This document shows, in pieces, positions 1-64,000 of a stretch of DNA of 64,000 bases. Source of the stretch: a virus (lineage: Duplodnaviria; Heunggongvirae; Uroviricota; Caudoviricetes); the IMG/VR virus record IMGVR_UViG_3300020202_000067, positions 17,335 through 81,334 of that record; one strand, given 5' to 3'. Positions within the stretch are counted from its first letter, which is position 1; each line of letters starts with the position of its first letter. Under the pieces are notes generated by a model. The model saw only the letters and a list, made by a program, of their open reading frames with translations. It searched no databases and was not told the DNA's origin. Made by a program: the position numbers and the translations under genes.

Positions 1-375
1 AAGCGTGAATGGGGTAAGGACTATGACGCCAATGTTGAAATTGGTCGTCGGTTCAGAGATCAATTCGGCGGACCTGAGCTTCAAGCATTCTTCAATGAAA
101 CGCAGCTAGCGACTGGCGGCTTGGTTGGCGATCATCCGGTGATTGTCAAGTTGATGGCCTCTCTCGGTCGCAAGAGCGGCGAAGGAGAGCTGTTGCTCGG
201 TGCCACGCCGCAGGAGCGGCAATCCATTCAAGACCAGATCAACAAACTTAATAATGATGTGCCGCCCGGCTCTGCGGGCTACACCAATCCGGAACATCAG
301 AAGAAGCTCCAGACGCTGTACTCTCAGCTGCATGGAAAGCAACCGATCGTCGGCGCTGGCAATCGCTCCTTCTGA
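1..375 (+). CDS. scaffolding-like protein, C-terminal fragment (5' end outside window)
   Basis: Frame 1 is open from base 1 to TGA 373-375 (track lists only the internal Met at 121). Hydrophilic and Q/K/E-rich, directly upstream of the capsid gene. Role inferred from position only. Confidence 0.45.
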   Translation, partial: KREWGKDYDANVEIGRRFRDQFGGPELQAFFNETQLATGGLVGDHPVIVKLMASLGRKSGEGELLLGATPQERQSIQDQINKLNNDVPPGSAGYTNPEHQKKLQTLYSQLHGKQPIVGAGNRSF

Positions 376-507
376 TTAACAGCCAACTGCAATGCCCCAC
401 AAGAATGAGCAGTGCGCCCCGAATTACCGGCTACCGCAATGCTCGTCAAGTGGCTACCAGTGCAGAAGGTAAACTCAACCCAAACTTCAACACGAAAGAG
501 GAATTGA

Positions 508-1404
508 ATGTCTACTTCAATTGACTCCTCCTTCGTGCGGCAGTATGAGGCTGAGGTCCACCACCTCTTCCAGAGGCAGGGTGGATACCTTCGCCCCGCT
601 GTCCGCACCAAGGACAATGTGATTGGTACGTCCACGACCTTCCAGAAGATCGGCAAGGGCGTGGCCACCACCAAGGCGCGTCATGGTGTCATCACTCCGA
701 TGAACCAGGACCACACGGCTATCACCTGCACGCTCTCGGATTTCTACGCGGGCGACTGGGTGGACAAGCTGGACGAGGCCAAGGTCAACCACGATGAGCG
801 CATGGCTATCGCTCAAGGTGGTGCCTGGGCGCTGGGTCGTAAGGTCGATGACCAGATCCTCACGGCGCTGGACTCAACGACCACGACGGCTGTGACTTGG
901 GTTTACACCTCGGTCATGGGCATCGAGAACTCGCTGCTTGCCACGGTGCGTTCTCTCGATGCTGCCGACGTGCCCAACGATGGCATGCGCTTCGTTGTGC
1001 TGACTTCGCATGCCTACTCGGCGGCAATGAAGGTTGAGTCCTTCGCCAGCGCCGACTACGTTGATCCGATGAACCGTCCGATGGAGCAGGGCATGCCCAT
1101 CTTCACCTGGCGGCGTTGGATGAATGCGTTGTGGACTGTTCACACCGGCTTGTCCGGCGTGGGCACTTCGTCTGCCAAGGGCTTCGCCTGGCACAAGTCC
1201 GCTGCTGGCTATGCCACTGGTGCACATGCTGGCAACGCGGCTCAGAACCAGGCTGTGGCTGCCGACATTACGTGGCACGGCGATCGTGCTGCGCACTTCG
1301 TGAACCACTCGATGTCTGGTGGGGCTTGCCTCATCGACGACACCGGTGTGTTCGAGCTCGATCTTGATGACTCGGCTTCGTTGCCGACTGTCGTCACGGT
1401 CTAA
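508..1404 (+). CDS. major capsid protein (T7 gp10-like, HK97 fold)
   Basis: 298 aa. The FVRQYEAEV..FQ N-terminus and overall pattern match T7-type capsid proteins as I recall them. RBS AAGAGGA upstream; follows the scaffold-like ORF. Confidence 0.8.
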   Translation: MSTSIDSSFVRQYEAEVHHLFQRQGGYLRPAVRTKDNVIGTSTTFQKIGKGVATTKARHGVITPMNQDHTAITCTLSDFYAGDWVDKLDEAKVNHDERMAIAQGGAWALGRKVDDQILTALDSTTTTAVTWVYTSVMGIENSLLATVRSLDAADVPNDGMRFVVLTSHAYSAAMKVESFASADYVDPMNRPMEQGMPIFTWRRWMNALWTVHTGLSGVGTSSAKGFAWHKSAAGYATGAHAGNAAQNQAVAADITWHGDRAAHFVNHSMSGGACLIDDTGVFELDLDDSASLPTVVTV

Positions 1405-1419
1405 AGGAGGACAGACAAC

Positions 1420-2079
1420 ATGGCATTTTCTGCTTCTGCTCTCCACCTGCTCTCTGGCGGCGCTGCTGGCAAGCTGCGCTTCCACTATTCCACCTCCGAC
1501 GACTCAATGGCAACGGTTCTCGCAAACGGCTACTTCTTGTCGTCGAGCGTGAACGTTGTTGGGTTGACGGCAGGAGACCACATCTTCTGCCAGTGCTCCG
1601 ACGGCAACATGCTCGTGCGTGTTTCCGCCGCTTCTCAGACTGCGGTGGTCTGCAAGTTCGCCGGTGGCGACCTGCCGATCCGCACCTGGGCGACGGGCAC
1701 TGCGGCTGGTGACGGCAAGCTGAAGGTCGGCTTCTACGAAGTTGGAACATCGATCGCTACTGGCTCTCGAGCGGTGCTTCCCACGCCTTATCCGGGCGCG
1801 GAAGTCATCGTCTTCAAGGTCGATAGCGGCACGCAGATCTTCCACTTCGATGCTGGCGGTTCGGCTTCTGACTTCTCCATGGACGCGTCTGATGGCGCGG
1901 CTGGTGGAGGCACCGGTGTCACCTATGACAGCGTCGGCAATCGTCGCATTCAGTTGCAAGCTGAAGGCGAATGGTTCCATGTCAAGGCGACCTCGACTTC
2001 GCGCTGGCGTCTCTATGGCCACGGCCATCAGGCGACTGCCGTGAACGAAGGCGCGTCCGTCTTCTTGGGCGGCACCTAA
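1420..2079 (+). CDS. hypothetical virion protein (possible capsid decoration/minor capsid)
   Basis: 219 aa, G/S/T/A-rich, RBS AAGGAGGA just upstream. Sits between the capsid gene and a hairpin terminator. No motif recognised. Confidence 0.6.
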   Translation: MAFSASALHLLSGGAAGKLRFHYSTSDDSMATVLANGYFLSSSVNVVGLTAGDHIFCQCSDGNMLVRVSAASQTAVVCKFAGGDLPIRTWATGTAAGDGKLKVGFYEVGTSIATGSRAVLPTPYPGAEVIVFKVDSGTQIFHFDAGGSASDFSMDASDGAAGGGTGVTYDSVGNRRIQLQAEGEWFHVKATSTSRWRLYGHGHQATAVNEGASVFLGGT

Positions 2080-2090
2080 GCAAGCCAAAA

Positions 2091-2114
2091 GGGAGGAGCG
2101 CAAATGCTCCTCCC
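2091..2114 (+). terminator. stem-loop after capsid mini-operon
   Basis: GGGAGGAGC-gcaaat-GCTCCTCCC, a perfect 9-bp stem 12 nt after the stop at 2079. Followed by TACTTCTTC, a weak U-tract. Confidence 0.5.
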
Positions 2115-2137
2115 TACTTCTTCATGGGAGAGAGTTT

Positions 2138-3004
2138 ATGAAAAGAAAAATTGCGATGGTAGGCACTGCAGCTTCGGGAATAGCTGCTCCTTATGCTGAC
2201 CCTTCCTGGGAAATCTGGGGCGTGTCGCAACGTGCTGAATACGTCACTCGCGCAACGCGCTGGTTTGAGTTGCATCGCCTAGACGGCGAGCCGCAGGATT
2301 GGGCCAATCTTTGGCGCAAGTCACTCAGCGGCTTCATTGGCGACACTGAGCTCATCATGATGTATCCGGAGCCTGGCCTGGCAAAGAATTTAACCGTTTA
2401 TCCGCACGAACAAATTGTCGCGCGGTTTGGCACTTTCTTTATGACTTCCACCTTTGCTTGGATGATGGCATTGGCACTCAATGAGCTGCGCCCCATTGGA
2501 GGTCAGCCAGTCGATGGCGAGATCGCTATCTACGGCGTGGACATGGAGTATGGCACGGAATATCGGCAGCAACGTTCTGGCTTCCGGCACTTCATTCAAC
2601 TTGCTGCTCACATGGGCGTGCCAGTGACGCGACTAGCGGATGGCGGCTTGGCTTATGAGCCTGTGCCTTATCCAATGTGGCAGGATGACCCATTGCTTTC
2701 CAAGCTGACGCTCCGATCCAAGATTGTAAAGGAACGTCTCGCTTCATTCAATGAGTCATTGGCAGTGACTCAAGAAATGATGGCTCAAGCGCGCGCTAAG
2801 CTCGATCTTCTGGAAGAGCTTAAGCGCTGTGTCGTGGCAGATGCAGACAGCGACTTCAGCTGCTTTATCAAGAACAAGGAAGAGCAACTGGAGCGAGACT
2901 TGCAGGCATTCACCAAGACATCAGCTACCATTAGCAAGGACATCGTCAAGCTGGAAGGCAATGATGATGAACAGCAATGGATGATTGATTATCTCCAACC
3001 TTGA
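2138..3004 (+). CDS. hypothetical protein, enzyme-like N-terminus plus coiled-coil C-terminus
   Basis: 288 aa. KIAMVGTAASG..PSWEIWGVS resembles a Rossmann-type start; the last ~90 aa are coiled-coil-like. Family not recognised. Confidence 0.65.
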   Translation: MKRKIAMVGTAASGIAAPYADPSWEIWGVSQRAEYVTRATRWFELHRLDGEPQDWANLWRKSLSGFIGDTELIMMYPEPGLAKNLTVYPHEQIVARFGTFFMTSTFAWMMALALNELRPIGGQPVDGEIAIYGVDMEYGTEYRQQRSGFRHFIQLAAHMGVPVTRLADGGLAYEPVPYPMWQDDPLLSKLTLRSKIVKERLASFNESLAVTQEMMAQARAKLDLLEELKRCVVADADSDFSCFIKNKEEQLERDLQAFTKTSATISKDIVKLEGNDDEQQWMIDYLQP

Positions 3005-3013
3005 GGTTTTGAA

Positions 3014-3631
3014 ATGAACAAGCGATTTGAAATTCCTCGCAATGCGATGTGCATGTCAGATCCGATGCCGTTCTCGCAGCACTGGGAAGTGCGCGTGTCG
3101 ATCCCGTTGGAAGACATTGACAACATGGGCGCTGCATTGCAGAATGGATACTCTTCCTTCCGTGCAGGCGATTTGATCCATGTTTGCTCATTCGATAAGC
3201 CAGACTGGAAACGGCTCAAGGAACTAGCAAGCTATCGCGTTGTCTCTGTAGAGAACAATAAGATCGAAGTTGTTCAGGTCACCGAGATCATACGCGTTGC
3301 TGCTGCCAAGGAAATTGCAAATCCGTTGCACCATCTCAAGCTCGAGATCAGGCAAGTTGGTCGCTCTTGGCAAGTGGTCGATGAAAAAGGAAACATCATC
3401 GAAGCATTCGTCGAGGAGAAACAGGCTCGCGCATTCTTGGCCAGTAATCAGCCAGAACCAGAAGCCGAGAAGAAGGCTGCTGAAGATGATCGCTCCGGCT
3501 ATATTGTCCGTCGCGGCTTTCAGGGCAAAGGCATCGTGCAGAATGCCGCTGGCGAAGTCGTCAAGGAATTTCGTTCTGTCAAGGAAGCGGAAGAGTGGCT
3601 TGGAAAGAAGTCAGCTGAGGCCGCTGCTTAA
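3014..3631 (+). CDS. hypothetical protein with two DUF2188-like repeats
   Basis: 205 aa. Internal repeats WQVVDEKGNIIEAFVEEKQARAFL and GIVQNAAGEVVKEFRSVKEAEEWL. Stop overlaps the next start (TAATG). Confidence 0.6.
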   Translation: MNKRFEIPRNAMCMSDPMPFSQHWEVRVSIPLEDIDNMGAALQNGYSSFRAGDLIHVCSFDKPDWKRLKELASYRVVSVENNKIEVVQVTEIIRVAAAKEIANPLHHLKLEIRQVGRSWQVVDEKGNIIEAFVEEKQARAFLASNQPEPEAEKKAAEDDRSGYIVRRGFQGKGIVQNAAGEVVKEFRSVKEAEEWLGKKSAEAAA

Positions 3632-4239
3632 TGACGACACAAACAGACATCGTCAATATAGCTCTCAGACGCATTGGCGCTAATCGCATTGACGATTTAG
3701 CCAAGAGCGGTTCCAAGGAAGCGATTGCGGCGCGAGACCTTTATGAGGAGGCGCGTCGCGATCTGCTCAATTTGCACAACTGGAACTTCGCCATTAAGCG
3801 AAGTCAATTGTCCGCATCATCAACAGATCCGACCTTTGGCTGGGATTACACTTATCCATTGCCAGAAGATTTGATCCGATTAGTTTCGGTTCACCCGCAC
3901 AATGACGATCACTCAATCGTTGATTATCGTCTTGAGTTTCAATCAAGCGATGATCGCGTGTTGGTGACTAATTCAAATCAGATTTACATCAGGTATGTTT
4001 GGGACATCGAAGATCCAAATCTGTTCAGCGCTTCATTCAGAGAAGCACTCGCTTGGCGCTTAGCCAGAGACTTGGCATTGGCACTTTCGAAGTCTGCTTC
4101 AGCGGCTGAGCTGGCTGACAAAGCTTACAGGCGCTCCTTGAGCCATTCGAAGTCCATCGATGGAATTGAGGACTATCCAGAGAAGATGGCAGAGGGCGAT
4201 TGGATCACCTCAAGGTTCCCTGACTATTCGAGGGCTTGA
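3631..4239 (+). CDS. tail tubular protein A / head-tail adaptor (T7 gp11-like)
   Basis: 202 aa. The DIVNIALRRIGANRI...NWNFA pattern and the size are typical of gp11-type proteins. ATGA-coupled to the next gene. Confidence 0.75.
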   Translation: MTTQTDIVNIALRRIGANRIDDLAKSGSKEAIAARDLYEEARRDLLNLHNWNFAIKRSQLSASSTDPTFGWDYTYPLPEDLIRLVSVHPHNDDHSIVDYRLEFQSSDDRVLVTNSNQIYIRYVWDIEDPNLFSASFREALAWRLARDLALALSKSASAAELADKAYRRSLSHSKSIDGIEDYPEKMAEGDWITSRFPDYSRA

Positions 4240-7184
4240 TGGCAACTCCATTTCTTTCATCGATCAATTCTGGTGAATTCTCCCCGCGCATGGAAGCGCG
4301 GGTTGATTTCGAGCGTTACGCTAATGCGGCAAAATTGTGCCGCAATTTCATATTGTTTCCGCAGGGCGGCATCTCTCGTCGTCCTGGCACCAGATTTGTC
4401 AAGGAAGTTAAATCCTCTTCTCTATCTACAAAGCTCATCCCATTCGAGTTTTCTGAGGATGACTCTTACATCATCGAGGCTGGTAACAACTATTTCCGCT
4501 TTTATCGTCGTCAAGGAAGTCTCACTGTTGACGACACAGACGCAGCCGTCACAAATGGCACATTTGCCTCGAACATAACAGGATGGACGGACGCTTCGAC
4601 TGGCGGCGCTGCAATTGCTCATGACTCAACAAATCAACGTTTGCAATTGACTGGAACGTCAGGCGGTGTCGCCTGGGCTAGACAAACCATCTCGATTGGA
4701 GCCAGCCACACTGCAAAAGTGCACGTTCTGAAGTTTCGACTCGCCATTGCCGGTGGCGGGAAGATCGGTTTTCAAGTTGGCACTTCAAATACAGGATCTG
4801 AGGTTCTGAGCGAAATTCTCCTCGGAGAAGGAGAGCATTCAATCAGCTTCACTCCAGGCGCTACTTCGATCTCAATCCAATTTCGCAACACGAATTCTCC
4901 GGCACGCAATGGCTTCGTTGACAATGTTGAATTCATCGACAATGCAGCGCTTGAACTAGTCTCTCCTTATGCAACAGCAGACCTGGAAGATCTTCGTTAC
5001 TTCCAAGCTGCTGACGTTGTTTACGTCTGCCATCCAGATTATGCTGTTCGGAAGATCGAGCGCAGAGGGCATCGTAGTTGGTCCATTGTTCAAGCGTTCT
5101 TTACAGATGGCCCCTATCTTGAGACGCACAACGGCGATGATCTTGCAACTATGCAGCTCGTTTCCAACTCATTGTTCGAAAACGGGATGATAGGATGGAC
5201 CGACAATTCCACAGGCGATGGCTTCGTTGTATTCAATGAAGCTGGCAAATTTGCAGAGCTTGATCCTGGGACGACTGGCGGGACCGGGGTTGCCATACTG
5301 AGAACGAGCGCAACTGTTGTTACTAGCAAGAAACATGTCGCGCACATACTCGTGGTTGCTGCTGGACCAGTGACCGTCAAGCTCGGCAGCGCCGCTGGCG
5401 GCACGCAATATATTAACACGACGCAATATCCAGGCTGGTCGTCTTATGAGTTCACGACCTCCGGAACAACGTTGCATGCTGAATTTTCGCATAATGATTA
5501 TGACAAGGGCCGTGCAGGCATCGGCGGGTTTCAAGTTTACAGCGAGGACCATAGTCTTCTTGAAGCTAGTGCAACTACAGGATCCGTGACACTAACCGCT
5601 CTGGGCTTTTCTCCATTCACCTCAGCGGATGTCGGACGGCTGATTCGCATGGAATGGCCTGGACAAGAGGCTGGTTATGGAGTGATCACTGCTTATAGCA
5701 GCAGCACCTCTGTGACGCTGTTCGTGCTCAGAGCTTTAGCTTCAACGGCTCCAACTGAGTCATGGCGCTTTGGTGCTTGGGGTGGTGACCAAGGCTATCC
5801 AAAGGTGGTAGGGTTCTATGACGGACGATCTGTGTTTGCGAACACGGAAGCCAAACCCAACTCTCTGTGGATGTCGCAGTCAGGACAGATCGAGAATATG
5901 CGTCTTGATTCCTTCTCTGAAGGCGACCTAACAGCTCAGGATGATGATGCCATTTCAGTGACATTACGTTCTACAAAGATCAATCCAATTTTTTGGGTCA
6001 GTGGCCAGAAGAACTTGATGGTCGGCACTGCAGGCGGGCAGTGGGTCATTCGTTCCTCTGGAGCTGTGGTGACCCCCAGCGACATCTCTACCAAGCAGCA
6101 TGCTGCCGTGCCTTGCGCTGACACCAAGAATATCGAGATCAATCAAACCATTCTTTTCGCCGATCGCGCTCGCAGAGAGGTTCATGATCTTGGCTTCTCT
6201 TTGGAAGAGGACTCATTCCTCGCGACTGATTTGACGATCCTTTCAGATCATATGTTTACCTCTAAGCTGGAGGAGATGGTCTATCAGCGTAATCCGTATT
6301 CCATCATATGGTGCCGAAGAGAAGACGGCAGAATGGCGTCATTGAGTTACAACAAACAGCATCAAGTTCTTGGCTGGTCACAAACCGTTATTGGTGGATC
6401 ATTTGGTAGTGGAGACGCGGTTGTTGAAAGTGTAGCCGTCATCCCAGGAGCGAATGACGACACGCAAACGCACACTTCCGACGAGCGTAATGAATTGTGG
6501 ATGATCGTTAAAAGAACGATTAACGGATCAACCAAACGTTACATTGAGTTCATGGAATACTTCTTCGATGGTCCTTTGCGCGAAGATTACGACACGGAAG
6601 CCGAATGGCAAGCGGCAATGCGCACGCAACAGGAAGACGCCTTCTATGTTGACTGCGGTCTGACATATGACGGCTCTGCCACTTCAGTCATCACCGGCCT
6701 CGATCATCTTGAAGGGCAGACCGTTAGGATCTTGGCAGACGGAAAGATCCATCCAACAAGAATTGTTTCGTCTGGCTCCATTTCTTTGAATGAGCAAGTC
6801 ACCAAGGCGCAAGTTGGGCTTGGTTACAAATCACGTTATGAAAGTCTGAAGCTGGCACCGCCAAATATGGAAGGCGGGTCTGGTGTCGGCAAGGTGAAGA
6901 TTATCTCTGAAGTCGGGATCATTCTTCTTGACGCCACAACTTTCGATGTAACAACAGTTGAGTATGACGAAGAGCAGGGCCGTCGCCAGCACACGCTTTA
7001 TTCACAAGAATTCCTTCGCGACTACATGGACAGAGACGACGCCATTCCGCTTTTCTCCGGAGAGATCGCTCCGTCAACAGACGGCGTTTGGTCGCGCGAC
7101 TCACGCATTTATATCGAATGCGAACAACCTTTGCCGCTGACTGTTCTCGGCCTGGCTCCGCGCATGGAAGTAAGGGCTCAATAA
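4236..7184 (+). CDS. tail tubular protein B / nozzle (T7 gp12-like) with two inserted beta-sandwich modules
   Basis: 982 aa. The N-terminus GEFSPRMEARVDFERY..GGISRRPGTRFV is typical of gp12-type proteins. Inserts at nt 4545-4937 and 5154-5543 share a NGxFxxxxxGWTD start. Confidence 0.8.
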   Translation: MMATPFLSSINSGEFSPRMEARVDFERYANAAKLCRNFILFPQGGISRRPGTRFVKEVKSSSLSTKLIPFEFSEDDSYIIEAGNNYFRFYRRQGSLTVDDTDAAVTNGTFASNITGWTDASTGGAAIAHDSTNQRLQLTGTSGGVAWARQTISIGASHTAKVHVLKFRLAIAGGGKIGFQVGTSNTGSEVLSEILLGEGEHSISFTPGATSISIQFRNTNSPARNGFVDNVEFIDNAALELVSPYATADLEDLRYFQAADVVYVCHPDYAVRKIERRGHRSWSIVQAFFTDGPYLETHNGDDLATMQLVSNSLFENGMIGWTDNSTGDGFVVFNEAGKFAELDPGTTGGTGVAILRTSATVVTSKKHVAHILVVAAGPVTVKLGSAAGGTQYINTTQYPGWSSYEFTTSGTTLHAEFSHNDYDKGRAGIGGFQVYSEDHSLLEASATTGSVTLTALGFSPFTSADVGRLIRMEWPGQEAGYGVITAYSSSTSVTLFVLRALASTAPTESWRFGAWGGDQGYPKVVGFYDGRSVFANTEAKPNSLWMSQSGQIENMRLDSFSEGDLTAQDDDAISVTLRSTKINPIFWVSGQKNLMVGTAGGQWVIRSSGAVVTPSDISTKQHAAVPCADTKNIEINQTILFADRARREVHDLGFSLEEDSFLATDLTILSDHMFTSKLEEMVYQRNPYSIIWCRREDGRMASLSYNKQHQVLGWSQTVIGGSFGSGDAVVESVAVIPGANDDTQTHTSDERNELWMIVKRTINGSTKRYIEFMEYFFDGPLREDYDTEAEWQAAMRTQQEDAFYVDCGLTYDGSATSVITGLDHLEGQTVRILADGKIHPTRIVSSGSISLNEQVTKAQVGLGYKSRYESLKLAPPNMEGGSGVGKVKIISEVGIILLDATTFDVTTVEYDEEQGRRQHTLYSQEFLRDYMDRDDAIPLFSGEIAPSTDGVWSRDSRIYIECEQPLPLTVLGLAPRMEVRAQ

Positions 7185-7616
7185 ATGCGTACAGCCCAAT
7201 TTGAAATTGAGCACATCGATCAATTCAAGAATTTCGCAGGACAAGAGAACATTGTTGTTGGCGCCAAGACAGAAGACTTCATTCATCTGAAAGATGGCGG
7301 TGCGTCTTATACCATATTCAATGATGATGATATTCCAATTGGATGCGGCGGATTGATAGAATGTCACAAGTATCGCGCCCTGGCTTGGTGTCTCTTTCAA
7401 CGCACGAATGATCCTGTGTCATTTGTTTATATTCACAAGATCGTTTCCAGGGTTATCAGAGACAGCAATTATCCTCGCATTGAGGCCTATGTTAATCCGA
7501 TGCTGCTTTCCTCTGTTAGGTGGATCAAGCAACTCGGGTTCAAGCTCGAAGTCTCCTATTATCCTTATTTCTTTGCGGATGGCACTGGAGCTTCGCTCTA
7601 TGCCATTATGAGGTGA
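7185..7616 (+). CDS. GNAT-like N-acetyltransferase
   Basis: 143 aa. The C-terminal RIEAYVNPMLLSSVRWIKQLGFKLE resembles the RimJ/RimL-type GNAT core, but no clear Q/RxxGxG motif. Visibly AT-richer than its neighbours. Confidence 0.5.
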   Translation: MRTAQFEIEHIDQFKNFAGQENIVVGAKTEDFIHLKDGGASYTIFNDDDIPIGCGGLIECHKYRALAWCLFQRTNDPVSFVYIHKIVSRVIRDSNYPRIEAYVNPMLLSSVRWIKQLGFKLEVSYYPYFFADGTGASLYAIMR

Positions 7617-7622
7617 AGAAGA

Positions 7623-8222
7623 ATGGCAATGCTCACGATGGGAGCAACTGTTGCTAGCGGCGTTGTCGGCGTTCTAGGCGCTCTGCAGAAAGGCAAAGCT
7701 GATGCCTTCAATGCGCAAGTAGAAGCCGAGAACCGCGCAAGGCAAGCGGATGCGCAGTCTGAAGCCGACATCTTCAATGCAAAGGTTGCCAGGCAGCTCG
7801 CTGAGTCTGAAACGCGACAAGGCGCTGCCAATGCGAAAGATTACCGACGCACCCAAAGCGCCCGTGCTGCCAGTCGCCGCGCAATTGTTTCAGCGTCAGG
7901 TGTTTCCATGGAAGGATCCCCGCTGCTGGTTGATGAAGCGATCTTCCAGGAAATTGAATTTGGAGCACAACGCATTGCTTTTGATTCGATGACCAAGTCG
8001 TCTCGTGCCAGAAACGCAGCCTCACTACTCGAACGTTCAGCATGGCACAATAAGGAAACAGCGCGCATCGCGCGTGAGACTGGACGCGCTAGCGTTGAGA
8101 ACATCCGCAAGGCTTCTTATCTTTCTGCCCTAGGCAGAGGTCTGTCAGGCTTTCTTGACACAAGCAAGGCAATAAATGAAATGGCGACACAAGCAGCTCT
8201 TGGCGGCGGAGGAGGAGGTTAA
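7623..8222 (+). CDS. internal virion (ejection) protein, gp14-position
   Basis: 199 aa. Hydrophobic N-terminus, A/R/Q-rich helical body and a poly-G tail whose codons form the RBS of the next gene. Assigned by position. Confidence 0.55.
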   Translation: MAMLTMGATVASGVVGVLGALQKGKADAFNAQVEAENRARQADAQSEADIFNAKVARQLAESETRQGAANAKDYRRTQSARAASRRAIVSASGVSMEGSPLLVDEAIFQEIEFGAQRIAFDSMTKSSRARNAASLLERSAWHNKETARIARETGRASVENIRKASYLSALGRGLSGFLDTSKAINEMATQAALGGGGGG

Positions 8223-10354
8223 TGGCTAATGAGCTTTTGACGCCTGCTGGAATTCAACGTCCTGGTCATGGCCAGGACCCTGGCGTTTCTATGCGCCCAT
8301 CAACGGTCCTTCTTTCGCCTGTCAGAGACCCGATGGGTGATGCGCTCAATGAGTTTTCTAGAGATCTGTCGGGCATTGCTGCCACATTCAAAGAACTATA
8401 TAAAACTCGTCAGGACGCGGAAGACAGATCATTTGTTGACAAATATCAACTTGAGTACAATAAGCGCGTCACTCCTATTGAAACGGACGCGCTCAATGGT
8501 CCTGATTCCAGCAAGCCAGACTTTGTGAACAAGCTGGATCAGCGCCTCGCTGAGACGCAGAATTCATTAATGGAAGAGTTGCTATCCAGCGGGCAGTTCA
8601 ATCCGAGCAAGAATGGCAAGGAGGCTGCAATTCGTGCAGCTATGCAATTGCGCATTGCAGCGGCTAGGCGTTCTGCTGTAACTGCGCACAACCAACGCGT
8701 TACTAGAGTTGTTGATGAGGCAACAGCGAATGTTGGAGAAGTGGCAAGGGCTTCTGGAGCAAGTGGAGAGTTGGATGCTGGCATAGACCGAGTTGACTCT
8801 ACCATTAAGTCTCTTGAGCGCGTTCTGCCTCCGGACAAATTGCGTGAACTGCAAAAGACAGCGCGTGAGCAAGTGGTGGAGAGCGTTGTTCGCTCTCATA
8901 TTGAGAGAGGCAATTTTGCTGCCGCTCGAATGCTGCTCGATCGCAATCGCGGCTATGCCGCCAACACGACGGAAGGTGCCATTGCCCAAGCTGCGGCCAA
9001 GCACGGAGTTGATCCAGCCTACCTTGTTGCGGCAGCGCGTGCTGAGTCTTCACTCGATCCTGGGGCGAAGCCAAGGGTCGATCCTGCAACTGGCAAGCGC
9101 CCGTCGAATGCGGCTGGCATTTTCCAAATGGTTCCGGAAACAGCCAAGCAATTCGGTCTTCCAGAAGACGCGTCCACAGCGCCGGTAGAGCAACAGATTG
9201 AAGCTGGCGCAAGGTTCGCGGCGCTCAATAAGAAGGTATTGCAGCAAGCGCTCAAGCGTGATCCAACGCCTGGCGAAATGTATCTTGCGCACTTCCTCGG
9301 TGCTGGTGATGCTGTTAAGGTGCTGACTGCGCCAAAGGATCTTAGCGGCAGAGGCGTATCTCTAGACGGCTTGGTCGGCAGCAAATCAATCGCTGCCAAT
9401 AAAGCCATCTTAGATGGCAAGACGACAGACGACGTTATTGAATGGGCGAACAGAAAAATGCTGGCAGCAGGTGCTGGCGGTTCAGCCAACTTCATCAAGG
9501 AAGACACGCGCATTGCATTGCTGTCCCAGCTTGAAACGCGACAGCACCAAATGGATGTTCGCGCTAGAGAGGAAGCAAATCGGCAGACCAAGCTGATTGG
9601 CGAAGCCTTCTTGAAAGAAGCATTCACACAAGCTAACAATGGAAGGCTCAGCCCAGATTATGTCGAGCAAATCAAGCCTTGGATTTCACCGACAGAATAC
9701 AAAGGTCTGCTCTCGACCTTGGGCAAAGAAGACAATATCGATGATCAAGCTGCGATCGTGGATCTGACCACGCGCATAGACACTGAAGATCCAAATGAGT
9801 TCATGACGCGTGCAACGGACTGGATGAACAAAGGCAAACTTAAGACCGGCACCTACACTGCGATGGTTCAGCGCAATCGCACAGCGTTCAGAGACGATCG
9901 TCCTGCCAGTCCGTTCAAGTCCGGTCGTGAACTTGTCAGCACCTCTTTGGATCCTGGCGCGCTGAGCACAGCCGGACCAGAGGCTACGCAACATATGCGC
10001 GTAGCCAGAGCAAATGCATTGATTGAATTTGACCAATGGATCGAAGCCAATCCGCAGGCCAAGCGCGAAGACATCATCAATGAGGCGCAAAACATTGTGC
10101 GTCGTTATGAGCCTGTGGCGCAAGAACGCATGAAGATGGCTATTGGACTTTCTCGCTATTTCGGAGACAAGTCGCGCAATGCCATTACGATGAAAGAAGT
10201 AGAAGATGCAGAATTGGCTCTGCATCGGGACATTGAGTCGGGAAGGCTCACGCCAGCGCAGCAAGGCTTTGAAATTCGCAAACTAAAGAACTGGCGCGAG
10301 ATCATTGCGCGTGAAACCGCGCTTAAGGCGCAGCAGCCTGGACAAAGGAAATAA
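8222..10354 (+). CDS. internal virion protein with lytic transglycosylase (SLT) domain, gp15-position
   Basis: 710 aa. AESSLDPGA...AAGIFQMVPETAK...YLAHFLG matches the SLT E-S / GLMQ / AYNxG pattern. Confidence 0.8.
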   Translation: MANELLTPAGIQRPGHGQDPGVSMRPSTVLLSPVRDPMGDALNEFSRDLSGIAATFKELYKTRQDAEDRSFVDKYQLEYNKRVTPIETDALNGPDSSKPDFVNKLDQRLAETQNSLMEELLSSGQFNPSKNGKEAAIRAAMQLRIAAARRSAVTAHNQRVTRVVDEATANVGEVARASGASGELDAGIDRVDSTIKSLERVLPPDKLRELQKTAREQVVESVVRSHIERGNFAAARMLLDRNRGYAANTTEGAIAQAAAKHGVDPAYLVAAARAESSLDPGAKPRVDPATGKRPSNAAGIFQMVPETAKQFGLPEDASTAPVEQQIEAGARFAALNKKVLQQALKRDPTPGEMYLAHFLGAGDAVKVLTAPKDLSGRGVSLDGLVGSKSIAANKAILDGKTTDDVIEWANRKMLAAGAGGSANFIKEDTRIALLSQLETRQHQMDVRAREEANRQTKLIGEAFLKEAFTQANNGRLSPDYVEQIKPWISPTEYKGLLSTLGKEDNIDDQAAIVDLTTRIDTEDPNEFMTRATDWMNKGKLKTGTYTAMVQRNRTAFRDDRPASPFKSGRELVSTSLDPGALSTAGPEATQHMRVARANALIEFDQWIEANPQAKREDIINEAQNIVRRYEPVAQERMKMAIGLSRYFGDKSRNAITMKEVEDAELALHRDIESGRLTPAQQGFEIRKLKNWREIIARETALKAQQPGQRK
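8975..9325 (+). other. SLT lytic transglycosylase domain
   Basis: aa 252-368 of the 710-aa protein. Putative catalytic Glu lies in the AES motif. Confidence 0.7.
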
Positions 10355-10358
10355 TTGA

Positions 10359-13300
10359 ATGGCTCCTCCGATTAAGACACCGTTCCCGGTTGCTGATTAC
10401 GCTGATCAAAATCCGACGACCATGGACATCCTCAAACAGAACGAGGAACAGATCGAATTGGCTAATGAAGGGCTAATTCCGCCGAAGAGCATGGCGGAGG
10501 AAATTGCTCCACAATTAGATGAGCTGCGTGCTTCTGAAGTCCGTCAGGCTTCACTGACTCCTGAGGACATTTTCATTCCTCCAAGCAATCCAAAAGAAGA
10601 CGACATCGCCTCGCAATATATTCAGATGGCGCAAGCACGCGACAATGACTCTGCCATTGAAGAGTTCAAGGAGCGTATGCGTGCGCGAGCGTCCACAATA
10701 GCTCCTAATGGACGACCGATGCTGCCAAATGCAGATGGGTCTGTCTCAACAGAAGAGAGCATCACGATAACAGATCCACGCATCAATGGCGGAGCACCAA
10801 CGAACATTCCTAGCATTTGGGGAGGACAGCGTCCTCCTTATAATGCTGGAACGCCTGAAGCGGAAAATTGGGCTGTTGAGAAAGCACTTGAGTCCAAGCA
10901 GCGCTTCCAATCGTATCGCTCAATCGAAGATGCTGTACAAGCCGCGCGTCAGCGCTCTTTGGAGTTAGGCAAAGCCATTGAGCGTGGCCGCCTTGAACAG
11001 CGCAGCGAAGTGAAGAAAGCTACCGACACCATCAATGCGATGGAGTCATTGATCGCGGGCAAGCCTATTAAGTCCGTGACAGAAGCGCAATCCATGACTG
11101 AACTTTTCGACATCATCATGGAACATGCTCAGAAGACTAATTGGTCTGATGCGCCTGGCGCTGTTGCCAAGGATATTGGCAAAGGCTTCTTCGTTGAAGG
11201 CGTTCCGCAGGCTGTCGGTGGCGTCAATCTGGCAGTCAAGAATACTTCACGCGCGTTGGCCGGTCTGGCTGATTGGATGACAACGAATGTTGGCGGTGAG
11301 ATCCCCGTTCCGTCAACAGGTAATAAGAAACTTGACCAAGCAATACAGCGCCCACTCGATTTCATCACCGAGTTGCTGCCTGGCGATGAAGGCATTAAGA
11401 AGGCGGAAACATTTACAGGCATCTTCATTAAGGAAGGTGCGCGCTTCCTCACCGGCTTCATCCCGCTGTTCCGTGCAGGTAAGGCGGCCGGAGCTGGCAA
11501 TATAACCACATCTATCGCTGCCGGCAGTCTGACTGATGCGATCACGCAAACGCCTGAAGAGCCGAACCTTTCTAATCTGATTGAGAAGGTTCCGCCGCTC
11601 AGAAACCCGGTGACGGAGTTTCTTGCCACAGACCCCAATGATCCTGAAGCCCTCAATCGCCTGCGTCAAGGCATTGAGGGCGCTGGCATGGGCGTTCTCA
11701 CAGAAGGTTTGCTCTGGGGAATACGCGCATTGGCCAATGCCCGTAAGGCAGTGCCAGAGCTTGAAGCGCAACGGCAATTGCATGGCGAGGTTGGTGACGG
11801 AACGGTTGTTGCTGCAACCAAGGACGAGCCTTATACCGCAGTTGGTGGAGCCAGTGCTAAAAACCCCTTCGTGCTCGACCTGACCTCAGAAGTGGCAAGA
11901 GAGGAAACTGAGCGTCGCCTGCGGGCGATCTTGACGGGACAAGCTGATGGGCCGGTGATAAAGCCTTCAACACGCCCGCTACAGGATGATTCCTTTGGCA
12001 CACGTATTGAAAAGGAAGAGGTGTTAGGCCTCATCGAGCGCAAGGCGCGGCCAGAAGAGATCTCTGCCCATCCGCTGATTCGCCGCGCAATGGAGCGACA
12101 GAAACGAGATCTTGAGGCGCCACAGATCAGGATTGAAGACATCACTCCTGAACATCGCGCGCAGCGCAAATTTGACTTTAATGGCGAGGAGGTCGTCGGT
12201 TACGACAAGGCCGTGCCGCGCCTTGCGGCTAATGCAGAAGCTTATGCTGGCTCTAACGGCGCCGCTGCGAATAAAGAAGCCATTATCCTCCTCGGCCCAC
12301 CTGCCGCTGGCAAAACAACCATTGGCGACAAGCTCGCGCGTGAGCTCAGATATGCCGTTGTTGATGCAGATGATGTGAAGGCCACGTTGCCCGAATATGC
12401 CGGTGGCGTAGGATCGACGCGCGTGCATCCGGAAAGCACGTTGATCAATGCCATGGTTCTTGAGGAGCTGGCGCGTTCCGGCAAGAACATGGTGATTCCG
12501 AAGCTCGGTCACGGCTCAGAACCAATAGTTGCCTTAGTACAAAAACTCAAGGAGCTTGGATACACGGTTGATGTCGTCAATGTTCGGATGGACGCTGAAG
12601 AAAATTACCGTCGGATGATCTCTCGGTTCATTCACACTGGCCGATTGATTGAGGAGAACTACTTTAAGCAGATCGGAGACCTTCCGACACAGACTTATGA
12701 ACGCCTCAAGAGAGAAGGATTGGTACGTGAAGCAGCCAACTACGATAACTCAACAGCAGCTCCAAAGCGCCTCGAAGCCTCAGAGCGGCTCGCAGCCGCA
12801 ATCGAGAGATCCGGAGGAGGTGGAGACGCAGCTTCAATTGGAGGCGCTGGAGCGCGCCAAGCGCCCCCGCAAATAGAGCGTCTGCGACAGGCCGCTGAGC
12901 CTGTTTACAATGACATGCTGGCGCAGCTCCGCGCCACTGGCATGAAGGAGGAAGAGGCTCTCGCCAATGCTGCTGTCGTGGCTGCACGCTATGCGGCGCG
13001 CGCCGAACGGCTAGGCACCGGCAAGACGGCGATGGATCTCTACAAGGAGTCAGGCCTGCGTGTCGAGCGGTCTGACGCTCCTCCGTCATCTGAGCGCTTC
13101 ATCGTCAATGCAGATGAACCGATGCCTTTCCGCCCAACCAAGGAGCAGACGCTTGAACAGCGTCGTGGTTGGTTTGGCACCGGTTACTGGATCAAAGATG
13201 GCAAACTGCACAAGATTGAAGAAGGCGCACTCGGTCCGCATGGCGATCATGATGGGTGGATCTCCATTGCCGATAATGCCAACAAGCTTGGAGTTGACGA

Positions 13301-16300
13301 AAAGAAATCTGCGGCTTTTCAAATTGCTACATATAATTTCGCGGATGCAAGCAAGAACAAGTGGGTTGACAAATTCTTCAAGAAGCATCCAGAATATGCA
13401 CAGGCCGCAGATGAAGGTACGCCGCTTCAAGACTTTGATTTCTTCGATAGCGACTTCAAAAAGTTTTTCGGAATGGAAGCGCACGAAGCGCTTGCTTGGC
13501 GTCCTGAAGGCATGTTCCGCATGCGCAAATGGCCTGATGGCCAACTCACCATCGACAATATTGATGCCATCAAGGACACTCGCAAATTCATTGAACAAGT
13601 CATGGCGCAGGAGCCGGAACTTCTCAATGGCGTCAAGAGGATCAGTGTCGCAAGCGCCAAGGATGATTCATACATCGATCTGACCGTTGAGCAATTTCTT
13701 GATGGCAAGTGGAAAGGCAAAGGCTACTCCTTCGAACAACGCGGCGCCGCTCCTCCTTTCTTCTCCGTCATAGACCGGGCCGTCGGTGGCGCCTCCTTCG
13801 ACAAGGGCTCGGCGGGCCAGTGGCTGGGGCTGTTGAAGAATACCGCAGGCGTCAAGCAAGAAGAGATCAAGTGGCGTGGCATCGACAAGTTCTTGGAAGA
13901 CCGCAAAGGCCAGATGGTCACCAAGGCAGAGATCGAGGAATGGTTGCGCATCTCTGAGGTGAAGATCAAGGAGATCAGGAAGGACAACGAAAAAGCTGGC
14001 TTCATCGATGAGGATGAAGTCATGGCTGAAGCTGACAGGATTTATCGGCGCTGGTCCAGTGGTGAAAATGTAACGGCCGACTACAGAGAAGTTGAGGCTG
14101 GCCCGAACATTGCCTTCGAAGTTATTGACAATCGCGGCATTGTTATTGAGAGGGTTTATTCTCCTGAAAGTGCTAGAGCGATCGCTGAAGATTTCAACCG
14201 TGCAATCAATGAACAAGATTTTGGTGCACTGGTAGATTGGAGCCAGATCGCTGCAGAACAGATTGCAAAGTCTGATGCAGCAGAAGTAACCCGCCACGGC
14301 ACTCACATCCTCCCCGGCCCAAACTCCAAGTACCGCGAGATCTTGCTGACTCTACCTGACAATGATCGTGTTGTTCCAAATCCTGCAAAAAGGGTTTGGT
14401 GGGTAGATGTTCCGGACAGTCCGGCACCGGCCATGGCCTTCAGCGAGGAACAGGTCGCACAAATTAGGTCTCGCTATCCGGAAGGAACTAATCTTCAGGT
14501 CAGGGAAGAAAACTTCACCGGCGTTGACGTCGCTGACAGCGGCGGCACCTTCCGTGTTGATGATCATTGGCACGAAGACAACGTGCTCGCGCATGCGCGC
14601 GTCACGGAGCGTGAGCTCGGCACCGGGCAGAAAGGCTACCAGTGGGTCAACACTGGTTCAGGCAACAAGAGTCAGATCTTTCCGTCATTGGAAGCGGCTA
14701 ACGGTTACTATTGGTCGCTGCCTGACAATCTGAAGTCACAGATCAAGCTTGCGCATGTCGAAGACCGCAAGGTCAAGACTCTCTTCATCGAGGAGATCCA
14801 GAGCGATTGGCATCAGCAAGGTCGCGAGCGCGGGTACAAGGAGCCGAATGCTAAAGCGGAGCATGAGCGCTTGACGCAGGCCCACAAAGATCTCATCCCG
14901 GAGATCAACAGAGTCATAGAGGAAAATGATCGTCTTGGATTTGATACCGTTCACGAGGCCAGAGGCGCGCTGTGGCGTGATGGAGTTGAGAGATGGGAAT
15001 TCAGCAAGCCAGAAGATCTTGAGATTGCCAAGAAGTACGTTGATGCTCTGAATGCGCTCAGAGAATTTGAAGCCAAGAAATCTGACAAAGCGGTTCCTGA
15101 CGCCCCGTTCAAGAAGAACTGGCATGAGCTTATGCTCAAACGCATGATCAAGCTCGCGGCTGATGAAGGCTATGACCAGATCGCATGGACCACGGGCAAG
15201 CAGCAGAATGATCGCTGGTCGCTGTCGCGTGAGCTGAAGCGCATTGAGTATGACGAAGCGACCAAGCAACTTCGCGCCACGCCAAAGAATGGACGTGAAG
15301 AACTGCACTGGCGCGATGTCGATGGCGAACGTCTGAAGGAGATCGTAGGCGCTGAGATGGCGCGGAAAATCCTGGAGACGCAACCTTCGTCAGTGAGGCA
15401 GGTTGCTCAGATCGAAAACGACATTGTCAAGTATGTCCGGGAATTCACTGGAGATGACAACTTCACCTTTCCTGCCGCCAATGAGCCTGGCAAATGGAGC
15501 ATTATAACTAATCTTGAGAGAAACAAGCCTGCGATGAAACGGCTTGTGCAAGAGTGGCAAGATGCTTCCAATGGCCGCCTTGTTGGCAAACGCATTCTCG
15601 AAGGAGAAGACCTTGAGCTAGGCGGCCAAGGCATGAAGTCGTTCTACGACCGCATGCTGGTCAACGCTGCCAATGATCTCGGCAAGCCGCACAAGGCGCA
15701 GGTGAAGCAGGGCGAGGTTGTTACGGGGCAGAGCCTCGAAACGGTGTTCAGAGGAGAAGCTCCGACTGCAGCGAAGTTGAATGAAGTGGTTGAAGACTTG
15801 CTAGACAAGCAGTCACAAGGCATTCTCACTGGCTTCTCCAGATCCGAAATTAAACATATTGCAATAATTGCAGACGCGATGGAGGGCGGGAAAACATTCG
15901 ATCAAGCGATGCAAGTGCATGGACTTGGGTCAACATACGCTCTCATGCAGAAAGTCGGTTACGATGTGGACATGCGGCCTGCCGTTAAAACCGAACCGGT
16001 CCACGTCCTAGAGATCACGCCTGAACTCCGCCGCACGGCGCGTGAGGATGGCTTTCGGTTGTTCCAGAACCCGCGTGGGTGGGAGGATGCACCCGGCGGG
16101 CCAGATTACTTTGGTCACCCAAAAGGCATCATCGACATCAAGAGCAATGAGGCTGTTGTCAAGCTGTTCCGCACGGCTGACGCTTCCACCTTCCAGCATG
16201 AAGCGGGTCACCTGTTCTTCTTCGAGCTCATGCGCGACGCCGCAATGGATGCAGCGCCCAAGCAGCTCAAGGACGACCTCGACACTGTCTTCCGCTGGCT

Positions 16301-19300
16301 GGGCGTGCAGGACGGCACCCAGCTCACCCGTGCGCACCATGAGCAATGGGCCAAGGGCTTCGAGCGCTACTTGGCAGAGGGCAGCGCGCCTTCACCCCAG
16401 CTCCAGTCCGCCTTCGAGCGCTTCAAGACTTGGCTGATTGAAATCTACCGGTCACTGACCTCCATTGGCGACAAGGAGATCACCGACGAGGTCAGGGGCG
16501 TGATGGATCGGCTGCTGGCCACTGACCCAGAATTGGCCTTGGCCGGGAAGGCACCGCTTGTTGGCCCAGCCGGGCTAACGGGCGACATCCTCGGTGCCGT
16601 GGTGCCCAGGTTGCAGGAGGCCGGGTTCGATGGCCTAGTGACCAAAAGCGTGGGCGGGAAGACCCGCGCCATGGCTCTTCCTGCCCAGCTAGCCGGGAGG
16701 GACAAGCTCGGCGCAGCCATGGAGGCCACCGAAACGGGCGTGCCCTCACAGGTAGTGGCCCAGGGATTGGTCGGCAGCGCGGAGGACGCCGCGAGCCGCG
16801 CAGGCATTGCGCGCGTGCTGCGGACCGATGACAGCCCGGTCGGGGCGACCGGCGAAGGTGCTATAGCACCGGGACCAGATGTCTATGTCAACTTCGGCCG
16901 TATCAATGAACCTGACGACGTCAAGCAGGTTATCCGCGACCTGGCAGACGCCTTCAAGGGCGAGATCAATGAAGCACGGCGCGGTGTGCAATCCAATGAG
17001 GAGACAATCAGACTGGCGGATCGCCTTGGCATGGGGGTTGACGAGCTGCTGCAGCGTCAGAAAGGTCAGCCCTTCAATGCTGAGCAAGCGCTAGCGGCAC
17101 GGCGGCTGTTGAACACGTCGGCAGAACAGCTTCTCGGCTTCGCGGAAAAAGCTGCGCTGCCGACAGCAACGCTTGCCGACCAATACAATTTCCGCCGCAT
17201 GCTCGCCGTGCATCAAGCGATCCAGACTGAAGTGATTGCGGCAAGAACAGAGACCGCGCGTGCACTTCAGTCCTGGGCGATCCCGGCTGGTGGCAATGTC
17301 GAGATGGCACGCAACATTCAACAACTCATCGATGGAGCTGGTGGCGCAAAAGTGACGCAAGAGCTGGCCAAGCGCATGGCCATTCTCAAGGCGCAAGGTT
17401 TGCCGCCTGCTGCCATTGACACTATGGTCAAACGTTCCTGGGCGGCTGTTTCTATGGACATGGTTAAGGAAGCCTTCGTCCTTGGCCTTCTGTGGAACCC
17501 CAAAACGCATGTCGCCAACTTCGCTTCCAATCTTGTCACCGCTGCGCAACAGGTTTACGAGCGTTCAGCCGCAAGAGCGATAGGAGACCTTCTCGGCACA
17601 GCAGTCAGTGGTTCACGCGTGGTTGATGGAGAGGCCATCGCCATGATGTATGGCTGGGTGACGTCGCTCAAGGACGCATTCCGCCTGGCAGGACGCGCTG
17701 CCGTCTATGGTGAAACAGGCCAAGCCATACCTGGCTCCAAGATGGACGAGCGCATTGGCGCGATCTCTTCTCGACACATTGCTGAATCACGTGGTTACTC
17801 TGCTGTTGAGACTCAACAGTTCGTCAGCTCAACAGCAGGGCGCGCCATCGACTTCATGGGAACAGTTGTACGTTTGCCAGGCAATGCTCTGGCAGCAGGC
17901 GACGAATTCTTCAAGACTATCGGCTATCGCATGGAGTTGCATGCACACTCTTTGCGGCAGGCGACAGACGAGGGCTATACTGGACCAGACTTGTGGAAGC
18001 GTATGATGGAGATCGTCAATGATCCTCCTGAGCACATTCGCATCGCGGCCGCCGACGCGGCGCTTTACGCGACATTCCAATCTAAGATGGGAGAGATCGG
18101 CACAGCAATCAGCATGGCGCGCAATGCTGGCAGCTACAATCCAACTTTCGCAGTGCTGCCATTCGTAAAGACGCCTACCAATATTCTGCGCTACACTTTC
18201 GAGCGCACGCCGCTTGCATTCCTTGTGAAGCGCTGGAGAGACGACATCGACGCTGGCGGCGCGCGGCGCGATCTGGCATTGGCTCGCATGTCAACTGGCA
18301 CTGCCATCATGGCTGTTGCTATGGACTTTGCAGCCAATGGACAGATCACCGGCACCGGTCCGCGCGAGCGCGGCCGCAAGGAAGCATTGATGCGCGACGG
18401 CTGGCAGCCATCCAGCGCTCTTGTTGATGGAAAATACTACTCCTTCAACCGTGGCGATCCACTTGCGATGCCGTTCACTGTCATGGGACAAGTCGCCGAG
18501 ATCATGCGTTCCAAGGATCTTGCACCAGAAGACTTTGATCAGCTTCAAGAGATCATGGGCGCGGCCATAGGCATCATGTCAACGACTGTTGTTGACAAGA
18601 CTTACTTCCAAGGCATTTCGCAGATCATCATGGCGATTGAGAGCTCAGAGAAAGGTTCTCAAGCTGCAGCCAATTGGATGAACCGCCAGGTCGGCGGCTT
18701 TGTGCCATTCTCTTCTGCGCAAGGAGTGGTGAAGCAATTCACGGATCCTGTGCAGCGAGAAGTCAACTCGATGTGGGATGGCATTCAGAACCGCCTGTTC
18801 TGGATGTCAGAAAATTTGCCCCCTGTTCGTGATCTCTGGGGCGAGGAGCGTAAGCCGGAAGAAGTGTTCGGTAAGGCTTATGATGTTCTGTCGCCAGCTC
18901 AGGTCACCAAACAGAAGGGCTCGCCCATTGATCAAGAGATCATTCGTCTTGGCGGCTCCATTGAGCGCATCAAGAAGAAGGGCGAATTCATGGGGGCTGA
19001 TGTCAACTTTTATGAATGGCCGAAGGTGTATGACGAATACGTGCGCCTCGCCGGCAATGAGCTCAAGCACCCTGCCTGGGGCGTGGGGCTCAAGGATCTA
19101 TTGAATCAGGTTGTTTCTGGCAAGCATGAGTTGTCTGAAGTCTACAACTTCATGTCGAATGGACCTGAAGGCGGAAAGATGGCATGGCTCAAGAATCAGG
19201 TTTCAGCTTATCGCCGTTTGGCGCAACAAGAGATTATGAACTCAGACAAGTTTCCTGAATTTGTTAATTACGTCAATACGCGCAGACAGCAACGGCAGGA

Positions 19301-19343
19301 GTTGAAGATGCCGCCCGAAATTCTCGAACAGATGAGGCAGTGA
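10359..19343 (+). CDS. giant polyvalent internal virion/ejection protein (gp16-position)
   Basis: Uninterrupted 2994-aa ORF directly after the SLT protein. Contains a P-loop zeta-toxin-like kinase segment and an HEAGH metallopeptidase-type motif. C-terminal third is long and hydrophobic/helical. Confidence 0.85.
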   Translation: MAPPIKTPFPVADYADQNPTTMDILKQNEEQIELANEGLIPPKSMAEEIAPQLDELRASEVRQASLTPEDIFIPPSNPKEDDIASQYIQMAQARDNDSAIEEFKERMRARASTIAPNGRPMLPNADGSVSTEESITITDPRINGGAPTNIPSIWGGQRPPYNAGTPEAENWAVEKALESKQRFQSYRSIEDAVQAARQRSLELGKAIERGRLEQRSEVKKATDTINAMESLIAGKPIKSVTEAQSMTELFDIIMEHAQKTNWSDAPGAVAKDIGKGFFVEGVPQAVGGVNLAVKNTSRALAGLADWMTTNVGGEIPVPSTGNKKLDQAIQRPLDFITELLPGDEGIKKAETFTGIFIKEGARFLTGFIPLFRAGKAAGAGNITTSIAAGSLTDAITQTPEEPNLSNLIEKVPPLRNPVTEFLATDPNDPEALNRLRQGIEGAGMGVLTEGLLWGIRALANARKAVPELEAQRQLHGEVGDGTVVAATKDEPYTAVGGASAKNPFVLDLTSEVAREETERRLRAILTGQADGPVIKPSTRPLQDDSFGTRIEKEEVLGLIERKARPEEISAHPLIRRAMERQKRDLEAPQIRIEDITPEHRAQRKFDFNGEEVVGYDKAVPRLAANAEAYAGSNGAAANKEAIILLGPPAAGKTTIGDKLARELRYAVVDADDVKATLPEYAGGVGSTRVHPESTLINAMVLEELARSGKNMVIPKLGHGSEPIVALVQKLKELGYTVDVVNVRMDAEENYRRMISRFIHTGRLIEENYFKQIGDLPTQTYERLKREGLVREAANYDNSTAAPKRLEASERLAAAIERSGGGGDAASIGGAGARQAPPQIERLRQAAEPVYNDMLAQLRATGMKEEEALANAAVVAARYAARAERLGTGKTAMDLYKESGLRVERSDAPPSSERFIVNADEPMPFRPTKEQTLEQRRGWFGTGYWIKDGKLHKIEEGALGPHGDHDGWISIADNANKLGVDEKKSAAFQIATYNFADASKNKWVDKFFKKHPEYAQAADEGTPLQDFDFFDSDFKKFFGMEAHEALAWRPEGMFRMRKWPDGQLTIDNIDAIKDTRKFIEQVMAQEPELLNGVKRISVASAKDDSYIDLTVEQFLDGKWKGKGYSFEQRGAAPPFFSVIDRAVGGASFDKGSAGQWLGLLKNTAGVKQEEIKWRGIDKFLEDRKGQMVTKAEIEEWLRISEVKIKEIRKDNEKAGFIDEDEVMAEADRIYRRWSSGENVTADYREVEAGPNIAFEVIDNRGIVIERVYSPESARAIAEDFNRAINEQDFGALVDWSQIAAEQIAKSDAAEVTRHGTHILPGPNSKYREILLTLPDNDRVVPNPAKRVWWVDVPDSPAPAMAFSEEQVAQIRSRYPEGTNLQVREENFTGVDVADSGGTFRVDDHWHEDNVLAHARVTERELGTGQKGYQWVNTGSGNKSQIFPSLEAANGYYWSLPDNLKSQIKLAHVEDRKVKTLFIEEIQSDWHQQGRERGYKEPNAKAEHERLTQAHKDLIPEINRVIEENDRLGFDTVHEARGALWRDGVERWEFSKPEDLEIAKKYVDALNALREFEAKKSDKAVPDAPFKKNWHELMLKRMIKLAADEGYDQIAWTTGKQQNDRWSLSRELKRIEYDEATKQLRATPKNGREELHWRDVDGERLKEIVGAEMARKILETQPSSVRQVAQIENDIVKYVREFTGDDNFTFPAANEPGKWSIITNLERNKPAMKRLVQEWQDASNGRLVGKRILEGEDLELGGQGMKSFYDRMLVNAANDLGKPHKAQVKQGEVVTGQSLETVFRGEAPTAAKLNEVVEDLLDKQSQGILTGFSRSEIKHIAIIADAMEGGKTFDQAMQVHGLGSTYALMQKVGYDVDMRPAVKTEPVHVLEITPELRRTAREDGFRLFQNPRGWEDAPGGPDYFGHPKGIIDIKSNEAVVKLFRTADASTFQHEAGHLFFFELMRDAAMDAAPKQLKDDLDTVFRWLGVQDGTQLTRAHHEQWAKGFERYLAEGSAPSPQLQSAFERFKTWLIEIYRSLTSIGDKEITDEVRGVMDRLLATDPELALAGKAPLVGPAGLTGDILGAVVPRLQEAGFDGLVTKSVGGKTRAMALPAQLAGRDKLGAAMEATETGVPSQVVAQGLVGSAEDAASRAGIARVLRTDDSPVGATGEGAIAPGPDVYVNFGRINEPDDVKQVIRDLADAFKGEINEARRGVQSNEETIRLADRLGMGVDELLQRQKGQPFNAEQALAARRLLNTSAEQLLGFAEKAALPTATLADQYNFRRMLAVHQAIQTEVIAARTETARALQSWAIPAGGNVEMARNIQQLIDGAGGAKVTQELAKRMAILKAQGLPPAAIDTMVKRSWAAVSMDMVKEAFVLGLLWNPKTHVANFASNLVTAAQQVYERSAARAIGDLLGTAVSGSRVVDGEAIAMMYGWVTSLKDAFRLAGRAAVYGETGQAIPGSKMDERIGAISSRHIAESRGYSAVETQQFVSSTAGRAIDFMGTVVRLPGNALAAGDEFFKTIGYRMELHAHSLRQATDEGYTGPDLWKRMMEIVNDPPEHIRIAAADAALYATFQSKMGEIGTAISMARNAGSYNPTFAVLPFVKTPTNILRYTFERTPLAFLVKRWRDDIDAGGARRDLALARMSTGTAIMAVAMDFAANGQITGTGPRERGRKEALMRDGWQPSSALVDGKYYSFNRGDPLAMPFTVMGQVAEIMRSKDLAPEDFDQLQEIMGAAIGIMSTTVVDKTYFQGISQIIMAIESSEKGSQAAANWMNRQVGGFVPFSSAQGVVKQFTDPVQREVNSMWDGIQNRLFWMSENLPPVRDLWGEERKPEEVFGKAYDVLSPAQVTKQKGSPIDQEIIRLGGSIERIKKKGEFMGADVNFYEWPKVYDEYVRLAGNELKHPAWGVGLKDLLNQVVSGKHELSEVYNFMSNGPEGGKMAWLKNQVSAYRRLAQQEIMNSDKFPEFVNYVNTRRQQRQELKMPPEILEQMRQ
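12264..12758 (+). other. zeta-toxin-like P-loop kinase domain
   Basis: ILLGPPAAGKTT (nt 12294-12320 encodes GPPAAGKTT), followed by VVDADDVKATLPEY. Resembles the Walker A plus D-x-D-xFR..HPxY layout of zeta/AAA_33 kinases. Confidence 0.6.
16197..16211 (+). other. HExxH motif (HEAGH) in giant protein
   Basis: FQHEAGHLFFFEL at about aa 1947. This context is reminiscent of metallopeptidase domains described in phage polyvalent proteins. Confidence 0.45.
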
Positions 19344-19347
19344 AGAA

Positions 19348-19773
19348 ATGGTCGCATACAATAAATTTCAAGTCTTTGTTGAGAACATCGCCGAGGGCGT
19401 TCACAATCTCGGAGCTGACACTCTCAAGGTGATGCTCTCCAATACAGCGCCGGTTGCCACCAACACAATCAAGGCGAACATCACAGAGATTTCCGCTGGC
19501 AATGGATATACCGCTGGCGGAACACAAGCGACAATTTCATCTTCATCGCACACAACCGGCACCTACAAGCTGGTTCTTGCCGACGTTGTGTTCACAGCAT
19601 CAGGTGGGACTATTGGTCCGCTGCGTTATGCAGTGCTCTACAATGACACGCCAACTTCGCCTGCGGACCCATTGATCTGCTGGCACGACTATGGCAGCTC
19701 TATCACGTTGCAGGATACCGAAACTTTTACCTGGGATGCGGATGCAACCAATGGCATCTTGACCATTGCATGA
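19348..19773 (+). CDS. virion structural protein (tail-associated, by position)
   Basis: 141 aa, T/S/G/A-rich beta-type sequence. First gene after the ejection proteins. Confidence 0.55.
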   Translation: MVAYNKFQVFVENIAEGVHNLGADTLKVMLSNTAPVATNTIKANITEISAGNGYTAGGTQATISSSSHTTGTYKLVLADVVFTASGGTIGPLRYAVLYNDTPTSPADPLICWHDYGSSITLQDTETFTWDADATNGILTIA

Positions 19774-20024
19774 GCGATCCAACAAACAAGATCATGCACC
19801 TCAAGACGCCGAACTATCCGCAGTTCCGTTTTGAGTATCACCCATTCAAGAAGAAGGTCTACATCATACGCGTAGGCATCCTTCCAGAGATCGGTGAGGC
19901 ATTCGCGCATGAAATTGAAACCGAAGGCGCAGCGTGGAATGCTGCGCTCATCTGGCTACGTGGCTACAAGGAAGCAAAAAGGGAACTGAGCAATGTCGGC
20001 ATTGAAATCAAGATTGCGAGCTGA
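19770..20024 (+). CDS. hypothetical protein
   Basis: 84 aa track ORF, ATGA-coupled to the previous gene. No motif recognised. Confidence 0.5.
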   Translation: MSDPTNKIMHLKTPNYPQFRFEYHPFKKKVYIIRVGILPEIGEAFAHEIETEGAAWNAALIWLRGYKEAKRELSNVGIEIKIAS

Positions 20025-20247
20025 GTTCGACGAACTTGTCCGTAAGCGCGATGAAATCCGCGCCATTTCTACGCCAATGCGTGAAACTCGTGACAAGTTC
20101 AAGAATGAAATGCAAGCTCGTCTCAGGCAGATGGATGATGAAATCAGGAAAATTGAAGAGCCGCTCTATGAACTAGAAACAGATATCGGCTCTCTCGCTC
20201 GCGCTGTCGGCGGGCGCTACATGAGTGATGGGCGCGGCAATAAATAA
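19993..20247 (+). CDS. hypothetical coiled-coil protein
   Basis: 84 aa, R/E/K-rich helical. Stop overlaps the next start (TAATG). Confidence 0.5.
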   Translation: MSALKSRLRAEFDELVRKRDEIRAISTPMRETRDKFKNEMQARLRQMDDEIRKIEEPLYELETDIGSLARAVGGRYMSDGRGNK

Positions 20248-20858
20248 TGCCGGCCTTCCAGCCAGTCAGCGGCGCTCCTGTTGCAGATCCGAACCTCTAT
20301 GTAAGAGGCCTGCTGGCTATAGAGACAGGCTTCTTCAATCTCAATGGCCAAGCAGTCACACTCAGAAAAGGCTCCAAGGTCCAGGCAGGAGCTGGATCTT
20401 ATGCGCTGACCGGGAATGAAATTGCTTTCACCATCTCAACTTCTCAAGCGGGCATCAATCAGGTGCTCCTCACTGGATCGACATCAAACAGGGTTTACGG
20501 GTTCACAATGACAACCAATTTCGTCATGACTGCCGGAGACACAAAGACGCTCGTGATCTCTGTCAAAGACGCTTCCGGTAACCCAGTCAATATTACAGAC
20601 GCAAGCATCAAGTGGCAGGCAGGACGGAGCTTTGGTAAGGCGTCATCCATATCAAAAGCCACTGGCGGCTCTGGAATTTCGATTACGGATGCGGCGAATG
20701 GAGTGTTCACAGTCACACTCAATCCAAGCGATACAGAAAGTCTGAAGGGAACTTTTTATCACGAAGCTCAGGTTACTGGATCTGACAGTGCAATCTCTAC
20801 TGTAATATCTGGAACGATGAAGATCAACCCAGCATTGATCGAGTCAACAGCGACCTAA
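20247..20858 (+). CDS. tail fibre/spike-like protein 1
   Basis: 203 aa. N-terminus MPAFQPVSGAPVA is shared with the next gene. One GSYALTG unit; Ig-like T/S-rich C-terminal part. Confidence 0.6.
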   Translation: MPAFQPVSGAPVADPNLYVRGLLAIETGFFNLNGQAVTLRKGSKVQAGAGSYALTGNEIAFTISTSQAGINQVLLTGSTSNRVYGFTMTTNFVMTAGDTKTLVISVKDASGNPVNITDASIKWQAGRSFGKASSISKATGGSGISITDAANGVFTVTLNPSDTESLKGTFYHEAQVTGSDSAISTVISGTMKINPALIESTAT

Positions 20859-21550
20859 TGCCTTCATTCACTCCAGTATCAGGAGCGCCAGTCGCAACAG
20901 CCGCATTTGGCGGCACTGTCAATCACTACATCATAACAATCGATGCTGGATCTTACACACTTTCAGGACAAGCTGTTGATTTAGATTTCGGCCGCAAGCT
21001 TACGCTCGGTGCAGGGTCTTACACACTCACCGGTCAAGCGATTATTTTCGACGTCAAGATGCCGGCAGAGGCTGGCAGCTACACACTCACCGGCCAAGAT
21101 GTTGATCTCGATGCTGACAGAAAGATCTATCCGGATGCCGGAGCTTACACACTCACCGGTCAAGCGATTATTTTCGACGTCAAGATGCCGGCAGAGGCTG
21201 GCAGCTACACGCTCACCGGCCAAGATGTTGATCTCGACTTCGGCCATAAGATCACGATTGGAGCTGGCAGCTACACGCTCACCGGCCAAGATGTTGATCT
21301 CGATGCTGACAGAAAGATCTATCCGGACGTTGGCAGCTATGCACTCACCGGCAAGGATGTTGCTTTTGTATTCAGCTTAGACACCGACAATGGCCTTTAC
21401 ATAGTGCTGCACGGGGAGCAAGAGAGCGAGTTGGAGTTGGAAGGTCTGTTGCAAACTTCAATCAATCTTCATGGCAGACTCGAGACAGAAGAAGATCTGG
21501 ACGCGTTGAAAGTTGGCGACAGCAACCTCACCGGTGGTCTGAAGGCTTAA
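20858..21550 (+). CDS. tail fibre/spike-like protein 2 with seven GSYTLTGQ repeats
   Basis: 230 aa. N-terminus MPSFTPVSGAPVA. Seven ~21-aa units G[SA]Y[TA]L[ST]G..[VI].[FL]D. Confidence 0.6.
   Translation: MPSFTPVSGAPVATAAFGGTVNHYIITIDAGSYTLSGQAVDLDFGRKLTLGAGSYTLTGQAIIFDVKMPAEAGSYTLTGQDVDLDADRKIYPDAGAYTLTGQAIIFDVKMPAEAGSYTLTGQDVDLDFGHKITIGAGSYTLTGQDVDLDADRKIYPDVGSYALTGKDVAFVFSLDTDNGLYIVLHGEQESELELEGLLQTSINLHGRLETEEDLDALKVGDSNLTGGLKA
20948..21373 (+). repeat. in-frame tandem coding repeats (60-66 nt units; 126-bp near-perfect duplication)
   Basis: About 21017-21112 and 21143-21238 are nearly identical (one mismatch seen). 21264-21326 repeats 21073-21135. Confidence 0.85.
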
Positions 21551-21575
21551 CTGGACTCCTCCCAGGAGCAACTTG

Positions 21576-21603
21576 ACCCGCCTGCAAAGGCGGGTTATTT
21601 TTT
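21576..21603 (+). terminator. rho-independent terminator at convergent junction (probably bidirectional)
   Basis: ACCCGCC-tgcaaa-GGCGGGT followed by TATTTTTTTG. On the other strand the stem directly follows the TAA of the last minus-strand gene. Confidence 0.8.
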
Positions 21604-21822
21604 GTCCACAATGCGGAACTCCTTCCCCACCGCGCCCAACGCTGCAGCAAGCGTTGTGTGTTGCGGTCGTTTGGTCTTCTTGGAGCGCCAGTTGCGGATA
21701 GTTGAAGCGCTGAGCCCGCTGATCTGATTGATCTCTCGCGGCTTGTAGCCATTCAACTCTTCAAGCACATTTCCGACGGCAGGGTCCTGATCGCGGAAGA
21801 CGTATGTCTTGTAGCGCTTCAT
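21595..21822 (-). CDS. Ner/Nlp-like HTH DNA-binding protein
   Basis: 75 aa. ISGLSASTIRNWRSKKTKRPQHTTLAAALG resembles the Ner/Nlp HTH region. Last gene of the leftward block. Confidence 0.5.
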   Translation of the reverse strand: MKRYKTYVFRDQDPAVGNVLEELNGYKPREINQISGLSASTIRNWRSKKTKRPQHTTLAAALGAVGKEFRIVDKK

Positions 21823-21956
21823 TTCTTCAACGCCTCCCAGAGCAATTCAACATAATAGGCAGCAGCGCTCAATGGTGAGATTTCCATCGCTTCGTAGACC
21901 TCCTCAAGCGTTTTGCACTTCCGCACCTTTTCGATGATCTGTTCTCTCATGTTCAT
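21819..21956 (-). CDS. small hypothetical protein (45 aa, not in track)
   Basis: MNMREQIIEKVRKCKTLEEVYEAMEISPLSAAAYYVELLWEALKK. ATGA overlaps at both ends fill an otherwise empty gap. Confidence 0.45.
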   Translation of the reverse strand: MNMREQIIEKVRKCKTLEEVYEAMEISPLSAAAYYVELLWEALKK

Positions 21957-22288
21957 TTCAGCACCTTGTAGTGAGCACGCTTGAGGCGCTTGATGCGCTT
22001 CTCTTTGATGAGCTCTGCGAGAACCGGAGTTAAATGTTTTGACTCCTTGCTGATTGCACCAGCCGCGTCTTGGGTCGTGAACTCTGCCACCTGAGTCTCC
22101 TTGATCCAGGCCAGCAGCATGCCCTTGATCGTGCCATCACTTTTCGCAGCCAGAGCCCCATTGCGCTGCGGACGCGCATTGACGACAGGCACGACCTTCA
22201 TATCATACACTTTCATGTTGGATCCCATGAACCACATGAACTTGGCAAGGTCCTTGCCATCGATCACACCATCAAATTTGAACAACAT
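21953..22288 (-). CDS. hypothetical protein
   Basis: Start moved to MLFKFDG (AAGGAGGA RBS 8 nt upstream, 13 nt after the previous stop). 111 aa with a basic C-terminal helix. Confidence 0.6.
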   Translation of the reverse strand: MLFKFDGVIDGKDLAKFMWFMGSNMKVYDMKVVPVVNARPQRNGALAAKSDGTIKGMLLAWIKETQVAEFTTQDAAGAISKESKHLTPVLAELIKEKRIKRLKRAHYKVLK

Positions 22289-22301
22289 CAAGGTTCCTCC
22301 T

Positions 22302-22586
22302 TTATTCCCAAAGTTCCCATGCTCCATTGACACGACGCACATGCTGTAATGGCTCCCAGCGCTCTCCTTTCTTGTCCCATTTCACAATGATGCCTGGATA
22401 GCGACCGTTTGAATGTGGGCTAGGCGCGTGCCTAACAATGTCGCCAGTGTCGATTTCCTTGCGGACGTTAGCCATGCAACCGTCCCAATCGATCTTAGTG
22501 ATTGTGTGTCCTGATTTGATATCGGCAGCTTCAAAGGTGCCTGGACCAAAGCCTGCGACGTTCAGAATGTGATCCATCAGACTCAT
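22302..22586 (-). CDS. hypothetical protein
   Basis: 94 aa track ORF, 4-nt overlap with the upstream gene. Confidence 0.55.
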   Translation of the reverse strand: MSLMDHILNVAGFGPGTFEAADIKSGHTITKIDWDGCMANVRKEIDTGDIVRHAPSPHSNGRYPGIIVKWDKKGERWEPLQHVRRVNGAWELWE

Positions 22587-22981
22587 TTTGACTCCCTTTT
22601 ATTCCATGGCTTGAACGCCTTGAGTTCGCCAAGATCAGGCCACGAACCTGTGAAGTTGAGCGCGCGGTCGTCGATGGTAACCATGGCGCTAGGCTTGAGA
22701 CGCACGAAGAGGACGTCCTCGAGACCTGGCCCAAGTGGCGTTTCGTTCCAAAGGTTTCCGGCATGCTTCTTGAGCCAACGACGCATTGCCAAGGGGCCAA
22801 AGATGTGCCGCGCCCGCGAGGAGTGCACAACGACATCCCAGCCACTGTTGATTGCATGGTACATGAACAGCAGCGCGCCCGGCACCGGCGGATCCGGGAT
22901 GTTCGTAGCGCCCTTCCATCCTGACGTGTAGGAATGGATGACGCCATCGAAGTCAAGGCAAAGTATTGGTTTCCGTTGCAT
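22583..22981 (-). CDS. HAD-superfamily phosphatase (5'-nucleotidase-like)
   Basis: LCLDFDGVIH (DxDG motif I) near the N-terminus, TIDDR near the C-terminus. Start set at MQRKP after a GGAG RBS. Confidence 0.55.
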   Translation of the reverse strand: MQRKPILCLDFDGVIHSYTSGWKGATNIPDPPVPGALLFMYHAINSGWDVVVHSSRARHIFGPLAMRRWLKKHAGNLWNETPLGPGLEDVLFVRLKPSAMVTIDDRALNFTGSWPDLGELKAFKPWNKRESK

Positions 22982-23237
22982 CTTCCAACTCCACATTGAT
23001 AGCTTTTTTGAGATCAAAGTAATGGTTGCAGATCAGATCAACCACTTCATTAATTTCAATTTCTCCTCTACGCAAAGAGAAGAGATCGAAGAATGCTTGA
23101 ACATTCAGCTTGCGCTGATGATCGAGTGCGTTGGACAATACGAGGTGTTCCTCGCCGTCAGATGTCTGATAGATCGTTTTCTCTATCGCTTTAATCTTGA
23201 CATTCATTTCGGTATCCTTTCCAGATTTTCCATCCAT
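22953..23237 (-). CDS. hypothetical protein
   Basis: 94 aa track ORF. The true start may be MNVKIK at 23207. Confidence 0.45.
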   Translation of the reverse strand: MDGKSGKDTEMNVKIKAIEKTIYQTSDGEEHLVLSNALDHQRKLNVQAFFDLFSLRRGEIEINEVVDLICNHYFDLKKAINVELEDATETNTLP

Positions 23238-23439
23238 GACGCTTCCACTCCTTCATCATTCGCTTCCAGCGCTCTGTCCCAACTTTGCAGTAGCTATAGT
23301 TGAGTGACTGCGCCAGGATCGTCTTGCGTTCATTGGATCCACATCGCTGCAGCGTGACGCTACGTTCGTATGCATAGATCACCTTCCAAGGCGGCCGTCC
23401 GGGGTTCTGAGCGACATTCTCACCCGGTTGATAGCTCAT
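23191..23439 (-). CDS. hypothetical protein
   Basis: 82 aa track ORF, W/K/R-rich. ATGA-coupled upstream. Confidence 0.45.
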   Translation of the reverse strand: MSYQPGENVAQNPGRPPWKVIYAYERSVTLQRCGSNERKTILAQSLNYSYCKVGTERWKRMMKEWKRHGWKIWKGYRNECQD

Positions 23440-23597
23440 GTCGTACTCTCCGGCAGGCCAAGGGCCTTGTTGACTTCCTCTCTTGTCAGCAACCGCTCAA
23501 TCGGTAGCTCATCGCACTTGCGCGTTAGCGGCCCGCTCAAGTTTGCTATGACAGCCATGCAGCTTCCGATCCGTTTGACTTTTCTGGGAAAGATCAT
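23436..23597 (-). CDS. small hypothetical protein (53 aa, not in track)
   Basis: MIFPRKVKRIGSC...LGLPESTT. ATGA overlaps with the SNF2 stop and the next start. Confidence 0.4.
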   Translation of the reverse strand: MIFPRKVKRIGSCMAVIANLSGPLTRKCDELPIERLLTREEVNKALGLPESTT

Positions 23598-25063
23598 ATG
23601 AGCCACTCGCGCCAAGTGTCGCCGTTAATAATAGCAGCCAGATCGATCTTGTCGCGCAGCGCCTTGATGAACTTCTCTTCAACTGTGCCGGGCGCTATCA
23701 GATCAATGTAGCCGATTGACTTGGTCTTGCCTACGCCTTTCGGACGCTCCTCGCTCTGGGAGCGGTGTTCAAGGTCCGATGTCGAAGAGTAATAGACCAC
23801 GAGATCTGCGCAGTCCCAAGTTCGTCCACGTCCACCTGCAGCTGCCGTAGCAACAATGAAACGGCAGGAAGGATCCGTTTTGAAAGATCTCTCCTCGTCT
23901 TCCCTGGTTGCACGATTGCCGCCCCAGAAGCGCGCCACCTTGCAATCAAACTCTTTGGCGAGCGCTTCCGAGACCTTTTTGATGTCGTGGTCGTACGAAC
24001 ACCAGATGATCGCCTTGCCATCGTAGTCCTCCAGCAACTCAATGAGCGCCTCAGTGCGCTTCTCAGGGATGGTGTGCCACCCACCCTCCTCATCACGCAC
24101 ATGCCCACACAACACCTGGTGCATGCGCAGGATCTGAGAGATGACGATGGTGGCAGTGACATGCTTCTCGCCAGAGAGCTTGGCGGTCGCAAACTGTTTC
24201 AGCTCCTTGTAGATGCGCTTCTGCTCATCCGTCAACGGCACCTCACGGAAGGCGTAGGTTGATGGCGGCAGATCGTAGCAGTCCTCGAGACGCACACGGA
24301 AGGAATGTGGCGCGATGCGGCGCTGCAAATCCTCGGCGTCTCGGTATCCGACGATGATCGGCACCTCGCGGCCACCGAACTTCATCGACTTCATCACGGC
24401 GTAGCGCGCACGGAAAGTGTAGAATGACTTGTGGCCAAGGATCCTTGGATCAAGGAACTCAAATTGGGAGAACAGATCCATCGGTGAACGCGGCGTGATG
24501 AGGCCTGAAAGAATGCGCTTGTACTCCGCCAATGGCGCAACGTTCTTGTTGATGAACTTGGTGCGCTTGGCCTTGTGATTCTTTATTGCTGTGGACTCGT
24601 CCACTGCGACAGCGTTCCGACCCTTGCGCTGGCGAAGTAAATTGAGCAGAAGATCTCGCGCCTGCTCGACTGTACTCAACGCCTCGATGTTCATCAACAA
24701 GATGCGAGGGCCGTTATGAGACATAAAGTCACGGATCTCTTGCTTCGCCCTCGCTGACCCATGGCTTCCGCTTTCCCAGACGAAGACGCGCGTCGCGCTG
24801 AGCACTTCGTCTGGCACATCGTCCTTGATGGCCTGGACCCATGTCTTGTAAACACCGGCCGGGGCGAGGACGACGAGGTCAAGGCACAAGCCTTCCCACA
24901 CCATCTTCGCCCAGTCATCGAGCGTGACTTTGGTCTTGCCGGTGCGCATAGCCATGAGCAGAGCGAACACCTTCTTGCCAGCCATACGCTTCAGAGCTTC
25001 AGATTGCTTCTCGCGCGGCTTGCGCTTGAATGGGTAGCGTTTTGTCATCTTGCATTGTTCCAT
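23594..25063 (-). CDS. SNF2-family DNA helicase/translocase
   Basis: 489 aa. GTGKT-like motif I (RTGKTKV), DESTAIKN (DExx box) and a C-terminal helicase lobe with AAGGRGRT. Confidence 0.85.
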   Translation of the reverse strand: MEQCKMTKRYPFKRKPREKQSEALKRMAGKKVFALLMAMRTGKTKVTLDDWAKMVWEGLCLDLVVLAPAGVYKTWVQAIKDDVPDEVLSATRVFVWESGSHGSARAKQEIRDFMSHNGPRILLMNIEALSTVEQARDLLLNLLRQRKGRNAVAVDESTAIKNHKAKRTKFINKNVAPLAEYKRILSGLITPRSPMDLFSQFEFLDPRILGHKSFYTFRARYAVMKSMKFGGREVPIIVGYRDAEDLQRRIAPHSFRVRLEDCYDLPPSTYAFREVPLTDEQKRIYKELKQFATAKLSGEKHVTATIVISQILRMHQVLCGHVRDEEGGWHTIPEKRTEALIELLEDYDGKAIIWCSYDHDIKKVSEALAKEFDCKVARFWGGNRATREDEERSFKTDPSCRFIVATAAAGGRGRTWDCADLVVYYSSTSDLEHRSQSEERPKGVGKTKSIGYIDLIAPGTVEEKFIKALRDKIDLAAIINGDTWREWLI

Positions 25064-25245
25064 CTCTTCTGGAGCTCATCACGCACAGCGGTCGTGGCTT
25101 CCCATTCTCTTGCACCGCCCTTCTTCTGACGGATCTCACAAAGATCTTCCGCTCGACAGTAAGGATTGCCATCGGGCGTCAGCTTCATGTTTGAACGCAC
25201 CAGGGTGCCGTATCCACACTTGTGGCACGTGAAACCCCTACTCAT
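25045..25245 (-). CDS. small zinc-ribbon-like protein
   Basis: 66 aa with CHKCG ... CRAEDLC cysteine pairs. Confidence 0.5.
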   Translation of the reverse strand: MSRGFTCHKCGYGTLVRSNMKLTPDGNPYCRAEDLCEIRQKKGGAREWEATTAVRDELQKRWNNAR

Positions 25246-25411
25246 GCCGGACTCCGAGATGCTCTGTCAAAAGACGGTAAGTCAACATGCTTTCACTCGG
25301 GCTCAACTTAGCGAACTCATCAGGGTTCTCGCTGGGACCGTGATCAGCACTGGTCTTAAGCTTGTCAAGAACAACATTGACTGTTTCTTGCAGGTGCTTG
25401 ATGTCGCTCAT
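25238..25411 (-). CDS. hypothetical protein
   Basis: Start set at MSDIKHLQ (ATGA overlap with the upstream small ORF). 57 aa. Confidence 0.5.
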   Translation of the reverse strand: MSDIKHLQETVNVVLDKLKTSADHGPSENPDEFAKLSPSESMLTYRLLTEHLGVRHE

Positions 25412-25554
25412 CGCAACCACTCTCCTCCTTTTTCAATCCACTCTGTTACGCCCCAGAACAAGAATACTGTGATCACTCCCAAGAGGAAGTAGTCAATCGC
25501 TCTTGGCCCGGTTGCGGGTGGCTGCCCGCGTATCTGCCATGGTTTCTTCATCAT
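25408..25554 (-). CDS. small membrane protein (48 aa, not in track)
   Basis: MMKKPWQIRG...DYFLLGVITVFLFWGV...; one predicted TM helix. ATGA overlaps at both ends. Confidence 0.45.
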   Translation of the reverse strand: MMKKPWQIRGQPPATGPRAIDYFLLGVITVFLFWGVTEWIEKGGEWLR

Positions 25555-25745
25555 GTGAATATCTTTCCAAGAGTCTCCTTGATTTCTCCCTTGTACTTCG
25601 CCAACCTGCCATTGTCTTCATTGACAAGGTTCAACAAGTTGATCGCGTGGTTGATATAAGGAACTTCATCAGAAGTGAACGCAGCGCCTACGCCATGACG
25701 CAATGCGTCATCCAGCTTGTCCTGGATGGACATGAGCATCTCCAT
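25551..25745 (-). CDS. hypothetical protein
   Basis: 64 aa track ORF. First gene after an intergenic hairpin. Confidence 0.55.
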   Translation of the reverse strand: MEMLMSIQDKLDDALRHGVGAAFTSDEVPYINHAINLLNLVNEDNGRLAKYKGEIKETLGKIFT

Positions 25746-25763
25746 ATTTGTTAGAGGGAAGGT

Positions 25764-25814
25764 GACCCCACGCTTCCCAGGGAGGGAAGGGGCGGTTGCG
25801 GGAAGCGCGGGGTC
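25764..25814 (-). other. 15-bp GC-rich stem-loop in 83-nt intergenic gap
   Basis: GACCCCACGCTTCCC ... GGGAAGCGCGGGGTC (14/15 complementary, 21-nt loop). No U-tract on the transcribed strand. Confidence 0.6.
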
Positions 25815-25828
25815 TAGACGTCGCGCAC

Positions 25829-26122
25829 TCAGTGGTGGGGACGAGCGCTGACGTCTTTCTTTTGGTCGATCCAGAACTCAATGGGCTTCGGGCCGCGTCT
25901 GGTGGACCTACGCACTCGAAAAGGCTCGCGCTTAATCACGACCTTGTCGATCAGAGACCGCATCGCTGACATAACAATCTTCTGTCCATTGAGCGGAACG
26001 TTCTTGCCATACCGCTTGTTCACAAGATCGCTGGTCGTGATGCGGGTGCCATCCTTCGGGAGCAAGTTCAGGAGCTGCTGCTCTGATGGAGAGTAGCGCA
26101 CCTTACTTGCGGTTGATGCCAT
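25829..26122 (-). CDS. winged-helix-like DNA-binding protein
   Basis: Start moved to MASTASK (the N-terminal R/S-rich extension of the track ORF overlaps the upstream gene). 97 aa. SEQQLLNLL..TTSDLV suggests wHTH. Confidence 0.5.
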   Translation of the reverse strand: MASTASKVRYSPSEQQLLNLLPKDGTRITTSDLVNKRYGKNVPLNGQKIVMSAMRSLIDKVVIKREPFRVRRSTRRGPKPIEFWIDQKKDVSARPHH

Positions 26123-26585
26123 ACGTCTTTTCCTTGCGGTCACGCGTGAGGACGTACGGGAGCTTCTTCTTCTGGATGACATCCTTGATGCCCTTCATGA
26201 CCATTGCGAGCGCTCCTGTGTTCTCTGTGTTCTGAGAGCCATAGGCCGCCTTGAGCAATTCGCCCTGAGGGATTTGTTTGCCGAGGTTTGGCAGGAGCTT
26301 CTTCAACACCTTCTCGCGGTTCGTCCCAGAGCGAACCTCGAATGCCTCGATCTTCTTTTCCAACGCGGTCATGTCACTGTCTCCACTTTCGGCTTTCTTG
26401 GGTTCAGGAGCTCCCCCCTTTTGCCCCGACGAAATGGTCAAAGCAAGTTCTTTGACCCTCTTGAGACCGGAAACCCGGTCTGCGAACCGGGTCACTGGCT
26501 TAACACCAGTGGCCTGCTCAGCCAGCTTATTGTAAGCGGTCACAAGTTCCGGACCACTCATTTCCTCATACGGCTTGTCTGTCAT
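26103..26585 (-). CDS. hypothetical protein, C-terminal domain paralogous to 34049-34291
   Basis: Start at MTDKPYEE (AGAGGAAG RBS). The C-terminal ~78 aa (GTNRE..LPYVLTRD) align with the C-terminus of the gene at 34049. Confidence 0.6.
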   Translation of the reverse strand: MTDKPYEEMSGPELVTAYNKLAEQATGVKPVTRFADRVSGLKRVKELALTISSGQKGGAPEPKKAESGDSDMTALEKKIEAFEVRSGTNREKVLKKLLPNLGKQIPQGELLKAAYGSQNTENTGALAMVMKGIKDVIQKKKLPYVLTRDRKEKTYGINRK

Positions 26586-26620
26586 GTTAGTTCTTCCTCT
26601 GTTGTTAGTCCGCAGCGTGA

Positions 26621-27055
26621 TCATGATAAAGGCTCGAATTTGGCTTTGCGGGTCACCCTGCCTATCCTGCCAAAGATAGGGTGGTCAACGGTGTCATTCA
26701 CCTGTTCAATGCCAGAGAACTTAACGTTGGGGAACTCGACCTGGTGCTTAATGAGATCGAGCGTAATGTCGTCAGGCAGAGATGCTATGTCGTCGTCTTC
26801 AATGCCGGTGATGACAGCATTGCCTGCCATGATTTGATTCTCCGGCAGGCCGATACGGAAAAACTTATCTGGAGTTGGAGACTTGAGCAAGCCTTCCTCG
26901 TCCACCCAGGCGAAGACACCTTCATGCAACTGCACAGTCTGCAACCATTGACAGTTGCACAGATGTCTGATCTCCTCAAATGCGCTCTGAGCATCCTCAC
27001 TGAGCTCTGTTTCCGTGACCGTCTCGTCCGCGCTGTTTATTAAAATTGCTCTCAT
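26621..27055 (-). CDS. DUF3846-like protein
   Basis: Start at MRAILIN (ATGA coupling). AWVDEEGLLK...IMAGNAVITG matches the DUF3846 pattern as I recall it. Confidence 0.6.
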   Translation of the reverse strand: MRAILINSADETVTETELSEDAQSAFEEIRHLCNCQWLQTVQLHEGVFAWVDEEGLLKSPTPDKFFRIGLPENQIMAGNAVITGIEDDDIASLPDDITLDLIKHQVEFPNVKFSGIEQVNDTVDHPIFGRIGRVTRKAKFEPLS

Positions 27056-27261
27056 GCGCCTCTCTCCTTCAACACGCGACACTCAATCAAGCGCCAACGA
27101 CCGCCGCGCTTGGAGCTTTCATTAAAGATCTTCCTGGCAGTCTCCGGAGATTGCGCCGCATCAAAAACTCGAAAGTTGACCTCGCCAGTTCGTGGGTCTT
27201 CGATGCCTTGCAGCACTTCATAGTAGGTATCAAGAATTTGTGTATGCTCGCTCATGTCCAA
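27052..27261 (-). CDS. hypothetical protein
   Basis: 69 aa track ORF, coupled on both sides. Confidence 0.55.
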   Translation of the reverse strand: MDMSEHTQILDTYYEVLQGIEDPRTGEVNFRVFDAAQSPETARKIFNESSKRGGRWRLIECRVLKERGA

Positions 27262-27695
27262 GCCTCCTCTCTGTCTAGCCAGTTGTCAGGCGCGCGGCCA
27301 TCGTGGACCTTTTGCGCATCCCAGATCTTATGCAGATCACTCTCCACCGGGAACCCAGAAGGGAAAGCAGCACAGAATTTCAAAAGATCTGTTTCACCTT
27401 CGTGAGCGCTGTCTTCCTGGATCGCCTTGAGCGCAGCTGCATAAAGCACTACTGTTCCCGGTCTGTCACAAAGCACAGCAATGAACGCCTTCAAGTAATC
27501 ATTGACTTTCAGACCATGCACCTCAACACGTTTGTCCAGGATTTTGTATGCAAACATTTCCCTGAAGATGTCTGGCAGCGGCTCTCCGGCAGCTTCCATC
27601 AAGCCTAAAACTGCCATAACTTTTGATGCGTCTTCATTCATCTGATGCTGCGGCGCTGCCAACATTGCGCGACCAACTTCGACTGCTTTCATCAT
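27252..27695 (-). CDS. hypothetical protein
   Basis: 147 aa track ORF. The start directly follows the upstream stop. Confidence 0.6.
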   Translation of the reverse strand: MMKAVEVGRAMLAAPQHQMNEDASKVMAVLGLMEAAGEPLPDIFREMFAYKILDKRVEVHGLKVNDYLKAFIAVLCDRPGTVVLYAAALKAIQEDSAHEGETDLLKFCAAFPSGFPVESDLHKIWDAQKVHDGRAPDNWLDREEAWT

Positions 27696-27881
27696 TCACT
27701 GCTCCCATTGCTTGTAGACAACGATGCCTCCTTCGAACCCCTCGATGGAGTAGTGGTCAGCCAACTTGATCGGGCAAGTCTCGCTGACGAACCGGAAGCC
27801 CTGCTCCTTCATTTGTCGCATCACGCCATCCGGGCCAAGCTCGATAGCCATCTTTGGCGTCACTGTGAACTCGCGCATCAT
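27696..27881 (-). CDS. hypothetical protein
   Basis: Start moved to MMREFTV (ATGA overlap with the 27878 stop). The upstream part of the 117-aa track ORF is R/G/Q junk overlapping a better ORF. Confidence 0.5.
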   Translation of the reverse strand: MMREFTVTPKMAIELGPDGVMRQMKEQGFRFVSETCPIKLADHYSIEGFEGGIVVYKQWEQ

Positions 27882-28153
27882 CCGTCCTCCAGGAACCGTT
27901 CTGCTTGCAGGATCAATTTCAAGTTGGCTTCCTCCTGCTTGGATCCAGGCGGAATGATGCTGAGCAGCCGCTTGACAAGCAGCTTCGCCTTGTACCCATT
28001 CAGTTCCTTGGCGATGTCGGCCGCCTTGACGCCTGGCCCTGCCTCGCAAACGGCGAAGCCAAGCGTCGTGCTGGTCGTGCCATTGCGGTTCTTCTTCGTG
28101 ATCGGCAACTGGTAGACCACATCACCCCGCGCTCTGAACCTTGCTCTCGGCAT
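27878..28153 (-). CDS. hypothetical protein
   Basis: 91 aa track ORF with a basic N-terminus. Confidence 0.55.
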   Translation of the reverse strand: MPRARFRARGDVVYQLPITKKNRNGTTSTTLGFAVCEAGPGVKAADIAKELNGYKAKLLVKRLLSIIPPGSKQEEANLKLILQAERFLEDG

Positions 28154-28319
28154 CTTTGCTCTCCCTCACGACACGTTCCGCATTGCTCATCAAGGATTGT
28201 CGAAGATCCTTGTAGTATGGATCATAACCAAGAAAGTCTTCATGCTTCAATATTGCTTCGAGCATTTTGACAGGATCCTTGATTGCATCCCATTCACGCC
28301 TCAGATCTTCGTCAGCCAT
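28122..28319 (-). CDS. hypothetical protein
   Basis: 65 aa. The ATG shares one base with the upstream TGA. Confidence 0.55.
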   Translation of the reverse strand: MADEDLRREWDAIKDPVKMLEAILKHEDFLGYDPYYKDLRQSLMSNAERVVRESKDAESKVQSAG

Positions 28320-29242
28320 CAATCAAGATCCTCCTTTGGGTCGTATTCGTGGGCATGCTCTAATTCACCAATCATGAACTCCAGCTCCTCCTTGTCATGC
28401 GCTTCTTGCAGCAAGGCGCGCTCCCATTCCTTCTCATCACGAATACGACGCACGGCGTCGTCGATGAGATTGCGAATCACCGTCGGTTCAAGGGCATCAA
28501 GCTCCCAGCTCTGTTCGCCGAAGCGGCGTATGTATTCAGGAGAACGAACATCGCTGAACTTCACAGGGTTTGGCGGCGGATTGTAGCGCTCAATTTGATC
28601 CATGTTGAGCGCAAGACGAACAACCTGAATCTGCGTGCCAGCAAACAAGGACAACCGTGCTTGGTTGTCACGCGTCATGTCAATCCCACTTGGGTCGTGG
28701 TCGCCAAGATAAAAGACAATTGGCGTCTGCCCCTTGGAGATGTAACGAGCGAACCGGCGTCCTGCGCGCCACGCCTCGCTTTGCGAGTTGTAGCCTACAG
28801 TGGTGAAAAAATCGACACGCAACTGATTGCAGATCTGTCCGACCACGCCCACGAGCGCTTCCTTCTCCACCCAAACCTCTGGCCGGAAGCGCTGGTTCTC
28901 CCACATGTCAATGCGGTAGTGCTGCTCCTTCAACCACTTGACCGCGCCTTCAGGCGTATTGAAGGTGGTGAGACCCATAAGATTGCGGCGTCGATCCTCG
29001 ATCGCGGTCCATGAAATCAGGCCAGCGAGGCGACCTTCAGAGACAAGGTCTCCAAGACGATCGTAATTTGCCTTTTTGTTTTCCATCAACCCGCGCGCAA
29101 CGAATTGGTAATAGAGCTGACGCAGCGTGATGGACATGCCCTTGCTCTCATACTCTTCGATGATGTCGTTAGCTTGCTTGATGCGAGCCAGCGCATCGGG
29201 GCCGAAATTCTTCGGCACATAGGCGACGTAGTGTCCCTTCAT
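28319..29242 (-). CDS. Topo VI-A/Spo11-like protein (5Y-CAP + Toprim, 'Mini-A'-type)
   Basis: 307 aa. LRQLYYQFV (candidate catalytic Tyr in a winged helix), VWVEKEAL (Toprim Glu) and YLGDHDPSGIDM (DxD). No B-subunit/ATPase gene nearby. Confidence 0.7.
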   Translation of the reverse strand: MKGHYVAYVPKNFGPDALARIKQANDIIEEYESKGMSITLRQLYYQFVARGLMENKKANYDRLGDLVSEGRLAGLISWTAIEDRRRNLMGLTTFNTPEGAVKWLKEQHYRIDMWENQRFRPEVWVEKEALVGVVGQICNQLRVDFFTTVGYNSQSEAWRAGRRFARYISKGQTPIVFYLGDHDPSGIDMTRDNQARLSLFAGTQIQVVRLALNMDQIERYNPPPNPVKFSDVRSPEYIRRFGEQSWELDALEPTVIRNLIDDAVRRIRDEKEWERALLQEAHDKEELEFMIGELEHAHEYDPKEDLD

Positions 29243-29538
29243 TTTCTGATGAACCCCGTCAACATCCTCGTGAAATTGTGTTCGACCTCAATGACCTCGA
29301 AGTCACGCGGCTTACACCACCATGGATGACCCTTCCAAGACTTGCCAAACTCTTCAGCTTCCTCGCGCGTCTTGAATGTCTTCAAGCTCAGCGGGAACAA
29401 GACGCTTTCTTTACCTTTTTCAATGCGTTCGGAAGTGGCAAAGCCCTGCAGTTCCACCACCATGAATTTTTCACCCTCCTCGGCAATAGTCTCCCCGTCC
29501 AATCTTACCTCTTCTCCAGTCACAATTAAAGCGAACAT
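29239..29538 (-). CDS. hypothetical protein
   Basis: Start moved to MFALIVTG (AAGGAGGG RBS). 99 aa. Confidence 0.55.
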   Translation of the reverse strand: MFALIVTGEEVRLDGETIAEEGEKFMVVELQGFATSERIEKGKESVLFPLSLKTFKTREEAEEFGKSWKGHPWWCKPRDFEVIEVEHNFTRMLTGFIRK

Positions 29539-29554
29539 CACACCCTCCTTCTTC

Positions 29555-29785
29555 TCAGCTCTCCAGCTCCTCATAAGCCTTGTCCACGGCGACAATGAAA
29601 TCCATCGCCGGTGTTCTTGCAGGGTGATGCATCGAAAATTGCATTGCGATCTGGTTCATTACACCGCCAGCTTTGGCACCAGCTTCGAAATAAGCTGATG
29701 CCAATTTGAGATGATGGGCACAGAGGAACTCAGCTTCCGTCTGATTGACCTTGTCGTCAAGACTCACGCCACTTCGCTTATCCAT
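29555..29785 (-). CDS. hypothetical protein
   Basis: 76 aa track ORF. Confidence 0.55.
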   Translation of the reverse strand: MDKRSGVSLDDKVNQTEAEFLCAHHLKLASAYFEAGAKAGGVMNQIAMQFSMHHPARTPAMDFIVAVDKAYEELES

Positions 29786-30791
29786 GCTTCAACCTCCTCT
29801 TGTCCTCATCAACTTGTGGATCGATCGACACTTTATCTCCCGTGCGAAGACCATGGTGATAGGCGTCTGAGTTCTGACGCATGTCCTCCTTGGTCATGCG
29901 AAAGTATCTTTGGCGATTGACGCGTCGTTCCGCAGCACGTTCACGTGCACGCTGCCTAGCCGCTTCCTTCTTGGCTTCAGCCGCAGCTTCTTCAGGATGC
30001 GCCGCAGCCCATTCAGCATACTCCTTCTCAGCCGCAGCTTGCGCTTCAGCTTGATGGCGGCGACGCTCCATCATTTCTTTTTTCAGCTCTTCAAGATGCG
30101 CCTGTTTCCGCGCCCATGCACCTTCACCATGGAGGAAGTCGTAGTTAGCCTGCTCCTCACGCGCCTCTACATCCGCAAGCGTGAGCGCAGTGGATGTAGA
30201 AACCCCATGAGCTGCCGCCCGCTTCGCAGCTTCGCGCTTTTCCAACTCCTCCTTGTCCTTAATGTCTTGACGACGCTGCTGAATTTTCTCGATCACAGCG
30301 TCAGCAATGCCTTCACGGAAGGCGACAGCCCAGGAGGAGTACCGCTGCTTGTGCGCCTCACCGCCGAGCCGCTCGATCGTCAAACGCTCAATGGTGCCGA
30401 GCAGGTAGCTAGCCATGTTCTTGGTGGCAATAACATTGACCTCACGCCCAACAAGGCGCAACTCATGGGTGTAACGTCGTCCGCGCCTTTCCTGAATTGA
30501 TCCTGGCTTAACACGAACTTTCATCACCCAGAAGAAGCAGTAGTTCAGCTCAGCGATCGCTTCCCACAAGCGGCGCTGGAATTTGTGCATACCGCCGGAG
30601 ACATATTCATCCACGCGCTTGCCCGCCTTGCCAGTGGCAGACTCAATGGTGGACATGTCAAGGTTGTAAGCTTCAAGAAGCTCATTCGCCTTAGCCAAGG
30701 CTGAAGCAGCTTCCTCCTGGTTTGGATTGCGTTCCGCCAACTGCATCAGCTTGGCGATGCGCTCAACGACCTTCTGGGTTGCGTCGTCCAC
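29778..30791 (-). CDS. DUF2786-like protein with long charged coiled-coil
   Basis: GTG start giving MDDATQKVVERIAKLMQLAERNPNQEEAASALAKANELL, a typical DUF2786 N-terminus. The upstream 68 aa of the 405-aa track ORF overlap other frames. Confidence 0.6.
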   Translation of the reverse strand: MDDATQKVVERIAKLMQLAERNPNQEEAASALAKANELLEAYNLDMSTIESATGKAGKRVDEYVSGGMHKFQRRLWEAIAELNYCFFWVMKVRVKPGSIQERRGRRYTHELRLVGREVNVIATKNMASYLLGTIERLTIERLGGEAHKQRYSSWAVAFREGIADAVIEKIQQRRQDIKDKEELEKREAAKRAAAHGVSTSTALTLADVEAREEQANYDFLHGEGAWARKQAHLEELKKEMMERRRHQAEAQAAAEKEYAEWAAAHPEEAAAEAKKEAARQRARERAAERRVNRQRYFRMTKEDMRQNSDAYHHGLRTGDKVSIDPQVDEDKRRLKHG

Positions 30792-30946
30792 TATTTGAGC
30801 TCCGTTTCGTTGATCGCTTTCTTGAGTTGATTGAATTCTTCTTCCGTCATATGGAAGCTGAGCGAGATGCCGCGATCCTCCATAATGAGCGTGACTTTTC
30901 GTTCGATGCCCCAAGGAGCAGTGCGCCAGTGCCTTGTTGTGTTCAC
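30791..30946 (-). CDS. small hypothetical protein (51 aa, not in track; start uncertain)
   Basis: GTGA-coupled GTG start; an internal ATG (MEDRGISLSF...) is an alternative. The TAG overlaps the GTG of the next gene. Confidence 0.3.
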   Translation of the reverse strand: MNTTRHWRTAPWGIERKVTLIMEDRGISLSFHMTEEEFNQLKKAINETELK

Positions 30947-31185
30947 CACCGATACTCCTGATAGATGCCGATCGGCTTAACTTCGATCTTATCACTCTTG
31001 TAGAGTGTGTCAGACCAGCGCGATGCTAGCCGTTCCGCATGAGCTTGACGCTTCGCATTCCGCCGCTCAAGTGATTCGACGTCCAACTCATTGGGCGCGA
31101 CCCGCACCCGATTGAGTACAGTCTTGCGCTCAGGCAGCACGACGAGGTAGTGCAGTTCTTGTCCGATCATAACTAATCTCTCCAT
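30943..31185 (-). CDS. hypothetical protein
   Basis: 80 aa track ORF. An alternative start is MIGQEL at 31170, after an ATGGAGAG RBS. Confidence 0.55.
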   Translation of the reverse strand: MERLVMIGQELHYLVVLPERKTVLNRVRVAPNELDVESLERRNAKRQAHAERLASRWSDTLYKSDKIEVKPIGIYQEYRW

Positions 31186-31358
31186 TTGATTTCAACGTTG
31201 GCGAGTTCAAGCGCGCGGATGGCTCGCTCAGCGCGCCCGATGTATTGACCTTGCAGCCGCTGGCGCATTTCCTCCTTGGTGTTGTCCACCCAGAGGTACA
31301 TGTCCTGCGCAGCAAGGTGCTTGGCCAGCACCATGACAGCCTCAGCTCGGGAGATCAT
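31173..31358 (-). CDS. hypothetical protein
   Basis: Start moved to MISRAEAV (GGAGGAAG RBS). 61 aa. Confidence 0.5.
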   Translation of the reverse strand: MISRAEAVMVLAKHLAAQDMYLWVDNTKEEMRQRLQGQYIGRAERAIRALELANVEIKWRD

Positions 31359-31545
31359 CGATCTTCCTCCAATATGAAGCCACGACGCGCAGCGGCCCGA
31401 TGTCAAGATGGAAATCGAACCACATGCCATCAATCTCAAAGCCAGGACCAAGCGCCCAGCTCCTGATGTCCCACTGCAGAAAGAGGCTGAAGGAGCCGGG
31501 CGGATGCTCGGTCTTGCTGTGCGTATTGATAGACCATGATTTCAC
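31342..31545 (-). CDS. hypothetical protein
   Basis: 67 aa track ORF, W-rich. Confidence 0.45.
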   Translation of the reverse strand: MKSWSINTHSKTEHPPGSFSLFLQWDIRSWALGPGFEIDGMWFDFHLDIGPLRVVASYWRKIDDLPS

Positions 31546-31727
31546 TTGCCATCCCTCCCCATGTCCTGGTAAGCGGTGAGGGCATTAGCAAGTTGCCTGA
31601 TGTCCTCTCCGACATTGTGTCCATCAGTCTTGTAGTGCTGCAGACGTCCCAAAATTCTTCGGGCTGCATCTTGCGGAAACAACCCCTGCAGAATTCTCTC
31701 CCACCCTTCGACGCTTTCAACTTTCAT
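31542..31727 (-). CDS. hypothetical protein
   Basis: Start moved to MKVESVEGW (ATGA coupling). 61 aa. Confidence 0.5.
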   Translation of the reverse strand: MKVESVEGWERILQGLFPQDAARRILGRLQHYKTDGHNVGEDIRQLANALTAYQDMGRDGK

Positions 31728-31984
31728 TCCTGATCCTTGAAGCTTGTGTCCCACTCCTCCGGCGTGATGCCAGAGAGCAGGAATTCACGCTGCGCATTGG
31801 TCAAGTTCGGCATGGCGTTCTGAATGAGTTCGCCGCCCTTGTCCCATTTGTCGTACTGCTCCTGCGTGACGGGCAGGTCCATGGTGTTGATCTGCCGTGA
31901 CACAGCCGACTTGCGCGTGATGCGCATCAAGCCGTTGGGGAGAACCTCCTCCTTGTTCTCAGCGAACTTGAGTTGTGGCATCAT
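31724..31984 (-). CDS. hypothetical protein
   Basis: 86 aa track ORF. Confidence 0.6.
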   Translation of the reverse strand: MMPQLKFAENKEEVLPNGLMRITRKSAVSRQINTMDLPVTQEQYDKWDKGGELIQNAMPNLTNAQREFLLSGITPEEWDTSFKDQE

Positions 31985-32226
31985 CTCCTCCTGTCAAGCC
32001 GCGCCGCCCATTCAGCGCGGTCTGCATAGTCATCGACGTCAGGATCATCCTCCACTTCAAGCGGCGCAGTCGGGAAGGGCCACTCTTGATCACGCCATCT
32101 GTAGATGGCATAGGTGAGCCCGCCTGAATCATGCACACTGTGTTGGTATTCCCCGAATGTCCGCGCAAGCGCCAAGGTGAAAGCGATCCGCAGCGTGCTG
32201 CGCAGCTTGCGTATGAAGTGAATCAT
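31981..32226 (-). CDS. hypothetical protein
   Basis: 81 aa track ORF with an acidic C-terminal half. Confidence 0.55.
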   Translation of the reverse strand: MIHFIRKLRSTLRIAFTLALARTFGEYQHSVHDSGGLTYAIYRWRDQEWPFPTAPLEVEDDPDVDDYADRAEWAARLDRRR

Positions 32227-32227
32227 C

Positions 32228-32623
32228 TCAACTCACCCTCCCTGTGTGGACCAATACGTATGGCACGCCGCCGGGCATCGCCTGAGCGATCTCACGCAGC
32301 ATCCATTCTGCAGACCCGACAGCGATGCCCAAGCAGACAAGCGCTTCGGCTTCACGATGCTCGCCCCACTGCCGACCGTTCTTGTCAAATGGAACATTCA
32401 GGAAGCTATATCCACCACCTCCCCCTTCCTTGAAGTCATCATGCAACTCATCGAGCAACGCATCAATGCGTGGCTTGGCCTCCTGAACGCGCTGCGGGTG
32501 GAAGCCAAAGCGTCTGACGAGGCCATCCACGTGCAACGCCATCTTTGGCGCGTCATCCTTTTCCTCTTCCTTAAAGAGGACGTCCTTCATGATGTCATCA
32601 ACAGCTTGTGAAGTCAGCTTCAT
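32228..32623 (-). CDS. hypothetical protein
   Basis: 131 aa track ORF. Confidence 0.6.
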   Translation of the reverse strand: MKLTSQAVDDIMKDVLFKEEEKDDAPKMALHVDGLVRRFGFHPQRVQEAKPRIDALLDELHDDFKEGGGGGYSFLNVPFDKNGRQWGEHREAEALVCLGIAVGSAEWMLREIAQAMPGGVPYVLVHTGRVS

Positions 32624-32880
32624 CAGTCTCTCCCAAATCCGAGCGGAAGGTCCAAGCCTTCCGCTTCATCCACGACAGCAAGCGCCTCGTCGATTTGCAC
32701 ATCAACGACCGCCTGCAGCTTCTCACCGAGCGCGCTGTTGGCTAGGTTCTCTGGCAGGTTGTCTTGCCACTCCTCAAACTCCTCGCGCAAGCCTTGCAGC
32801 AGCTCGAGACCTTCTCGTGCCTTGGCGCATGCATCCGCCCACCTGGCAGCGCGTGAGTTGTTCTTCTTTCTCTTCGCCAT
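32623..32880 (-). CDS. hypothetical protein (W..W.DNLPENL ... LPLGFGRD motif family)
   Basis: 85 aa. I recognise the motif pattern as a recurring phage/MGE small protein but cannot name the family. Confidence 0.55.
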   Translation of the reverse strand: MAKRKKNNSRAARWADACAKAREGLELLQGLREEFEEWQDNLPENLANSALGEKLQAVVDVQIDEALAVVDEAEGLDLPLGFGRD

Positions 32881-33039
32881 TCACTTCCCCTTTTCAAGCA
32901 TAGCCAATCCTAGCAATCGCTCGATCTCTTCAGCCTCCCAACGCAGATGCCTAGCGCGTGATTCGAGGTTCTGTGCCTCTTTGCGCTTGGCTTCTGCTGC
33001 TGCGCGATCCTTAATTATTCTCTCGCCAATATTATCCAT
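32881..33039 (-). CDS. small coiled-coil protein (52 aa, not in track)
   Basis: MDNIGERIIKDRAAAEAKRKEAQNLESRARHLRWEAEEIERLL...; fills the gap exactly between neighbouring stop and start codons. Confidence 0.4.
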   Translation of the reverse strand: MDNIGERIIKDRAAAEAKRKEAQNLESRARHLRWEAEEIERLLGLAMLEKGK

Positions 33040-33251
33040 CAGTCAACGTCCTCCTCCTTCAACCCAGACCACTCGCGCGGCTTGCCATGTTGATCCAGAT
33101 ACTCAAGCGTGCTGAGCACATCGCGCTTCTCCTGAGCAGACATGCCTAACACATTGCATGCCTTCAGGACGCGCTTGGCGCTAGCCATGCTTGGGTTCTG
33201 GTTGTTGCCATAATCGCGCATGAGCGCAATCGCTGCTTCTGCCTTGTTCAT
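33039..33251 (-). CDS. hypothetical protein
   Basis: 70 aa track ORF. Confidence 0.55.
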   Translation of the reverse strand: MNKAEAAIALMRDYGNNQNPSMASAKRVLKACNVLGMSAQEKRDVLSTLEYLDQHGKPREWSGLKEEDVD

Positions 33252-33252
33252 C

Positions 33253-33714
33253 TCAATTCCTCACCGGGTGAAAGTTGCCGTCGCCATACTGATACGCCTT
33301 GGGGAAGGAGAGCAGCAGCTCAACGCCCTCAAGGAAGGTTTTATTGACCAACTTTATAGCAGGCATTCTGCTGCCTGCTATAACATGGCCGAGCCAACGG
33401 TGATTGCCGTCAAGGATGTAAGGCTCCTTGCTCAGCAGGCACGGCTTGCTCAGCACGCCGGAGCCGACCAAAGCCTTAGCCTTGCGCGCGTCCACCCGCT
33501 GGTGGGCGCGCACGAGCCACGGATCAATGGTGCACTCACGGACCTCCTCGCCCTTGTCCTTTAGGAAATCAAGGAGCTCAGGCATGTCATCACCGTCAAT
33601 TTGCGGCATGACTTCACGCGGGATGTAGAACGGTTCAAACTCTCCGCCTTTGTAAAAGCGGCCAAGGAGGGAGTTGCACTCCCCGCCTTTCGGTGCATGT
33701 TGCAGGCTCATCAT
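33253..33714 (-). CDS. ParB-like nuclease domain protein
   Basis: Start at MMSLQ (ATGA coupling). YILDGNHRW is the ParB/Srx-type DGxHR motif. Confidence 0.65.
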   Translation of the reverse strand: MMSLQHAPKGGECNSLLGRFYKGGEFEPFYIPREVMPQIDGDDMPELLDFLKDKGEEVRECTIDPWLVRAHQRVDARKAKALVGSGVLSKPCLLSKEPYILDGNHRWLGHVIAGSRMPAIKLVNKTFLEGVELLLSFPKAYQYGDGNFHPVRN

Positions 33715-34052
33715 GGCAGGTCCGGCCTTTCCTTTGCTGTGCATGAGCTATGATCATCGACATCTATGTGTGAAGGCAGCATTGCTTCCGCCTTCGCAAT
33801 GGCTTCACGCGGCGAGGCTGCACGCGCATAGTACTTGCGATAGAACCAGCGCTCGCCGTCACCGCAAGCAAGGTCAACTTCATAGACCATGTTTGCGGCG
33901 ATGACGTCCTGGTCGCATGCGCGACACGCCACGGAGTATGGTCCGTGCTTTTCGCAAACCTCCATCATGCGCTTACCTCTCAGTTGCTGGCGCAAGTCTT
34001 CTTGCGCGCGTTCGTTGAATGGATAGATCGCCTTCATAAGATCGGCCATCAC
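33711..34052 (-). CDS. hypothetical Cys-containing protein
   Basis: 113 aa track ORF. Confidence 0.6.
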   Translation of the reverse strand: MMADLMKAIYPFNERAQEDLRQQLRGKRMMEVCEKHGPYSVACRACDQDVIAANMVYEVDLACGDGERWFYRKYYARAASPREAIAKAEAMLPSHIDVDDHSSCTAKERPDLP

Positions 34053-34585
34053 AACCTTTCCAGCTTGAATGTCTTCGCCTTCTTGTCTTCTGTTAATCGA
34101 TAGGGAAGCTTATCCCTGTCGATCGACATCAGCATGCCCTTGATGACCATGCGCAGCGGACCGAGTTCTGCATGTGGGTTGCCGTAGACGGTCTCCAACA
34201 AGTCGCTGTAGGAGACCGTCTTCCCCAAGTCCCTAACCAACCGAGTGATGCATCTCTCCCTGTTGGTGCCATGCTTGGTCTTGAACTCAGCCAATACCGG
34301 ACCACCAGGGCCAGAGTATTTGGCACTCACCGGGACCACCCACTTAACCTTCTTGGGATCCCAGACCGCGTCCGGGTGCGGCTGGCGGGATTGGCGCTTA
34401 GCCGCCTTGCCCGCCTGCTTGGCTTCTAGGAAGGCAGCTTGAGCAGCGCGAAACCGCTCAAGCTCCTCTTCACGCTTTTCATCGCGGATGAGCAACGGCT
34501 TGGGAGGCGCTGCCTCCCACACCTTCGCCCGCTCCTCACGGCTCATGAAGCAGATGTCAGGCGCTCCATCTTCCATCATCATCTG
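34049..34585 (-). CDS. hypothetical protein, C-terminal domain paralogous to 26103-26345 (start uncertain)
   Basis: The track ORF extends to 34714, but its first 43 aa are low-complexity and overlap a better-looking frame. MMMEDG is taken as the start. Confidence 0.5.
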   Translation of the reverse strand, partial: QMMMEDGAPDICFMSREERAKVWEAAPPKPLLIRDEKREEELERFRAAQAAFLEAKQAGKAAKRQSRQPHPDAVWDPKKVKWVVPVSAKYSGPGGPVLAEFKTKHGTNRERCITRLVRDLGKTVSYSDLLETVYGNPHAELGPLRMVIKGMLMSIDRDKLPYRLTEDKKAKTFKLERL

Positions 34586-34754
34586 CTGCGCCTTCGTCAA
34601 GGCGCGAGGCGTAGGCTTCTCTGACTCTGGCAGGGAAGACGCGGGACTTGGCTTTTTTGACCGCGTGTTCCGGGCTGAGCGCGTAGACTGTGCGTTCTGC
34701 TTTCGTGCCGTCATTGAGCGTGAGCTCCACTCTGTACCTTGATCTCTCTGTCAT
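34557..34754 (-). CDS. hypothetical protein
   Basis: 65 aa. The N-terminal RYRVELTLNDGTKAERTVYALSPEHAVKK looks like a genuine small fold. The C-terminal half overlaps the next gene in another frame. Confidence 0.45.
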   Translation of the reverse strand: MTERSRYRVELTLNDGTKAERTVYALSPEHAVKKAKSRVFPARVREAYASRLDEGAADDDGRWSA

Positions 34755-35274
34755 AACGCTTCACCACGCTGTTATAGATACGGGACCCGACTTCATCGGC
34801 CTCCTGCTCCCATGGAGCATTCTCGTACCTAGCCTCCTGTCCGTTGACGAGGCGTCCGTTGTAGACAACGCCTTGCCGCGTCTGGCGCAAGCGACCCTGC
34901 AACATCTGTGAGACATGGACCATCTCGTGACAGAACACCGCAAGCGGCGTAGGTGCACTGAGACACTTGTCGCACTTGCCGCACCCAGACATGCTCTCAT
35001 TGAGCGTCATCATGATCTCGCCATTCGGTCCGAGAGCGGTGCTCGTGGAGCCCCGTGCATTGCCGTTGTAGCTGTCGTCATTCAGCTCGCCTGGCTCGAT
35101 GCCGAACAGCATGCGCAGAACATTTTCCGCCGGGTTGGGCGCCTTATTGTAGAAGCGAAGGATCACTTTATTTGGGAAGCGCGCGATCCAAAGCTCACGC
35201 ACGATCTCCTTGAACGCAGCTTGGTACTGCGCTTCCTTGTCCGGTGCATTTTCGATGATCAATTCCATTCTCAT
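34711..35274 (-). CDS. HExxH metallopeptidase-like protein
   Basis: Start moved to MRMELIIEN (ATGA coupling). FCHEMVHVSQ motif. 187 aa. Confidence 0.55.
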   Translation of the reverse strand: MRMELIIENAPDKEAQYQAAFKEIVRELWIARFPNKVILRFYNKAPNPAENVLRMLFGIEPGELNDDSYNGNARGSTSTALGPNGEIMMTLNESMSGCGKCDKCLSAPTPLAVFCHEMVHVSQMLQGRLRQTRQGVVYNGRLVNGQEARYENAPWEQEADEVGSRIYNSVVKRYDREIKVQSGAHAQ

Positions 35275-35432
35275 TCCTCCAGCAACCAGGCAACACTGAC
35301 GAAGGTCTGCACAGCCGCGACCGCAGCTTGAGCAGCATCCATACCAAGCGACACTTGCACGAGGAAGGTGCCGCTGAGCATTACGGCTAGCGCCATGTGG
35401 CGCTGCCGCTTGTTGGTGATGATCTTGCTCAC
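35271..35432 (-). CDS. small hydrophobic protein (53 aa, not in track)
   Basis: GTGA-coupled GTG start. MSKIITNKRQRHMALAVMLSGTFLVQVSLG...VSVAWLLEE. Confidence 0.4.
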   Translation of the reverse strand: MSKIITNKRQRHMALAVMLSGTFLVQVSLGMDAAQAAVAAVQTFVSVAWLLEE

Positions 35433-35605
35433 TCCTCGCCTCCCAGAACCGGGCTGAGGATGATGAACGCTGCAAGTGCGCCAGCGGCCCAGGAGTGGAC
35501 GCCGTGCCCTTCCAAGAAGGCGAAGGCAAGATAGGTAAGGTGCGCTGTCTCCTCGCCCATCTTGCGAGTTGCCTTGCCTTTAATCTTTTCAATGAACTTC
35601 TTCAT
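35429..35605 (-). CDS. small membrane protein
   Basis: MKKFIEKIKG...HSWAAGALAAFIILSPVLGG. Start chosen at 35605 by analogy with the spacing in the other conserved-block copies. Confidence 0.5.
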   Translation of the reverse strand: MKKFIEKIKGKATRKMGEETAHLTYLAFAFLEGHGVHSWAAGALAAFIILSPVLGGEE

Positions 35606-35611
35606 CTGCAT

Positions 35612-35632
35612 CTCTCCATGTTGCAGGCTTCA
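35612..35632 (-). promoter_or_regulatory. start-associated conserved block, copy 1
   Basis: Minus strand TGAAGCCTGCAACATGGAGAG, then ATGCAG-ATG. Confidence 0.8.
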
Positions 35633-35980
35633 GCACGGGTCCAGAATGACTTCGATCTCCTCGGTCAGACCTCCGTTGGGGTTGTCGGCCAAACGCGCGA
35701 AGGCGTTGGCCATCGTGTTGCCGAGCTCAGTGAGCGGCTGGCCATTGCGCTGCGCCAGCGTCACGGCCGCGTTGAACAGCGCGATCATGTAGCAGCCGGG
35801 GCAGAGCGTGCCTTCGTAGCTCTTGCCCTGCCAACGCGCACGATAGCGCATGGCTCGGTCGATGGTCGTGGCCAGTTCAGCGCCGAAGTTTCCACGTGTC
35901 TTGTCAGCGATGTGCACGAGGTCCCTGTCGCCGCCATAGACGCGGCCGTCGGTGCCATTGCGAGTGAGTTCGTTCGTCAT
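35630..35980 (-). CDS. hypothetical protein
   Basis: Start moved to MTNELTRNG, immediately after block copy 2. 116 aa. Confidence 0.6.
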   Translation of the reverse strand: MTNELTRNGTDGRVYGGDRDLVHIADKTRGNFGAELATTIDRAMRYRARWQGKSYEGTLCPGCYMIALFNAAVTLAQRNGQPLTELGNTMANAFARLADNPNGGLTEEIEVILDPC

Positions 35981-35984
35981 GTAG

Positions 35985-36005
35985 CTCTCCATGTTGCAGG
36001 CTTCA
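35985..36005 (-). promoter_or_regulatory. start-associated conserved block, copy 2
   Basis: TGAAGCCTGCAACATGGAGAG, then CTAC-ATG. Confidence 0.8.
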
Positions 36006-36200
36006 TAAACCAAACCACATCGGCTTGATTGCATCAACAACAGCCAACCAGAATTCCTTCTGATCAGCAAGGTCTGCGCCGCCATAGGCGTCGTAGTAGT
36101 TGGCATTGGACAACGCTTTCTTGTGCGCCTCTTCAGCGCCAAGAGCATTGATTAGCTGCTGCGCTCGCGCATCAGCCTCCTGGTAATCAGCAAGTTTCAT
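36003..36200 (-). CDS. hypothetical protein
   Basis: Start moved to MKLADYQ (ATGA coupling; GGAGG in AAGCCGGAGGCTGC upstream). 65 aa. Confidence 0.55.
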   Translation of the reverse strand: MKLADYQEADARAQQLINALGAEEAHKKALSNANYYDAYGGADLADQKEFWLAVVDAIKPMWFGL

Positions 36201-36622
36201 GCAGCCTCCGGCTTGAAAGGGTTGTAGCCCATCGCTTTTTCTTCTTCGAACGAAGGTGCCCATGACTCCACCTTGCTGCGTCCATAGTACAGCTTGCGCA
36301 GCAGGTCGTCGCGCGTTTCCACCGGCTCAACTGCGAGCGCGGCGAGCACTTCCTTATAGCGCTCCGCACCCCACAGCTTCTTCGCGATGTCATGGTCGAA
36401 GATGAGGCTGTCAGCAGAGGGGATCTCCTCGACGATGGTGTAATCGAAGCCGTCGCGCTTCTCGGTCACAACGTAGACCAAGTGATGCGCCACGATCACG
36501 TCGGTGACACCGAAGGCTTCGCGGATGATGTCCTTGAAAAGGTCTGCATGTTCAGCGTTGCGATCATTTTCCCAGGGTCCGGCGAGGCGCATGCCCTGCG
36601 GCGTGAAGTCATCCTTCATCAT
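36197..36622 (-). CDS. hypothetical protein
   Basis: 141 aa track ORF. Its start follows block copy 3. Confidence 0.65.
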   Translation of the reverse strand: MMKDDFTPQGMRLAGPWENDRNAEHADLFKDIIREAFGVTDVIVAHHLVYVVTEKRDGFDYTIVEEIPSADSLIFDHDIAKKLWGAERYKEVLAALAVEPVETRDDLLRKLYYGRSKVESWAPSFEEEKAMGYNPFKPEAA

Positions 36623-36627
36623 TTCAT

Positions 36628-36648
36628 CGCTCCATGTTGCAGGCTTTA
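36628..36648 (-). promoter_or_regulatory. start-associated conserved block, copy 3
   Basis: TAAAGCCTGCAACATGGAGCG, then ATGAA-ATG. Confidence 0.75.
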
Positions 36649-37275
36649 AATGTATTCCATCTGCTTGGGGCTCAGCGGGCGCGCGTACTTAGGCGCAGGG
36701 TCCTTGAGCCACTCGATGAGTTGCTTGCGCAGTGACTTCTTGAAGTCGCTACGCAGGTTGGTGGTGAGCAGCTTGCGGTAGCGCGCCCACTCGTAGTATG
36801 AGCGACGGCGCAGACGCAGAAGAGGCACATAGCTCTTGAGGCCGATCTTAGAGGCGATCTCCTTGATGTCCTTACGCGCCATGCGGAGCTCAGCCGCCTT
36901 CTGAGCGCGCTGCTGAGCACGATGCCTGGCTCTCTGTTCCTTCTGCCAAGCTTCGTATTTCGCCAGCGTCTCAGCGTCAGCATCAACCGACGTAGCGAAC
37001 AATGGGTAGGTCCACCCGCGCGTCGTGGCAAACATGACCGTGAACGGCTCGCCCTTTTCATCGTCCCAAATGAGACAAAAGAAGTCGCTGTCCCAAGCGC
37101 CGTTGTGCTCCCACTCCTTGAGCACGCGACCTTCGTATTTCTTCTTGGTCCAGTAGAGCCGCGTGACGGGCCACTCTTCACCCTTGAAGGGTCCGTCATA
37201 TTGCTTCTCGGTTCCTTGCGAGTGGCCCATGGTCGCACCCGGCTCCCATGGCTCTGCGAAGACGATGAGTGCCAT
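36646..37275 (-). CDS. hypothetical protein
   Basis: Start moved to MALIVFAEPW (GGAGCG RBS). 209 aa with a basic helical C-terminal half. Confidence 0.6.
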   Translation of the reverse strand: MALIVFAEPWEPGATMGHSQGTEKQYDGPFKGEEWPVTRLYWTKKKYEGRVLKEWEHNGAWDSDFFCLIWDDEKGEPFTVMFATTRGWTYPLFATSVDADAETLAKYEAWQKEQRARHRAQQRAQKAAELRMARKDIKEIASKIGLKSYVPLLRLRRRSYYEWARYRKLLTTNLRSDFKKSLRKQLIEWLKDPAPKYARPLSPKQMEYI

Positions 37276-37277
37276 GA

Positions 37278-37613
37278 TCAATCGCTCCACTTCTCGATGT
37301 AAGCGTTCGTCTCCTTGAGCACATCCTCAAGGTTGGTGGTATAGTCGGCGAGGCAGTCCTCGACGTTGCCCCAGATGAACTGCACCCAGCCTTGATAGCC
37401 GCGCTTATCAACATTGACCGGTATCTTGGTGACGTAGAACCGATCCTCGTCGGTCGTGAACATTACATTAAGAATGGCTTCTACATCCTTGCTGCAAATC
37501 AGCACATCCTCATCGCCTTCATTCACGGTGATGAAGTAGCCAGCAGCAATCAATTCTTCCGCTGCCTTGCGCGCGATGTTGCGCTCAAGCTCTTGATCCC
37601 ATTTGCGGCTCAT
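37278..37613 (-). CDS. hypothetical protein
   Basis: 111 aa track ORF with a GGAGG RBS. Confidence 0.65.
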   Translation of the reverse strand: MSRKWDQELERNIARKAAEELIAAGYFITVNEGDEDVLICSKDVEAILNVMFTTDEDRFYVTKIPVNVDKRGYQGWVQFIWGNVEDCLADYTTNLEDVLKETNAYIEKWSD

Positions 37614-37614
37614 G

Positions 37615-37695
37615 TCAGAACCTCCAGAAGAACGGCGCTGCGAACAGCGCGACCATTGCGAGCAGTCCTGCGGTTGCGATGAGTTGCTTGATCAC
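37615..37695 (-). CDS. tiny hydrophobic peptide (26 aa, not in track)
   Basis: GTGA-coupled GTG. MIKQLIATAGLLAMVALFAAPFFWRF. Its codons supply the GGAGG RBS of the next gene. Speculative. Confidence 0.3.
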   Translation of the reverse strand: MIKQLIATAGLLAMVALFAAPFFWRF

Positions 37696-37874
37696 TCAGC
37701 CCACCCCTGCAGCTCGCCGGTGTTCTTGGAGCGGACGGCGACGGCCAACCCACCCTGCGGCGCATCTTCGATCTTCCAGGTCTGATAGGGCATGGTGCTC
37801 TCACGAGCAAAGGTGCGCGCCCACTTGAGCGCGGCTTCGAAGTCGTTGAAGGTCTTGACAGGCATCTTGTTCAT
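37692..37874 (-). CDS. hypothetical protein
   Basis: 60 aa track ORF. Its start follows block copy 4. Confidence 0.6.
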   Translation of the reverse strand: MNKMPVKTFNDFEAALKWARTFARESTMPYQTWKIEDAPQGGLAVAVRSKNTGELQGWAE

Positions 37875-37879
37875 TTCAG

Positions 37880-37900
37880 CTCTCCATGTTGCAGGCTTCA
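37880..37900 (-). promoter_or_regulatory. start-associated conserved block, copy 4
   Basis: TGAAGCCTGCAACATGGAGAG, then CTGAA-ATG. Confidence 0.85.
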
Positions 37901-38248
37901 GAAACCGTTGGTGATGCGCTCCAGCGCCTCAGCCCATGCCGCCGTGCGGTCGGCGCTCATCGCATTCGACACCGGCGAAGTCGAGCGCTCCGGCCACCGC
38001 GCGCCGCGCAGCACCAGCCGCTTGATTTCGGACAACGCAGCTTCCGGCTTGTACTCCGGCAGCTCCGTCCATGCCTTGAGGGTCAGCGCAACCTCGAACC
38101 GTGCCGCAGCCTCCATGGCATTCTGCGCCCACTCGAAGGCGTAGGCGGGATTGGACTTGAAGTTTTCCTCGAACTTGCTGAGCGCGCCGCGCACCGCTGA
38201 GTTGGAAAATTCTTCGATGAGGCTGTCGATCTTATCTTGCAGTTCCAT
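37898..38248 (-). CDS. hypothetical protein
   Basis: Start moved to MELQDKIDSL after block copy 5. 116 aa, helical. Confidence 0.6.
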   Translation of the reverse strand: MELQDKIDSLIEEFSNSAVRGALSKFEENFKSNPAYAFEWAQNAMEAAARFEVALTLKAWTELPEYKPEAALSEIKRLVLRGARWPERSTSPVSNAMSADRTAAWAEALERITNGF

Positions 38249-38252
38249 TTCT

Positions 38253-38273
38253 CTCTCCATGTTGCAGGCTTCA
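38253..38273 (-). promoter_or_regulatory. start-associated conserved block, copy 5
   Basis: TGAAGCCTGCAACATGGAGAG, then AGAA-ATG. Here the leading TGA is not the upstream stop, which lies at 38293-38295. Confidence 0.85.
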
Positions 38274-38292
38274 GGCGTCCAGGGCAGTTCAG

Positions 38293-38574
38293 TCATCCAA
38301 GGTTGAATGGCTTGCGTCCTCCCCTTGTGGCATTGTCGATCTTGTCCATGACCGCGTAGAGAGCAGCCTGCTCTTTCTTCAGCGCCTTGCCGCGTGCACT
38401 CTTGAGCACGCTGTTGACCAGCCGTCGGCTATAGCGCTGGGTCTTGCTCTTGTTGATCGCGGCTTCAATGAGCTCGTCGATCTCCTTATCGATCACGTCA
38501 CAACGTGTTTCGGCGAGGCGGTAGATGCCCCACGTGGTGTTGATCGCTGCCTTCTCTTCCTTCGTTAGTTTCAT
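38293..38574 (-). CDS. hypothetical protein
   Basis: 93 aa track ORF. Its start follows block copy 6. Confidence 0.65.
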   Translation of the reverse strand: MKLTKEEKAAINTTWGIYRLAETRCDVIDKEIDELIEAAINKSKTQRYSRRLVNSVLKSARGKALKKEQAALYAVMDKIDNATRGGRKPFNLG

Positions 38575-38579
38575 TTCAG

Positions 38580-38600
38580 CTCTCCATGTTGCAGGCTTGA
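38580..38600 (-). promoter_or_regulatory. start-associated conserved block, copy 6
   Basis: TCAAGCCTGCAACATGGAGAG, then CTGAA-ATG. Confidence 0.85.
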
Positions 38601-38602
38601 AT

Positions 38603-38806
38603 TCACTTCATCGCTTCTTCAAAGAAGTTCGCCCACATGTCCGGCTGCCTCTCCGCCTTGGCCGCAGCCTCTCGGACCTTCGCGCCGGAGAAGGGCGGAT
38701 ACTTCTTGGAGCGCGGCTTCTTGTACGTGTCGGTCGCCTCGTCGTAGCGGTAGTTGCCGAATTGGCGCAGCATGCGCTCGAACTCTTGCAGCATCGTCGG
38801 TTTCAT
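38603..38806 (-). CDS. hypothetical protein
   Basis: 67 aa track ORF. Its start follows degenerate block copy 7. Confidence 0.6.
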   Translation of the reverse strand: MKPTMLQEFERMLRQFGNYRYDEATDTYKKPRSKKYPPFSGAKVREAAAKAERQPDMWANFFEEAMK

Positions 38807-38811
38807 TTCAG

Positions 38812-38832
38812 CTCTCCATGTTCAAGCAGGCC
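38812..38832 (-). promoter_or_regulatory. start-associated conserved block, copy 7 (degenerate 5' half)
   Basis: GGCCTGCTTGAACATGGAGAG, then CTGAA-ATG. Confidence 0.6.
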
Positions 38833-39049
38833 ATTCTTCGATCAAGGCGACGAATTCGTCCCCATCCATCATCGCGAGCTTTTCGAGTTGATTGTTGCTG
38901 AACTTGCCGCTGTCTTCGAGTTGATCGAAGACTTCCTGACCCAGCTCCAACCACGACTTGTTGAGCAACTTGCCGGGCTCGGACGGATCGATCTTCTTGA
39001 CTTCAGTGCTCACACCTTGGTAACGGAAAACATATGTCTTCGTCTTCAT
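38822..39049 (-). CDS. hypothetical protein (first gene after the 400-bp non-coding gap)
   Basis: 75 aa track ORF. Its start follows half-copy 8. Confidence 0.6.
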   Translation of the reverse strand: MKTKTYVFRYQGVSTEVKKIDPSEPGKLLNKSWLELGQEVFDQLEDSGKFSNNQLEKLAMMDGDEFVALIEEWPA

Positions 39050-39054
39050 TTCAG

Positions 39055-39063
39055 CTCTCCATG
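39055..39063 (-). promoter_or_regulatory. start-associated block, half-copy 8 (3' half only)
   Basis: CATGGAGAG then CTGAA-ATG. The 5' half is replaced by a long hairpin. Confidence 0.55.
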
Positions 39064-39120
39064 AGACAACAGGAAAGCGGCGGCAGGGTTGCGCCCCGTC
39101 GCCGCTTGATCTCTTGTCTC
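39063..39120 (-). other. extended stem-loop directly upstream of the first RBS of the small-gene array
   Basis: GAGACAA / TTGTCTC outer stem and AAGCGGCG / CGCCGCTT inner stem (8 bp perfect). On the minus strand it is followed by UUUCCUGUUGUCUC. Confidence 0.6.
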
Positions 39121-39453
39121 CAATTTTACTCTCTTGCCCCCGCTAGCAGCGTCTGTCGGCTAAGCGATCACGGCACCGTCGCGGTGGCGCGTCGCTCGCT
39201 CGGGATGCAGGACCGCCCGGTGAGCATGTTGCTCATCAACGCGAGAGGTCGCTACGCTCTTGCGTTGATGAACTCCCGCTGGAGACCACCTCTCGCTGCC
39301 CAACTGTTGTTGTCTTATTGGCTTGGTGGCGAGGGTACCAGTCAGAAGGACCTTTTATGCTTGGGCGTTCCGACCCGCTTTCTTTCTTTTTCAACCTGTG
39401 GCCGGATTATGCCTGAAATGATAAAGAAAGAAAACATATTTTTTCAACAGTGA

Positions 39454-39894
39454 TTACATGGACTTAGCGTAAATCAGGTCGTGGTAGACCTGGTCCCAAT
39501 CCCACTGCGCAGGTCCGCCAGAGTTTTCGAAAATCCAAAAACGCTTCGGCACGCCAACAAGTCCGGACGTGGCAAGATCGCGTATAGCCGCGCCTCTCAA
39601 CAGAATGAGATCATCACGCGCTTCACGTCGTTTGCCAGCCTTCGCCAGACGACGCACAGCGATGAAGACGCGACCACCATTGCGTATGCGACGCTCTATC
39701 CAACCCACCTGCGATGGCTGCACTTCACACGCGCTCGCCTCACAGCGCTTGTTCTCGATCCAACCTTCTGTGCCATCATGGCAGTAGTTCATGTCGGGCA
39801 CTCCTTGGCCCGTGCTCCATGTCTCCACCGCCTGCCAATGCACCATCGGTAGATGTTGTTGAAATAGTTGTCGCAGTCCCCCGTCGGTCTTCAC
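39454..39894 (-). CDS. VRR-NUC / PD-(D/E)xK endonuclease
   Basis: 146 aa, GTG start with a GAGG RBS. GVPDMNY...GWIENK matches the D...E.K nuclease core. Confidence 0.65.
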   Translation of the reverse strand: MKTDGGLRQLFQQHLPMVHWQAVETWSTGQGVPDMNYCHDGTEGWIENKRCEASACEVQPSQVGWIERRIRNGGRVFIAVRRLAKAGKRREARDDLILLRGAAIRDLATSGLVGVPKRFWIFENSGGPAQWDWDQVYHDLIYAKSM

Positions 39895-40099
39895 GCTGAA
39901 ACCTCGTCCATGGCAAATCGCGCGGCTTCATCACGCGCTCCATTGTGGTGAATGTTCTTCCACAAGACAAACATTTGCGATGCCGTCTAGCACGACGTGT
40001 CTGCATCACCTTGCTTGCGCTGTACCGGCAATAGGGGCAACAGACCTCTGTCTGCGAACTCTTTGCTCCGGATCTTGGCAGTCTGATCCTAGCCATCAA
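39776..40099 (-). CDS. NrdR-like zinc-ribbon protein (no ATP-cone)
   Basis: CPYCRYSASKVMQTRRA..RRHRKCLSCGRTFTTMERV parallels the NrdR N-terminal zinc ribbon. The 3' 119 nt overlap the VRR-NUC gene and look like out-of-frame sequence. Confidence 0.45.
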   Translation of the reverse strand: MMARIRLPRSGAKSSQTEVCCPYCRYSASKVMQTRRARRHRKCLSCGRTFTTMERVMKPRDLPWTRFQREDRRGTATTISTTSTDGALAGGGDMEHGPRSARHELLP

Positions 40100-42929
40100 T
40101 TTCTCCGAGGTACTTCACAGCCTTGATCTTGATCATGCGGAAGTCAGGCGGAACTGAGCCCTTGATTGCATAGAGCGACTTGCCTACTCGACCTTGCTCC
40201 ACGATCTGCCGACCAATGCGCTCGAAGTCGTAGCGGCTCACCTTGCAAAAGATCATGTCGGTGTCGTCCTTAATGAACAAGTTCAACGCAGCCGTCGGCC
40301 CATTGACCGCGTAGCCGCGCTTCATGACGTTGACGGCTTCGTTCTCATCCTTGGGCGCGATCTTGGAAGCGACGCCGATGATGACAACATCCTTGAACGC
40401 ACCGTCCGCTTGCACATCAATGACTGGCGTTGGCGCAGTGACAATGTTGATTGCTCCAAGATCTGGATGCAGCTCCTTCACCTTGTCAGCTATTGGGAAC
40501 AACGTGTCAATGTCGGTCTTGGCGTTGTCAAGTCGCTTCTTCAAGGTGGCACGCAGCGGTGTTCCTGAGGACCTCGCTTCCATGATCTCGCGGACGGTTG
40601 CTGAACCGATGCCCTTGATCGAGGTGAGAGGACCCACAAGGATCGTCCTCTCACCTTTCTTGATTGGCATCCACTTGTCTGTGGAGTGGTCCGGGTCAAA
40701 GGCGAGATAGTCAATGCCTTCTTCCTTCAACTCGCGCAGCAGCGCAATCTGTTTTGCTGGATCGCTCTCAGCATCTAATGTGGCAGCGGCAAACTCAACA
40801 GGATAATGCGCCTTGAGCCAACAGCAATAATACGACACGAGACCGTAGGCGACAGCGTGCGAACGGTTAAAAGCCCAAGAGCCGAAGGTGTTGATCTGAT
40901 CCCAAACAAGGCGCGCTGTGTCTTCATCGATCCCATTTTTCAATGCTCCATCCTTGAACTTCAACCAGTAGCGTTCGAAGAACTCATTGCCGAGACGGCC
41001 AGACATCGCCTTACGAATAGCAGACGTGTCCTCCCAGGACATGCCTCCCATCTCACGCACGATCTTCATCACCTGTTCCTGATAGATGGTGATGCCGAGC
41101 GTCTCCTTGGTGAGCTCGGTAAGCATAGGATGATAAGAAGATATCGGCTCCTTGCCGAGCTTACGTCGCACCCAGGACCCAGCGCCGCCCGTGGCCATTG
41201 GTCCAGGGCGCGCAAGCGCTGTAATCGAGATGATGTCTTCTAGGTGCGTCACCTCAATCTGCTTCACTAGCGATTGCAACGCCTGACCAGCAAATTGGAA
41301 CACACCAGCGAAGCGGTGCTGACTGAGAACATTGAATGCCGCCGCATCGTCCAATGGCAATCGATCAAAGAAGCGGAAATTTCCCTCTTCGCCGATCAGC
41401 TCCAATGCGCGCTCGAAGATTGAAAGCTGCGTCAGACCCAGAGCGTCGATCTTGAGTAGGTTCAGATCCTCAGCATCCTTCTTGTCGCACATGGCTGCGT
41501 TGGTGCGGCTGTCTACAGCGACATATTCAAGAATAGGCTCATCGGTGACAAGAACGCCAGCCGCGTGTTGCGAGGACGTTGTCGGGTGGCCTTCCATGCG
41601 GGAAGCCATCATGGCTTCTGGAAATTCATTCAGAAGAGACTGACCATTGATTGTCTCCTTGAGCGTGTCCTCAAGTTGCTGCATGGCGCGTGAGTCACCG
41701 GAGGAGCGTTCGATGATGCCGTCAAGCGCCTTGTCAACCTTCCACTTTGGTATGCGCAAGGAGATGCCAGCTTGCTGCAACGCGCTCTTGGGGCCGTACA
41801 TCATCACGGTTCCCAGCCGAGCCATGCGCTCCTCGCCATATTTCTCGGCAATGTACTTGAACACCTCCTCACGCTGCTTGTCAGAGAAGTCAACGTCGAT
41901 ATCTGGCAAATCCGCGCGATTGATATCGATGAAACGCTCAAAGATCAGTCCGTAAGGGATGGGATCTACTGTAGTGATATCGAGTAGGTAGCACACGAGA
42001 CTTCCACAAGAGGAGCCACGTGCCGGTCCGACAGCCATGCGGTCTCGAGCCCAACCAACAATATCTGAGAGGATGTAGAAATAGTCTTCAAACTTCTTGT
42101 CGGCGATAAGCTTAAGCTCCCGATCAAGACGCTCAGCATAGACCTTGTCTTTCAAATTGATGGAGCGTTTCTTCGCTCCTTCAATACACAATTGACGCAG
42201 CGTCTTCTTGCGCTCAGGCTTCAGGAGCGTCGCCTTCCTCAGTTCAGCTCGACATTGCTTGATTGCGTTATCTCTGGCCTTGATGGCAGCAGCCTTGTCC
42301 CGTTCACTAGCAAACCAGACAGCCTCCATCCATTCGTCATCATCAATGATCCATTGCGGATATGTTTGAGTGCCAGCTCTCTTCCCGAGAGCGACACGGT
42401 AAAGCTCAAGATCGGCTTGGCGAGGAAAGACATTGTCGCCGCTAGCGATGAAGCGGAACCCAGCAGCCTTCGCTTGTTTGTAGAGACCAATTGGCGTTGA
42501 TGGTGATAGAGCAACATAGAGATCCTTGTCCTTTTTCTTCACACGCTCAAGCTGCAGACGCTCGCCAGCGATCTTGATCACGCCCTGTGCGGCAAGCGCC
42601 TGCTTGTAAAGCAAGCTCGGCTCACGGCCAGGATTGGCTGTTGCAAGCGCAATGAGCTCATGGATAGAACGCAATGAGTCCTTGGCGAAGAATGTCCAGT
42701 AGTCTGGGCTTGGCCGCTTCTCCCCCAGAGAAGAGACCACTGCTAGTTCTACACCATAGATCGGTCTAAGCTCGTGCTTTGCGCACAGCTTAGACCAACG
42801 ATTAAATCCGAAGGCGCTCGTCCTGTCTGAAATCGGCGCGGCCTTCCACTTGATCTCCTTCAGACGCTCTATAATGTCTGGCAGGTGCCCCACCGCAGTG
42901 CGGAAGGAATATCCCGTGCGTATTCTCAT
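40089..42929 (-). CDS. dnaE: DNA polymerase III alpha subunit (DnaE-type)
   Basis: 946 aa. FERFIDINRADLPDIDVDF and downstream palm/fingers motifs are typical of DnaE. The N-terminal PHP-like region lacks obvious His clusters. Confidence 0.9.
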   Translation of the reverse strand: MRIRTGYSFRTAVGHLPDIIERLKEIKWKAAPISDRTSAFGFNRWSKLCAKHELRPIYGVELAVVSSLGEKRPSPDYWTFFAKDSLRSIHELIALATANPGREPSLLYKQALAAQGVIKIAGERLQLERVKKKDKDLYVALSPSTPIGLYKQAKAAGFRFIASGDNVFPRQADLELYRVALGKRAGTQTYPQWIIDDDEWMEAVWFASERDKAAAIKARDNAIKQCRAELRKATLLKPERKKTLRQLCIEGAKKRSINLKDKVYAERLDRELKLIADKKFEDYFYILSDIVGWARDRMAVGPARGSSCGSLVCYLLDITTVDPIPYGLIFERFIDINRADLPDIDVDFSDKQREEVFKYIAEKYGEERMARLGTVMMYGPKSALQQAGISLRIPKWKVDKALDGIIERSSGDSRAMQQLEDTLKETINGQSLLNEFPEAMMASRMEGHPTTSSQHAAGVLVTDEPILEYVAVDSRTNAAMCDKKDAEDLNLLKIDALGLTQLSIFERALELIGEEGNFRFFDRLPLDDAAAFNVLSQHRFAGVFQFAGQALQSLVKQIEVTHLEDIISITALARPGPMATGGAGSWVRRKLGKEPISSYHPMLTELTKETLGITIYQEQVMKIVREMGGMSWEDTSAIRKAMSGRLGNEFFERYWLKFKDGALKNGIDEDTARLVWDQINTFGSWAFNRSHAVAYGLVSYYCCWLKAHYPVEFAAATLDAESDPAKQIALLRELKEEGIDYLAFDPDHSTDKWMPIKKGERTILVGPLTSIKGIGSATVREIMEARSSGTPLRATLKKRLDNAKTDIDTLFPIADKVKELHPDLGAINIVTAPTPVIDVQADGAFKDVVIIGVASKIAPKDENEAVNVMKRGYAVNGPTAALNLFIKDDTDMIFCKVSRYDFERIGRQIVEQGRVGKSLYAIKGSVPPDFRMIKIKAVKYLGEIDG

Positions 42930-43375
42930 GCAGCCCTCTTCCCCTTGCGCTTATACCTTGGAATGCCAACTTCGCCTTCAACGACGCTGACCAATGCAAC
43001 AGAGCAATCACAACGCTTAGCAATTTCCTGCTGGCTCAATCCCTGCTTCGCCAAGGCGATGATCTTGGCGCGGCGCTCTGGATCATCTGTCTTCGGGCGC
43101 TTCTCAAGGCCAGCGATCCTTGCATAACGTAACACTGTATTGCGGGAGCATCCGTATTTCTTCTGAATATCATTCACCGGAACGCCAGCCTTGTAGTCTG
43201 CCACCACATGCTCAAAGCGCACCAAACGATTGGCGCGCTCATGAGTGAATGAAAAGATGCGCTTCACTTGCGCAATGAATTCAAGGAACGGCTTCACCGC
43301 CTTCCTGGTTCTCAGATACTCCGCCGCATCCTTCAGTGTGAACAGCATCATCTGGATCCTTCTTATTACGCTCAT
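42926..43375 (-). CDS. tandem-HTH DNA-binding protein
   Basis: 149 aa. Two resolvase/psq-type HTH units (IQKKYGCSRNTVLRYA and QQEIAKRCDCSVALVS). The start may be at MMLFTL. Confidence 0.55.
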   Translation of the reverse strand: MSVIRRIQMMLFTLKDAAEYLRTRKAVKPFLEFIAQVKRIFSFTHERANRLVRFEHVVADYKAGVPVNDIQKKYGCSRNTVLRYARIAGLEKRPKTDDPERRAKIIALAKQGLSQQEIAKRCDCSVALVSVVEGEVGIPRYKRKGKRAA

Positions 43376-43616
43376 TGATGCGTTTCATATCTTCAAGCGT
43401 GGCTGCGCCAGACGCCACAACAGCGCATTGCGCCCAACCTAGCCAACGGCATTTCTTGCCATATGACATTGGATCATTTTCATCTTCTCGTTCCCGCATG
43501 CGGTGATACATATTGATCAAATGCGCTGCGCTCAGAGGTCCGCTGTTAGGCAATTTCTGCGCAACGGACGATGCAAGATAAACGGTTTCTTTCATCGCTT
43601 CCATAACATTCATCAA
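43281..43616 (-). CDS. hypothetical protein (RWLGWAQC motif)
   Basis: 111 aa track ORF. The 95-nt 3' overlap with the next gene is unusual. Confidence 0.5.
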   Translation of the reverse strand: MMNVMEAMKETVYLASSVAQKLPNSGPLSAAHLINMYHRMREREDENDPMSYGKKCRWLGWAQCAVVASGAATLEDMKRINERNKKDPDDAVHTEGCGGVSENQEGGEAVP

Positions 43617-44155
43617 AGAATTCCCTTTTTAATGAGTTCAACACAACAGCGCTTGAGCGCCATGACGTCAACCTTGGCGCGATGAGCGCCCTCGAACTTC
43701 TCACCGAACAACAACTCGTGTAGGCCTGAAAGATTCAAGCGGTGACCTTTCAGGTGCACAGTCTGTTCCACAGTGCAGATCCTAATCTTTGGCCAATTAA
43801 CCTTGAGACCGCAACGTTCCGCCTCAATGTCGATCATCTCGATATCGAACGATAAGTTGTGCCCGATAACGATAGGTGATGCCTCGATCAGCTTAATGAT
43901 CTTCGAAGCTACATCCTTGAACGTTGGTGCGTCTTTCACATCCTCCCATTTGAGCCCTGTGATGGAGGTAATCAACTCAGTAATTGCCTCTGGTGAAGAG
44001 GGGCGTACAAGCTGATCGAGCTCATTGATCTTCTTGTCCTTAGCCAAGTCCCAAGTGCAGCCGTAGAATTCGATGAGCTCCGGCAGCTTGTCGTTCTTGA
44101 CTGTGCGGTTCTCAATGAGGCCGGTGGTCTCTGTGTCAAACAATAGAGCCTTCAT
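43613..44155 (-). CDS. dnaQ: DnaQ-like 3'-5' exonuclease (DEDDh)
   Basis: LLFDTETTGL (Exo I), GHNLSFDIEM (Exo II), HRAKVDVMAL (Exo III). Confidence 0.85.
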   Translation of the reverse strand: MKALLFDTETTGLIENRTVKNDKLPELIEFYGCTWDLAKDKKINELDQLVRPSSPEAITELITSITGLKWEDVKDAPTFKDVASKIIKLIEASPIVIGHNLSFDIEMIDIEAERCGLKVNWPKIRICTVEQTVHLKGHRLNLSGLHELLFGEKFEGAHRAKVDVMALKRCCVELIKKGIL

Positions 44156-44595
44156 CCTGGCACCTTGATCCTTGGGCCATCACAACTGACGACTGGCTTG
44201 TGCTCAATATCGCTCCAATCAAAACGCCAGAAAAGTCCGTCTGGCATCTTGAAGATCACCGGAAAGCCTGTTGTCGCTTCGTCTCTGTAGTCATTATTCG
44301 CTTGCTCCTCATCAACTGATTCCACCATAGCGCAATAAACACCGGCATCATGGATAGAGTCGCGATGCGGCTTGCCTGCTTCAATGGAGACAGCATAACG
44401 CGAGAGCTTGACGACGATTAAAGAGAACAGGTGGAAGCGGTCGTGATCCTCCTTGGTCTTCAACGTCACGCCATTCGGAAAGAGTGCAGCGAAGGCTCCG
44501 CCAGCGCGCTTGTAGTTGTCGCCATAGACCTTGTTGCGCTCGCGGAAGGTGTTAGCGCCTTCAGCCAAGATGTCAGCCGCTGTCCGCTTAGTCAT
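44152..44595 (-). CDS. DUF1599-like all-alpha (MazG-superfamily-like) protein
   Basis: Start moved to MTKRTAAD. RNKVYGDNY...VVKLSRY...HRDSIHDAGVYCAM matches the DUF1599 pattern as I recall it. Confidence 0.5.
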   Translation of the reverse strand: MTKRTAADILAEGANTFRERNKVYGDNYKRAGGAFAALFPNGVTLKTKEDHDRFHLFSLIVVKLSRYAVSIEAGKPHRDSIHDAGVYCAMVESVDEEQANNDYRDEATTGFPVIFKMPDGLFWRFDWSDIEHKPVVSCDGPRIKVPG

Positions 44596-45184
44596 TGCTA
44601 TTCCCCTTGGGGTGGATGCGGCGGATGTACTTAATGTAGGTTCCGGGCGCGAGCTCAAAGATGCGGTAGTGGTACTTGCGTCCGGCGCCTCCGCCAGTTG
44701 TAAGATATTCACTGGTGTGACTCTGCGTAAATGTCTCCTGGACGAGCGTGCACCCATCCATTGCAGGAAAATCTGCGCCGTCATCGAGGTGTATTCCTAC
44801 ATGGGAGATGAACTCTCTTCCAATGCCCCATAGAGGATTTCCTGCTTGGTTGTAGCTCACCGGAGCGCCCATTGCATAATGATCTCCAGAAGCTAGGTGC
44901 CAGTGCCTGCCTTCAATGTAAGTCAAGATCTCAAGCTCAATGCCGAGAGAATAGTTGAACTGCAGACGGCCCTTGTTGATGCACCACTGGCCGTCCGGGA
45001 ACAGTGACTTGGCGGTCACGACGTCCTCGACCCAAGGCTCTGTGTCAAGACCCAAGAGAACCTTGATGCGTTCTTCTTGGTCCTTGGTCCTTGCGTAGAA
45101 GGCAATCTGATCAATCTTCATCGGAGGTTTTTCTAGTTTCACGTTCACCACCTTCGTTTTCCAGTTGTCCGGAGAAATGTTCAT
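44588..45184 (-). CDS. VOC (glyoxalase/epimerase)-fold protein
   Basis: Start at MNISPD (ATGA coupling to the SDR gene). KIDQIAFY, IELEIL, ISHVGIHLDD and YRIFEL give a paired beta-alpha-beta-beta-beta pattern. Confidence 0.5.
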   Translation of the reverse strand: MNISPDNWKTKVVNVKLEKPPMKIDQIAFYARTKDQEERIKVLLGLDTEPWVEDVVTAKSLFPDGQWCINKGRLQFNYSLGIELEILTYIEGRHWHLASGDHYAMGAPVSYNQAGNPLWGIGREFISHVGIHLDDGADFPAMDGCTLVQETFTQSHTSEYLTTGGGAGRKYHYRIFELAPGTYIKYIRRIHPKGNSND

Positions 45185-45879
45185 GGCCCACCATACGGAA
45201 TGTCGCACCCGGCGAGATATTTGTGGCGCTCCTTGGAGGAGAGAAGGAATGCGATGAACTCAGCGATGATAGCTGGTGGAGTTTCCTCGCCTGCAGGCAA
45301 AGCAGCAAGTTGATATTCTCTAGCTTGCTGTTCCGTCCACCCTCTGAGCTGCACCACGCGCCGGTCGATCTCTGCACTCATGTGCGTGCCTGACATCTTG
45401 TTGGGAGAGACGCTGAACACGGTGATGTTGTGCGTCTTCTTCAACTCACGCGCCAACTGCTTTGTCAGAATGGCGGCCGCGCCCTTGGAAGCGTTGTAAG
45501 CCGCTGAAGATGTCATTGGCACATGGCTGGCATTGGAAACGATGTTCACCACCGTCCCATCACGCAGCTCTTCAAGAAGCGCCTTGGTGCAAAGGAAGAT
45601 GCCCTTGGCATTGGTGTCCATCACATCATCCCACTCCTGCTCTGGAACGTTTGGCAGGAAGTTGATGCGATTGATGCCTGCACAATTGATTAGAACATCG
45701 ATCTTGTCCAGCCCCCGCTTCAAAAGATCGAGCCGAGCCTGCCCAATAGAAAAGCTGCTCGACACATCAATGTGGTGCTTCAGCGACCAGTCAATCACTC
45801 TCCAGCCATTCTTCAAGAGATGGTTGGAGATCGCTTCACCCAAGCCACTGCTCGCGCCTGTGATAACTGCTGTCTTCAA
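45181..45879 (-). CDS. short-chain dehydrogenase/reductase (classical SDR)
   Basis: TGASSGLG, NCAG and S...YNASK motifs. 232 aa. Confidence 0.85.
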   Translation of the reverse strand: MKTAVITGASSGLGEAISNHLLKNGWRVIDWSLKHHIDVSSSFSIGQARLDLLKRGLDKIDVLINCAGINRINFLPNVPEQEWDDVMDTNAKGIFLCTKALLEELRDGTVVNIVSNASHVPMTSSAAYNASKGAAAILTKQLARELKKTHNITVFSVSPNKMSGTHMSAEIDRRVVQLRGWTEQQAREYQLAALPAGEETPPAIIAEFIAFLLSSKERHKYLAGCDIPYGGP

Positions 45880-46319
45880 TTCTGCCTCCCATGCACCAAG
45901 AGCGCTGTGATACCAGCCTCTCTGAACGCTGCAACGACATCTTCTCTGTCGTCAATGATCAAGGCAACTTCATCTTTGAACCGCTCGCCGAAGCGTTCGG
46001 CGGCCAGCTTAAGCTTTATTTCCGCTGCCGGATGATAAGCCTCGTCCGGCCGCATAAGCAGCTCATCGAACATGGCGCCATGCTTGACGAGCAGCTCCAT
46101 AGTAAGCTTGCGCCACTTCTCCGGTCGTGCCGTAATGCCAACGATGTACATGCCGCCAGCGCGCATTGCATTAATCATGTTGACAACGTCATGGATCGGC
46201 TCGTCATCCTTGGAAGCGGCATGATAAGCGTCCCATCCTCCAGGGCCACCGATCATGTCGTCACGCCAGAAAGCATTCGACACTGTATGATCAATGTCAC
46301 ACAAAACGATCTTCCTCAT
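45876..46319 (-). CDS. HAD-superfamily phosphatase (PNK-phosphatase/5'-nucleotidase-like)
   Basis: CDIDHTV (DxDxT), GITAR (motif II), IIDDRED (motif IV). Confidence 0.65.
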   Translation of the reverse strand: MRKIVLCDIDHTVSNAFWRDDMIGGPGGWDAYHAASKDDEPIHDVVNMINAMRAGGMYIVGITARPEKWRKLTMELLVKHGAMFDELLMRPDEAYHPAAEIKLKLAAERFGERFKDEVALIIDDREDVVAAFREAGITALLVHGRQN

Positions 46320-46561
46320 TGCTTTTGCACTCCTGCCATATTCTCGTAGAGTGCAAGCAATGAAGCATAGACCTTTTGCGGTGGATAAGGCGATGTGCCT
46401 GCATCGAACATCTTGAACTCGTTATCGCGATCACCCTTAAAGAAAGCGATCAAGATAACATGCTCCGCTCCAAGCCGCTCCTTGACTGCAACAGCCTCCT
46501 GATTGGCCGCCTGCTTACGCTGCAAGGCTACTTCTTGTTTGCCCAATTCGTCCTGCGCCAT
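46316..46561 (-). CDS. hypothetical protein
   Basis: Start moved to MAQDELGK (GAGGAGGGAG RBS). 81 aa. Confidence 0.5.
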   Translation of the reverse strand: MAQDELGKQEVALQRKQAANQEAVAVKERLGAEHVILIAFFKGDRDNEFKMFDAGTSPYPPQKVYASLLALYENMAGVQKQ

Positions 46562-46776
46562 GACGCTCCCTCCTCTGCGCACTTGCGCGCTTCTGAAACC
46601 ATTTCCATGTCTTGGGTTGGACGCAACCCGCACTTGACCATCATCTCCCGACGATTGGCCCAGAGCTCAAGAAGCTCTTGGAACAACGGATCGCGCGCCA
46701 ACAATACGAACATTGGCTCGTCATCCTTGGCCTTCTCGTAACAGTCAAACTTGCCGGGGTTCTTCTTGGTTCCCAT
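46528..46776 (-). CDS. hypothetical protein (PGKFDCYEKA..DEPMFVLLARD family)
   Basis: Start at MGTKK after ATGGAGCTGAAG. The motif recurs in phage small proteins, function unknown. Confidence 0.55.
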   Translation of the reverse strand: MGTKKNPGKFDCYEKAKDDEPMFVLLARDPLFQELLELWANRREMMVKCGLRPTQDMEMVSEARKCAEEGASWRRTNWANKK

Positions 46777-46966
46777 CTTCAGCTCCATAGATCTTCATTC
46801 GGACTTTGTGTTCAGTTCTCATAGTGCGGTTCATCTCTTCTGTCATTTCATTTTGCTTCTCCAATGCGTCAGCGATGCGTTTGAGGGAAATTGCTACAGA
46901 TCTGTCATAAAAAGCCTTCCCCGAGCTGAAACTGCCAGCCTCAAATAATTCAACATCTCTGTTCAT
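46745..46966 (-). CDS. hypothetical protein
   Basis: 73 aa track ORF. The ATG shares one base with the upstream stop. Confidence 0.5.
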   Translation of the reverse strand: MNRDVELFEAGSFSSGKAFYDRSVAISLKRIADALEKQNEMTEEMNRTMRTEHKVRMKIYGAEDGNQEEPRQV

Positions 46967-47382
46967 CAGAACTGTTTACCTCCTTCTTTCAGACGGTTCT
47001 CAGGCTTGTGATCTTCACGCTTTTCATTGTACCAGACCTTCTCGAGCACAGCGCCAGAGAGATCAAGTCTGAACGCTCCTCCATAGTCAAAAGCGCGAAT
47101 GAATAGATCTCCCAGCTCGACCTCCTCGCTCTTACGGTGCGGCAAGTGATCATCCATCTTGTCCTTACGCACACCTTCGAGCATCTCAGATAGTTCAGAA
47201 TGCTTGAGCGCAATCATCTCACCTTTGTTTCTTTCGATCCGCTCTCCCGTTCTTGGGTCCTGCCACCACCTTGCGTTTTTGTGGTGCAGGATCGCGGCCA
47301 GCCAGTTGAGGCTTTGCGCGTGTTGAACGAGCAGTCTGTTGATCGTCTCTTCGCTGAACCGGCTCAAGTCTGGTAAGCTCAT
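46966..47382 (-). CDS. MazG-like nucleotide pyrophosphohydrolase
   Basis: Start at MSLPDL. ALKHSELSEMLEGVRK ... EEVELGDLFIRAFD ... EKVWYNEKREDH fits the all-alpha NTP-PPase E..E/E..D pattern. Confidence 0.6.
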   Translation of the reverse strand: MSLPDLSRFSEETINRLLVQHAQSLNWLAAILHHKNARWWQDPRTGERIERNKGEMIALKHSELSEMLEGVRKDKMDDHLPHRKSEEVELGDLFIRAFDYGGAFRLDLSGAVLEKVWYNEKREDHKPENRLKEGGKQF

Positions 47383-47545
47383 CTTCCATCTCCACTCCGA
47401 CAATGTAAAGTTCATTACGCAGCTCGGTGAGTGACATCCTGCTTAGCCGTCCTGAAGTTACGGCCAAGGTCGAGGTGACTTTGGAAAGACGTTGATGCCA
47501 CCTCACCCAAGCGATGATTTTCTCAGTAATGGTCTCACCCCGCAT
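47219..47545 (-). CDS. hypothetical ORF (only the 5' ~130 nt are unique; the rest overlaps the MazG-like gene)
   Basis: The only ORF covering 47416-47534. Its C-terminal two thirds are low-complexity and out of frame with the MazG-like gene. Confidence 0.3.
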   Translation of the reverse strand: MRGETITEKIIAWVRWHQRLSKVTSTLAVTSGRLSRMSLTELRNELYIVGVEMEDELTRLEPVQRRDDQQTARSTRAKPQLAGRDPAPQKRKVVAGPKNGRADRKKQR

Positions 47546-47741
47546 GCTTGACCATCACTTCGATATTCAATACTCTGAGTTGCTTAAGCACACTTTCAGC
47601 GCCTTCCCGATAGCCCTGAAGTCTTGCTTGCGCCTCCGCTTCATCTCTTGTGCGTTTGAGCTCATGAAGTTCTTTCAACAACTCCTCAACTTTCTTTTGA
47701 TCGCCACATATTTCTTGGGCGAACAGTTTATAGTCTGTCAT
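47535..47741 (-). CDS. hypothetical coiled-coil protein
   Basis: 68 aa track ORF. Confidence 0.55.
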   Translation of the reverse strand: MTDYKLFAQEICGDQKKVEELLKELHELKRTRDEAEAQARLQGYREGAESVLKQLRVLNIEVMVKHAG

Positions 47742-47863
47742 GACAACGCCCTCATCTGATCGATCAACTTGATCATGTGCGTCTTCTGTTCAGCAGAGAT
47801 TGTGTTGTCAATTCCTGGAAACTGAGAAACAGGAATTGATCTGACGACTTCTCCACGCATCAT
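47738..47863 (-). CDS. small protein (41 aa, not in track) ending in the same 12 aa as ThyX
   Basis: MMRGEVVRSIPVSQFPGIDNTISAEQKTHMIKLIDQMRALS. ATGA overlaps at both ends. Confidence 0.5.
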   Translation of the reverse strand: MMRGEVVRSIPVSQFPGIDNTISAEQKTHMIKLIDQMRALS

Positions 47864-48825
47864 TGCGCCGGAACCGCGACTGGTGTTGAACTTGGCAGAA
47901 CCATAACATTAACCTTGCCTGTCTCTACAGCCTTCATGAGAGCATCGGCTCGCTCCTTCTCAGCCAGAGCCAACAGCACATCACGAATTTGCGCTGGCGT
48001 GAAGTTGTCAGGCAATTGCTCAAACAAGCGCTTGACACCAATGCCTTCATTCGAGCGTCTTGCCGCTTGCTCCTCAGCTATCTGCGTCAGCAATTTTTGG
48101 CGCTTGCGGTCCTCTTCAGAAGCCATGCGTTCAGCAATAGCGTTAAGCACCTTGGCGTCTGGCAGCACTTCGCGCAGAAGCACCGGCATGAAGGTGATTG
48201 CGCCCTTGGCCTCTGTATCCGTGAAGCCAAGCTTGATGAGATCATTGTTCACGGCGCGAACGACTTCCTCCATCATGCGCTGTTCAACGTCCGCGCGCCG
48301 CTCAACGCTAGCGTCTGCCCATGGAAATGAGGCGATTGCGTCTCTGACCGCGGCCCTTGCGGCGGGAACAATAAGATTGCGTTCAAGTGCATCCTCGTCG
48401 CCAATGCGCTGCAGGATCTTCCATGCGACTGAAGGGTTGATGGAGTAGGGGAAGGAAGCTTCCACCTGCACCGGGTTATGATCCTTAGACATCGACACAA
48501 TGGTCGGGCCGTCTGCGTCTTTGGCCTTGGCTGAGAAGTCAACGGACCGGCGCTGGATGGAGATCTTGGTGACGTCGTACATCGGGTTCATGAAGCGCAA
48601 CCCTTCAGGATAGGCTGTCTCCTGCACCGCGCCGAACCATTGGCCAACGCCAACATGGCCTGTGGAGACAGGGCTGATGGACATGATCAATGACCAAATG
48701 GCAGTGACCACCACACCTGCAACAAACCACAAACCAGCCAGACCTCCGCGACCGTCCAGCAACGAGAAAAGAGTCGCAATCAGAACGATAAAAGCGATGA
48801 TGCCTACACCAACAAGAAACAACAT
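47860..48825 (-). CDS. SPFH/band-7 (prohibitin/stomatin-like) membrane protein
   Basis: 321 aa. Two N-terminal TM helices, an SPFH-like core, then an A/E/R-rich coiled coil. Confidence 0.7.
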   Translation of the reverse strand: MLFLVGVGIIAFIVLIATLFSLLDGRGGLAGLWFVAGVVVTAIWSLIMSISPVSTGHVGVGQWFGAVQETAYPEGLRFMNPMYDVTKISIQRRSVDFSAKAKDADGPTIVSMSKDHNPVQVEASFPYSINPSVAWKILQRIGDEDALERNLIVPAARAAVRDAIASFPWADASVERRADVEQRMMEEVVRAVNNDLIKLGFTDTEAKGAITFMPVLLREVLPDAKVLNAIAERMASEEDRKRQKLLTQIAEEQAARRSNEGIGVKRLFEQLPDNFTPAQIRDVLLALAEKERADALMKAVETGKVNVMVLPSSTPVAVPAQ

Positions 48826-48835
48826 GTCTTCCTCC

Positions 48836-49594
48836 TCAGGAAAGAGCTCTCATCTGGTCGATCAGCTTGATCATGAACCTCTTCTCCTCGATTGAGATCG
48901 GGAGTTGTCTGATGTGATTGTCAAGATCATTCGCTGCCTTATCGAACGTTCGCTCGATAAACAAGTCGATCCAAGGGTGCACGGCGCGCACCGCAGTCTT
49001 CATGTCCTCAAGCACGTCACGGTATTCGCCCTGGGTGCGGGATGAGGAGCGCTTGCGCACCACATCAACAAACGTGCGCATGTTCATCTTGGCGACGATG
49101 TTGGTCAAGATGTTGGTGGGCAAGATGCCGCGTGCGTCTTCGATCGCAGCGCCATTCTTAATTAGCTCCTTGTAAACTGTATCAGTGAACGACATGCCTT
49201 GATCATAGATATGTTGTAGTCCTTCACTCTCAACGATGCTCGGCCCTGTCAGGTAGTCCCACCCCGGACCCTCGCTCACGTCCAAAACGCGCATGGTCTG
49301 TTGAGCAAAGCTGGCGGTGCGCGTGCGCACAAACTGGTGCGTGAAGGCGCGCGTCACATCCTCAATGACGAAGGTGTAGTCAACAAACTCCCAACTCGAT
49401 GGGATCGTATTGGCCATGTATTCGAGCTCCTTCCAGAGCTCAGCGATCGGCATGTCGAGGTATTTGCGCAAGCCTTCCGGGTTCATGGTGAGGCGCGTGT
49501 TCTTGGTGAACACAAGCAGTGCCGCCGCATAGTGGCTGGCATCCAGCCGCCCAGACCCGGTGTAGTCAAGCAGTGAGACCTTCAGCTTCTTCAT
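48836..49594 (-). CDS. thyX: flavin-dependent thymidylate synthase-like protein (divergent signature)
   Basis: Start at MKKLKVSLLDYTG. Signature RTRTASFAQQTMR versus the canonical RHRxxSxxxxSxR. About 30-aa C-terminal extension. Confidence 0.7.
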   Translation of the reverse strand: MKKLKVSLLDYTGSGRLDASHYAAALLVFTKNTRLTMNPEGLRKYLDMPIAELWKELEYMANTIPSSWEFVDYTFVIEDVTRAFTHQFVRTRTASFAQQTMRVLDVSEGPGWDYLTGPSIVESEGLQHIYDQGMSFTDTVYKELIKNGAAIEDARGILPTNILTNIVAKMNMRTFVDVVRKRSSSRTQGEYRDVLEDMKTAVRAVHPWIDLFIERTFDKAANDLDNHIRQLPISIEEKRFMIKLIDQMRALS

Positions 49595-50273
49595 CGCTCT
49601 CTCCATAAACTCTCTCAAGCACCTGCCGGACCTTCATGAGATCCATCTTGTCGTCCACTGTCCGCACGCCGCTTTCCATGTCGATGTAGTACGGGCCGCG
49701 CGCATTCATCTTGACCAGTTCAGCAACAACTTTGTCAGGGTTGAGGCCGCCTGAATAACCGTTGATGCCTTGCTTGTTTTCAAGATAGCGAGGCCAATGC
49801 TCTGGTCGGAGACCTCTTCCGCCTGAAGGATCATACAACCAATCTACCCGAGGATCAGTCGGCATCGCCGGTAATTGATGCTGCAACACCACGCGCACGC
49901 CATACTTCTTGCTGAACTCTACAGCATGGTCTTTCCAAAAGACATCTCCTGAAACAGGACGATAGTTGACCTGCACCCTCTGGAAACGCGACCATGGTAT
50001 GCTTGGACTGACAGGGTCAAGATCGCCGGTGTCGATGATCTTCTTCGCAAAGTAACCACAGATGTGCGCGGAGAGCGGCAACATCGATCTGGCCAGCTCC
50101 TTCACGTATGCGTAATCTGGGTAGCGAGGATGATTGCCGCTCTTGGTCGGCGAGAAGAGCACACCCCATTCAATGCGGCCGAGGTTCTCACGCGTGATCA
50201 CTTCAGCGTCGTTGATGTAGATGCTCTCATCGATGCCGGTGAAGGTGATGTGGTTAGGGAGCAACATTGCCAA
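49566..50273 (-). CDS. TrpF (phosphoribosylanthranilate isomerase)-like TIM-barrel protein
   Basis: Collinear with TrpF blocks: ITFTGID, EWGVLF, VQVNY, LYDPSGGRG, YSGGLNPDKV, IDMESGV. The TrpF catalytic Cys position is Thr. Confidence 0.5.
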   Translation of the reverse strand: MAMLLPNHITFTGIDESIYINDAEVITRENLGRIEWGVLFSPTKSGNHPRYPDYAYVKELARSMLPLSAHICGYFAKKIIDTGDLDPVSPSIPWSRFQRVQVNYRPVSGDVFWKDHAVEFSKKYGVRVVLQHQLPAMPTDPRVDWLYDPSGGRGLRPEHWPRYLENKQGINGYSGGLNPDKVVAELVKMNARGPYYIDMESGVRTVDDKMDLMKVRQVLERVYGESDEEAEGLTA

Positions 50274-50526
50274 ACCTCATTTGCCCGATGGTCCTTGCAT
50301 CAAGTTCTTTTACCCGCTCTTCCAATTTCTTCAGCCTTTCAACTTCATCCTTGCCTTTAAAAGAGCCACAAAAGTCGTCCTTAAAGGTTAATGGCCAATT
50401 GGCGCTTTTCCAAGATCCAGGAGCCATTTCTTCTGCGCCACTCTTAGGAGGAGCGCCGTGACAGAACCCATATCCCTCCTTCCAAGGTGCAAACCAAGAA
50501 CACTTTTCACAATTGTTGTTGTTCAT
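50254..50526 (-). CDS. small Cys-rich protein
   Basis: CEKCSWF...GFCHGAPP...WPLTFKDDFCGSF, then a coiled-coil tail. 90 aa. Confidence 0.55.
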   Translation of the reverse strand: MNNNNCEKCSWFAPWKEGYGFCHGAPPKSGAEEMAPGSWKSANWPLTFKDDFCGSFKGKDEVERLKKLEERVKELDARTIGQMRFGNVAP

Positions 50527-51455
50527 CTATGCCTCGCTAGCTTGTATCCACGGTCCTTGGATGCGATCCATTTGTCAATGAGGCGGACGTCATTGACGAG
50601 GTCGTCTAGCAGCAAACCAGGACGCCACGTCGCGAAGCGTCCCAAGGAGAAGACGCCGTGCTTGTCGGTCGCCCAGTGAATGAACTCTTTGCGCATGTAG
50701 TCATCCACCGGAGCTATTTTTGCATAGCGCTGCTCCACGGCACGAGGATTTTCCACCCAAGCGCTCGAGATGCCAAGCATCGTGCAGGCTTCTCTCGCCA
50801 AGTCGTCTGCATCGATTTGACTGGCATTCACTCCAGGGATCTCGACAATGAGCTCATTGCCAGTGAGCGAAACGCGCGAGATCGGGTTGCCTGGATCTGT
50901 GACCAGGATCGAAACATAAGCGTCGCAACGCGCAACAGCAGCTCGTACATTGACACCGTGCATCCAATTGAAAAGGAACTTGTCGCGCAACGGATATTGA
51001 AGGGCATCCATCAACAAAGGCATAGGGATGGTCGAGACCGTCACCACATTCGGGTCTCTTTCTGCACCCTCCCTATAAAATTCATAGTCTGTGTCAAAGA
51101 GCGCGCGCACAGGATCAGCCATCTGCTGGATGAGATCTGGCGGAGCGATCCAACGTTCAGACGCGACGAGGCCATCAATGACGGACCGGTCTGAGCGGTA
51201 AACCTGATTGTTCTTGTAGGAATAAGCCAACGCATCCGCCACCGGGTTCAGCCACGGCAGCGCATACTTGATCATCTTCACCTTCTTGAACTCGATGCCG
51301 AGAACGTCGCCAATCTGCGGCGTGCGGAAGCGCAACACGGCTGAGTGATTGTTCGGCAGACCCTTTTGCTTTTCATACACGATAGGCTGGCGATGTTGCA
51401 GCATCCGCGCCGCGAGTAGACCTGCCATCCCGGCACCTACAATTTCGAGTTTCAT
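50523..51455 (-). CDS. FAD-dependent enzyme, UDP-galactopyranose-mutase/amine-oxidase-like
   Basis: N-terminal IVGAGMAGLLAA (GxGxxG) and C-terminal GRFATWRPGLLLDD, resembling the UGM GRLxxYxYxxMD segment. Confidence 0.55.
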   Translation of the reverse strand: MKLEIVGAGMAGLLAARMLQHRQPIVYEKQKGLPNNHSAVLRFRTPQIGDVLGIEFKKVKMIKYALPWLNPVADALAYSYKNNQVYRSDRSVIDGLVASERWIAPPDLIQQMADPVRALFDTDYEFYREGAERDPNVVTVSTIPMPLLMDALQYPLRDKFLFNWMHGVNVRAAVARCDAYVSILVTDPGNPISRVSLTGNELIVEIPGVNASQIDADDLAREACTMLGISSAWVENPRAVEQRYAKIAPVDDYMRKEFIHWATDKHGVFSLGRFATWRPGLLLDDLVNDVRLIDKWIASKDRGYKLARHR

Positions 51456-51688
51456 GACGCAACCTCCATACCGCGCGATGAAATGCGCATGGCAAGCAAG
51501 GAGCGCTGGCCGACCGCTGAAGTGAGATCGACCATCACTGTGAAAATTTCAATCAGCCCTAACTGACGAAGCTCTCTGGCCGTTTCAAACTCACTGGCAC
51601 TGATCAAGAATGAATTGTTCATTCCTGCATTGTAAAGAGACCTCAACAGAACATGTTGTTCGTGAGGAAGAAGCAGCTTGTTATTCAT
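51452..51688 (-). CDS. hypothetical protein
   Basis: 78 aa track ORF, ATGA-coupled downstream. Confidence 0.5.
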   Translation of the reverse strand: MNNKLLLPHEQHVLLRSLYNAGMNNSFLISASEFETARELRQLGLIEIFTVMVDLTSAVGQRSLLAMRISSRGMEVAS

Positions 51689-51721
51689 GACACGAACCTG
51701 ACCTCCTTGGCTCCACGTTCC

Positions 51722-51967
51722 TTAAGCAAGGCTTCGAGCGTCGCGTGCACTAGCGCAACGTTGGCATATTTCCTGCCGCCTGTCACGATCACCTTGCATG
51801 TACTCACCGTAATGCTCCCAGCAAAGAATGCCCACACCATCTAACCAGACAATTCCGTACTCCTTACACAAATCACAAGCGCCGTTGTGCAACCTCTCGC
51901 TCTCTGCGTGCGATCCACGCATCCAACGAATGAGCGAAGTTAGGGCGTTTCTCACGGCGACGAGCAT
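51722..51967 (-). CDS. hypothetical Cys-rich protein (start uncertain)
   Basis: CDLCKEYG...CWEHY...CQRC. The 5' part overlaps 51873-52031 in another frame. Confidence 0.35.
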   Translation of the reverse strand: MLVAVRNALTSLIRWMRGSHAESERLHNGACDLCKEYGIVWLDGVGILCWEHYGEYMQGDRDRRQEICQRCASARDARSLA

Positions 51968-52031
51968 CCTTCAGCTCCTTGAGTGTCATGTCGCCCATCT
52001 GCTTGGCGGGCGGCATAGTGTAACTAACCAT
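51873..52031 (-). CDS. small basic protein (start re-assigned)
   Basis: MVSYTMPPAKQMGDMTLKELKDARRREKR...; the start overlaps the TAG of the upstream gene. The upstream part of the track ORF is K/R/S junk. Confidence 0.35.
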   Translation of the reverse strand: MVSYTMPPAKQMGDMTLKELKDARRREKRPNFAHSLDAWIARREREVAQRRL

Positions 52032-52266
52032 TGCAGTAGTCTTCGTAACTGCCATAGACCTTGACACCGTTGACGTACTTGAAGCGCGGCTTCGGCCACG
52101 AGGCTTCTGCGCGCGCCCAGCTTTGAGCTTGGGCCTTGATTTGAGCTTGCTTTTCTTCATCGCTCATTGCATCCCATTTCTTTTTCGCTTCAGCGAGGAG
52201 TCTGTCTAGAGGCACTGGCATCGAGCTCATCGCCACACTCCTTGCATTGATGTTTCCATTCACCAT
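52024..52266 (-). CDS. hypothetical protein
   Basis: 80 aa track ORF. The true start is possibly MSSMPVPL. Confidence 0.5.
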   Translation of the reverse strand: MVNGNINARSVAMSSMPVPLDRLLAEAKKKWDAMSDEEKQAQIKAQAQSWARAEASWPKPRFKYVNGVKVYGSYEDYCNG

Positions 52267-52399
52267 CGACTTTCAGCACGCTCCATCCTGCCTCACGCAT
52301 TGCGGCGAGTGCTATTTGAAAATTCTCTGAATTTGTCTCGAGAACTTCTTCGCACTCGTCGCAGATGAAGATGATCTTTCGGTGCTGGCGATCGATCAA
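52190..52399 (-). CDS. zinc-ribbon-like small protein
   Basis: CDEC ... CKEC pairs. 69 aa. Confidence 0.5.
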   Translation of the reverse strand: MIDRQHRKIIFICDECEEVLETNSENFQIALAAMREAGWSVLKVDGEWKHQCKECGDELDASASRQTPR

Positions 52400-52821
52400 G
52401 CTACTTCCTCAACTTTAGAGACATCTTTCCAAATTGGCTCAAGCGTTATCACGCCATCACTTGTGTTCTGCCAACGCTCCCATTTCTGCTGCAGAATGTT
52501 CTCTCCGTCACGGAACAAGAACCGGAACTCATTGGTGCGTCCTTCAATGATGTTGTATCCTGGAGCCGGGCTGCTGTAGGGCGAAGGCAGAGCAATCGGT
52601 TCAGCCCAATGCGTGACTTCGAAGCCGTAGTCTGATAGGTCTGTGTTTATGACATCGAGCCACCGCGTCTTGCCATTGCGCGGCGGGCGATACTCATTGT
52701 CATAGAAACCGAGAGTCAAGAACCTAGCCTTGTCCCCGACCATTCCACTGTCACCTGTCAACATGACAATACGCTTTTGCTGCGGCATGACCTTGCTGAC
52801 GTCGTACCAGTTGACATTCAT
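52396..52821 (-). CDS. DUF551-like protein
   Basis: WYDVSKVMP...THWAEPIALPSP matches the DUF551 pattern as I recall it. Confidence 0.55.
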   Translation of the reverse strand: MNVNWYDVSKVMPQQKRIVMLTGDSGMVGDKARFLTLGFYDNEYRPPRNGKTRWLDVINTDLSDYGFEVTHWAEPIALPSPYSSPAPGYNIIEGRTNEFRFLFRDGENILQQKWERWQNTSDGVITLEPIWKDVSKVEEVA

Positions 52822-52937
52822 GCTGCATCCTCCGGAACTTCAGCGTGGTGAAGATAGCGCACAATCTTCTCCTCAGCGAGCAGCGCGAGCCGCTCTGCTT
52901 GGGTCTCGGTCAAGCCGTTGTGATGATTTGTGGTCAT
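52818..52937 (-). CDS. small hypothetical protein (39 aa, not in track)
   Basis: MTTNHHNGLTETQAERLALLAEEKIVRYLHHAEVPEDAA. ATGA overlaps at both ends. Confidence 0.4.
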   Translation of the reverse strand: MTTNHHNGLTETQAERLALLAEEKIVRYLHHAEVPEDAA

Positions 52938-53305
52938 GAAATTGCAACCTCAAATGTGGGCCATCGAACTTGGCGCTTGGGTTGATATGGAAACGTCACT
53001 GGAACATTGCTGTCGATGTCATACACGCGTCCAGTTCTAGCATCTTTGAATACAGAACCACAACGCTTGTTCTGAAACAATGGGCCATCATCTGAAATTT
53101 CCATCCACTCATCGTCCTCACCCGTGAGCGGAGAGAGCGGACCGCCCGCAAGCAATTGCATGAACACCGGAGCGACAGCCGCGACGGCTCCTCCACTGTC
53201 CCATTGATCGAGAAACTTTTCCAAGATCTCAATCATGACTGCGCTGTCTTCCTCGCCGAAGTTGATGCGCTCAAGCTCAGCCTTGGCTTGATCGATGATG
53301 CTCAT
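52934..53305 (-). CDS. hypothetical protein
   Basis: 123 aa track ORF. Confidence 0.6.
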   Translation of the reverse strand: MSIIDQAKAELERINFGEEDSAVMIEILEKFLDQWDSGGAVAAVAPVFMQLLAGGPLSPLTGEDDEWMEISDDGPLFQNKRCGSVFKDARTGRVYDIDSNVPVTFPYQPKRQVRWPTFEVAIS

Positions 53306-53559
53306 GATATCGGCTCCTCCATAATGTCTGAGTAGTCGCCAACATTGTAACCGACAATAGGTGGAATTTCAACAGATGGCACGTGCCGCGCCATAGCCGC
53401 TTCCTTGCTCTCCAAGGCGCAATCGACTTCTTCACATGCGCCATACTCATTCCATCCTGCACCGCAAGTTGTGCAATAGAACGGCTCACCGTCCTTCGAG
53501 TCACGGAACCCGCGCTTGCGGTTCATGGCCAGTTCGATTTCAGGTGCAATCTCTGCCAC
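53302..53559 (-). CDS. hypothetical Cys-containing protein
   Basis: GTG start 7 nt after GGAGGA. 85 aa. Confidence 0.5.
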   Translation of the reverse strand: MAEIAPEIELAMNRKRGFRDSKDGEPFYCTTCGAGWNEYGACEEVDCALESKEAAMARHVPSVEIPPIVGYNVGDYSDIMEEPIS

Positions 53560-53881
53560 GATAGTTCCTCCTGATGTTCTCCTTGAGCGACACCGCTTCA
53601 AGGTGCTCTGGGTTAACGCATCTGCGGTGTGCTAGCGGCAACCAGCCCCAGTGCTTGCATATATGGTCAACTGTCTGGCTGCGACGCAACTTCTTCCCAT
53701 TGAACAACTCCCATGCGCGACGATGCACGTAAAACCACACCTCAACGCCACCAATCCAGCGCTTCGCTTTTGGATAATTCCGCCCGCGCCCCTTGCCGTC
53801 TCCGCTATCAGCCCCAATCCACAACCAACAACCTGATGGACACACAATTACCCGTTCAAGAATTTCCTCGATTGATTGCAT
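53540..53881 (-). CDS. HNH endonuclease
   Basis: CWLW..., VDHICKHW...CVNPEHLEAVSLKENIRRN. This is the HNH_3-type homing-endonuclease pattern. Confidence 0.75.
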   Translation of the reverse strand: MQSIEEILERVIVCPSGCWLWIGADSGDGKGRGRNYPKAKRWIGGVEVWFYVHRRAWELFNGKKLRRSQTVDHICKHWGWLPLAHRRCVNPEHLEAVSLKENIRRNYRGRDCT

Positions 53882-53991
53882 TCTTGCCCCTCAAATACTC
53901 TCCATACGACATTCGCAGCCAAACGGTTTCTTTTGCATTATCAGATCTAACAACACGCTCATCCGCATCTCTAGCCGGCATTTTGAACGGC

Positions 53992-54057
53992 TCAAGACTT
54001 GCACGAAGCTCTTTCGCGTCGAGAGGCCCACGGCTGCCAGAGCGAGATTGCCTTCAT
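53992..54057 (-). pseudogene. possible remnant of an ASCH-like gene (21 codons)
   Basis: MKAISLWQPWAS is the characteristic ASCH-type N-terminus, preceded by a GGAGAC RBS. It stops after 21 codons and the downstream ~110 nt are open in other frames. Confidence 0.3.
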
Positions 54058-54059
54058 GG

Positions 54060-54368
54060 TCAGGTCTCCTGCGGTTCTGTGATGTCAGCGTCAGCAAGGC
54101 TACAGCCTTGCTCTTCGTTAGCGATTGCTGCCCGGCCAGCCGCGGTTATGCGCCACGAATACCGTGCCTGCCGATGGCCGCCGTCGCGCTTCGCCTCGAT
54201 CAATCCTAGGCGTTCCAGGGAGAGCAGCGTGCGGGACGATCTTGCGGCGACGCCGCCAGAAATCTCGGTCGTGCAAAACCACGTCGTCGGAAGCTTCATG
54301 CGCTCCATGGACGCGCGGCACGCCTCCAGCTCGCGCAGCGCTTCCACTTGATGCCTGCTCAGGTCCAT
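54060..54368 (-). CDS. winged-helix (MarR-like) DNA-binding protein
   Basis: 102 aa. SSRTLLSLERLGLIEAK is a typical wHTH recognition region. Confidence 0.55.
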   Translation of the reverse strand: MDLSRHQVEALRELEACRASMERMKLPTTWFCTTEISGGVAARSSRTLLSLERLGLIEAKRDGGHRQARYSWRITAAGRAAIANEEQGCSLADADITEPQET

Positions 54369-54490
54369 GGCTCGTGGTTCCTATTGAACAGCGCGGACCA
54401 GCTTGTGCCAGTATAAAAATGCGAACGCTCCGCTGTGGCCTGCTTGTGCAGGTCCTCCAGTGCGGCGATGAGGTCATCAGACCCGCTCAT
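54359..54490 (-). CDS. small hypothetical protein (43 aa, not in track)
   Basis: MSGSDDLIAALEDLHKQATAERSHFYTGTSWSALFNRNHEPWT. Fills the gap. Confidence 0.4.
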   Translation of the reverse strand: MSGSDDLIAALEDLHKQATAERSHFYTGTSWSALFNRNHEPWT

Positions 54491-54494
54491 GAGC

Positions 54495-55061
54495 CTAGAC
54501 CCCCATCCAATCATTGTCCATTGCTTCATTAGTGTCCCAGATGCAGTACTCCACCTCAGTCTTTCCGATAATGTAGTTGCGCCTCATCAAGACTTCCCTT
54601 GCATCTTGCAGCAGCTTCTCAAACCAATAGCGCGTGGTCCGCGCTCGCATGGTGAGGATCCTGTATTCGCGATCATGCCGTGTGGAGAGATGCATATTGA
54701 GGCAGTGCAACAGCTCCCGGTCGAAGAGCTCAGGAGTGTGCACATGCACGTGCGCCTCGAAGTATCCCTTCTCATCGAACGGCACTCGTTGCGGTGCGTT
54801 CGGGTGCCATGGAACGGTTTCGATTTTCTTGCGAATGATTTCAATGTCGAAGTCTTTTTGTAAAAACTCCGACTGGTCCTCCATCTCACGCCGCGCTTGC
54901 AGTTCAAGCTCACAACGAACAATTTCAGACGTGAGAAACTCACGCTTCAAGTTGCCGTCCGGAAGATGATTGTCGATGACAATCAAATCAAGCCCAGCAG
55001 CTCTGATTTTATCGCCAGGATCATTTGCCAGCGTGAGATGAATTTCATACGGCAAATTCAT
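54495..55061 (-). CDS. putative 2H phosphoesterase (LigT/CPDase-like)
   Basis: Start at MNLPYE (CAGGAGAA RBS). Two H-x-T/S-x candidates: EIHLTLA and NMHLSTR. 188 aa. Confidence 0.4.
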   Translation of the reverse strand: MNLPYEIHLTLANDPGDKIRAAGLDLIVIDNHLPDGNLKREFLTSEIVRCELELQARREMEDQSEFLQKDFDIEIIRKKIETVPWHPNAPQRVPFDEKGYFEAHVHVHTPELFDRELLHCLNMHLSTRHDREYRILTMRARTTRYWFEKLLQDAREVLMRRNYIIGKTEVEYCIWDTNEAMDNDWMGV

Positions 55062-55084
55062 GACCATTCTCCTGATTGGGAGAC

Positions 55085-55150
55085 GGCGGGAGAGTGCTCC
55101 CTTCTCCCCCGCCGCCATCACCGTCTGCGCTTTCCGTGTTGAACAGACGG
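55085..55150 (-). other. two GC-rich hairpins in 92-nt gap after the 300-aa gene
   Basis: GGCGGGAGAG / CTCCCCCGCC (55085-55113, 9/10 bp) and CCGTCTG / CAGACGG (55121-55150). Confidence 0.5.
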
Positions 55151-55153
55151 CAA

Positions 55154-56056
55154 TTACATCGTTTCGCTGTCACCAGCCGGGCGCTCAACACCTTCAGCAG
55201 CATCAAACGTCCGGGCACCAGTCGCCATGTCTTGTGCGAGCTTCTGACCGCGCTGCAGATCCTCCAGCGTGGGCACCCAGAAGGTGGACGGGATGCCTTC
55301 CTCTTCCTCACCGGCGTCCGTGATCTTGAACACGTACCAGGACTGCGCACCCTTGGTGCGGATCTCAGTGGTGAAGCGATAATAAACAGCGCAAGAGTCA
55401 GCACGCTGACCGTCGATCTGCTTATTGTTCATAAGCATCATCCAGGCCTTCGCGACAGAATGGCCTGTGGAAGCGAAGGGGATGACCAGCGGGATTGGCG
55501 GGTTCTCGCCATTCTCGTCAATGAGCCACCCACCATGGTAGCGCGTCTCCACGATGATGTTGCCATTCGGCCGCACGAGGAATTCACGATCCGGGTTCTG
55601 CGGATCAATGCCCTTCTTGCTCACTGTATCGCGAGGCATATCGTCATGCATGGCGACGAAGCCTTGACCGCCGCCGCCACCCGAATTGCGCGGCAGCCAC
55701 TCCACCCACTTCTTCTGGAAGTAGCAAGGCTGGAACAGAAAGCCCTGCTCGCCCTTGATCAGCGGGTTCGGGGCGTTCTTGATCAGGATGTCACCAGCCT
55801 GCGCGCCAGGGATCTGGGTCTGGGAGCCACGCATCACTTCAGGCGAATTAGCCTGCAGCACCCGTGCCATCGGGATGAGCAGGTCTGAGGCATCCTGCGA
55901 GGTGCCAGCGCCTGTCATCTTGGCTTGAGCGAGATGTGCAGGAACCTTGCCGCCTGAAGCAGTCACGGCACGCTGTTGGGACCTCTTGTCATTCACCGCT
56001 GGCACGGACGCCTTGCCCTTGGTCGGCGTCGCGGCCTTCTGTGCAGTCTTAGCCAT
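55154..56056 (-). CDS. hypothetical protein (possible ssDNA-binding/annealing protein)
   Basis: Start moved to MAKTAQK (GGAGAA RBS). Basic disordered N-terminus, GGGGGQG loop and acidic C-terminal tail. Function is a guess from architecture and position. Confidence 0.6.
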   Translation of the reverse strand: MAKTAQKAATPTKGKASVPAVNDKRSQQRAVTASGGKVPAHLAQAKMTGAGTSQDASDLLIPMARVLQANSPEVMRGSQTQIPGAQAGDILIKNAPNPLIKGEQGFLFQPCYFQKKWVEWLPRNSGGGGGQGFVAMHDDMPRDTVSKKGIDPQNPDREFLVRPNGNIIVETRYHGGWLIDENGENPPIPLVIPFASTGHSVAKAWMMLMNNKQIDGQRADSCAVYYRFTTEIRTKGAQSWYVFKITDAGEEEEGIPSTFWVPTLEDLQRGQKLAQDMATGARTFDAAEGVERPAGDSETM

Positions 56057-56342
56057 TGTCTTTCTCCAGGTTATCATCTCGGCCGAAAACGCCGAATGCT
56101 TCAAGAGCCTTGCGTGCACACTCACGATCACGCAAGGCCATGAACTCCTCAAACGCCTTGATCGCTTCTTCTGGACCAAGGTTGTGGATTTCTAAATTCT
56201 GGTCCTCCATCGGTAAGTGTGGCTCACAGCGCACGGCTTCAAAGTGCGTCACGTTCGTGCGCATCGTCCATGCGCCTTCCTCCCTGCGCCATGCCTGCGC
56301 GACCTTGTTGAGCGTTTCTTGAGTGATCACCGAACGCTCCAC
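56049..56342 (-). CDS. hypothetical protein
   Basis: 97 aa track ORF. Confidence 0.55.
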   Translation of the reverse strand: MERSVITQETLNKVAQAWRREEGAWTMRTNVTHFEAVRCEPHLPMEDQNLEIHNLGPEEAIKAFEEFMALRDRECARKALEAFGVFGRDDNLEKDNG

Positions 56343-56653
56343 AAGACAATGGAGAACATTGCAAGCCCCAAGTAGCTTGGCCAGTAGGCAGGCTTGGCTT
56401 CAAGAGGCACGACTTTCAAATCTGAATGAATAACAGGCTCGCGCTCGATGATGCCGTAGGCCAGCGCCCAATAGGTCCACGCCCGCGCCCACACACGCGC
56501 TTCTGAATACCAATCATTGCATGGACCAAAAGCGCCGTTGTGAGCGCAATAGCACGCGCCAGGATATTCAGGAAAGAAGCCAACACAACTTTGACATTCA
56601 TACTGCGGCCAAGCGTAGTTGATGATGAGACGTTGCAGCCATGTATTCTTCAC
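56327..56653 (-). CDS. Cys/Trp-rich membrane protein
   Basis: 108 aa with a C-terminal TM helix (YLGLAMFSIVLWSV). Confidence 0.55.
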   Translation of the reverse strand: MKNTWLQRLIINYAWPQYECQSCVGFFPEYPGACYCAHNGAFGPCNDWYSEARVWARAWTYWALAYGIIEREPVIHSDLKVVPLEAKPAYWPSYLGLAMFSIVLWSVR

Positions 56654-56656
56654 TTG

Positions 56657-56863
56657 TCAATCTCCATCGACCAAGAAATGCAGCGGCTCGAATTGCTCGC
56701 CGCCGTCAGGAATGAAGCGATGAACATACACGACGCGATTGGTGGCGACATAGATCTTATTATTGAAGATCACCATTCCCACGACAGCTTCGCCTTCCGG
56801 AAGCTCTTTCATCAGGCGTGTACCTGGGCGGTGTCCACAAGGGCACTTGATCACTTCAGCCAT
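56657..56863 (-). CDS. hypothetical protein
   Basis: 68 aa track ORF. Confidence 0.55.
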   Translation of the reverse strand: MAEVIKCPCGHRPGTRLMKELPEGEAVVGMVIFNNKIYVATNRVVYVHRFIPDGGEQFEPLHFLVDGD

Positions 56864-57098
56864 GATTCAACTCCAGCAATTCGATCTCAACGAATGGCTC
56901 TCGCGCTTCAGCCAGCACCCAGAACGGATCAGAGGCGACCAAATAACGCTTGCCCCCAATTGAGAGACGATTGTTCAGCTGAGGAACTGCATGCATGTTC
57001 TGCGCGTGAACAACGGTCTTGCTTGTTCCTTTGGTCACGAAGCGAACGAAAGGGGCGGAGCCTTCTGTCGCTGACTTCAATTGCGCAAAATCTGGCAT
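56856..57098 (-). CDS. hypothetical protein
   Basis: Start taken at MPDFAQLK. 80 aa. Confidence 0.5.
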   Translation of the reverse strand: MPDFAQLKSATEGSAPFVRFVTKGTSKTVVHAQNMHAVPQLNNRLSIGGKRYLVASDPFWVLAEAREPFVEIELLELNHG

Positions 57099-57205
57099 GC
57101 GCTCTTTCCCCAATGCAAATCAACCAAAGCGCACAAGGAGCCCTTCACTCCAATTGCAAACAAGGTGGCAGCCACCAAGGCTACGATGATCACCAGTTGA
57201 TTCAT
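57077..57205 (-). CDS. small membrane protein (42 aa)
   Basis: MNQLVIIVALVAATLFAIGV...; ATGA overlap with the upstream stop. The rest of the 96-aa track ORF is junk. Confidence 0.45.
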   Translation of the reverse strand: MNQLVIIVALVAATLFAIGVKGSLCALVDLHWGKSACQILRN

Positions 57206-57804
57206 GCACGCTTCACCTTCGGCTTCACGACGCGGCCGACGGATGCCCCAAGCAGCTCCAGCGGCGGCATCACGCCCTTTTCCTCGACCATCTCCTTCAC
57301 AAACGCTGTGAGCGTCTGCGGGTGCACCGTCTCCTTGAACTTGGCGCTCACGCCTTTCTTCTTGCACACGCTCTCAAAGAACTTCTCAGCTTGCTCCTTG
57401 CGGCCGCGCTCGAAGGAGGAGATGACATCAACCTTGATCAAGTCGCCATGACCGTTCTTTTCAAGCCAATCGAAGGCAGCACGGCGCTTTTCCTCCGGCC
57501 ATGTGGCCGCGATGTTGGCGCTGTAGTACGGTTTCATCTCATATTCAATGGCCGGGTAATTGCCATCAGCCTGGAGCGTGAAGGCTTCCATCTTGCATTC
57601 ATCAAAGAGATCAGGAATGGTCTTGGAATAGAGACCATTGAGTTGTTGGCGCATCTCCGACAACCGTTCTTCGAGGGACGTGATTTCCCTCTCAAGGTCT
57701 CTGGCGTCTGTCAGATGCTTTTCAAGGCGGGACAGCTTGTCTTGGGGGACTTCTTGCTTGCTAGAAACTGCGGCGGCTGCCACAGCGGCGCTAGGTTTCG
57801 ACAT
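57202..57804 (-). CDS. coiled-coil protein (Gam/Gp157-like architecture), first gene of leftward block
   Basis: 200 aa. N-terminal coiled coil then a globular domain. The similarity to Mu Gam-type proteins is architectural only. Confidence 0.6.
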   Translation of the reverse strand: MSKPSAAVAAAAVSSKQEVPQDKLSRLEKHLTDARDLEREITSLEERLSEMRQQLNGLYSKTIPDLFDECKMEAFTLQADGNYPAIEYEMKPYYSANIAATWPEEKRRAAFDWLEKNGHGDLIKVDVISSFERGRKEQAEKFFESVCKKKGVSAKFKETVHPQTLTAFVKEMVEEKGVMPPLELLGASVGRVVKPKVKRA

Positions 57805-57946
57805 TCGGGAGCTCCTCTAACTGGGGTGATCCTGCCTCGGCAAAAGCCACACGAAAAGTGAATTTTTTTCTTTCTCTACGATTTTTATTTTCCTGTGGCA
57901 ATTTTCCAGCCTTAGATAGCGCGTCCTGAAACAAAGGAGAAGTCCC
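57805..57946. promoter_or_regulatory. divergent control region between leftward and rightward blocks
   Basis: 142-nt AT-rich gap between divergent starts. Direct repeats ATTTTCCTG (57887-57895) and ATTTTCCAG (57901-57909). No confident -35/-10 assignment. Confidence 0.5.
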
Positions 57947-58090
57947 ATGTTGCCAGAGGAAGACCGTAAAAAGAAGGAAGAAGAGGAGCGCAAGCGTCGA
58001 GCCCAAGAAGGCAGCGCGCCAGTGACAAGTGATTATTCGACAACAACAAGCGACAATGGAGGATGCGACACTGCTGGAGGATGCGACTGA
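57947..58090 (+). CDS. small acidic/basic protein (47 aa, not in track)
   Basis: AAGGAGAAG RBS. MLPEEDRKKKEEEERKRRAQEG... The terminal GGAGGATGCGAC x2 repeat supplies the next RBS. Confidence 0.45.
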   Translation: MLPEEDRKKKEEEERKRRAQEGSAPVTSDYSTTTSDNGGCDTAGGCD

Positions 58091-58320
58091 TGAAGAGGCA
58101 TCAACTGCACATTATGGATCAAACTGGTCACACCACCATTGACTTCGATCCTGCCAATGATGAGCAAGTCAAGAACGCAATGAAGAAATTTGCAGCTCTG
58201 GTGATAGAGAAAAAGTTCACGGCGGCAAAGCGTACGGGTGGAGGCGATTACACTCTGACGAAAGCATTTGACCCGAACGCAGAGGAGCACTTGTTCATTC
58301 CGCAACTCAAAGGCGGGTGA
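58090..58320 (+). CDS. hypothetical protein
   Basis: Start moved to MKRHQLH (GGAGG 9 nt upstream; TGATG overlap). 76 aa. Confidence 0.55.
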   Translation: MKRHQLHIMDQTGHTTIDFDPANDEQVKNAMKKFAALVIEKKFTAAKRTGGGDYTLTKAFDPNAEEHLFIPQLKGG

Positions 58321-59039
58321 TGCTCCGGGGTCCTGGACGCATTATAGAACATGAACTCGCGGGGTTCTTCTCTGAAATGAGAAGAGTCCCGCGACTGCGT
58401 GGCGTTGAAATTCGAGAGCGCTTTGATGATATGTCCATAAGCGTCATATTCAGAACCGATGAAAGCTCATTCAGCGTCCGCATTGATCAGAGATATTTTG
58501 AAGGCCTGACTCAACAATATTGGGTGATCGACAGCTTCCGTCGCTATTGCGAAGAGTTGTACTGTCACGTCGCTAATAATTTCACCAGAGGCTGCGAAGC
58601 AATAGGTCATCGTCATTATGAGAGAATGCAAACCATTGAAGATGAAGTCTCTCGTTCTATTCACCAGACACCTCCGGCGTACTGGCTACCTCCAGTAATA
58701 GCAGAATATGGCCGAGAACTTGAGCGCGTTTATGGCATTAATCCGGCAACCGAACGTTCCATGGAACTGTTACGACGATGGCTCTCAAAAGAGCAACTTG
58801 AACAGTTCGAAGCTGATGGACACTTCATTGTTGTCGGCAACGTAACAAGGCATGAATATCGCATTGAGCAAGCGCATATGTTTGGCGTAGTACGCATGAA
58901 AGATCAAATGAGCTTCTGCTTTGTGCCGCAAGGCGCGCTATCCATTGGAGACATCATGCTGGCGCAAAAGATCAGTTTAGAGACCGATGAGCTTGCTGCA
59001 TTGCGCATTGCTAACAAAAGACCATACAATGTCTTCTGA
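58317..59039 (+). CDS. hypothetical protein
   Basis: 240 aa track ORF. Confidence 0.65.
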   Translation: MMLRGPGRIIEHELAGFFSEMRRVPRLRGVEIRERFDDMSISVIFRTDESSFSVRIDQRYFEGLTQQYWVIDSFRRYCEELYCHVANNFTRGCEAIGHRHYERMQTIEDEVSRSIHQTPPAYWLPPVIAEYGRELERVYGINPATERSMELLRRWLSKEQLEQFEADGHFIVVGNVTRHEYRIEQAHMFGVVRMKDQMSFCFVPQGALSIGDIMLAQKISLETDELAALRIANKRPYNVF

Positions 59040-59163
59040 TTTCAAAAGAGGAGCGCTGGTCGGATTTTTGGCCACACTGGCGTTCAATGAATTGATCTGG
59101 CAAAGATGGATCATGGCTGCGCTTCTATGCGTGCTGATCTACTTGCTCTCACGGAGGGGATGA
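59029..59163 (+). CDS. small membrane protein (44 aa, not in track)
   Basis: MSSDFKRGALVGFLATLAFNELIWQRWIMAALLCVLIYLLSRRG. Two hydrophobic segments. Confidence 0.4.
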   Translation: MSSDFKRGALVGFLATLAFNELIWQRWIMAALLCVLIYLLSRRG

Positions 59164-59164
59164 G

Positions 59165-61474
59165 GTGGATACCAGCTACAAGAAAATACCAGCGCTCGCG
59201 GCATACATCGACCGCGTCGGCGCTGAGCAACTCAACTTCAAGCGCTTCATGGTGAAAGACTACAAGGGGCACTACTACACTGAACGCGCAATGATCGTGA
59301 TCAAGGAAGACTTCACGATCTTTTGCTCCAATAAGAACTATGCTCCGACCAAAGAAGAAGCAGAAGCCATCAAGCATGAGATGGCCAAGCATGACTTCCC
59401 CAAAGCGATCAAGGTCAGAGACATCAAGGCGCTGGTCAAGATGCTCAAGGAAGAAAAAGAGATCTCTTCCGAAGATGAGCTCTTCACATTCATAGACCGC
59501 CATGACGGTCAAATCATCATGGTGCAGCAACTCAAGCGCTTGCCCGATGGTCGGAAGATCTACCCGCCTTGGTCCTTCTGGAGTGATGGTGAATGGCGAC
59601 GCATGGAGCCGGGCGGCTTGCTGCCCTTCTGGAAGCCCGCTAAGCAGCGCAAGACCAAAGTGATGCTCCATGAAGGAGCCAAGGTCTCACGGTACCTGGA
59701 GACAGAACTATCGAAGAAGGGCCATGGTGAGCTTGCTAACCATCCATGGTTGACAATCTTGCTAGAATTCGAGCATTGGGGAATGATTGGTGGTGCTCTC
59801 TCTCCTCATCGCGCTGATTATGCTGAGCTGCGACGCGAGAAACCCACTGAAGTTGTTTATGTGTGCGACAATGACTGGCCCGGTCAGGCCGCGCTTCAAG
59901 AAGTCTCCAAGGCTTATGGCTACTCACTCAAGGGGATCCGCTTCGATGAACGCTGGCCGCAGTCATGGGATCTGGCAGATCCGATGCCAGAAGCTTTCTT
60001 CAAGAGCGGACGATATCTCGGTCCGGCTCTTGAAGAACTCCTGGTACCGGCCACGCGAGCCACTGAAATCGTGCCGAACCCCGAAGGCAAGGGACGACCT
60101 GCAACTCGTCTGCTGAGGGATTTTCGCGAAGAGTGGTTTCATTGCGTCAAGCCTGAAGTGTTTGTGCACGGCGGCTGGCCCAACCGTATCTTCACAGCGC
60201 AAGAGTTCAACAACTTTGTGGCACCATTCAGTGATGTACTTGAGACCGCCAACTTGCTCAAGAAGGACGGCGCATCAAAGTCTGCGGTCCTCAAGTACAG
60301 CCCGGCAATGGAACCAGGCATCTACGGCTCCGGCGATGACGGGCGCTTCATCAACACGCATGTTCCAGCGCCCATCAAAGCTGAGAAAGGCAACGCTGCG
60401 CCGTGGGTGGAGTTCATGGAGCACTTGGTGCCTGATGAAGGTGATCGCAAAGAGTTAATCAGGTGGTGCGCCACCTTGATCTGTCGCCCAGACATCAAGA
60501 TGCTGTACGGTGTGCTGCTGATCTCTGAGATCCAGGGCATGGGGAAGGGGACATTAGGCGAGAAGATCCTCGCACCGCTCGTGGGTGAGACCAATGTGTC
60601 CTACCCATCGGAGCAAGAAATCGTTGACTCCAACTACAATTACTGGCTCGCACACAAGCGACTAGCCGTGGTCCATGAGATCTATGCTGGACACTCCTCC
60701 AAGGCATACAACAAGCTCAAGTCGATCATCACAGACAAGAACGTGAACGTGTCGATGAAGTATATGGCCAACTACACCGTTGAGAATTGGATCCATGTAT
60801 TCGCATGTTCCAATTCGATGCGTGCATTGCAGCTTGCCTCCGACGATCGCAGGTGGTTCGTGCCTAAGATCTCTGAGGTCAAGAAGCCTCGGCAATTTTG
60901 GTTAGACTTCAACCACTGGCTGAAAGAGCAAGGTGGCCTCGGCATCATCAAGTGGTGGATGGAGCGTTGGCTCGAAAAGAACGAACCAGTGTTGCCTGGC
61001 ACCGACGCTCCTTGGTCCGTGCTTAAAGGCGAGATCGTTGAGGAAGGCTACTCTCCCGGCATGAAGTTGGTGGCTGATACACTCGACTACATCAAGGGAG
61101 TGCTCAATGGCGATGATCCTAAGAAGAAGGCGGAATGGGAAGGTGCGGGCTACCTACGGGACGGAAGCATATTTGTTCTTGACACAGCGCTCGTGGAGCT
61201 CATTCGCCAAGCCATCTATGAAGGCCGCCACAATGATCGCCTTGAGCGCCCGGCCACAATACGTCGCGTCGCGAAGTCTAAAGGATGGTTTATCGGTGAG
61301 ACGCGGTCTTCCGTCAAGGAGTGGATAAATAGCACAAAGGCGGCTATGGGTGGGAGAGTGATAGCCAATACCAGAGAGTTGGCCATCACTCGTCCAGGAG
61401 ATCTGTGCAATGAAACCATGTCAGAGAAGGATAAGCGTCGTCCACTCGACGTCGCGCAGTTTATGAGGATGTGA
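59165..61474 (+). CDS. primase-helicase (Toprim + D5/VirE-type SF3 helicase)
   Basis: 769 aa, GTG start after GGAGGGG. VVYVCDNDWPGQAA (Toprim DxD), GMGKGTL (Walker A), AVVHEI and DDRRWFV. Confidence 0.8.
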   Translation: MDTSYKKIPALAAYIDRVGAEQLNFKRFMVKDYKGHYYTERAMIVIKEDFTIFCSNKNYAPTKEEAEAIKHEMAKHDFPKAIKVRDIKALVKMLKEEKEISSEDELFTFIDRHDGQIIMVQQLKRLPDGRKIYPPWSFWSDGEWRRMEPGGLLPFWKPAKQRKTKVMLHEGAKVSRYLETELSKKGHGELANHPWLTILLEFEHWGMIGGALSPHRADYAELRREKPTEVVYVCDNDWPGQAALQEVSKAYGYSLKGIRFDERWPQSWDLADPMPEAFFKSGRYLGPALEELLVPATRATEIVPNPEGKGRPATRLLRDFREEWFHCVKPEVFVHGGWPNRIFTAQEFNNFVAPFSDVLETANLLKKDGASKSAVLKYSPAMEPGIYGSGDDGRFINTHVPAPIKAEKGNAAPWVEFMEHLVPDEGDRKELIRWCATLICRPDIKMLYGVLLISEIQGMGKGTLGEKILAPLVGETNVSYPSEQEIVDSNYNYWLAHKRLAVVHEIYAGHSSKAYNKLKSIITDKNVNVSMKYMANYTVENWIHVFACSNSMRALQLASDDRRWFVPKISEVKKPRQFWLDFNHWLKEQGGLGIIKWWMERWLEKNEPVLPGTDAPWSVLKGEIVEEGYSPGMKLVADTLDYIKGVLNGDDPKKKAEWEGAGYLRDGSIFVLDTALVELIRQAIYEGRHNDRLERPATIRRVAKSKGWFIGETRSSVKEWINSTKAAMGGRVIANTRELAITRPGDLCNETMSEKDKRRPLDVAQFMRM

Positions 61475-61489
61475 ATTGGAGCTGGCTCG

Positions 61490-61789
61490 ATGAAATTGAA
61501 ATATTTAACAAAGCGTGAACGCCAAGTTTTTGATGCGTGCGTTGGCGGCTTGCTCGACAAGGAAATTGCCCACACTCTCGATATCAAGTCAGAGACAGTC
61601 AAGGTGCACAAACACCACATTTACAAAAAGCTAGGATTGAGGAACAAAGCTGAACTCGCCTTCATACGTGGAAAACAGGAAGCCGTTTCAATCCTCGAAC
61701 TCATTGCCTTGACCGAATTTGCCGGCGATGAATCAGTCAGCAGGCTTGTGGCCAAATTCAAGGAGAAAGTCGAAAATGGCCTGGGTTGA
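61490..61789 (+). CDS. LuxR/GerE-type HTH regulator
   Basis: LTKRERQVFDACVGGLLDKEIAHTLDIKSETVKVHKHHIYKKLG. Confidence 0.8.
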   Translation: MKLKYLTKRERQVFDACVGGLLDKEIAHTLDIKSETVKVHKHHIYKKLGLRNKAELAFIRGKQEAVSILELIALTEFAGDESVSRLVAKFKEKVENGLG

Positions 61790-62414
61790 AAGTGAGGTTG
61801 CAGAGCTCAAGCGACTTGTTGAAGACACGGATCTTTCACGCAAAGAGATCGCTGCGCTCTTGGGCAAGACCAAGGGCATGGTTTCCTCCAAGCTCTGGGC
61901 CATGGGTCTGACGCTGAAGGATGAGACGTGGAATGCTGAAAGAGAACAGGCTCTGAGAGAACTCGCTCTCGCTGGAAGAACTGCCAAGGACATCGCCAAG
62001 GAGCTTGGCAATGGGATCACGCGCAATGCTGTGGTTTCAAAAGCTGCAAGAATGAAGATCTCGCTCAACGGCGATCTCAAGCAACGCAATGTGCACGGCA
62101 AGCACCCCACCATGAAAGAGATCGCCGAGCGCTCTTCTGCGCGCTACAAGCCGCGAGAGCGTGAGGTTCCAGGGATCATATTCAGACATTGTCAGTGGCC
62201 AATCGGAGACCCTCTTGAGGAGGGCTTCCATTTCTGCTGCCAGCCTGTCATGGAACCGAAGAGGATGCCGAACGCTCGGCGCGAGACCCGCTATCCTTAC
62301 TGCGAGGCGCATTGCTGTCGAGCGTATGGCGGATGGACCTACGAGGAATATGTTGAAGCCTTTGGTGAAGAGAAGGCCAAGAAGTACTGGGCGCAGAAGA
62401 GGCAGCGCCAATGA
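61776..62414 (+). CDS. gcrA: GcrA-like cell-cycle regulator homologue with duplicated N-terminal HTH
   Basis: Start at MAWVESE (AAGGAG RBS). Two W..E....L..L......s...IA..LG...RNAV.SK..R units and a C-terminal CQWPIGDP...FHFC...PYCEAHC. Confidence 0.7.
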   Translation: MAWVESEVAELKRLVEDTDLSRKEIAALLGKTKGMVSSKLWAMGLTLKDETWNAEREQALRELALAGRTAKDIAKELGNGITRNAVVSKAARMKISLNGDLKQRNVHGKHPTMKEIAERSSARYKPREREVPGIIFRHCQWPIGDPLEEGFHFCCQPVMEPKRMPNARRETRYPYCEAHCCRAYGGWTYEEYVEAFGEEKAKKYWAQKRQRQ

Positions 62415-62605
62415 AGCGCCATGTGCTTTGCTACTTTGGCATTCACAAGTGGCGCTATGAAGGCCAGCAACTTGGTTGTTGCGGCTTGGGCCTTGAGCGA
62501 TTTGAGGTCTGGGTCTGTGAGCGCTGTCCAAGGATGTTCTCGCAAATAGCTAACACGCATGAAGGCAAGATGCCGCTGTATGAGGACAGACTATGCACAA
62601 AATAG
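62411..62605 (+). CDS. small Cys-rich protein
   Basis: 64 aa, ATGA-coupled. Confidence 0.5.
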   Translation: MKRHVLCYFGIHKWRYEGQQLGCCGLGLERFEVWVCERCPRMFSQIANTHEGKMPLYEDRLCTK

Positions 62606-62730
62606 AATTTGACATATTTGTCTTCGGCTTGCGGGCCGACATCGCGCTGGCGGGCTACATCGCGCCCATGTTCCGTGATGCGCCGAGCAACTGCATCTTG
62701 CCAGAGGAGTGGAGGCAATGGCTAACATAA
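62593..62730 (+). CDS. small hypothetical protein (45 aa, not in track)
   Basis: MHKIEFDIFVFGLRADIALAGYIAPMFRDAPSNCILPEEWRQWLT. Bridges two track ORFs. Confidence 0.35.
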   Translation: MHKIEFDIFVFGLRADIALAGYIAPMFRDAPSNCILPEEWRQWLT

Positions 62731-62909
62731 TCAACGCTTTCGGTGACACGGCTGTTGTCATCGAATATCTGGGAGGCTTGCGTCAGAGAGTCATCCCATT
62801 TTCCATTCGCCACAACGGGAACCAGTGGCTCCTTAGAGCTTGGTGCTGTGAGAAGGATGAGGAAGTGTTCATTGAGATGAACAAGATCTATGATTGGTGT
62901 GAGAAATGA
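62718..62909 (+). CDS. WYL-like mini-domain protein
   Basis: Start at MANIIN (GGAGTGGAGG RBS). RQRVIPFSIRHNGNQWLLRAWCCEKDEEVFIEMNKI resembles a WYL beta-barrel. Confidence 0.4.
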   Translation: MANIINAFGDTAVVIEYLGGLRQRVIPFSIRHNGNQWLLRAWCCEKDEEVFIEMNKIYDWCEK

Positions 62910-63106
62910 CCAAGGCACTCAGCGATGCACAACAAGCTTGGCTCAAGGAGCATCCTGACTACGTGCTCGTAGGGCCGCCGCGCGTCGGCTCTTGGTACGT
63001 GGATTGTGGGACGCTTTATGCCGATGGAAAGTTTATTTTGCATCGGCAGGGAAATGCAGTCGAGCTCAAGGAAGGTTGCAAAATGGTAGGCATCAGACAC
63101 ACATGA
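62906..63106 (+). CDS. hypothetical protein
   Basis: 66 aa track ORF. Confidence 0.55.
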   Translation: MTKALSDAQQAWLKEHPDYVLVGPPRVGSWYVDCGTLYADGKFILHRQGNAVELKEGCKMVGIRHT

Positions 63107-63277
63107 GCTCAAGCTGCGACGTCCATTCCGCTCATGTGAAGTGCTAAGCGGCAAGGGCGTGCACATCTTCATTCCGCTGCCGAAGTTTAAACAGACAGCG
63201 CTCTGTAATCTTCTCGGAAGAAATCAAAGGGGATCGCGCAAAGAGAGCTGTGTGTCTCAACAAGATGAGGTGTGGTG

Positions 63278-63445
63278 ATGAATGAGGTCGAATTCAGAGC
63301 CAAGATCGTCATGGCGCTGAGAGCCCTGGCGAAGGGCAATGTCGATGATGCTCAAGACTGCATCGATGATTTGGAAGAATTTGTCATCCAAGAAATCATG
63401 GACGAGCCTGAACTTGGCTTCCTCATCAAGGAAATGGAGCGGTGA
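63278..63445 (+). CDS. small acidic protein (55 aa, not in track)
   Basis: GAGGTG RBS. MNEVEFRAKIVMALRALAKGNVDDAQDCIDDLEEF... Confidence 0.45.
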   Translation: MNEVEFRAKIVMALRALAKGNVDDAQDCIDDLEEFVIQEIMDEPELGFLIKEMER

Positions 63446-63618
63446 TGGAAATCGTGCTTCTGTTCTTGCCCATTTACCTCTCCATTGGCTTGGTGTGTGG
63501 AATAGCCAATGTTCTGCAGAACCTCGCGCGCTTTCACGGTGGTGGGTTCCATTGGAAACGCATAGCGAAGTATCTGCTGCTTTTCGCTTTCCTCTGGCCA
63601 TTATGGGTGCTCGGATGA
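63445..63618 (+). CDS. small membrane protein (57 aa, not in track)
   Basis: MEIVLLFLPIYLSIGLVCGIANVL...YLLLFAFLWPLWVLG. Two TM helices, coupled at both ends. Confidence 0.45.
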   Translation: MEIVLLFLPIYLSIGLVCGIANVLQNLARFHGGGFHWKRIAKYLLLFAFLWPLWVLG

Positions 63619-63926
63619 TCTCAATCGTGGAAGCTGCTGCGAGAGGCATTGAGCGTGTGCGGATGGAGGAATGGTCGAATGCGTTCGACCATTTGAAAAT
63701 CGATATTGTGGATACGCTCCCTGGTCCTTGGTTGAAGCTTTACAGCCCCATGAACAAGGCGGTCAATGGCAAGGATCCTGTGTTATTCGCCTGGGCTGTC
63801 GGACCAATGAAAACGGACGTGCATGCCAAGATTTTCGAGCCTTACAATGGGCCGTTGCCTGATTCTGAGGAATATAAAGAGGAGGTGGAGAAGTGGAATG
63901 AAACGCGTGATACTCAGAAGGCCTAA
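63615..63926 (+). CDS. hypothetical protein
   Basis: Start moved to MISIVEAAARG (ATGA coupling). The upstream part of the 195-aa track ORF overlaps the two small genes above. Confidence 0.5.
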   Translation: MISIVEAAARGIERVRMEEWSNAFDHLKIDIVDTLPGPWLKLYSPMNKAVNGKDPVLFAWAVGPMKTDVHAKIFEPYNGPLPDSEEYKEEVEKWNETRDTQKA

Positions 63927-64000
63927 GAACAAGAGTGAAAAATTCTATCGGGCATGGCTCAAAATTGTGGGCGAACACCACAAGAAGCACAAGCCGCTTC
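63898..64000 (+). CDS. hypothetical protein, N-terminal fragment (runs off window)
   Basis: MKRVILRRPKNKSEKFYRAWLKIVGEHHKKHKPL... is open to the window end. GGAGG upstream. Confidence 0.35.
   Translation, partial: MKRVILRRPKNKSEKFYRAWLKIVGEHHKKHKPL

Follow-up and report, generated by a model that had tools for sequence, protein, structure and literature searches.

Why does a phage of roughly 80 kb with a T7-like virion module encode, in the position of T7 gp16, a single protein of 2994 amino acids bearing both a Walker A and an HExxH motif, and where would such a protein act? We addressed this question in the window, by which we mean the whole 64,000-nucleotide stretch of viral DNA that was analysed (Table 1).

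Genomic context of the giant ORF

A sequence-only reading of this DNA had placed the ORF at the T7 gp16 position beside a separate SLT protein, and the neighbourhood bears this out. The internal-core gene block opens with the gp13-like ORF, which matches phrog_4177 (function unknown), and runs through the gp14- and gp15-like genes to the giant ORF, with gene sizes that agree with those of T7 (199 aa versus 196 aa for T7 gp14, and 710 aa versus 747 aa for T7 gp15). The SLT domain is carried by the gp15-like protein (Pfam SLT PF01464 at aa 254-332, 34.3 bits, cut-off 21.3), which has PHROG transglycosylase matches too. The 9-kb ORF with its two motifs was also confirmed, with coordinates and translations in agreement: HEAGH is the translation of nt 16197-16211 (aa 1947-1951), and ILLGPPAAGKTT and VVDADDVKATLPEY lie within nt 12264-12758 (aa 636-800). 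HExxH and GxxxxGK[ST] each occur once in the protein (~0.05 and ~0.11 copies expected by chance, respectively), and neither is a chance occurrence, because both lie within domains kept across many homologues.

Table 1. Features of the virion gene block and segments of the giant protein, in window coordinates.
Feature	Position (nt)	Strand	Remarks
Major capsid	508-1404		Upstream of giant ORF
Tail tubular A and B	3631-7184		Upstream of giant ORF
gp13-like small ORF, 143 aa	7185..7616	+	Position and size as T7 gp13 (138 aa)
gp14-like internal virion protein, 199 aa	7623..8222	+	phrog_418 'internal virion protein', E 2.9e-8
gp15-like internal virion protein with SLT transglycosylase, 710 aa	8222..10354	+	
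Giant ORF	10359..19343	+	ATG start; 2994 aa
N-terminal extension, aa 1-244	10359..11090	+	
gp16-N-like carrier segment, aa 245-546	11091..11996	+	
Zeta-toxin-superfamily P-loop kinase, aa 600-830	12156..12848	+	Pfam Zeta_toxin and PDB profile
Gly/Ala-rich linker, helical piece (aa 842-914) and largely orphan region (aa 915-1111)	12849..13691	+	
Conserved ~800-aa module, aa 1112-1906	13692..16076	+	
HExxH zincin-like metallopeptidase module, aa 1907-2075	16077..16583	+	
Ala/Gly/Pro-rich linker, aa 2076-2165	16584..16853	+	Between peptidase module and carrier C-terminal region
gp16-C-like carrier region, aa 2166-2994 and stop codon	16854..19343	+	

Carrier segments and inserted modules

From its N-terminus, the protein comprises an extension, a gp16-N-like segment, the kinase, an orphan region, a module with a GNAT-like fold, a zincin-like module and a gp16-C-like region. 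Using tblastn, we found that the gp16-N-like segment, from about aa 288-350 on, matches 'internal virion protein D' of Roseobacter, Desulfovibrio and uncultured marine phages, and BLASTP matched it to proteins P0002, P0003, P0010 and P0013. The gp16-C-like region matches phrog_6651 'internal virion protein' (aa 2381-2859, E 3.6e-45) and, by tblastn, 106 phage records, of which the best-covering are mostly internal virion protein (D) from Pelagibacter, Roseobacter, P60 and Syn5 phages. Since hhalign detects no similarity between the carrier and T7 gp16 itself (probability 0.15%), the T7 topology is assigned to the carrier by analogy. The N-terminal extension is missing from ordinary gp16-like proteins and recurs only at the start of two further large proteins, P0070 and P0071, the latter named 'LPD1 domain-containing protein' in one source.

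The ~800-aa module is very widespread, with more than 1,000 unannotated homologues; its invariant motifs are PGGENYRE, NxLAHxR, EExQSDWHQxGR, PDAPFKKxWHEL, GYDxIAxTTG and GGEGMKGFYD, and a putative GNAT-like alpha/beta core spans roughly aa 1315-1650. The HExxH motif (H1947, E1948, H1951) proved to lie within a genuine conserved module that includes invariant downstream residues E1995 and E2002, and its fold matches to zincins are weak. The Gly/Ala-rich linker after the kinase forms a GC peak (0.62). Within the segment that it opens, aa 842-914 recur in P0002, P0205 and P0231, there upstream of the kinase, while the rest is non-recurring, and the segment has no match in Pfam, PHROG or NCBIfam. 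The linker following the zincin-like module (G+A+S+P fraction 0.42, GC 0.64-0.66) is a candidate processing junction at which cleavage may occur. The earlier statement that about 2000 aa match nothing is thus overturned: ~1,130 aa belong to the gp16-like carrier, ~800 aa to the GNAT-like-fold module and ~170 aa to the zincin-like module, and the largely orphan remainder is only ~280 aa (831-1111); for aa 1-244 there are only two partial matches.

Predicted ejection of the enzymatic cargo

Some 1,550 residues of predicted enzymes are spliced between two conserved ejection-protein parts, so the phage probably injects these enzymes alongside its DNA. We consider it likely that the ORF specifies a polyvalent effector carrier derived from a gp16-type ejection protein ('internal virion protein D'), with its cargo ejected and its predicted enzymes acting in the host. 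Judging from homology and gene order, the carrier segments presumably position the protein within the core of the capsid beside the gp14- and gp15-like proteins and, at infection, lead it out via the tail. The chain would leave the virion unfolded, with which its total absence of cysteine is consistent. The cargo, made up of an apparently catalytically intact zeta-superfamily P-loop kinase, the orphan region, the module with the GNAT-like core and the HExxH module, would end up in the cytoplasm because the kinase needs ATP; the GNAT-like core, if a true acyltransferase, would need acyl-CoA as well. The HExxH module may cut near the cargo/carrier junction or process the polyprotein in another way, and the freed enzymes would modify host molecules in the earliest moments of infection. 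A point against this reading is that only ~4-6 copies per virion, the figure for T7, would alter a metabolite pool slowly.

Homology of the carrier to annotated internal virion proteins argues for this reading. T7 gp16-C is located in the cytoplasm after ejection (PMC8954989), PMC5512222 predicted polyvalent proteins that bear zeta-like kinases and processing zincins, and a 2811-aa polyvalent protein has been detected in phi24B virions (bioRxiv 10.64898/2026.04.10.717836). Cysteine is absent from all 2994 residues, compared to 0.86% in the other ORFs of the window (P ~6e-12), and likewise from the gp14- and gp15-like proteins, T7 gp15, T7 gp16, 14 of 16 related fusions and 116 of 120 homologues of the module that stand alone. 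Such an absence, in the protein as in almost every relative examined, speaks for ejection of the chain in its entirety.

We found 31 gp16-C-bearing proteins including the query (at least 30 others), most with cargo, which includes kinase, ART-PolyVal, GGDEF, SNF2/ResIII, MuF_C and LPD3 domains. Wherever the zincin module occurs (14 of 14 cases), gp16-C follows 61-136 aa downstream of it; the module is absent from 17 of the 31, most of which still carry cargo, so release by this module cannot be general. A module at so fixed a junction fits any processing role, including one in which the inserted domains work in the producing cell or during assembly and not as injected effectors: HExxH might be a maturation protease that trims before or during packaging, with the kinase and GNAT-like module acting late or being removed. 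Phage P1 DdrB, in the account cited in PMC5512222, is processed and then built into heads, and the evidence presented here fits action before packaging as well as after ejection. However, the cargo and the stand-alone homologues among ejection genes are as cysteine-free as the carrier, as expected if those chains are themselves ejected. It would be costly to build enzymes into a packaged protein only to discard them, and a whole polyvalent protein is present in phi24B virions. We regard action in the producing cell or during assembly as unlikely.

The kinase and its substrate

The proposed zeta-toxin-like kinase is upheld, with profile searches assigning the P-loop segment to the zeta family rather than to a generic NTPase or adenylate kinase. 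Pfam Zeta_toxin matches aa 637-790 with 58.1 bits (cut-off 22.3), AAA_33 also passes its cut-off (40 bits versus 27), and the kinase family profile finds zeta toxin 1gvn_B as the top PDB match (E 9.5e-6), with PezT 2p5t_B at 1.6e-3. The kinase residues comprise Walker A (G646-T653, with K652), D669/D671, K674, H690, E692, S693, R752, R756 and R762; Walker A is conserved, as are the equivalents of zeta D67 (D671) and R158 (R756). The GTXR motif of zeta aligns to PKLGH, and zeta E100 to Ala. The kinase falls into a distinct subfamily of 1010 clusters (E<=1e-30), mostly embedded in proteins of 1,000-6,900 aa, in which K674, H690-x-E-S693, N710 and P714-x-V/L-G717 are invariant, with P-x-V/L-G conserved at the GTXR position.

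GTXR is required for UNAG binding (PMC6362051), and because this UDP-GlcNAc-binding motif is missing, canonical zeta activity appears unlikely, as does UDP-GlcNAc as substrate; the predicted phosphate acceptor is most likely a hydroxyl of a small nucleotide-type substrate or some other low-abundance target. A canonical zeta/PezT toxin would phosphorylate UDP-GlcNAc, block MurA and weaken the wall, aiding DNA entry or later lysis. The family assignment, the zeta and PezT profile matches and the aligned catalytic Asp and Arg agree with this, and Iyer et al. proposed the same role for zeta-like kinases of polyvalent proteins. It is nonetheless doubtful here, given the replacements at GTXR and E100, the other substrates used by family relatives (NAD by AvrRxo1, the 4'-OH of several UDP-sugars by ng_zeta1) and the few injected molecules, which could hardly deplete an abundant precursor in one infection cycle. 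The sequence-only reading of an injected effector is thus partly upheld, in the form of a predicted polyvalent protein (PMC5512222) on a gp16-type chassis, but the UDP-GlcNAc activity that it implied is not supported.

The AAA_33 match, together with weak matches to PHROG 'polynucleotide kinase' and Pnkp1 (E 0.37), could instead indicate a PNK-like kinase acting on nucleic-acid 5'-OH ends or (d)NMPs, for example in repair of host-inflicted RNA damage or processing of the entering genome end; T7 gp16-C binds DNA, so the domain would adjoin entering DNA. This is decidedly unlikely, since the zeta family scores 18 bits above AAA_33, zeta toxin tops the PDB matches three orders of magnitude ahead of PNK-type kinases, and a ligase or phosphatase partner domain was not seen in the protein.

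Recurrence of the architecture

The identical 2994-aa protein is recorded in three sources (JGI, Logan and ENA) on at least two contigs (30.9 kb in Logan; the longest 81 kb). P0002, P0205 and P0231 have the domain order of the query at ~44% identity or less. A relative at 44% identity shows the same architecture and gene order on a different contig, and the ORF is therefore no assembly artefact. Fusion or fission is seen in locus L007, where the large module is its own gene between a gp16-C homologue and a 558-aa ORF that occupies the gp15 position. Although the source is a metagenome and the large module is a separate gene in such related phages, a chimeric assembly or a joining of separate genes through sequencing error is hardly credible in view of these records and relatives, and a stop-free single frame over 9 kb is impossible by chance.

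Comparison with known systems

The closest known class is the polyvalent proteins of phages and conjugative elements (Iyer, Burroughs, Anand, de Souza, Aravind 2017, PMC5512222), a class described computationally, and the membership suggested earlier is borne out. Like these, the protein unites unrelated enzymatic domains in one giant polypeptide, and its gene lies among the late virion genes. It combines a zeta-toxin-like kinase with a zincin-like HExxH module, both of which that work lists, and its homologues carry LPD22, ART-PolyVal, MuF_C, LPD38, InPase and similar domains. In contrast, a gp16-type internal virion protein serves as its chassis in place of MuF, portal, DarB/DdrB or N4 vRNAP, and PMC5512222 does not mention gp16 or 'internal virion'. 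The Pfam MPTase-PolyVal and LPD models do not match this protein, and its GNAT-like module differs, as far as can be told, from the RimI-like GNAT of PMC5512222.

As with T7 gp16, the gene is the last and largest of a gp13-14-15-16 block and its product is cysteine-free, and the protein is homologous to internal virion protein D of Pelagibacter, Roseobacter, P60 and Syn5 phages. It differs from T7 gp16, to which similarity is undetectable, in its length (2994 aa versus 1318 aa), in the cargo between its N and C parts, in its 244-aa N-terminal extension and in having the SLT domain on the gp15-like protein. With zeta and PezT toxins (UDP-GlcNAc 3'-kinases) it shares the P-loop phosphotransferase fold family, Walker A, the D67 equivalent and lid arginines, and the relatives AvrRxo1 and ng_zeta1 give that family several known substrates; unlike those toxins, the kinase lacks GTXR, is embedded in a structural protein and forms a separate subfamily, and no epsilon/PezA-type antitoxin was identified for it. 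N4 virion RNA polymerase, for which zincin-like domains are reported, and Stx phage phi24B gp47 are likewise ~2,800-3,500 aa, reside in a podovirus capsid and are expelled at infection, as is predicted for the present protein. Proteomics of virions has detected gp47, a polyvalent protein, whereas the protein described here is predicted from sequence. There is no relationship among the carriers, and the cargo is different too: N4 carries an RNA polymerase, and gp47 carries LPD5/LPD1/LPD38/MuF-C.

Results

Both motifs from which a sequence-only reading had proposed a zeta-toxin-like kinase and an HExxH module lie where that reading placed them in the giant ORF (10359..19343, + strand, 2994 aa), and each occurs once in the protein (expected by chance, 0.05 for HExxH and 0.11 for the P-loop motif). 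An identical copy of the protein is recorded in JGI, Logan and ENA (the Logan contig is 30.9 kb long, and the longest contig measures 81 kb), and a 2644-aa relative (P0002) on an 82.7-kb contig shares 44% identity with it, with matching domain order and neighbours. Megablast against 50,697 phage records returned no relatives of the ORF at the DNA level. The genes upstream follow T7 in order and size, which therefore sets the giant ORF in the gp16 position, and an SLT transglycosylase domain is located in the 710-aa gp15-like ORF directly before it, so that the gp16 position and the separate SLT protein of the earlier reading both hold. The giant ORF is the last and largest gene after the gp13, gp14 and gp15 homologues and lies inside a block of capsid, tail and internal-core genes, as it does in two loci of relatives (L001 and L005).

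Features of the giant protein (aa) and of the surrounding window (nt)
Feature	Position	Strand	Basis or description
N-terminal extension	aa 1-244		common only to two other large proteins
gp16-N-like segment	aa 245-546		resembles "internal virion protein D" of marine T7-like phages
P-loop kinase	aa 600-830		Pfam Zeta_toxin above cut-off
Linker and orphan sequence	aa 831-1111		no family match
Conserved ~800-aa module	aa 1112-1906 (nt 13692-16076)		1087 homologues at E<=1e-3; predicted GNAT-like fold
HExxH module	aa 1907-2075		invariant H, E, H and two Glu
gp16-C-like segment, after Ala/Gly linker	aa 2166-2994		phrog_6651, E 3.6e-45; 106 phage records (tblastn)
Major capsid protein, T7-type	upstream of giant ORF	+	Pfam Phage_capsid_2
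Tail tubular proteins A and B	upstream of giant ORF	+	
ORFs of 143, 199 and 710 aa	upstream of giant ORF	+	order and size as T7 gp13, gp14 and gp15 (138, 196 and 747 aa)
ORFs of 219, 288 and 205 aa	nt 1420-3631		between capsid gene and tail tubular A; no function assignable
141-aa ORF	nt 19348-19773		phrog_644, function unknown; 4 nt 3' of giant gene
ORFs of 203 and 230 aa	nt 20247-21550		weak matches to Ig-like/adhesin-type domains (Big_1, Invasin_D3)
Helicase	nt 23594-25063		replication gene
Topoisomerase-like	nt 28319-29242		replication gene
DNA polymerase	nt 40089-42929		replication gene
Primase	nt 59165-61474		replication gene

The replication genes (window 22000-62000) lie mostly on the strand opposite to the T7-like virion module, and no ORF of the size of a T7-type RNA polymerase was seen in the window; the genome is not that of a classical autographivirus, though its virion module is T7-like. 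The source contig, at ~81 kb, is of unusual size for a phage with such a module. Several neighbouring ORFs deserve mention in their own right. The interval of L001 that corresponds to the three ORFs between capsid gene and tail tubular A holds a PhyH-type dioxygenase. The giant gene of L001 is also trailed by an ORF of 141-aa size, and the product of the one found here may serve the giant protein as a chaperone or partner. The 203- and 230-aa ORFs may be fibre or decoration proteins.

We divided the giant protein into seven parts using BLASTP, tblastn and profile mapping (see table). Many of the phage records that best cover the two carrier segments are annotated as internal virion protein (D). 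T7 gp16 itself gave a probability of 0.15% by hhalign against the gp16-C family, which is not significant and agrees with a report that ejection proteins are very poorly conserved (PMC8954989). A phmmer search of the PDB with the whole protein as single sequence gave nothing except designed repeat proteins and one weak match to adenylate kinase, an NCBIfam scan gave no match at curated cut-off, with P-loop-only matches the best for the kinase, and Pfam in windows of ~250-700 aa detected only the kinase, with faint noise elsewhere (Ferritin_2, DUF6074, DUF7623, YaiO). We also considered whether GC peaks within the ORF (0.62 at window 12759-13208 and 0.64-0.66 at 16359-17108, against ~0.52-0.55 in the rest) mark the boundaries of recently transferred modules, and rejected this reading, as the peaks coincide with inter-domain linkers rich in Gly, Ala and Pro.

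The P-loop segment belongs with the zeta toxins, as the sequence-only reading had assigned it. Zeta_toxin is its best Pfam family (58.1 bits on aa 637-790 against a cut-off of 22.3, with AAA_33 the runner-up at 39.9 bits), and in a PDB search with a five-sequence profile no kinase of that length matched better than zeta toxin (1gvn_B, E 9.5e-6) and PezT (E 1.6e-3). The Walker A motif GPPAAGKT lies at aa 646-653 and includes K652, and alignment to 1gvn_B places the query VVDADD on zeta VIDND, so that D671 corresponds to the catalytic Asp (zeta D67, PezT D66), and R756 on zeta R158. The UDP-GlcNAc activity which that reading implied is not supported: UDP-GlcNAc binding requires the GTXR motif (PMC6362051), and here zeta EGTGRT (GTXR, G117-T121) aligns to PKLGHG and zeta E100 to an Ala. 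Substrates vary within the zeta family, AvrRxo1 being a NAD kinase and ng_zeta1 a 4'-kinase for several UDP-sugars. We conclude from these alignments that aa 600-830 is probably an active zeta-superfamily phosphotransferase and is unlikely to be a UNAG kinase. Neighbouring ORFs gave no match to an epsilon/PezA-type antitoxin, a class so divergent that these scans could miss a member.

A word-indexed search found only three relatives of the kinase; an exhaustive representative search revealed a large and distinct subfamily (1010 clusters at E<=1e-30 and 3529 at E<=1e-10; representatives P0199-P0345), almost all of whose clusters are unannotated. D671 and K652 are invariant across 150 members, other invariants include K674, H690-x-E692-S693, N710 and P714-x-V/L-G717, and the consensus at the GTXR position is P-x-V/L-G. 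Among the best 150 members, 57 have 1500 aa or more, against only 27 with fewer than 500 aa. Members of this GTXR-less clade sit mostly within proteins of 1,000-6,900 aa, one of them 6,889 aa long. The 50,697 deposited phage genomes contain only distant relatives of the kinase, namely the PSS2 minor head protein and proteins of Bacteroides phages and haloviruses annotated "zeta toxin", and none of these carries an internal virion protein annotation. A 228-member cluster combining Zeta and MuF_C (P0045-like) was weighed as the gp47 family of Stx phages and rejected, since tblastn matched no Stx phage.

Homologues of the ~800-aa module are mostly hypothetical proteins that stand alone, measure 600-1000 aa and have no Pfam domain, and the family has no Pfam or PHROG function. 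Several of its motifs are strikingly invariant (for example EExQSDWHQxGR, PDAPFKKxWHEL and GGEGMKGFYD), and an AF2 model (pLDDT 78) predicts the alpha/beta arrangement of a GNAT fold, with the order of secondary structure placing the putative core at roughly aa 1315-1650, interrupted by large insertions. The sequence after the strand in this core is an invariant WHQxGRxxGY, noncanonical with respect to the acetyl-CoA loop Q/R-x-x-G-x-G/A that follows strand 4. Pfam and a profile search of the PDB gave no matches to the module. At the sequence level a GNAT assignment found no support: hhalign of the core against the GNAT domain of P0017 and against an approximate E. coli RimI sequence was not significant. 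Together, the invariant motifs and the GNAT-like fold suggest that the module is an enzyme.

The setting of this module in relatives points to virion genes. A stand-alone homologue lies between a P22-type portal gene and a coat gene in L002 (10001-13057), and another is a separate gene in the virion/ejection block of L008 (7001-9013). In L007, a 34.7-kb T7-like contig, the module is again a separate gene (7001-9430); its neighbours are a 558-aa ORF that occupies the gp15 position and, on the other side, a gp16-C homologue (E 5e-42 to query aa 2173-2829). The separate genes of L007 and the single gene of the query are related by fusion or fission, and this connects the module with the ejection apparatus.

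The HExxH motif of the earlier reading proved to be part of a conserved module with ~42 homologous segments in other polyvalent proteins, and H1947, E1948, H1951, E1995 and E2002 are invariant in an alignment of 27 sequences. An AF2 model (pLDDT 76) predicts two strands followed by a helix that starts with HExxH and by further helices, and the model and the alignment invariants together fit a zincin-like module with a downstream Glu as third zinc ligand. Iyer et al. 2017 (PMC5512222) linked the MPTases of polyvalent proteins to the zincin group, and the module may belong with these as a predicted peptidase; no curated domain model matches it. It lies 61-136 aa upstream of the gp16-C start in all 14 of the gp16-C-bearing proteins that have it, and is absent from every gp16-C-bearing protein shorter than 2100 aa. 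Because this spacing is fixed, we infer that cleavage may occur at the junction of cargo and carrier. A conserved ITPELR...G-F-x-L-F-Q closes the ~800-aa module (aa ~1878-1906, window 15990-16076) directly before the HExxH module and also terminates many stand-alone homologues; its role could be to signal docking or cleavage.

The gp14-like, gp15-like and giant proteins (window 7623-19343) contain no Cys in 3,903 aa, whereas the remaining 24 ORFs examined in the window average 0.86% Cys, a frequency at which the chance of finding none in 2994 aa is ~6e-12. Cys is likewise absent from T7 gp15 and gp16, from 14 of 16 related kinase-gp16 fusions, from 116 of 120 stand-alone homologues of the ~800-aa module, and from all eight tested neighbours taken from the L005, L007 and L008 ejection blocks. 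This pattern fits selection on chains that cross the tail and the oxidising periplasm unfolded, and fits it for the cargo as much as for the carrier. It is the one indirect indication that the giant protein would reside in the capsid core and enter the host.

Cargo of other kinds recurs on the same carrier. Counting the query, 31 proteins of the collected set carry gp16-C, and their cargo includes zeta-like kinase, ART-PolyVal (three proteins), GGDEF, SNF2/ResIII, MuF_C and LPD3. One relative (P0006) is preceded by the same ejection block, whose three genes encode 148, 197 and 821 aa; the 821-aa product bears an SLT domain. Most of the 75 matches to the query are proteins of 1,700-4,600 aa with LPD22, ART-PolyVal, MuF_C, LPD38, PBECR or InPase, and what they have in common with the query is aa 1112-1906, aa 1906-2075 or both.

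Discussion

Ejection proteins of short-tailed phages are mostly viewed as a transient conduit for DNA. On a general reading that we propose tentatively, doubtful as it still is, the gp16-type ejection proteins found in T7-like podoviruses would serve widely as a modular chassis that delivers enzymes to the cytoplasm. Enzyme cassettes, among them the zeta-superfamily kinase, the GNAT-like module, ART, GGDEF and SNF2 helicase, would be spliced between or ahead of conserved carrier segments and injected during DNA entry, and in the largest versions the cargo would be cut free by a zincin protease dedicated to this task at its junction with the carrier. For the giant protein itself, the course that we consider probable is that the carrier segments place it in the capsid core, the chain is ejected unfolded, and the cargo arrives in the cytoplasm, a destination we favour because T7 gp16-C reportedly reaches it (PMC8954989) and because the kinase needs ATP; the GNAT-like core, if a true acyltransferase, would need acyl-CoA. 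The zincin module would then process the polyprotein, and the enzymes would act ahead of any phage gene expression. As a T7 virion holds only ~4-6 copies of the ejection protein (PMC8954989), a target of low abundance seems likelier than a bulk metabolite. On the general reading, the GTXR-less kinase would act on a substrate other than UDP-GlcNAc; if this were an immune signal of the NAD-derived or cyclic-nucleotide kind, as is possible, the kinase would be a counter-defence enzyme delivered by injection. The ~800-aa GNAT-like family would likewise consist of injected modifiers and be the second large class of them.

If this reading is true, the largest ejection protein doubles as an enzyme injection vehicle, and a clade of uncultured 35-83-kb phages delivers kinases, acyltransferase-like proteins, ADP-ribosyltransferases and nucleotide cyclases ready-made, ahead of phage gene expression and just when host defences have to be overcome. 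The analysis also flags two large unannotated families for biochemistry, the zeta-superfamily clade without the UDP-GlcNAc motif and the cysteine-free GNAT-like module, and near-total absence of Cys may mark capsid-ejected proteins, a cheap check from sequence alone.

Polyvalent proteins, the zeta-like kinases within them and their processing zincins were all predicted by Iyer et al. 2017 (PMC5512222), and giant ejection proteins carried in the virion are known from N4 and have been reported by proteomics for phi24B gp47 (bioRxiv 10.64898/2026.04.10.717836); our literature search found no paper joining polyvalent proteins to gp16-type ejection proteins. The giant protein resembles the polyvalent class in joining predicted kinase, GNAT-like and zincin-like domains with virion carrier segments in 2994 aa, and in being encoded among late virion and packaging genes, which implies delivery with DNA; these disparate domains in one chain, its virion gene block and the modules it shares with recognised polyvalent proteins place it in that class. 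It resembles zeta/PezT toxins in Zeta_toxin score, Walker A and catalytic Asp, and differs from them in lacking GTXR and E100. With the T7 gp16-type protein D it shares gene position and homology to annotated internal virion protein D, but it has no detectable similarity to T7 gp16, and its SLT domain sits on the preceding ORF rather than at the N-terminus. The new elements, all of predicted function, are the possible gp16 chassis, the GTXR-less kinase clade, the GNAT-like module family and the cysteine signature.

Follow-up and report, generated by a model that had tools for sequence, protein, structure and literature searches.

Why does an uncultured 81-kb phage carry, within one fast-changing operon, eight spacers of about 26 bases that each hold a ribosome-binding site and stand between small unrelated genes? 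We analysed a 64,000-nucleotide stretch of this genome (the window) together with the corresponding loci of related phages. Our tentative answer, to which we give a probability of roughly 0.4, is that the block is an RNA-level linker that would start translation of each gene module and couple it to the gene before, its copies being kept uniform by intragenomic recombination.

A repeated block at the starts of unrelated genes

Six copies of the block share an invariant 17-nt core on the minus strand, AAGCCTGCAACATGGAG. A search with AGCCTGCAACATGGAGAG, allowing up to 3 mismatches, returned six minus-strand matches in the cluster, five exact and one with a single mismatch (35612-35629, 35985-36002, 36628-36645, 37880-37897, 38253-38270 and 38580-38597), as well as a seventh at 33691-33708. 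The chance expectation is 0.12, and none of 100 shuffled sequences reached seven; the eight-copy block described in the initial annotation is therefore real and not a product of chance. The profile scan proposed there recovered its own six copies (E 1e-10 to 4e-8) and, in the genome, matches at 38831 (6e-6), 39063 (0.002) and 33708 (0.03), with no other credible match. A repeat search of the window yielded one eight-member family (D3) as its sole dispersed intergenic repeat. All copies lie on the minus strand, and none falls outside 33.7-39.1 kb, a 5.4-kb operon segment in the replication/accessory arm.

The leading TGA or TAA had been counted as part of the consensus. The block itself held up, but its first three nucleotides vary among the six copies (TGA in four, TAA in one, TCA in one) and so fall outside the core. 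In every copy, all in one orientation as claimed, GGAGAG (GGAGCG in one) ends 4-6 nt before the ATG; GGAG lies 6-8 nt 5′ of the ATG in 8/8 copies, and the second codon begins with A in 7/8. The 5′ half is identical at 66/66 bases, whereas four of six copies differ in the 4-8 nt spacer that follows GGAGAG, with about 9-10 changes in about 42 positions by hand count. Conservation ends directly after GGAG, and the flanks are unconserved. The internal ATG of the block either opens a mini-ORF of 3-5 codons, closing at the real ATG or overlapping it, or is in frame with the real ATG; out-of-frame reading into the gene was never seen.

The copies, all on the minus strand, differ in instructive ways. 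Copy 1 (39050-39063) is a 3′ half only, CATGGAGAGCTGAA, followed by the ATG at 39049 of the first gene of the cluster (38822-39049, 75 aa in public gene calls); the sequence 5′ of its CATG bears no relation to the block. Copy 2 (38807-38832, GGCCTGC-TTG-AACATGGAGAGCTGAA; ATG 38806, 67 aa, gap 15 nt) had been called degenerate; it is a copy, but a full one, whose 5′ half carries three inserted nucleotides (TTG) and an A-to-G change; the inserted TTG forms with the next A the TGA stop of gene 1. Copy 3, TCAAGCCTGCAACATGGAGAGCTGAA (38575-38600; ATG 38574, 93 aa, gap 28 nt), has its upstream stop TGA at 38603-38605, 4 nt ahead of the core. At copy 4, TGAAGCCTGCAACATGGAGAGAGAA (38249-38273; ATG 38248, 116 aa, gap 44 nt), the upstream stop is at 38293-38295, and because an ORF from an ATGA overlap at 38296 runs in frame across the block, this copy may be translated. 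In copy 5, TGAAGCCTGCAACATGGAGAGCTGAA (37875-37900; ATG 37874, 60 aa, gap 23 nt), the upstream gene ends with the TGA of 37898-37900; this copy opens a module of four genes, within which neighbours either abut or overlap. Copies 6 and 7 likewise follow upstream stops directly: TAAAGCCTGCAACATGGAGCGATGAA at 36623-36648 (stop TAA 36646-36648; ATG 36622 or 36619, 140-141 aa, gap 26 nt) and TGAAGCCTGCAACATGGAGAGCTAC at 35981-36005 (stop TGA 36003-36005; ATG 35980, 116 aa, gap 22 nt). Copy 8, TGAAGCCTGCAACATGGAGAGATGCAG (35606-35632; stop TGA 35630-35632; ATG 35605, 58 aa, gap 24 nt), heads a long series of overlapping genes. A ninth, partial copy at 33696-33713, the weakest of the profile matches, consists of the tandem stop TGATGA and then GCCTGCAACATG; it has the 5′ half and CATG but no Shine-Dalgarno (SD), diverges beyond, and lies within the first codons of the next gene, whose own start is an ATGA overlap.

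Independent public gene calls start directly after the blocks (75, 67, 93, 116, 60, 140, 116 and 58 aa), in agreement with the gene starts as redefined in the initial annotation. The upstream stop adjoins the core in 5/7 copies that possess a 5′ half, and the operon's first gene, which has no upstream cistron, lacks this half. Both partial copies, 1 and the ninth, break exactly at the central CATG.

The operon and its junctions

Of 48 consecutive junctions on the same strand, only those with a block leave a noncoding gap of 15-44 nt; nearly all the others overlap or abut (gaps -4 to +3). Each block heads a module of one to five unrelated ORFan genes. The cluster genes are absent from relatives, while the two border genes are conserved in the family: upstream, gene gA (39454-39894, minus strand) directly follows the DnaE polymerase and has counterparts of 44-56% identity in 12 related loci, in all of them just after the polymerase; downstream, g13 (34049-34714, minus strand) matches genes in L069, L045, L071, L057 and L024. 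An all-against-all BLASTP comparison revealed no paralogy among the block-headed proteins, which bears out the claim that they are not homologous, and no Pfam domains were found in them. The genome itself is that of a DnaE-type podovirus-like phage. A GcrA homologue among its genes suggests that the host is an alphaproteobacterium, and the genome's domain lists contain no integrase or repressor. Every public copy of the genome is 100% identical to the others, which leaves no population variant in which recombination at the block would show.

Upstream of copy 1 lies a 390-nt noncoding leader (39064-39453, minus strand) with a sigma-70-like site, TTGAAA-18-TATCAT, at 39447-39418, and strong predicted structure (z -3.9), including a hairpin immediately upstream of CATGGAGAG. 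The operon probably begins with this leader. Could each block be a promoter as well, namely a middle promoter ending in GGAGAG and read by a phage-specific or phage-modified RNA polymerase? About 20 nt are conserved in a single orientation and end just before genes, a length compatible with the ~23-bp T7-class element (-17 to +6), and the region upstream of the first gene does differ from the others in having a sigma-70-like site. We nevertheless regard this as very improbable. Most large ORFs were scanned against Pfam and PHROG, the 2994-aa virion protein was compared with the PDB, and the domain lists of L194, L197 and L199 were consulted. These searches, covering nearly the whole 81-kb genome, revealed no RNA polymerase gene of the single-subunit or N4 type, and the T7-class promoter that had been offered as an alternative is therefore rejected. 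Furthermore, no -35/-10, sigma-54 or ECF-like pattern is visible by inspection, the upstream stop adjoins the block with no terminator between, and a start site within the block would leave a leader of at most 15 nt.

Elements in the same slot of related phages

The syntenic slot is filled differently in relatives: by type II hammerhead ribozyme arrays, by a structured repeat that is unclassified, or by extended ribosome-binding sites in repeated copies. The hammerheads are intercistronic, just 5′ of the SD and ATG: L024 has seven at the Rfam gathering score and eight by a strict descriptor, L018 has four and L015 has one. A different structured repeat fills the slot in L064; L017/69, L020, L045, L057, L061 and L021 have neither ribozyme nor private 5′ motif; and hammerhead arrays occur elsewhere in L032/33, L040/70 and L068. 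Each of these punctuation elements is private to one genome, and they are more similar within genomes (0.73-0.88) than between them (0.63-0.75). The block fits this pattern in that neither IMG/VR nor metagenome scans gave a multi-copy match, and the six-copy profile had no credible match in 60 related loci. The cassette-boundary role suggested in the initial annotation gains support from the hypervariable region, from the blocks being its only non-overlapping junctions, and from the concerted within-genome evolution of such elements.

The initial annotation had proposed that the element would be no more than a strong ribosome-binding context if relatives conserved only its GGAGAG part. That is in effect the case, since what is shared is GGAGAG-N4-6-ATG plus a mild A/C-rich run ahead of the SD, among relatives none of which is close enough for direct comparison of the 5′ half. 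For example, the 3′ half is nearly identical to the start context that follows the hammerhead in L015 (GGAGAGCAGAAATG in L015, GGAGAGCTGAAATG in the window) and also resembles starts in L020, L024, L038 and L040; across the family, AACA within 8 nt ahead of GGAG is enriched four-fold.

The hammerheads raise the main rival explanation, which we consider unlikely: that the 5′ half serves as a site of endonucleolytic processing or of RNA stability. A host or phage endoribonuclease would cut the polycistronic RNA in or near AAGCCUGCAACAU and so release a separate mRNA for every module, its SD close to the 5′ end, as a protein-dependent counterpart of the self-cleaving elements at the same junctions in L024, L018 and L015. 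In alphaproteobacterial prophages, clustered hammerheads flanking single genes or short gene blocks do cleave polycistronic RNA in vitro (PMC3088659). The different repeat in L064, the absence of the 5′ half at the first gene, as expected of a site that separates cistrons, and an invariance consistent with sequence-specific recognition also speak for it. However, the support that the relatives lend to the RNA-processing alternative of the initial annotation is indirect, and the window has no ribozyme of its own: Rfam gives nothing at gathering score in the 64 kb, nor at E<=10 in 33000-40200, and the hammerhead descriptor 0 matches in the window versus 8 in L024 and 4 in L018. The flanks show no conserved structure or inverted repeat, and the block is thus not an RNase III substrate; no antisense partner able to form one was found in the genome, nor was a nuclease candidate identified. 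Moreover, the relatives with neither ribozyme nor private 5′ motif indicate that processing is not obligatory in this slot.

The 5′ half also loosely resembles the hammerhead 3′ tail CTGA(A/T)GAGCCAGCCAACA, with shuffle p values of 0.004-0.05 that are weak after multiple comparisons, and the block as a whole can be aligned to the tails of hammerheads from L024, L040 and L015, as well as to the ribozyme-less AGCCAGCCAAAAGGAGAATGAAATG of L038. This likeness would count a little for processing, and it equally suits the distinctly unlikely reading that the 5′ half has no present function and is a decayed piece, for example of such a tail or of an older junction, that travelled with the ribosome-binding site when short-homology recombination duplicated or exchanged cassettes. 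Consistent with a remnant are the genome-private, homogenised nature of the elements, the break of partial copies at CATG, the 3-nt insertion tolerated in copy 2, and the reading of copies 4 and 9 as coding. Yet, apart from the statistical weakness of the tail similarity, a remnant should not show zero drift over 66 positions beside a spacer with several changes; and direct repeats 230-1250 bp apart invite deletions, so the retention of eight suggests a benefit.

A candidate linker among known systems

Block anatomy, position, synteny, the uniqueness of the gaps and the within-genome homogeneity of such elements are established; from these we infer what the block might do. As a translation and coupling linker, it would mark where each module, acquired independently of the others, begins within a hypervariable operon of accessory genes. 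Its 3′ half, CAU-GGAGAG-N4-6-AUG-AA, would be the translation initiation region, with a well-spaced GGAG, a mostly A-rich second codon and a short A/C-rich run ahead, which is also the start context of related phages. The 5′ half, AAGCCUGCAA, occupies the space between the upstream stop and the SD, where a ribosome terminating on the upstream gene would sit before being handed to the next start 22-28 nt away. In 5/7 copies, weak pairing of this half with the SD or the spacer region is predicted, and downstream initiation could thereby become partly dependent on upstream translation; the putative SD-masking hairpin is weak (-5 to -7 kcal/mol, z -1 to -1.9) and missing in 2/7 copies, and in predicted accessibility block starts are no different from other starts. 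Since the 3′ end of 16S rRNA offers no pairing partner for bases further than about 5 nt upstream of GGAG, the 5′ half does not constitute an extended SD.

Against the linker, a generic spacer needs no 66/66 identity while the adjacent spacer varies. Concerted evolution can explain this invariance: intragenomic recombination or gene conversion, with gain and loss of cassettes, would be the main source of letter-perfect identity, and recognition of every base would have the smaller share. If so, the repeat would also be a recombination handle that makes the cluster modular, and the break of partial copies at CATG would be an expected residue of a bipartite or recombining unit. The same invariance can be read as that of a translational operator, in which a host sRNA, or an RNA-binding protein of phage or host origin, would recognise AAGCCUGCAACAUGGAG and so block the SD; the first genes of all modules would then be switched off, or on, as a set, in the style of T4 RegA. 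The 17-nt invariant core does overlap the SD, the copies belong to one operon and one orientation, and conservation ends with GGAG, ahead of a freely varying spacer. We find an operator quite improbable, however: no candidate regulator or phage-encoded antisense RNA was found in the genome, copies 1 and 2, with the 5′ half missing or disrupted, would escape control, a motif private to one genome gives no co-evolution signal, and homogenisation within the genome accounts for invariance without a binder.

Intercistronic or start-site signals that recur along an early polycistronic RNA are familiar from the RNase III sites of the T7 early region and from T4 RegB (GGAG-specific) and RegA; in these systems many unrelated genes have their mRNA ends or their translation determined together. 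The block differs from the former in lacking double-stranded structure, and no homologue of RegA or RegB was identified here. Cluster A stoperators, asymmetric repressor-binding sites that occupy both genome arms of temperate phages, were set aside given copies only at 33.7-39.1 kb and the domain lists without integrase or repressor. T4-like phages have promoter-early/stem-loop (PeSL) cassettes that act at the level of transcription, a promoter with a terminator hairpin, flanking ORFans in hyperplastic regions and providing places for homologous exchange between genes that are not otherwise related (PMC2839356, PMC4122927). The blocks are similar as short conserved repeats flanking ORFans in a hypervariable region, but no promoter- or terminator-like site or hairpin was found at any of them; they carry a ribosome-binding site instead, and membership fails for want of the composite of sigma-70 early promoter and stem-loop terminator.

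The initial annotation named the start-associated sequences (SAS) of Cluster K mycobacteriophages as the closest precedent. These are short asymmetric 13-bp repeats (consensus GGGATAGGAGCCC) in 11-19 copies and one orientation, 3-7 bp ahead of the mostly ATG starts of unrelated non-structural genes; they include an SD core along with some conserved bases unable to pair with 16S rRNA, the upstream stop sometimes lies within them, and a role in translation initiation or as a factor-binding site, the operator reading again, was proposed (Pope et al. 2011, PMC3203893). They are conserved across three subclusters and tied to gene families, and about half of the sites have an upstream 17-bp inverted repeat, ESAS (PMC3203893). 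As a functional analogy the comparison stands: the block is asymmetric and in one orientation, has an SD core and non-16S-pairing bases, precedes non-structural genes, and ends 4-6 nt before the ATG. Family membership does not. The sequence is unrelated, with only GGAG shared between GGGATAGGAGCCC and AAGCCTGCAACATGGAGAG, and the core exceeds two deviations from the 13-bp consensus; the block is longer (17-26 bp), no inverted repeat adjoins any copy, no related genome has it, and it is confined to one 5.4-kb operon segment of a phage whose host would be Gram-negative.

Type II hammerhead arrays (Perreault et al. 2011, PMC3088659; Rfam RF02276) differ from the block in substance, measuring 55-80 nt plus tail against 26 nt. 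The block has no catalytic core, stems or cleavage site, and its cleavage, if any, would need a protein; as a member of RF02276 (CUGANGA ... GAAA, stems I-III, UH site) it fails, 'CUGAAGCC' being without A9 and having C3 in 3/6 copies. The arrangement is nonetheless alike in the position between the stop of a small gene and the next SD in relatives, in module sizes, in the stop abutting the element, in within-genome homogeneity and in the alphaproteobacterial setting. With hammerheads at the same positions in relatives, the block therefore looks like a "punctuation mark" for protein starts.

The repeated block and its gene junctions

Small genes on the minus strand of the window are preceded by a repeated block of about 26 nt, in which a 5′ half containing AAGCCUGCAA stands upstream of a central CATG and a 3′ half bears the Shine-Dalgarno (SD) sequence GGAGAG. 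Reading of the minus strand of 35400-39300 together with pattern searches confirmed this block, which the initial annotation had described at the starts of unrelated genes. In the window AGCCTGCAACATGGAGAG has six matches with no more than one mismatch, all of them minus-strand and spread over 35612-38597, and the block pattern was matched seven times against 0.12 expected by chance, a count reached in 0 of 100 shuffles. When aligned on CATGGAG, the copies share an invariant core of 17 nt, AAGCCTGCAACATGGAG, while the two bases 5′ of it differ (TG in four copies, TA, TC), as does the 4-8 nt spacer after GGAG(A/C)G (AGCTGAA twice, AGAGAA, CGATGAA, AGCTAC and AGATGCAG).

Numbered along the minus strand, copy 1 (39050-39063) holds CATGGAGAGCTGAA only, in keeping with the 3′ half-copy originally placed at 39055-39063. 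Copy 2 (38807-38832, minus strand) had been called degenerate at 38812-38832; it is indeed present, but as a whole block carrying a TTG insertion and an A-to-G change, both in the 5′ half. The set is slightly extended by a ninth copy, absent from the initial annotation, at 33696-33713 (minus strand), which comprises the 5′ half only, TGATGA-GCCTGCAACATG, follows a tandem stop and extends over the opening codons of the gene that comes next. In each of the two partial copies the break falls precisely at the central CATG. A repeat search and an nhmmer profile found no additional copies in the window, where the block family is the sole dispersed intergenic repeat.

The arrangement of the surrounding genes was examined at 48 consecutive minus-strand junctions taken from independent public gene calls. 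Nearly all of these abut or overlap, with gaps of -4 to +3 nt, which is the usual arrangement of translationally coupled phage genes. The block-bearing junctions are the exceptions, with noncoding gaps of 15, 28, 44, 23, 26, 22 and 24 nt, and because such gaps occur at block junctions alone, each block stands at the front of a module comprising one to five genes. Of the seven copies having a 5′ half, five have an upstream stop codon directly adjoining the core, which agrees with the earlier view that the leading TGA or TAA is usually the stop of the preceding gene. GGAG lies 6-8 nt upstream of the start codon, and seven of eight copies have a second codon with A as its first base. The block also contains an ATG of its own (AAC-ATG-GAG), which either opens a mini-ORF of 3-5 codons, ending a single base short of the real ATG (TGA-A-ATG) or overlapping it (ATGA), or else is in frame with the real ATG; in no copy does it read out of frame into the gene.

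The proteins encoded downstream were found to be unrelated to one another, as first reported, and none in the block-headed cluster has a Pfam domain. Paralogy of the flanking genes was considered as a source of the repeat and rejected, no paralogy being found, and neither inverted repeats nor hairpins resembling terminators are present beside the blocks. In practice the block provides an annotation rule: it shows where eight small genes truly start, whereas naive ORF calling extends them or misplaces their starts.

A 390-nt noncoding region (39064-39453, minus strand) separates the post-polymerase gene from the first block; it is strongly structured (fold z -3.9), with several long hairpins, and carries a sigma-70-like site at 39447-39418. 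This region may serve as a leader, as a small RNA or in antitermination; its RNA is not conserved in the relatives, and the UUGAUGAG that it contains was discarded as a ribozyme core, as it sits within a long hairpin stem.

The phage genome and the variable slot in its relatives

The window belongs to an 81.3-kb contig present in several samples, and all copies of that contig are 100% identical, so that the other samples reveal no population variation. The contig carries a podovirus-like virion module; one of its products, an internal virion protein of 2994 aa (10359-19343, plus strand), has a kinase-like Zeta-toxin/AAA_33 domain spanning residues 637-790 and does not resemble RNA polymerases. 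A 230-aa ORF (20858-21550) lying where the structural module ends contains in-frame tandem repeats of 60/66 nt with a 126-nt super-period (20942-21362, plus strand; seven copies and one more distant at 20322), and is probably a repetitive fibre or receptor-binding protein. Replication is represented by a DnaE-type polymerase gene (40089-42929), a helicase, a primase and a thymidylate synthase; no tRNA genes were found. A Tad3-like Thoeris inhibitor (52934-53305, minus strand), a GcrA-like cell-cycle regulator (61776-62414, plus strand) preceded by a GerE-type HTH among the encoded HTH proteins, and a NusG-like protein beyond the right end of the window, just upstream of the terminase region (contig stretch L199:14981-15478), suggest host-takeover and antitermination functions. 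Since GcrA is characteristic of Alphaproteobacteria, we infer an alphaproteobacterial host. Among cultured phages, Megablast against INPHARED detected nothing closely matching, and the best DnaE identity is 38.6%.

Searches for an RNA polymerase gene were negative, both across the window and in the two flanking stretches by which the genome is completed. This bears directly on the phage-specific, T7-class promoter offered initially as one explanation of the block, which is further disfavoured by the lack of a recognisable host promoter pattern (by inspection, the block matches none of the sigma-54, ECF, Caulobacter sigma-73 or GANTC/GcrA motifs) and by the presence of the SD within the conserved sequence; a promoter is thus highly improbable. 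Inspection likewise gave no match to the integron attC core (RYYYAAC).

To place the block in its family context we compared 60 IMG/VR loci whose DnaE is 47-68% identical. Two genes flanking the block cluster, at 39454-39894 (just after the polymerase) and 34049-34714, are kept in many of these loci, and for the small genes between them a homologue was found for only one, in one locus. Therefore, the cluster sits in a hypervariable slot. In the relative L024 this slot holds type II hammerhead ribozymes, seven at the Rfam gathering score and eight by a strict descriptor (L024:13347-18087), each placed between the stop of a small gene and the SD-ATG of the next. The locus L018 has four with complete cores (L018:9312-11824) that are sub-threshold in Rfam (three at 23.8-25.1 bits vs a threshold of 37). 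L015, among the closest relatives, has a single hammerhead (13745-13810) immediately before the first gene of the cluster, followed by AAGGAGAGCAGAAATG, which is nearly identical to the 3′ half of the block. Arrays elsewhere in the genome occur on the minus strand of L040/L070 (974-3166), L032/L033 (about 2770-4240) and L068 (391-1601), and in total eight related loci of the DnaE-phage family bear type II hammerheads between small genes. Their similarity is 0.73-0.88 within a genome vs 0.63-0.75 between genomes, which indicates that these punctuation elements evolve in concert inside each genome.

Other relatives use other elements. In the post-DnaE slot of L064 (13975-18225; same contig as L200:5051-9268) we found eight or nine copies of a structured intercistronic element of about 65 nt, consisting of AGGAAGCUCUAACGGU, a covarying variable hairpin, (GA)UCC and then GCCAGCGCUUCCGCUGG. 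Its 5′ GGAAGC is complementary to a GCUUCC loop, which suggests a possible pseudoknot. Rfam searches relaxed to E<=10 give no match for the element, which is absent from all other viral contigs, and we regard it as a candidate RNA of an unclassified kind that would cleave itself or act in processing. In L017 and L069 the recurring feature is an extended ribosome-binding site, AACAGAGAGGATGAAA, often lying 3′ of a variable hairpin, with milder versions in L020 and L045. A further short linear start-associated repeat, (A)AAGGAAACCAGAATGAC, appears four times at the starts of very short ORFs near a contig end (L041:8142-8590).

The block of the window is, like the punctuation elements of its relatives, private to its genome. 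The motif scan of relatives proposed at the outset gave no credible profile match in 0.87 Mb, and the 5′-half word AAGCCTGCAAC is not enriched there (two independent coding sites, a number that shuffled words also reach). When IMG/VR was scanned for an exact 16-mer, 14 matches appeared, all single, and a metagenome scan gave at least 119 single matches, judged chance-level; no multi-copy match occurred in IMG/VR or among the metagenome matches listed.

Possible functions of the block

The function that we infer for the whole block is that of a translation and coupling linker at module starts, doubling as a recombination handle, to which we assign a probability of roughly 0.42. The best-supported step is ribosome binding by the 3′ half, since this half is the translation start context of the family; the 5′ half may be a spacer or coupling arm made uniform by recombination. 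We prefer this reading because of the stop adjacency, the absence of the 5′ half at the first gene, the tolerated insertion in copy 2, the breaks at CATG, and the uniform, genome-private nature of such elements.

Two further roles for base pairing were rejected. AGCCU pairs with AG(A)GCU across the SD in four copies, and CUGCA with a variant spacer in a fifth, but these hairpins are weak (-5 to -7 kcal/mol, z -1 to -1.9) and missing in two copies, and the predicted accessibility at block starts is ordinary; SD sequestration is therefore too weak and not universal enough to be the main explanation. A 5′ half acting as an extended SD is excluded, because the anti-SD occupies the extreme 3′ end of 16S rRNA. 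Pope et al. used the same argument for the start-associated sequences (SAS) of Cluster K mycobacteriophages (PMC3203893).

That ribozymes occupy the same slot in relatives, and that clustered hammerheads of alphaproteobacterial prophages cleave polycistronic RNA in vitro (PMC3088659), would favour an RNA-processing site. In one form of this idea a factor that cuts or binds RNA sequence-specifically would recognise AAGCCUGCAACAU and, in this lineage, replace at the same junctions the hammerheads of sister phages and the structured repeat of L064. However, the window contains no known RNA family and, by descriptor search, no hammerhead; the block lacks double-stranded structure, no trans-acting antisense or guide RNA against it exists anywhere in the genome, there is no nuclease candidate, and many relatives do without any such element. 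We consider processing in general, and this factor in particular, unlikely. If true, it would represent a natural replacement of ribozyme by protein in operon punctuation and would give phage hammerhead arrays a testable function. An operator for a putative trans-acting binder is decidedly unlikely.

The block might instead be a functionless relic. Its 5′ half loosely resembles the hammerhead 3′ tail CTGA(A/T)GAGCCAGCCAACA and the relative L038 has a ribozyme-less AGCCAGCCAAAAGGAGAATGAAATG, both hints at an origin from a decayed ribozyme cassette. The likeness is statistically weak (p 0.004-0.05 before multiple-comparison correction), so that possible descent of the 5′ half from a hammerhead tail is a weak lead, and we think a relic rather unlikely.

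Comparison with known systems

SAS-type phage repeats and gene-flanking hammerhead arrays have been known for some 15 years with, to our knowledge, no established function. Bounded by the same two conserved genes, a single syntenic slot of this phage family presents three solutions, namely ribozyme arrays, a structured repeat and a bare 26-nt linker, and the punctuation function thereby becomes directly testable by experiment. The value of the finding lies in this family context, as the block alone may be an ordinary homogenised linker; were its 5′ half a mere homogenised spacer, it would be a clear but ordinary case of modular accessory-gene clusters.

Hammerhead arrays have the same genomic role as the block, which nevertheless lacks every defining ribozyme feature. 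The promoter-early/stem-loop cassettes of T4-type phages (PeSLs; PMC4122927) share its evolutionary role, but carry transcription signals where the block carries translation signals. The initial annotation named the Cluster K SAS as the nearest precedent, and this holds for behaviour and not for family membership: the block departs from the SAS consensus, is not conserved across relatives and lacks the SAS-linked inverted repeat (ESAS), and is on these grounds not a SAS member. By analogy the SAS are nevertheless its closest counterpart in behaviour, as block and SAS agree in location, orientation and SD content and both conserve additional, unexplained bases.

Follow-up and report, generated by a model that had tools for sequence, protein, structure and literature searches.

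A predicted promoter and conserved structured RNA ahead of a small-gene array in an uncultured phage with a DnaE-type polymerase

The gap at 39050-39453 in the genome of an uncultured phage apparently contains a promoter and a conserved structured RNA, both read from the minus strand, rather than the antisense gene that automated annotation places there. In the window, that is, the whole stretch of 64,000 nt that was analysed, a non-coding RNA of about 335 nt is predicted behind this promoter, and its start and 3′ end are likewise predictions. Comparison of sequences with those of relatives supports the promoter motif, the non-coding status, the membership in a family, the helices P2 and P3, and the strand of the RNA. 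The RNA appears to represent a new family that lies outside Rfam 15, is backed by compensatory changes, and is shared with four other uncultured phages that have a DnaE-type polymerase. The reading ranked first, with a probability of about 0.5, is that the RNA is released as a discrete molecule and that read-through expresses the small-gene array downstream, a function that we infer from the architecture.

The phages concerned are uncultured podophages with a DnaE-type polymerase, and their hosts are probably Alphaproteobacteria. The comparison points to a pattern in this clade, in which a single conserved promoter stands before long structured leaders that are unrelated to one another and exchangeable, each ended by a terminator or a hammerhead ribozyme and lying ahead of hypervariable small genes. 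If these leaders prove to be released RNAs or antitermination devices, they would offer a new handle on the timing or protection of early and accessory phage gene expression.

Genomic setting and the plus-strand reading frame

The plus strand of the window carries structural genes, namely those for a tail protein, a 2994-aa internal virion protein, and a transglycosylase. A leftward block of 36 kb, running from 57804 to about 21950, encodes ThyX, an RNase T-like exonuclease, the Pol III alpha subunit (DnaE, 40089-42929), and helicases. The gap comes immediately behind the genes for DnaE and a nuclease, and its neighbours on the minus strand are a 146-aa gene (39454-39894) and the first of many small genes (38822-39049, 75 aa). 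The window also contains a GcrA-like gene, which suggests that the host is an alphaproteobacterium. The large ORFs that were scanned included none for a phage RNA polymerase. The 146-aa gene is conserved after DnaE, with homologues of 135-155 aa that carry a GWIE.K motif, and these homologues place the start of the gene in the window at GTG 39894, not at the ATG of the automated 112-aa call. Most relatives have a gene-free stretch of 400-950 nt after the 146-aa homologue, and the small genes downstream show no conservation at all in relatives.

The identical DNA is present in a public Logan contig of 81 kb. Among 5.8 billion proteins there is no DnaE more than 68% identical to that of the window, and the closest cultured phages reach a DnaE identity of only 35-39%. 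A blastn search with 3 kb gave no match among 50,697 phage records, and the neighbouring small proteins, used as IMG/VR queries, retrieved no relatives. Loci for comparison, numbered with the prefix L, were sought through the polymerase: DnaE-based searches of IMG/VR and JGI metagenomes yielded 127 loci, and exact-protein look-ups of DnaE homologues in Logan assemblies added 11 more. Searched by blastn and nhmmer against 60 and then about 130 DnaE-related loci, the gap matched only L099, L129, L134, and L136. The last three share it at full length beyond the promoter, and the L099 contig ends early. Degenerate patterns of the conserved blocks, run against IMG/VR and GTDB genomes, gave 1 + 7 + 71 matches, all of them chance matches in coding or unrelated DNA, and L217 and L218 were set aside as family members, as they carry other leader types instead. 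The four full-length genomes, the window included, are mutually saturated, with DnaE proteins 64-69% identical, 4-fold third positions 33-35% identical, and the neighbouring nuclease 38-56% identical; nucleotides conserved across such genomes point to selection on the RNA or the DNA itself.

An earlier note on this DNA, made without database searches, had described the gap as free of open reading frames. Literally this is not so: an ORF of 139 codons on the plus strand (39034-39453) takes up precisely this stretch, its end falling one base short of the stop codon of the gene next to it, and the public Logan assembly of the same DNA calls it as a 130-aa gene. The automated annotation would make the gap a plus-strand protein gene (39034/39061-39453, 130-139 aa), a reading to which we give very little credence. 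The codon usage of the ORF scores -0.03 log-odds per codon, compared with 0.12-0.41 in 22 long genes of this phage and 0.25-0.50 in the small genes nearby. By tblastn it has no counterpart in any relative, although the DNA is conserved, and neither Pfam nor PHROG gives a match. Antisense miscalls of the same kind are found in the leaders that lie in the corresponding gaps of L131, L137, and L138, and conservation in the gap tracks RNA pairing on the opposite strand. The ORF, which is antisense to the RNA, is judged spurious.

The promoter and the conserved 5′ domain

The promoter lies at the AT-rich edge of the gap that the earlier note had pointed out, where the GC content is 0.39-0.40 in 39350-39499 compared with about 0.55 around it. 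On the minus strand, a T-rich box, TTTTCTTTCTTT, matches exactly at 39423-39434 and ends 11 nt upstream of a -10 hexamer, CATAAT, which is a unique match at 39406-39411 within the conserved TCAGGCATAATCC (39404-39416). Transcription is predicted to start at about 39399. The T-box motif is nearly unique in the 64 kb, and TTTCTTT is found in 12 of the 14 syntenic regions. At least 13 relatives, all of them strongly diverged, carry at the corresponding position a T-rich box (TTTTCTTTCTTT or TTTTCTTTTTC) with cATAaT 6-14 nt behind it. The -10 element is conserved as nATAnT in at least 13 relatives, often within TCAGGCATA(A/G/C)T, which stands at the matching position in L129, L131, L135, L136, L217, L130, and L133. 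In L133 and L130, the T-box and cATAaT come immediately before the first small gene, with a leader of only 25-60 nt, and these short leaders indicate that the constant job of the promoter is to drive the downstream array. A middle promoter had been one of the roles suggested for the gap, and an internal promoter is upheld by this comparison.

The hexamer CATAAT is close to the sigma-70 -10 sequence TATAAT. A canonical -35 (near TTGACA at 16-18 nt) is absent, the position reading TTTTCT, which makes it probable that the promoter depends on the T-box, possibly by way of a DNA-binding factor that the phage encodes. Such a factor could perhaps be an HTH or sigma-region-4-like protein of the phage, for example that encoded at 42926-43375. 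An alternative promoter returned by the scan, TTGAAA-18-TATCAT, was discarded, as it is not conserved and has 0 sites in relatives, and a general phage-specific promoter consensus was discarded because the motif is almost unique in the window. One look-alike of the promoter occurs at 57862-57877, facing rightward in the divergent region. In L136, L099, and L138, a terminator-like hairpin for the upstream genes precedes the T-box, an arrangement consistent with a transcription-unit boundary.

The T-box has an inverted-repeat partner in the purine tract GAAAAAGAAAGAAAG (39378-39392), which belongs to the 5′ part of the RNA on the minus strand, and the same arrangement is found in L129, L134, L136, and L099. 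The inverted pair TTTCTTTCTTT/AAAGAAAGAAA recorded in the earlier note is present at 39379-39393/39419-39433, as are two copies of TTTTTCAAC (TTGAAAAA on the minus strand) at 39387 and 39440. A replication origin had also been put forward. On one such view, this AT-rich edge with its inverted repeats would be the origin, and replication would be activated or primed by the transcript, as happens at the origins of ColE1 (RNA II), T4, and T7. The position directly behind the genes for a DnaE polymerase and a nuclease, the local GC content of 0.39, the occurrence of the repeat in both orientations and in 3-5 copies in L129 and L138, and, in L218, direct repeats of 34-42 bp that have a DnaA-box-like core and lie ahead of the same promoter would suit an origin, and the purines at the 5′ end of the RNA would make an R-loop more likely. 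The window, however, holds just two inverted copies of the repeat, and the one universal copy stands at a fixed distance from the -10, like a promoter element. The gap contains no DnaA box and no DnaA-box cluster was found, and the GC skew, a test confounded by the direction of transcription, shows no inflection at 39 kb, its cumulative extremes falling at about 20 kb and about 58 kb (the minimum, in the divergent region). Since an origin would in addition leave the covariation of P2 and P3, with its G-U pairs, unexplained, we regard this role as improbable.

Behind the purine tract, the predicted RNA continues on the minus strand with the hairpin H1 (GGGU-CGGAAC-GCCC, 39363-39376), the conserved CAAGCAUAAAAGG (39351-39363), and the long-range helix P2 (39274-39347; 5′ strand 39347-39334, 3′ strand 39290-39274 according to RNAalifold). 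P2 has a bulge and an internal loop and encloses the hairpin P3 (39300-39326), whose 21-nt A-rich loop occupies 39303-39323, and all 16 pairs form in the window. The H1 loop is kept as YGRAAC and its stem varies (GCG/CGC in L129, GGG/CCC in L099, GCC/GGC in L136); on the plus strand, H1 scores as a terminator-like site. The P3 loop is identical in three genomes as the 20-nt AAGAAGAUAACAACGAAAG, and the window version is AAUAAGACAACAACAG. The order of elements in the family is purine tract, H1, CAAGCAwAwAGG, P2 enclosing P3, P4, CUnnAGCGsGA (the 3′ strand of P2), a variable part, and a GC hairpin with a U-run directly ahead of the ribosome-binding site. The small hairpin P4 is present in the other three full-length members and absent from the window; MAFFT applied to short sub-regions misaligned the window, which lacks P4, and the alignment A4 and a window-free model were used instead.

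The mean column identity of the RNA across the four genomes is 63%. Counted on the same four-sequence alignment from which the structure was derived, all 64 of the 64 cells of P2 and P3 are paired and 7 of the 16 pairs are changed on both sides (12 cells), as compared with 38-45% paired and 0-2 compensated cells in controls slid by 1-3 columns. For covariation, the alignment scores 0.71 and shuffled controls 0.31. Covariation with relatives, which the earlier note had proposed as a check, turned out in favour of its suggestion of a structured non-coding RNA. Ten cells in P2/P3 are G-U, and the opposite strand would give A-C in their place, which identifies the gene-sense minus strand as the RNA strand. 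The covariance model R1, built only from L129, L134, and L136, that is, without the window, matches the window on the minus strand at 39255-39396 over all 161 positions of the model, with a score of 40.1 bits and an E value of 5e-9, and this is its sole match in the 64 kb. Against about 125 other loci, it matches only the partial contig L099, with 26 bits. The family consists of the window, L129, L134, L136, and L099 (four full sequences and one partial), and its place is between the small-gene array and the T-box promoter, which itself comes behind DnaE and the nuclease gene.

Known families give no match to this RNA. The scan against Rfam 15 that had been recommended returned 0 matches in the window, both at the gathering score and at E <= 10, and the best sub-threshold score, that of PtaRNA1, was dismissed because it is on the wrong strand and reaches 19 bits against a threshold of 47. 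The absence of a tRNA-like cloverleaf was confirmed with ARAGORN, which reports 0 tRNA or tmRNA genes in the window. A small conserved peptide within the RNA was rejected as well, as in L129 and L134 its frames are interrupted by stops or have no start codon; synonymous variation is absent from the conserved block of 20 nt.

The 404-nt gap is strongly structured, as had been claimed, with a folding z-score against dinucleotide shuffles of -5.0 for the minus and -3.5 for the plus strand; none of 100 shuffles reached the folding energy of the gap. The predicted RNA has a z-score of -4.1, and those of the relatives are modest (-3.0, -2.1, -1.6); P2 does not appear when the RNA of the window is folded by minimum energy as a single sequence. 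All the hairpins and repeats listed in the earlier note were found in their places when the sequence and its repeats were inspected. The 14-bp stem has 15-nt arms at 39233-39247/39257-39271, which are 93% complementary around a 9-nt loop (-25.6 kcal/mol), and CACCGtcgCGGTG lies at 39175-39187. These two features, the 14-bp stem and CACCG...CGGTG, were the ones most stressed, and both fall in the variable part of the RNA, a GC-rich middle (39157-39271, minus strand) with a 15-bp hairpin (39233-39271) and a long hairpin tipped by CACCG-CGA-CGGUG (39175-39187). The relatives have a different sequence there with a few shared blocks, and both hairpins are specific to the window. The conserved functional core would appear to be the 5′ domain (39396-39274) together with the promoter, of which the earlier note had picked out only the AT-rich edge. 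The lack of conservation in the two hairpins is what would be expected if the gap were a functionless spacer with chance hairpins of GC-rich sequence, but the folding z-score on the minus strand, the significance of the R1 match, the conservation of nucleotides despite saturated synonymous sites, and the compensatory changes make this the least credible of all the readings considered.

The 3′ hairpin and its counterparts in relatives

At its 3′ end, the predicted RNA reaches a terminator-like extended hairpin at 39063-39120 on the minus strand, which has a GC core at 39075-39107 and is followed by the U-rich tail UUUCCUGUUGUCUC. The earlier note had described both the hairpin and the sequence after it, and both are present. 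The hairpin folds with -34.5 kcal/mol from outer arms GAGACAACAG/CTCTTGTCTC and inner 14-nt arms at 39075-39088/39094-39107, and the segment 39075-39107 forms 11 pairs plus the outer extension, a GC-rich stem-loop such as an intrinsic terminator has. The U-tract in the window, UUUCCUGU, is weak, with 5 U in 8. A terminator scan called the site in L129 but not in the window or L134, and its call in L136 was confined to the opposite strand. An equivalent hairpin, a (U)CAC spacer, and a U-run form the end of the leader in L129, L134, L136, and L217, and a hairpin with a U-run is found in every family member that reaches that far. Because the U-tract is weak or spaced from the stem, partial read-through is plausible. 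Of the terminator or antiterminator that had been suggested for the gap, the terminator-type 3′ hairpin is upheld by this comparison, and antitermination is carried over into an alternative that is discussed with the proposed function.

The hairpin borders directly on the ribosome-binding cassette AUGGAGAGCUGAAAUG of the first small gene, which together with the start codon lies at 39047-39062 on the minus strand, and at least seven array genes carry the cassette. As had been remarked of its placement, the hairpin is found exactly at the site that the initial half of the intergenic cassette has in front of other array genes, and it stands in for this half of AAGCCUGCAACAUGGAGAGCUGAAAUG, which precedes them.

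In relatives with unrelated leaders, the 3′ slot is occupied by a type II hammerhead. Four Rfam matches above threshold were obtained in L135 and L137, hammerheads also lie between array genes in those relatives, and further ones were recognised by eye in L001 and L218. The window itself contains no type II hammerhead (RF02276) even at E <= 5. Type II hammerhead ribozymes that flank phage genes are a published pattern (PMC3088659), and their location at the ends of leaders in these relatives indicates that the leaders are physically separated from the mRNA.

Proposed function and known systems

In the reading ranked first, the promoter, made up of the T-box (39434-39423) and CATAAT (39411-39406), would start a leftward transcription unit near 39399, the first 335 nt or so of which would be a tightly folded non-coding RNA. 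Its 5′ domain would consist of the purine tract, H1, P2, and P3, the last displaying the A-rich loop. The 3′ hairpin would stop most transcripts, or mark their processing, and yield a discrete stable RNA of about 335 nt, and polymerases reading past the hairpin would express the small-gene array. The likely working surface is formed by the conserved, single-stranded A-rich segments that P2 and P3 present, and its partner would be a protein, either RNA polymerase or one of the RNA-binding proteins of the host. The start site, the efficiency of termination, the discrete release, and the binding partner are all predictions from this layout. Release of the RNA is favoured by conservation along the whole RNA up to the hairpin, by the relatives that cut their leaders off, by the interchangeability of leaders behind a constant promoter, by the existence of phages without a leader, and by the lack of an excess of terminator-like sites downstream. 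Searches for a binding partner or target of the RNA found none.

The array has no other visible promoter and would require substantial read-through, a condition that fits a cis-regulatory leader equally well. Such a purely cis-acting leader would control passage of the hairpin, whether as an RNA antiterminator acting on the polymerase, as HK022 put or conAn2 do, or as an attenuator or riboswitch, with the 5′ domain as the sensor of a protein or ligand. The order of promoter, conserved RNA, hairpin, and long operon is the architecture of these systems, and GCGAGAGGU (39296-39288) can pair with ACCUCUCGC (39249-39241), overlapping P2 and the 15-bp hairpin. This alternative pairing lies, however, in non-conserved, window-specific sequence, and the roughly 150-200 nt of variable sequence between the conserved domain and the hairpin would be unusual for a riboswitch. 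No riboswitch in Rfam gives a match. Hammerhead cutting in related phages would sever a tethered antiterminator. The 17.5 kb downstream contain 21 terminator-like sites compared with 17.8 +/- 4.3 in shuffles, and none of those in the sense direction is strong, so that the multiple terminators typical of processive systems are not evident. We consider a purely cis-acting leader the foremost alternative, though a less likely one.

A bolder extension, which must be put still more tentatively, is that the 5′ domain (H1, P2, and P3 with its A-rich loop) represents a new functional class of RNA, either a polymerase- or host-protein-binding RNA released early in large amounts or a self-processing RNA, and would be one of several exchangeable leader cargoes behind one promoter. 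The purine tract consists of four consecutive A-R-N triplets and the RNA end is a hairpin with a U-tail; together these form a signature of Hfq-binding RNAs, which is only a lead, the tract being also simply the inverted repeat of the T-box. An antisense target of the P3 loop was sought within the window and only the loop itself was returned; the 10/11 complementarity of the loop to the hairpin tail is not conserved.

Several known phage systems resemble parts of this arrangement. In phage lambda, the leader behind pR′ is about 194 nt long, no conserved fold of it is known to be needed, and expression depends on Q antitermination. The pR′-6S-tR′ unit, as generally known, has a protein-binding promoter element, a non-coding leader, and a strong terminator before a long operon, with most transcripts stopping as a small RNA unless the polymerase is modified, and the arrangement proposed for the window would share this layout. 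The RNA described here differs in its length of about 335 nt and its covarying 5′ domain, and no Q-like protein, pause element, or sequence similarity was found. The P4 CI RNA and the P1/P7 c4 RNA, of about 70-80 nt, pair with repeated complementary sites in the same transcript. They are small RNAs cut from, or terminated in, a phage operon leader behind a single promoter, as the RNA here would be, but the sole complementarity here, between AUAAGACAACA and UGUUGUCUCAU, is not conserved in relatives, and no other target exists in the 64 kb. GOLLD and ROOL are large, ORF-less, structured RNAs associated with phages, and both are presumably present in the Rfam library that was searched. They share with the present RNA a complex fold of several hundred nucleotides in phage DNA. 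It differs from them in having no Rfam match at E <= 10, in its smaller size, in being represented by five sequences, and in its constant promoter-proximal position to a gene array.

RNA antiterminators offer a second group of comparisons. HK022 put is about 70 nt long and forms two stem-loops. As in the window, a structured RNA directly follows a phage promoter with terminators further on, and no conserved downstream gene is needed; the RNA here is five times longer, has a long-range helix around a hairpin with a 20-nt A-rich loop, and is not followed by an enrichment of terminators. The putRNA acts just downstream of early promoters (PMC9378689). The conAn2 element of pLS20-type conjugative plasmids is a 383-bp RNA-coding region that heads a long operon in a mobile element (PMC8191782). 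Points in common with the window are the large size of the RNA, its intergenic place in front of a very long operon, its poor sequence conservation between elements, and a flanking inverted repeat. It belongs, however, to plasmids of Gram-positive bacteria and works with ConAn1, encoded just upstream, and with several proven operon terminators, neither of which is seen here. Type II hammerheads (PMC3088659; RF02276) fill the same slot in L135 and L137 and would likewise separate the leader from the mRNA, whereas the window has the terminator-like hairpin in their place.

Leaders behind the conserved promoter

The conserved promoter, consisting of a T-rich box (39434-39423) and the -10 element CATAAT (39411-39406) on the minus strand, is followed in the window by a purine tract (39378-39392) at the RNA 5' end and then by hairpin H1 (39363-39376). 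When read from the opposite strand, H1 and the purine tract are scored as an intrinsic terminator, a hairpin followed by a T-run, in the window (39363-39390, plus strand) and in two loci of related uncultured phages, L129 (4473-4489) and L136 (7784-7803), on the minus strand of each locus. Such a terminator would halt antisense transcription before it reaches the promoter and the replication genes.

A second leader type is found behind the same promoter in the loci L006, L135, L131, L217, L218, L003, and L007/L102. This type opens with GUCGAAACGGC and has CGCAGUAGCGAG or GGCAGUAGCC in one to three copies; L001 contains CGUAGUAGC three times. A similar block, GCGCAGCAGCCGAA, is present in L134 and L136, which belong to the window-type RNA family, the structured leader RNA shared with the window. 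The apparent gap of L131 (6849-7420, locus plus strand) holds an uncalled gene, the pipeline call being on the opposite strand; its product carries a signal peptide and is rich in Gly, Asn, and Pro. Upstream of this gene lie the promoter, a mini-ORF of three codons whose RBS is strong, and a clean terminator.

Ribozymes and cassettes at the array junctions

Type II hammerhead ribozymes (Rfam RF02276, 38-44 bits) occur in related phages at the end of the leader and between the small genes, as in L135 (8098-8162 and 8444-8511) and L137 (8422-8487 and 8730-8785), and further hammerheads were recognised by eye in L001 (~9745-9825), L135 (~7768-7848), and L218 (~8915-9000). No type II hammerhead was found in the window, L129, L134, or L136, and among the loci seen the ribozyme-bearing arrays do not overlap with those carrying the window-type RNA family.

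At least seven of the small genes downstream of the window's gap (33699-38597, minus strand) have one and the same cassette, (UGA)AGCCUGCAACAUGGAGAGCUGAAAUG, in front of them, for example at 38575-38597, 37875-37897, and 36623-36645. This cassette resembles the 3' part of the relatives' hammerhead-plus-RBS junctions (CUGAUGAGCCaG...AUGGAGAG), minus two bases, and may be a ribozyme junction that has decayed or been replaced, or else a shared translation-initiation module.

A candidate origin or early control region, and iteron-like repeats

The leftward and rightward blocks both begin in a divergent intergenic region at 57805-57947. A look-alike of the T-rich box, TTTTTTTCTTTCTCT, lies there on the plus strand at 57862-57877, and the cumulative GC skew has its minimum in this region. 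As a site for an origin or for early control, the region is a stronger candidate than the gap (39050-39453). In L218, the segment at 8261-8473 precedes the conserved promoter. A 42-nt direct repeat with a DnaA-box-like core, TTATCCCACAGCCGCAGG, occurs in it three times, and a 34-nt repeat that includes the palindrome AAACCCACATTTTTGTGGG occurs twice, an arrangement that looks iteron-like.

Replication genes and candidate regulators

The gene after that of DnaE, a Pol III alpha-type polymerase, encodes 146 aa (39454-39894, minus strand) from a GTG start at 39894, compared with 112 aa in the automated call, and its N-terminus can be aligned to homologues from more than 20 relatives. Its PD...GWIE.K motifs point to a nuclease of the PD-(D/E)xK type; Pfam gave no match for this protein, and it matched PHROG 2165, labelled 'DNA helicase'. 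Many relatives (L134, L136, L137, L217, L218, L031, L054, L057, and L104) carry an intein in DnaE, with proteins of about 1200-1240 aa and a faint Pfam intein-splicing signal, and the window's DnaE (946 aa; 40089-42929) has none.

A 149-aa protein (42926-43375, minus strand), which has two helix-turn-helix motifs and weakly resembles sigma-70 region 4, is a candidate for binding the T-rich promoter box. A GcrA-like regulator (61719-62411, plus strand) offers a clue to an alphaproteobacterial host.
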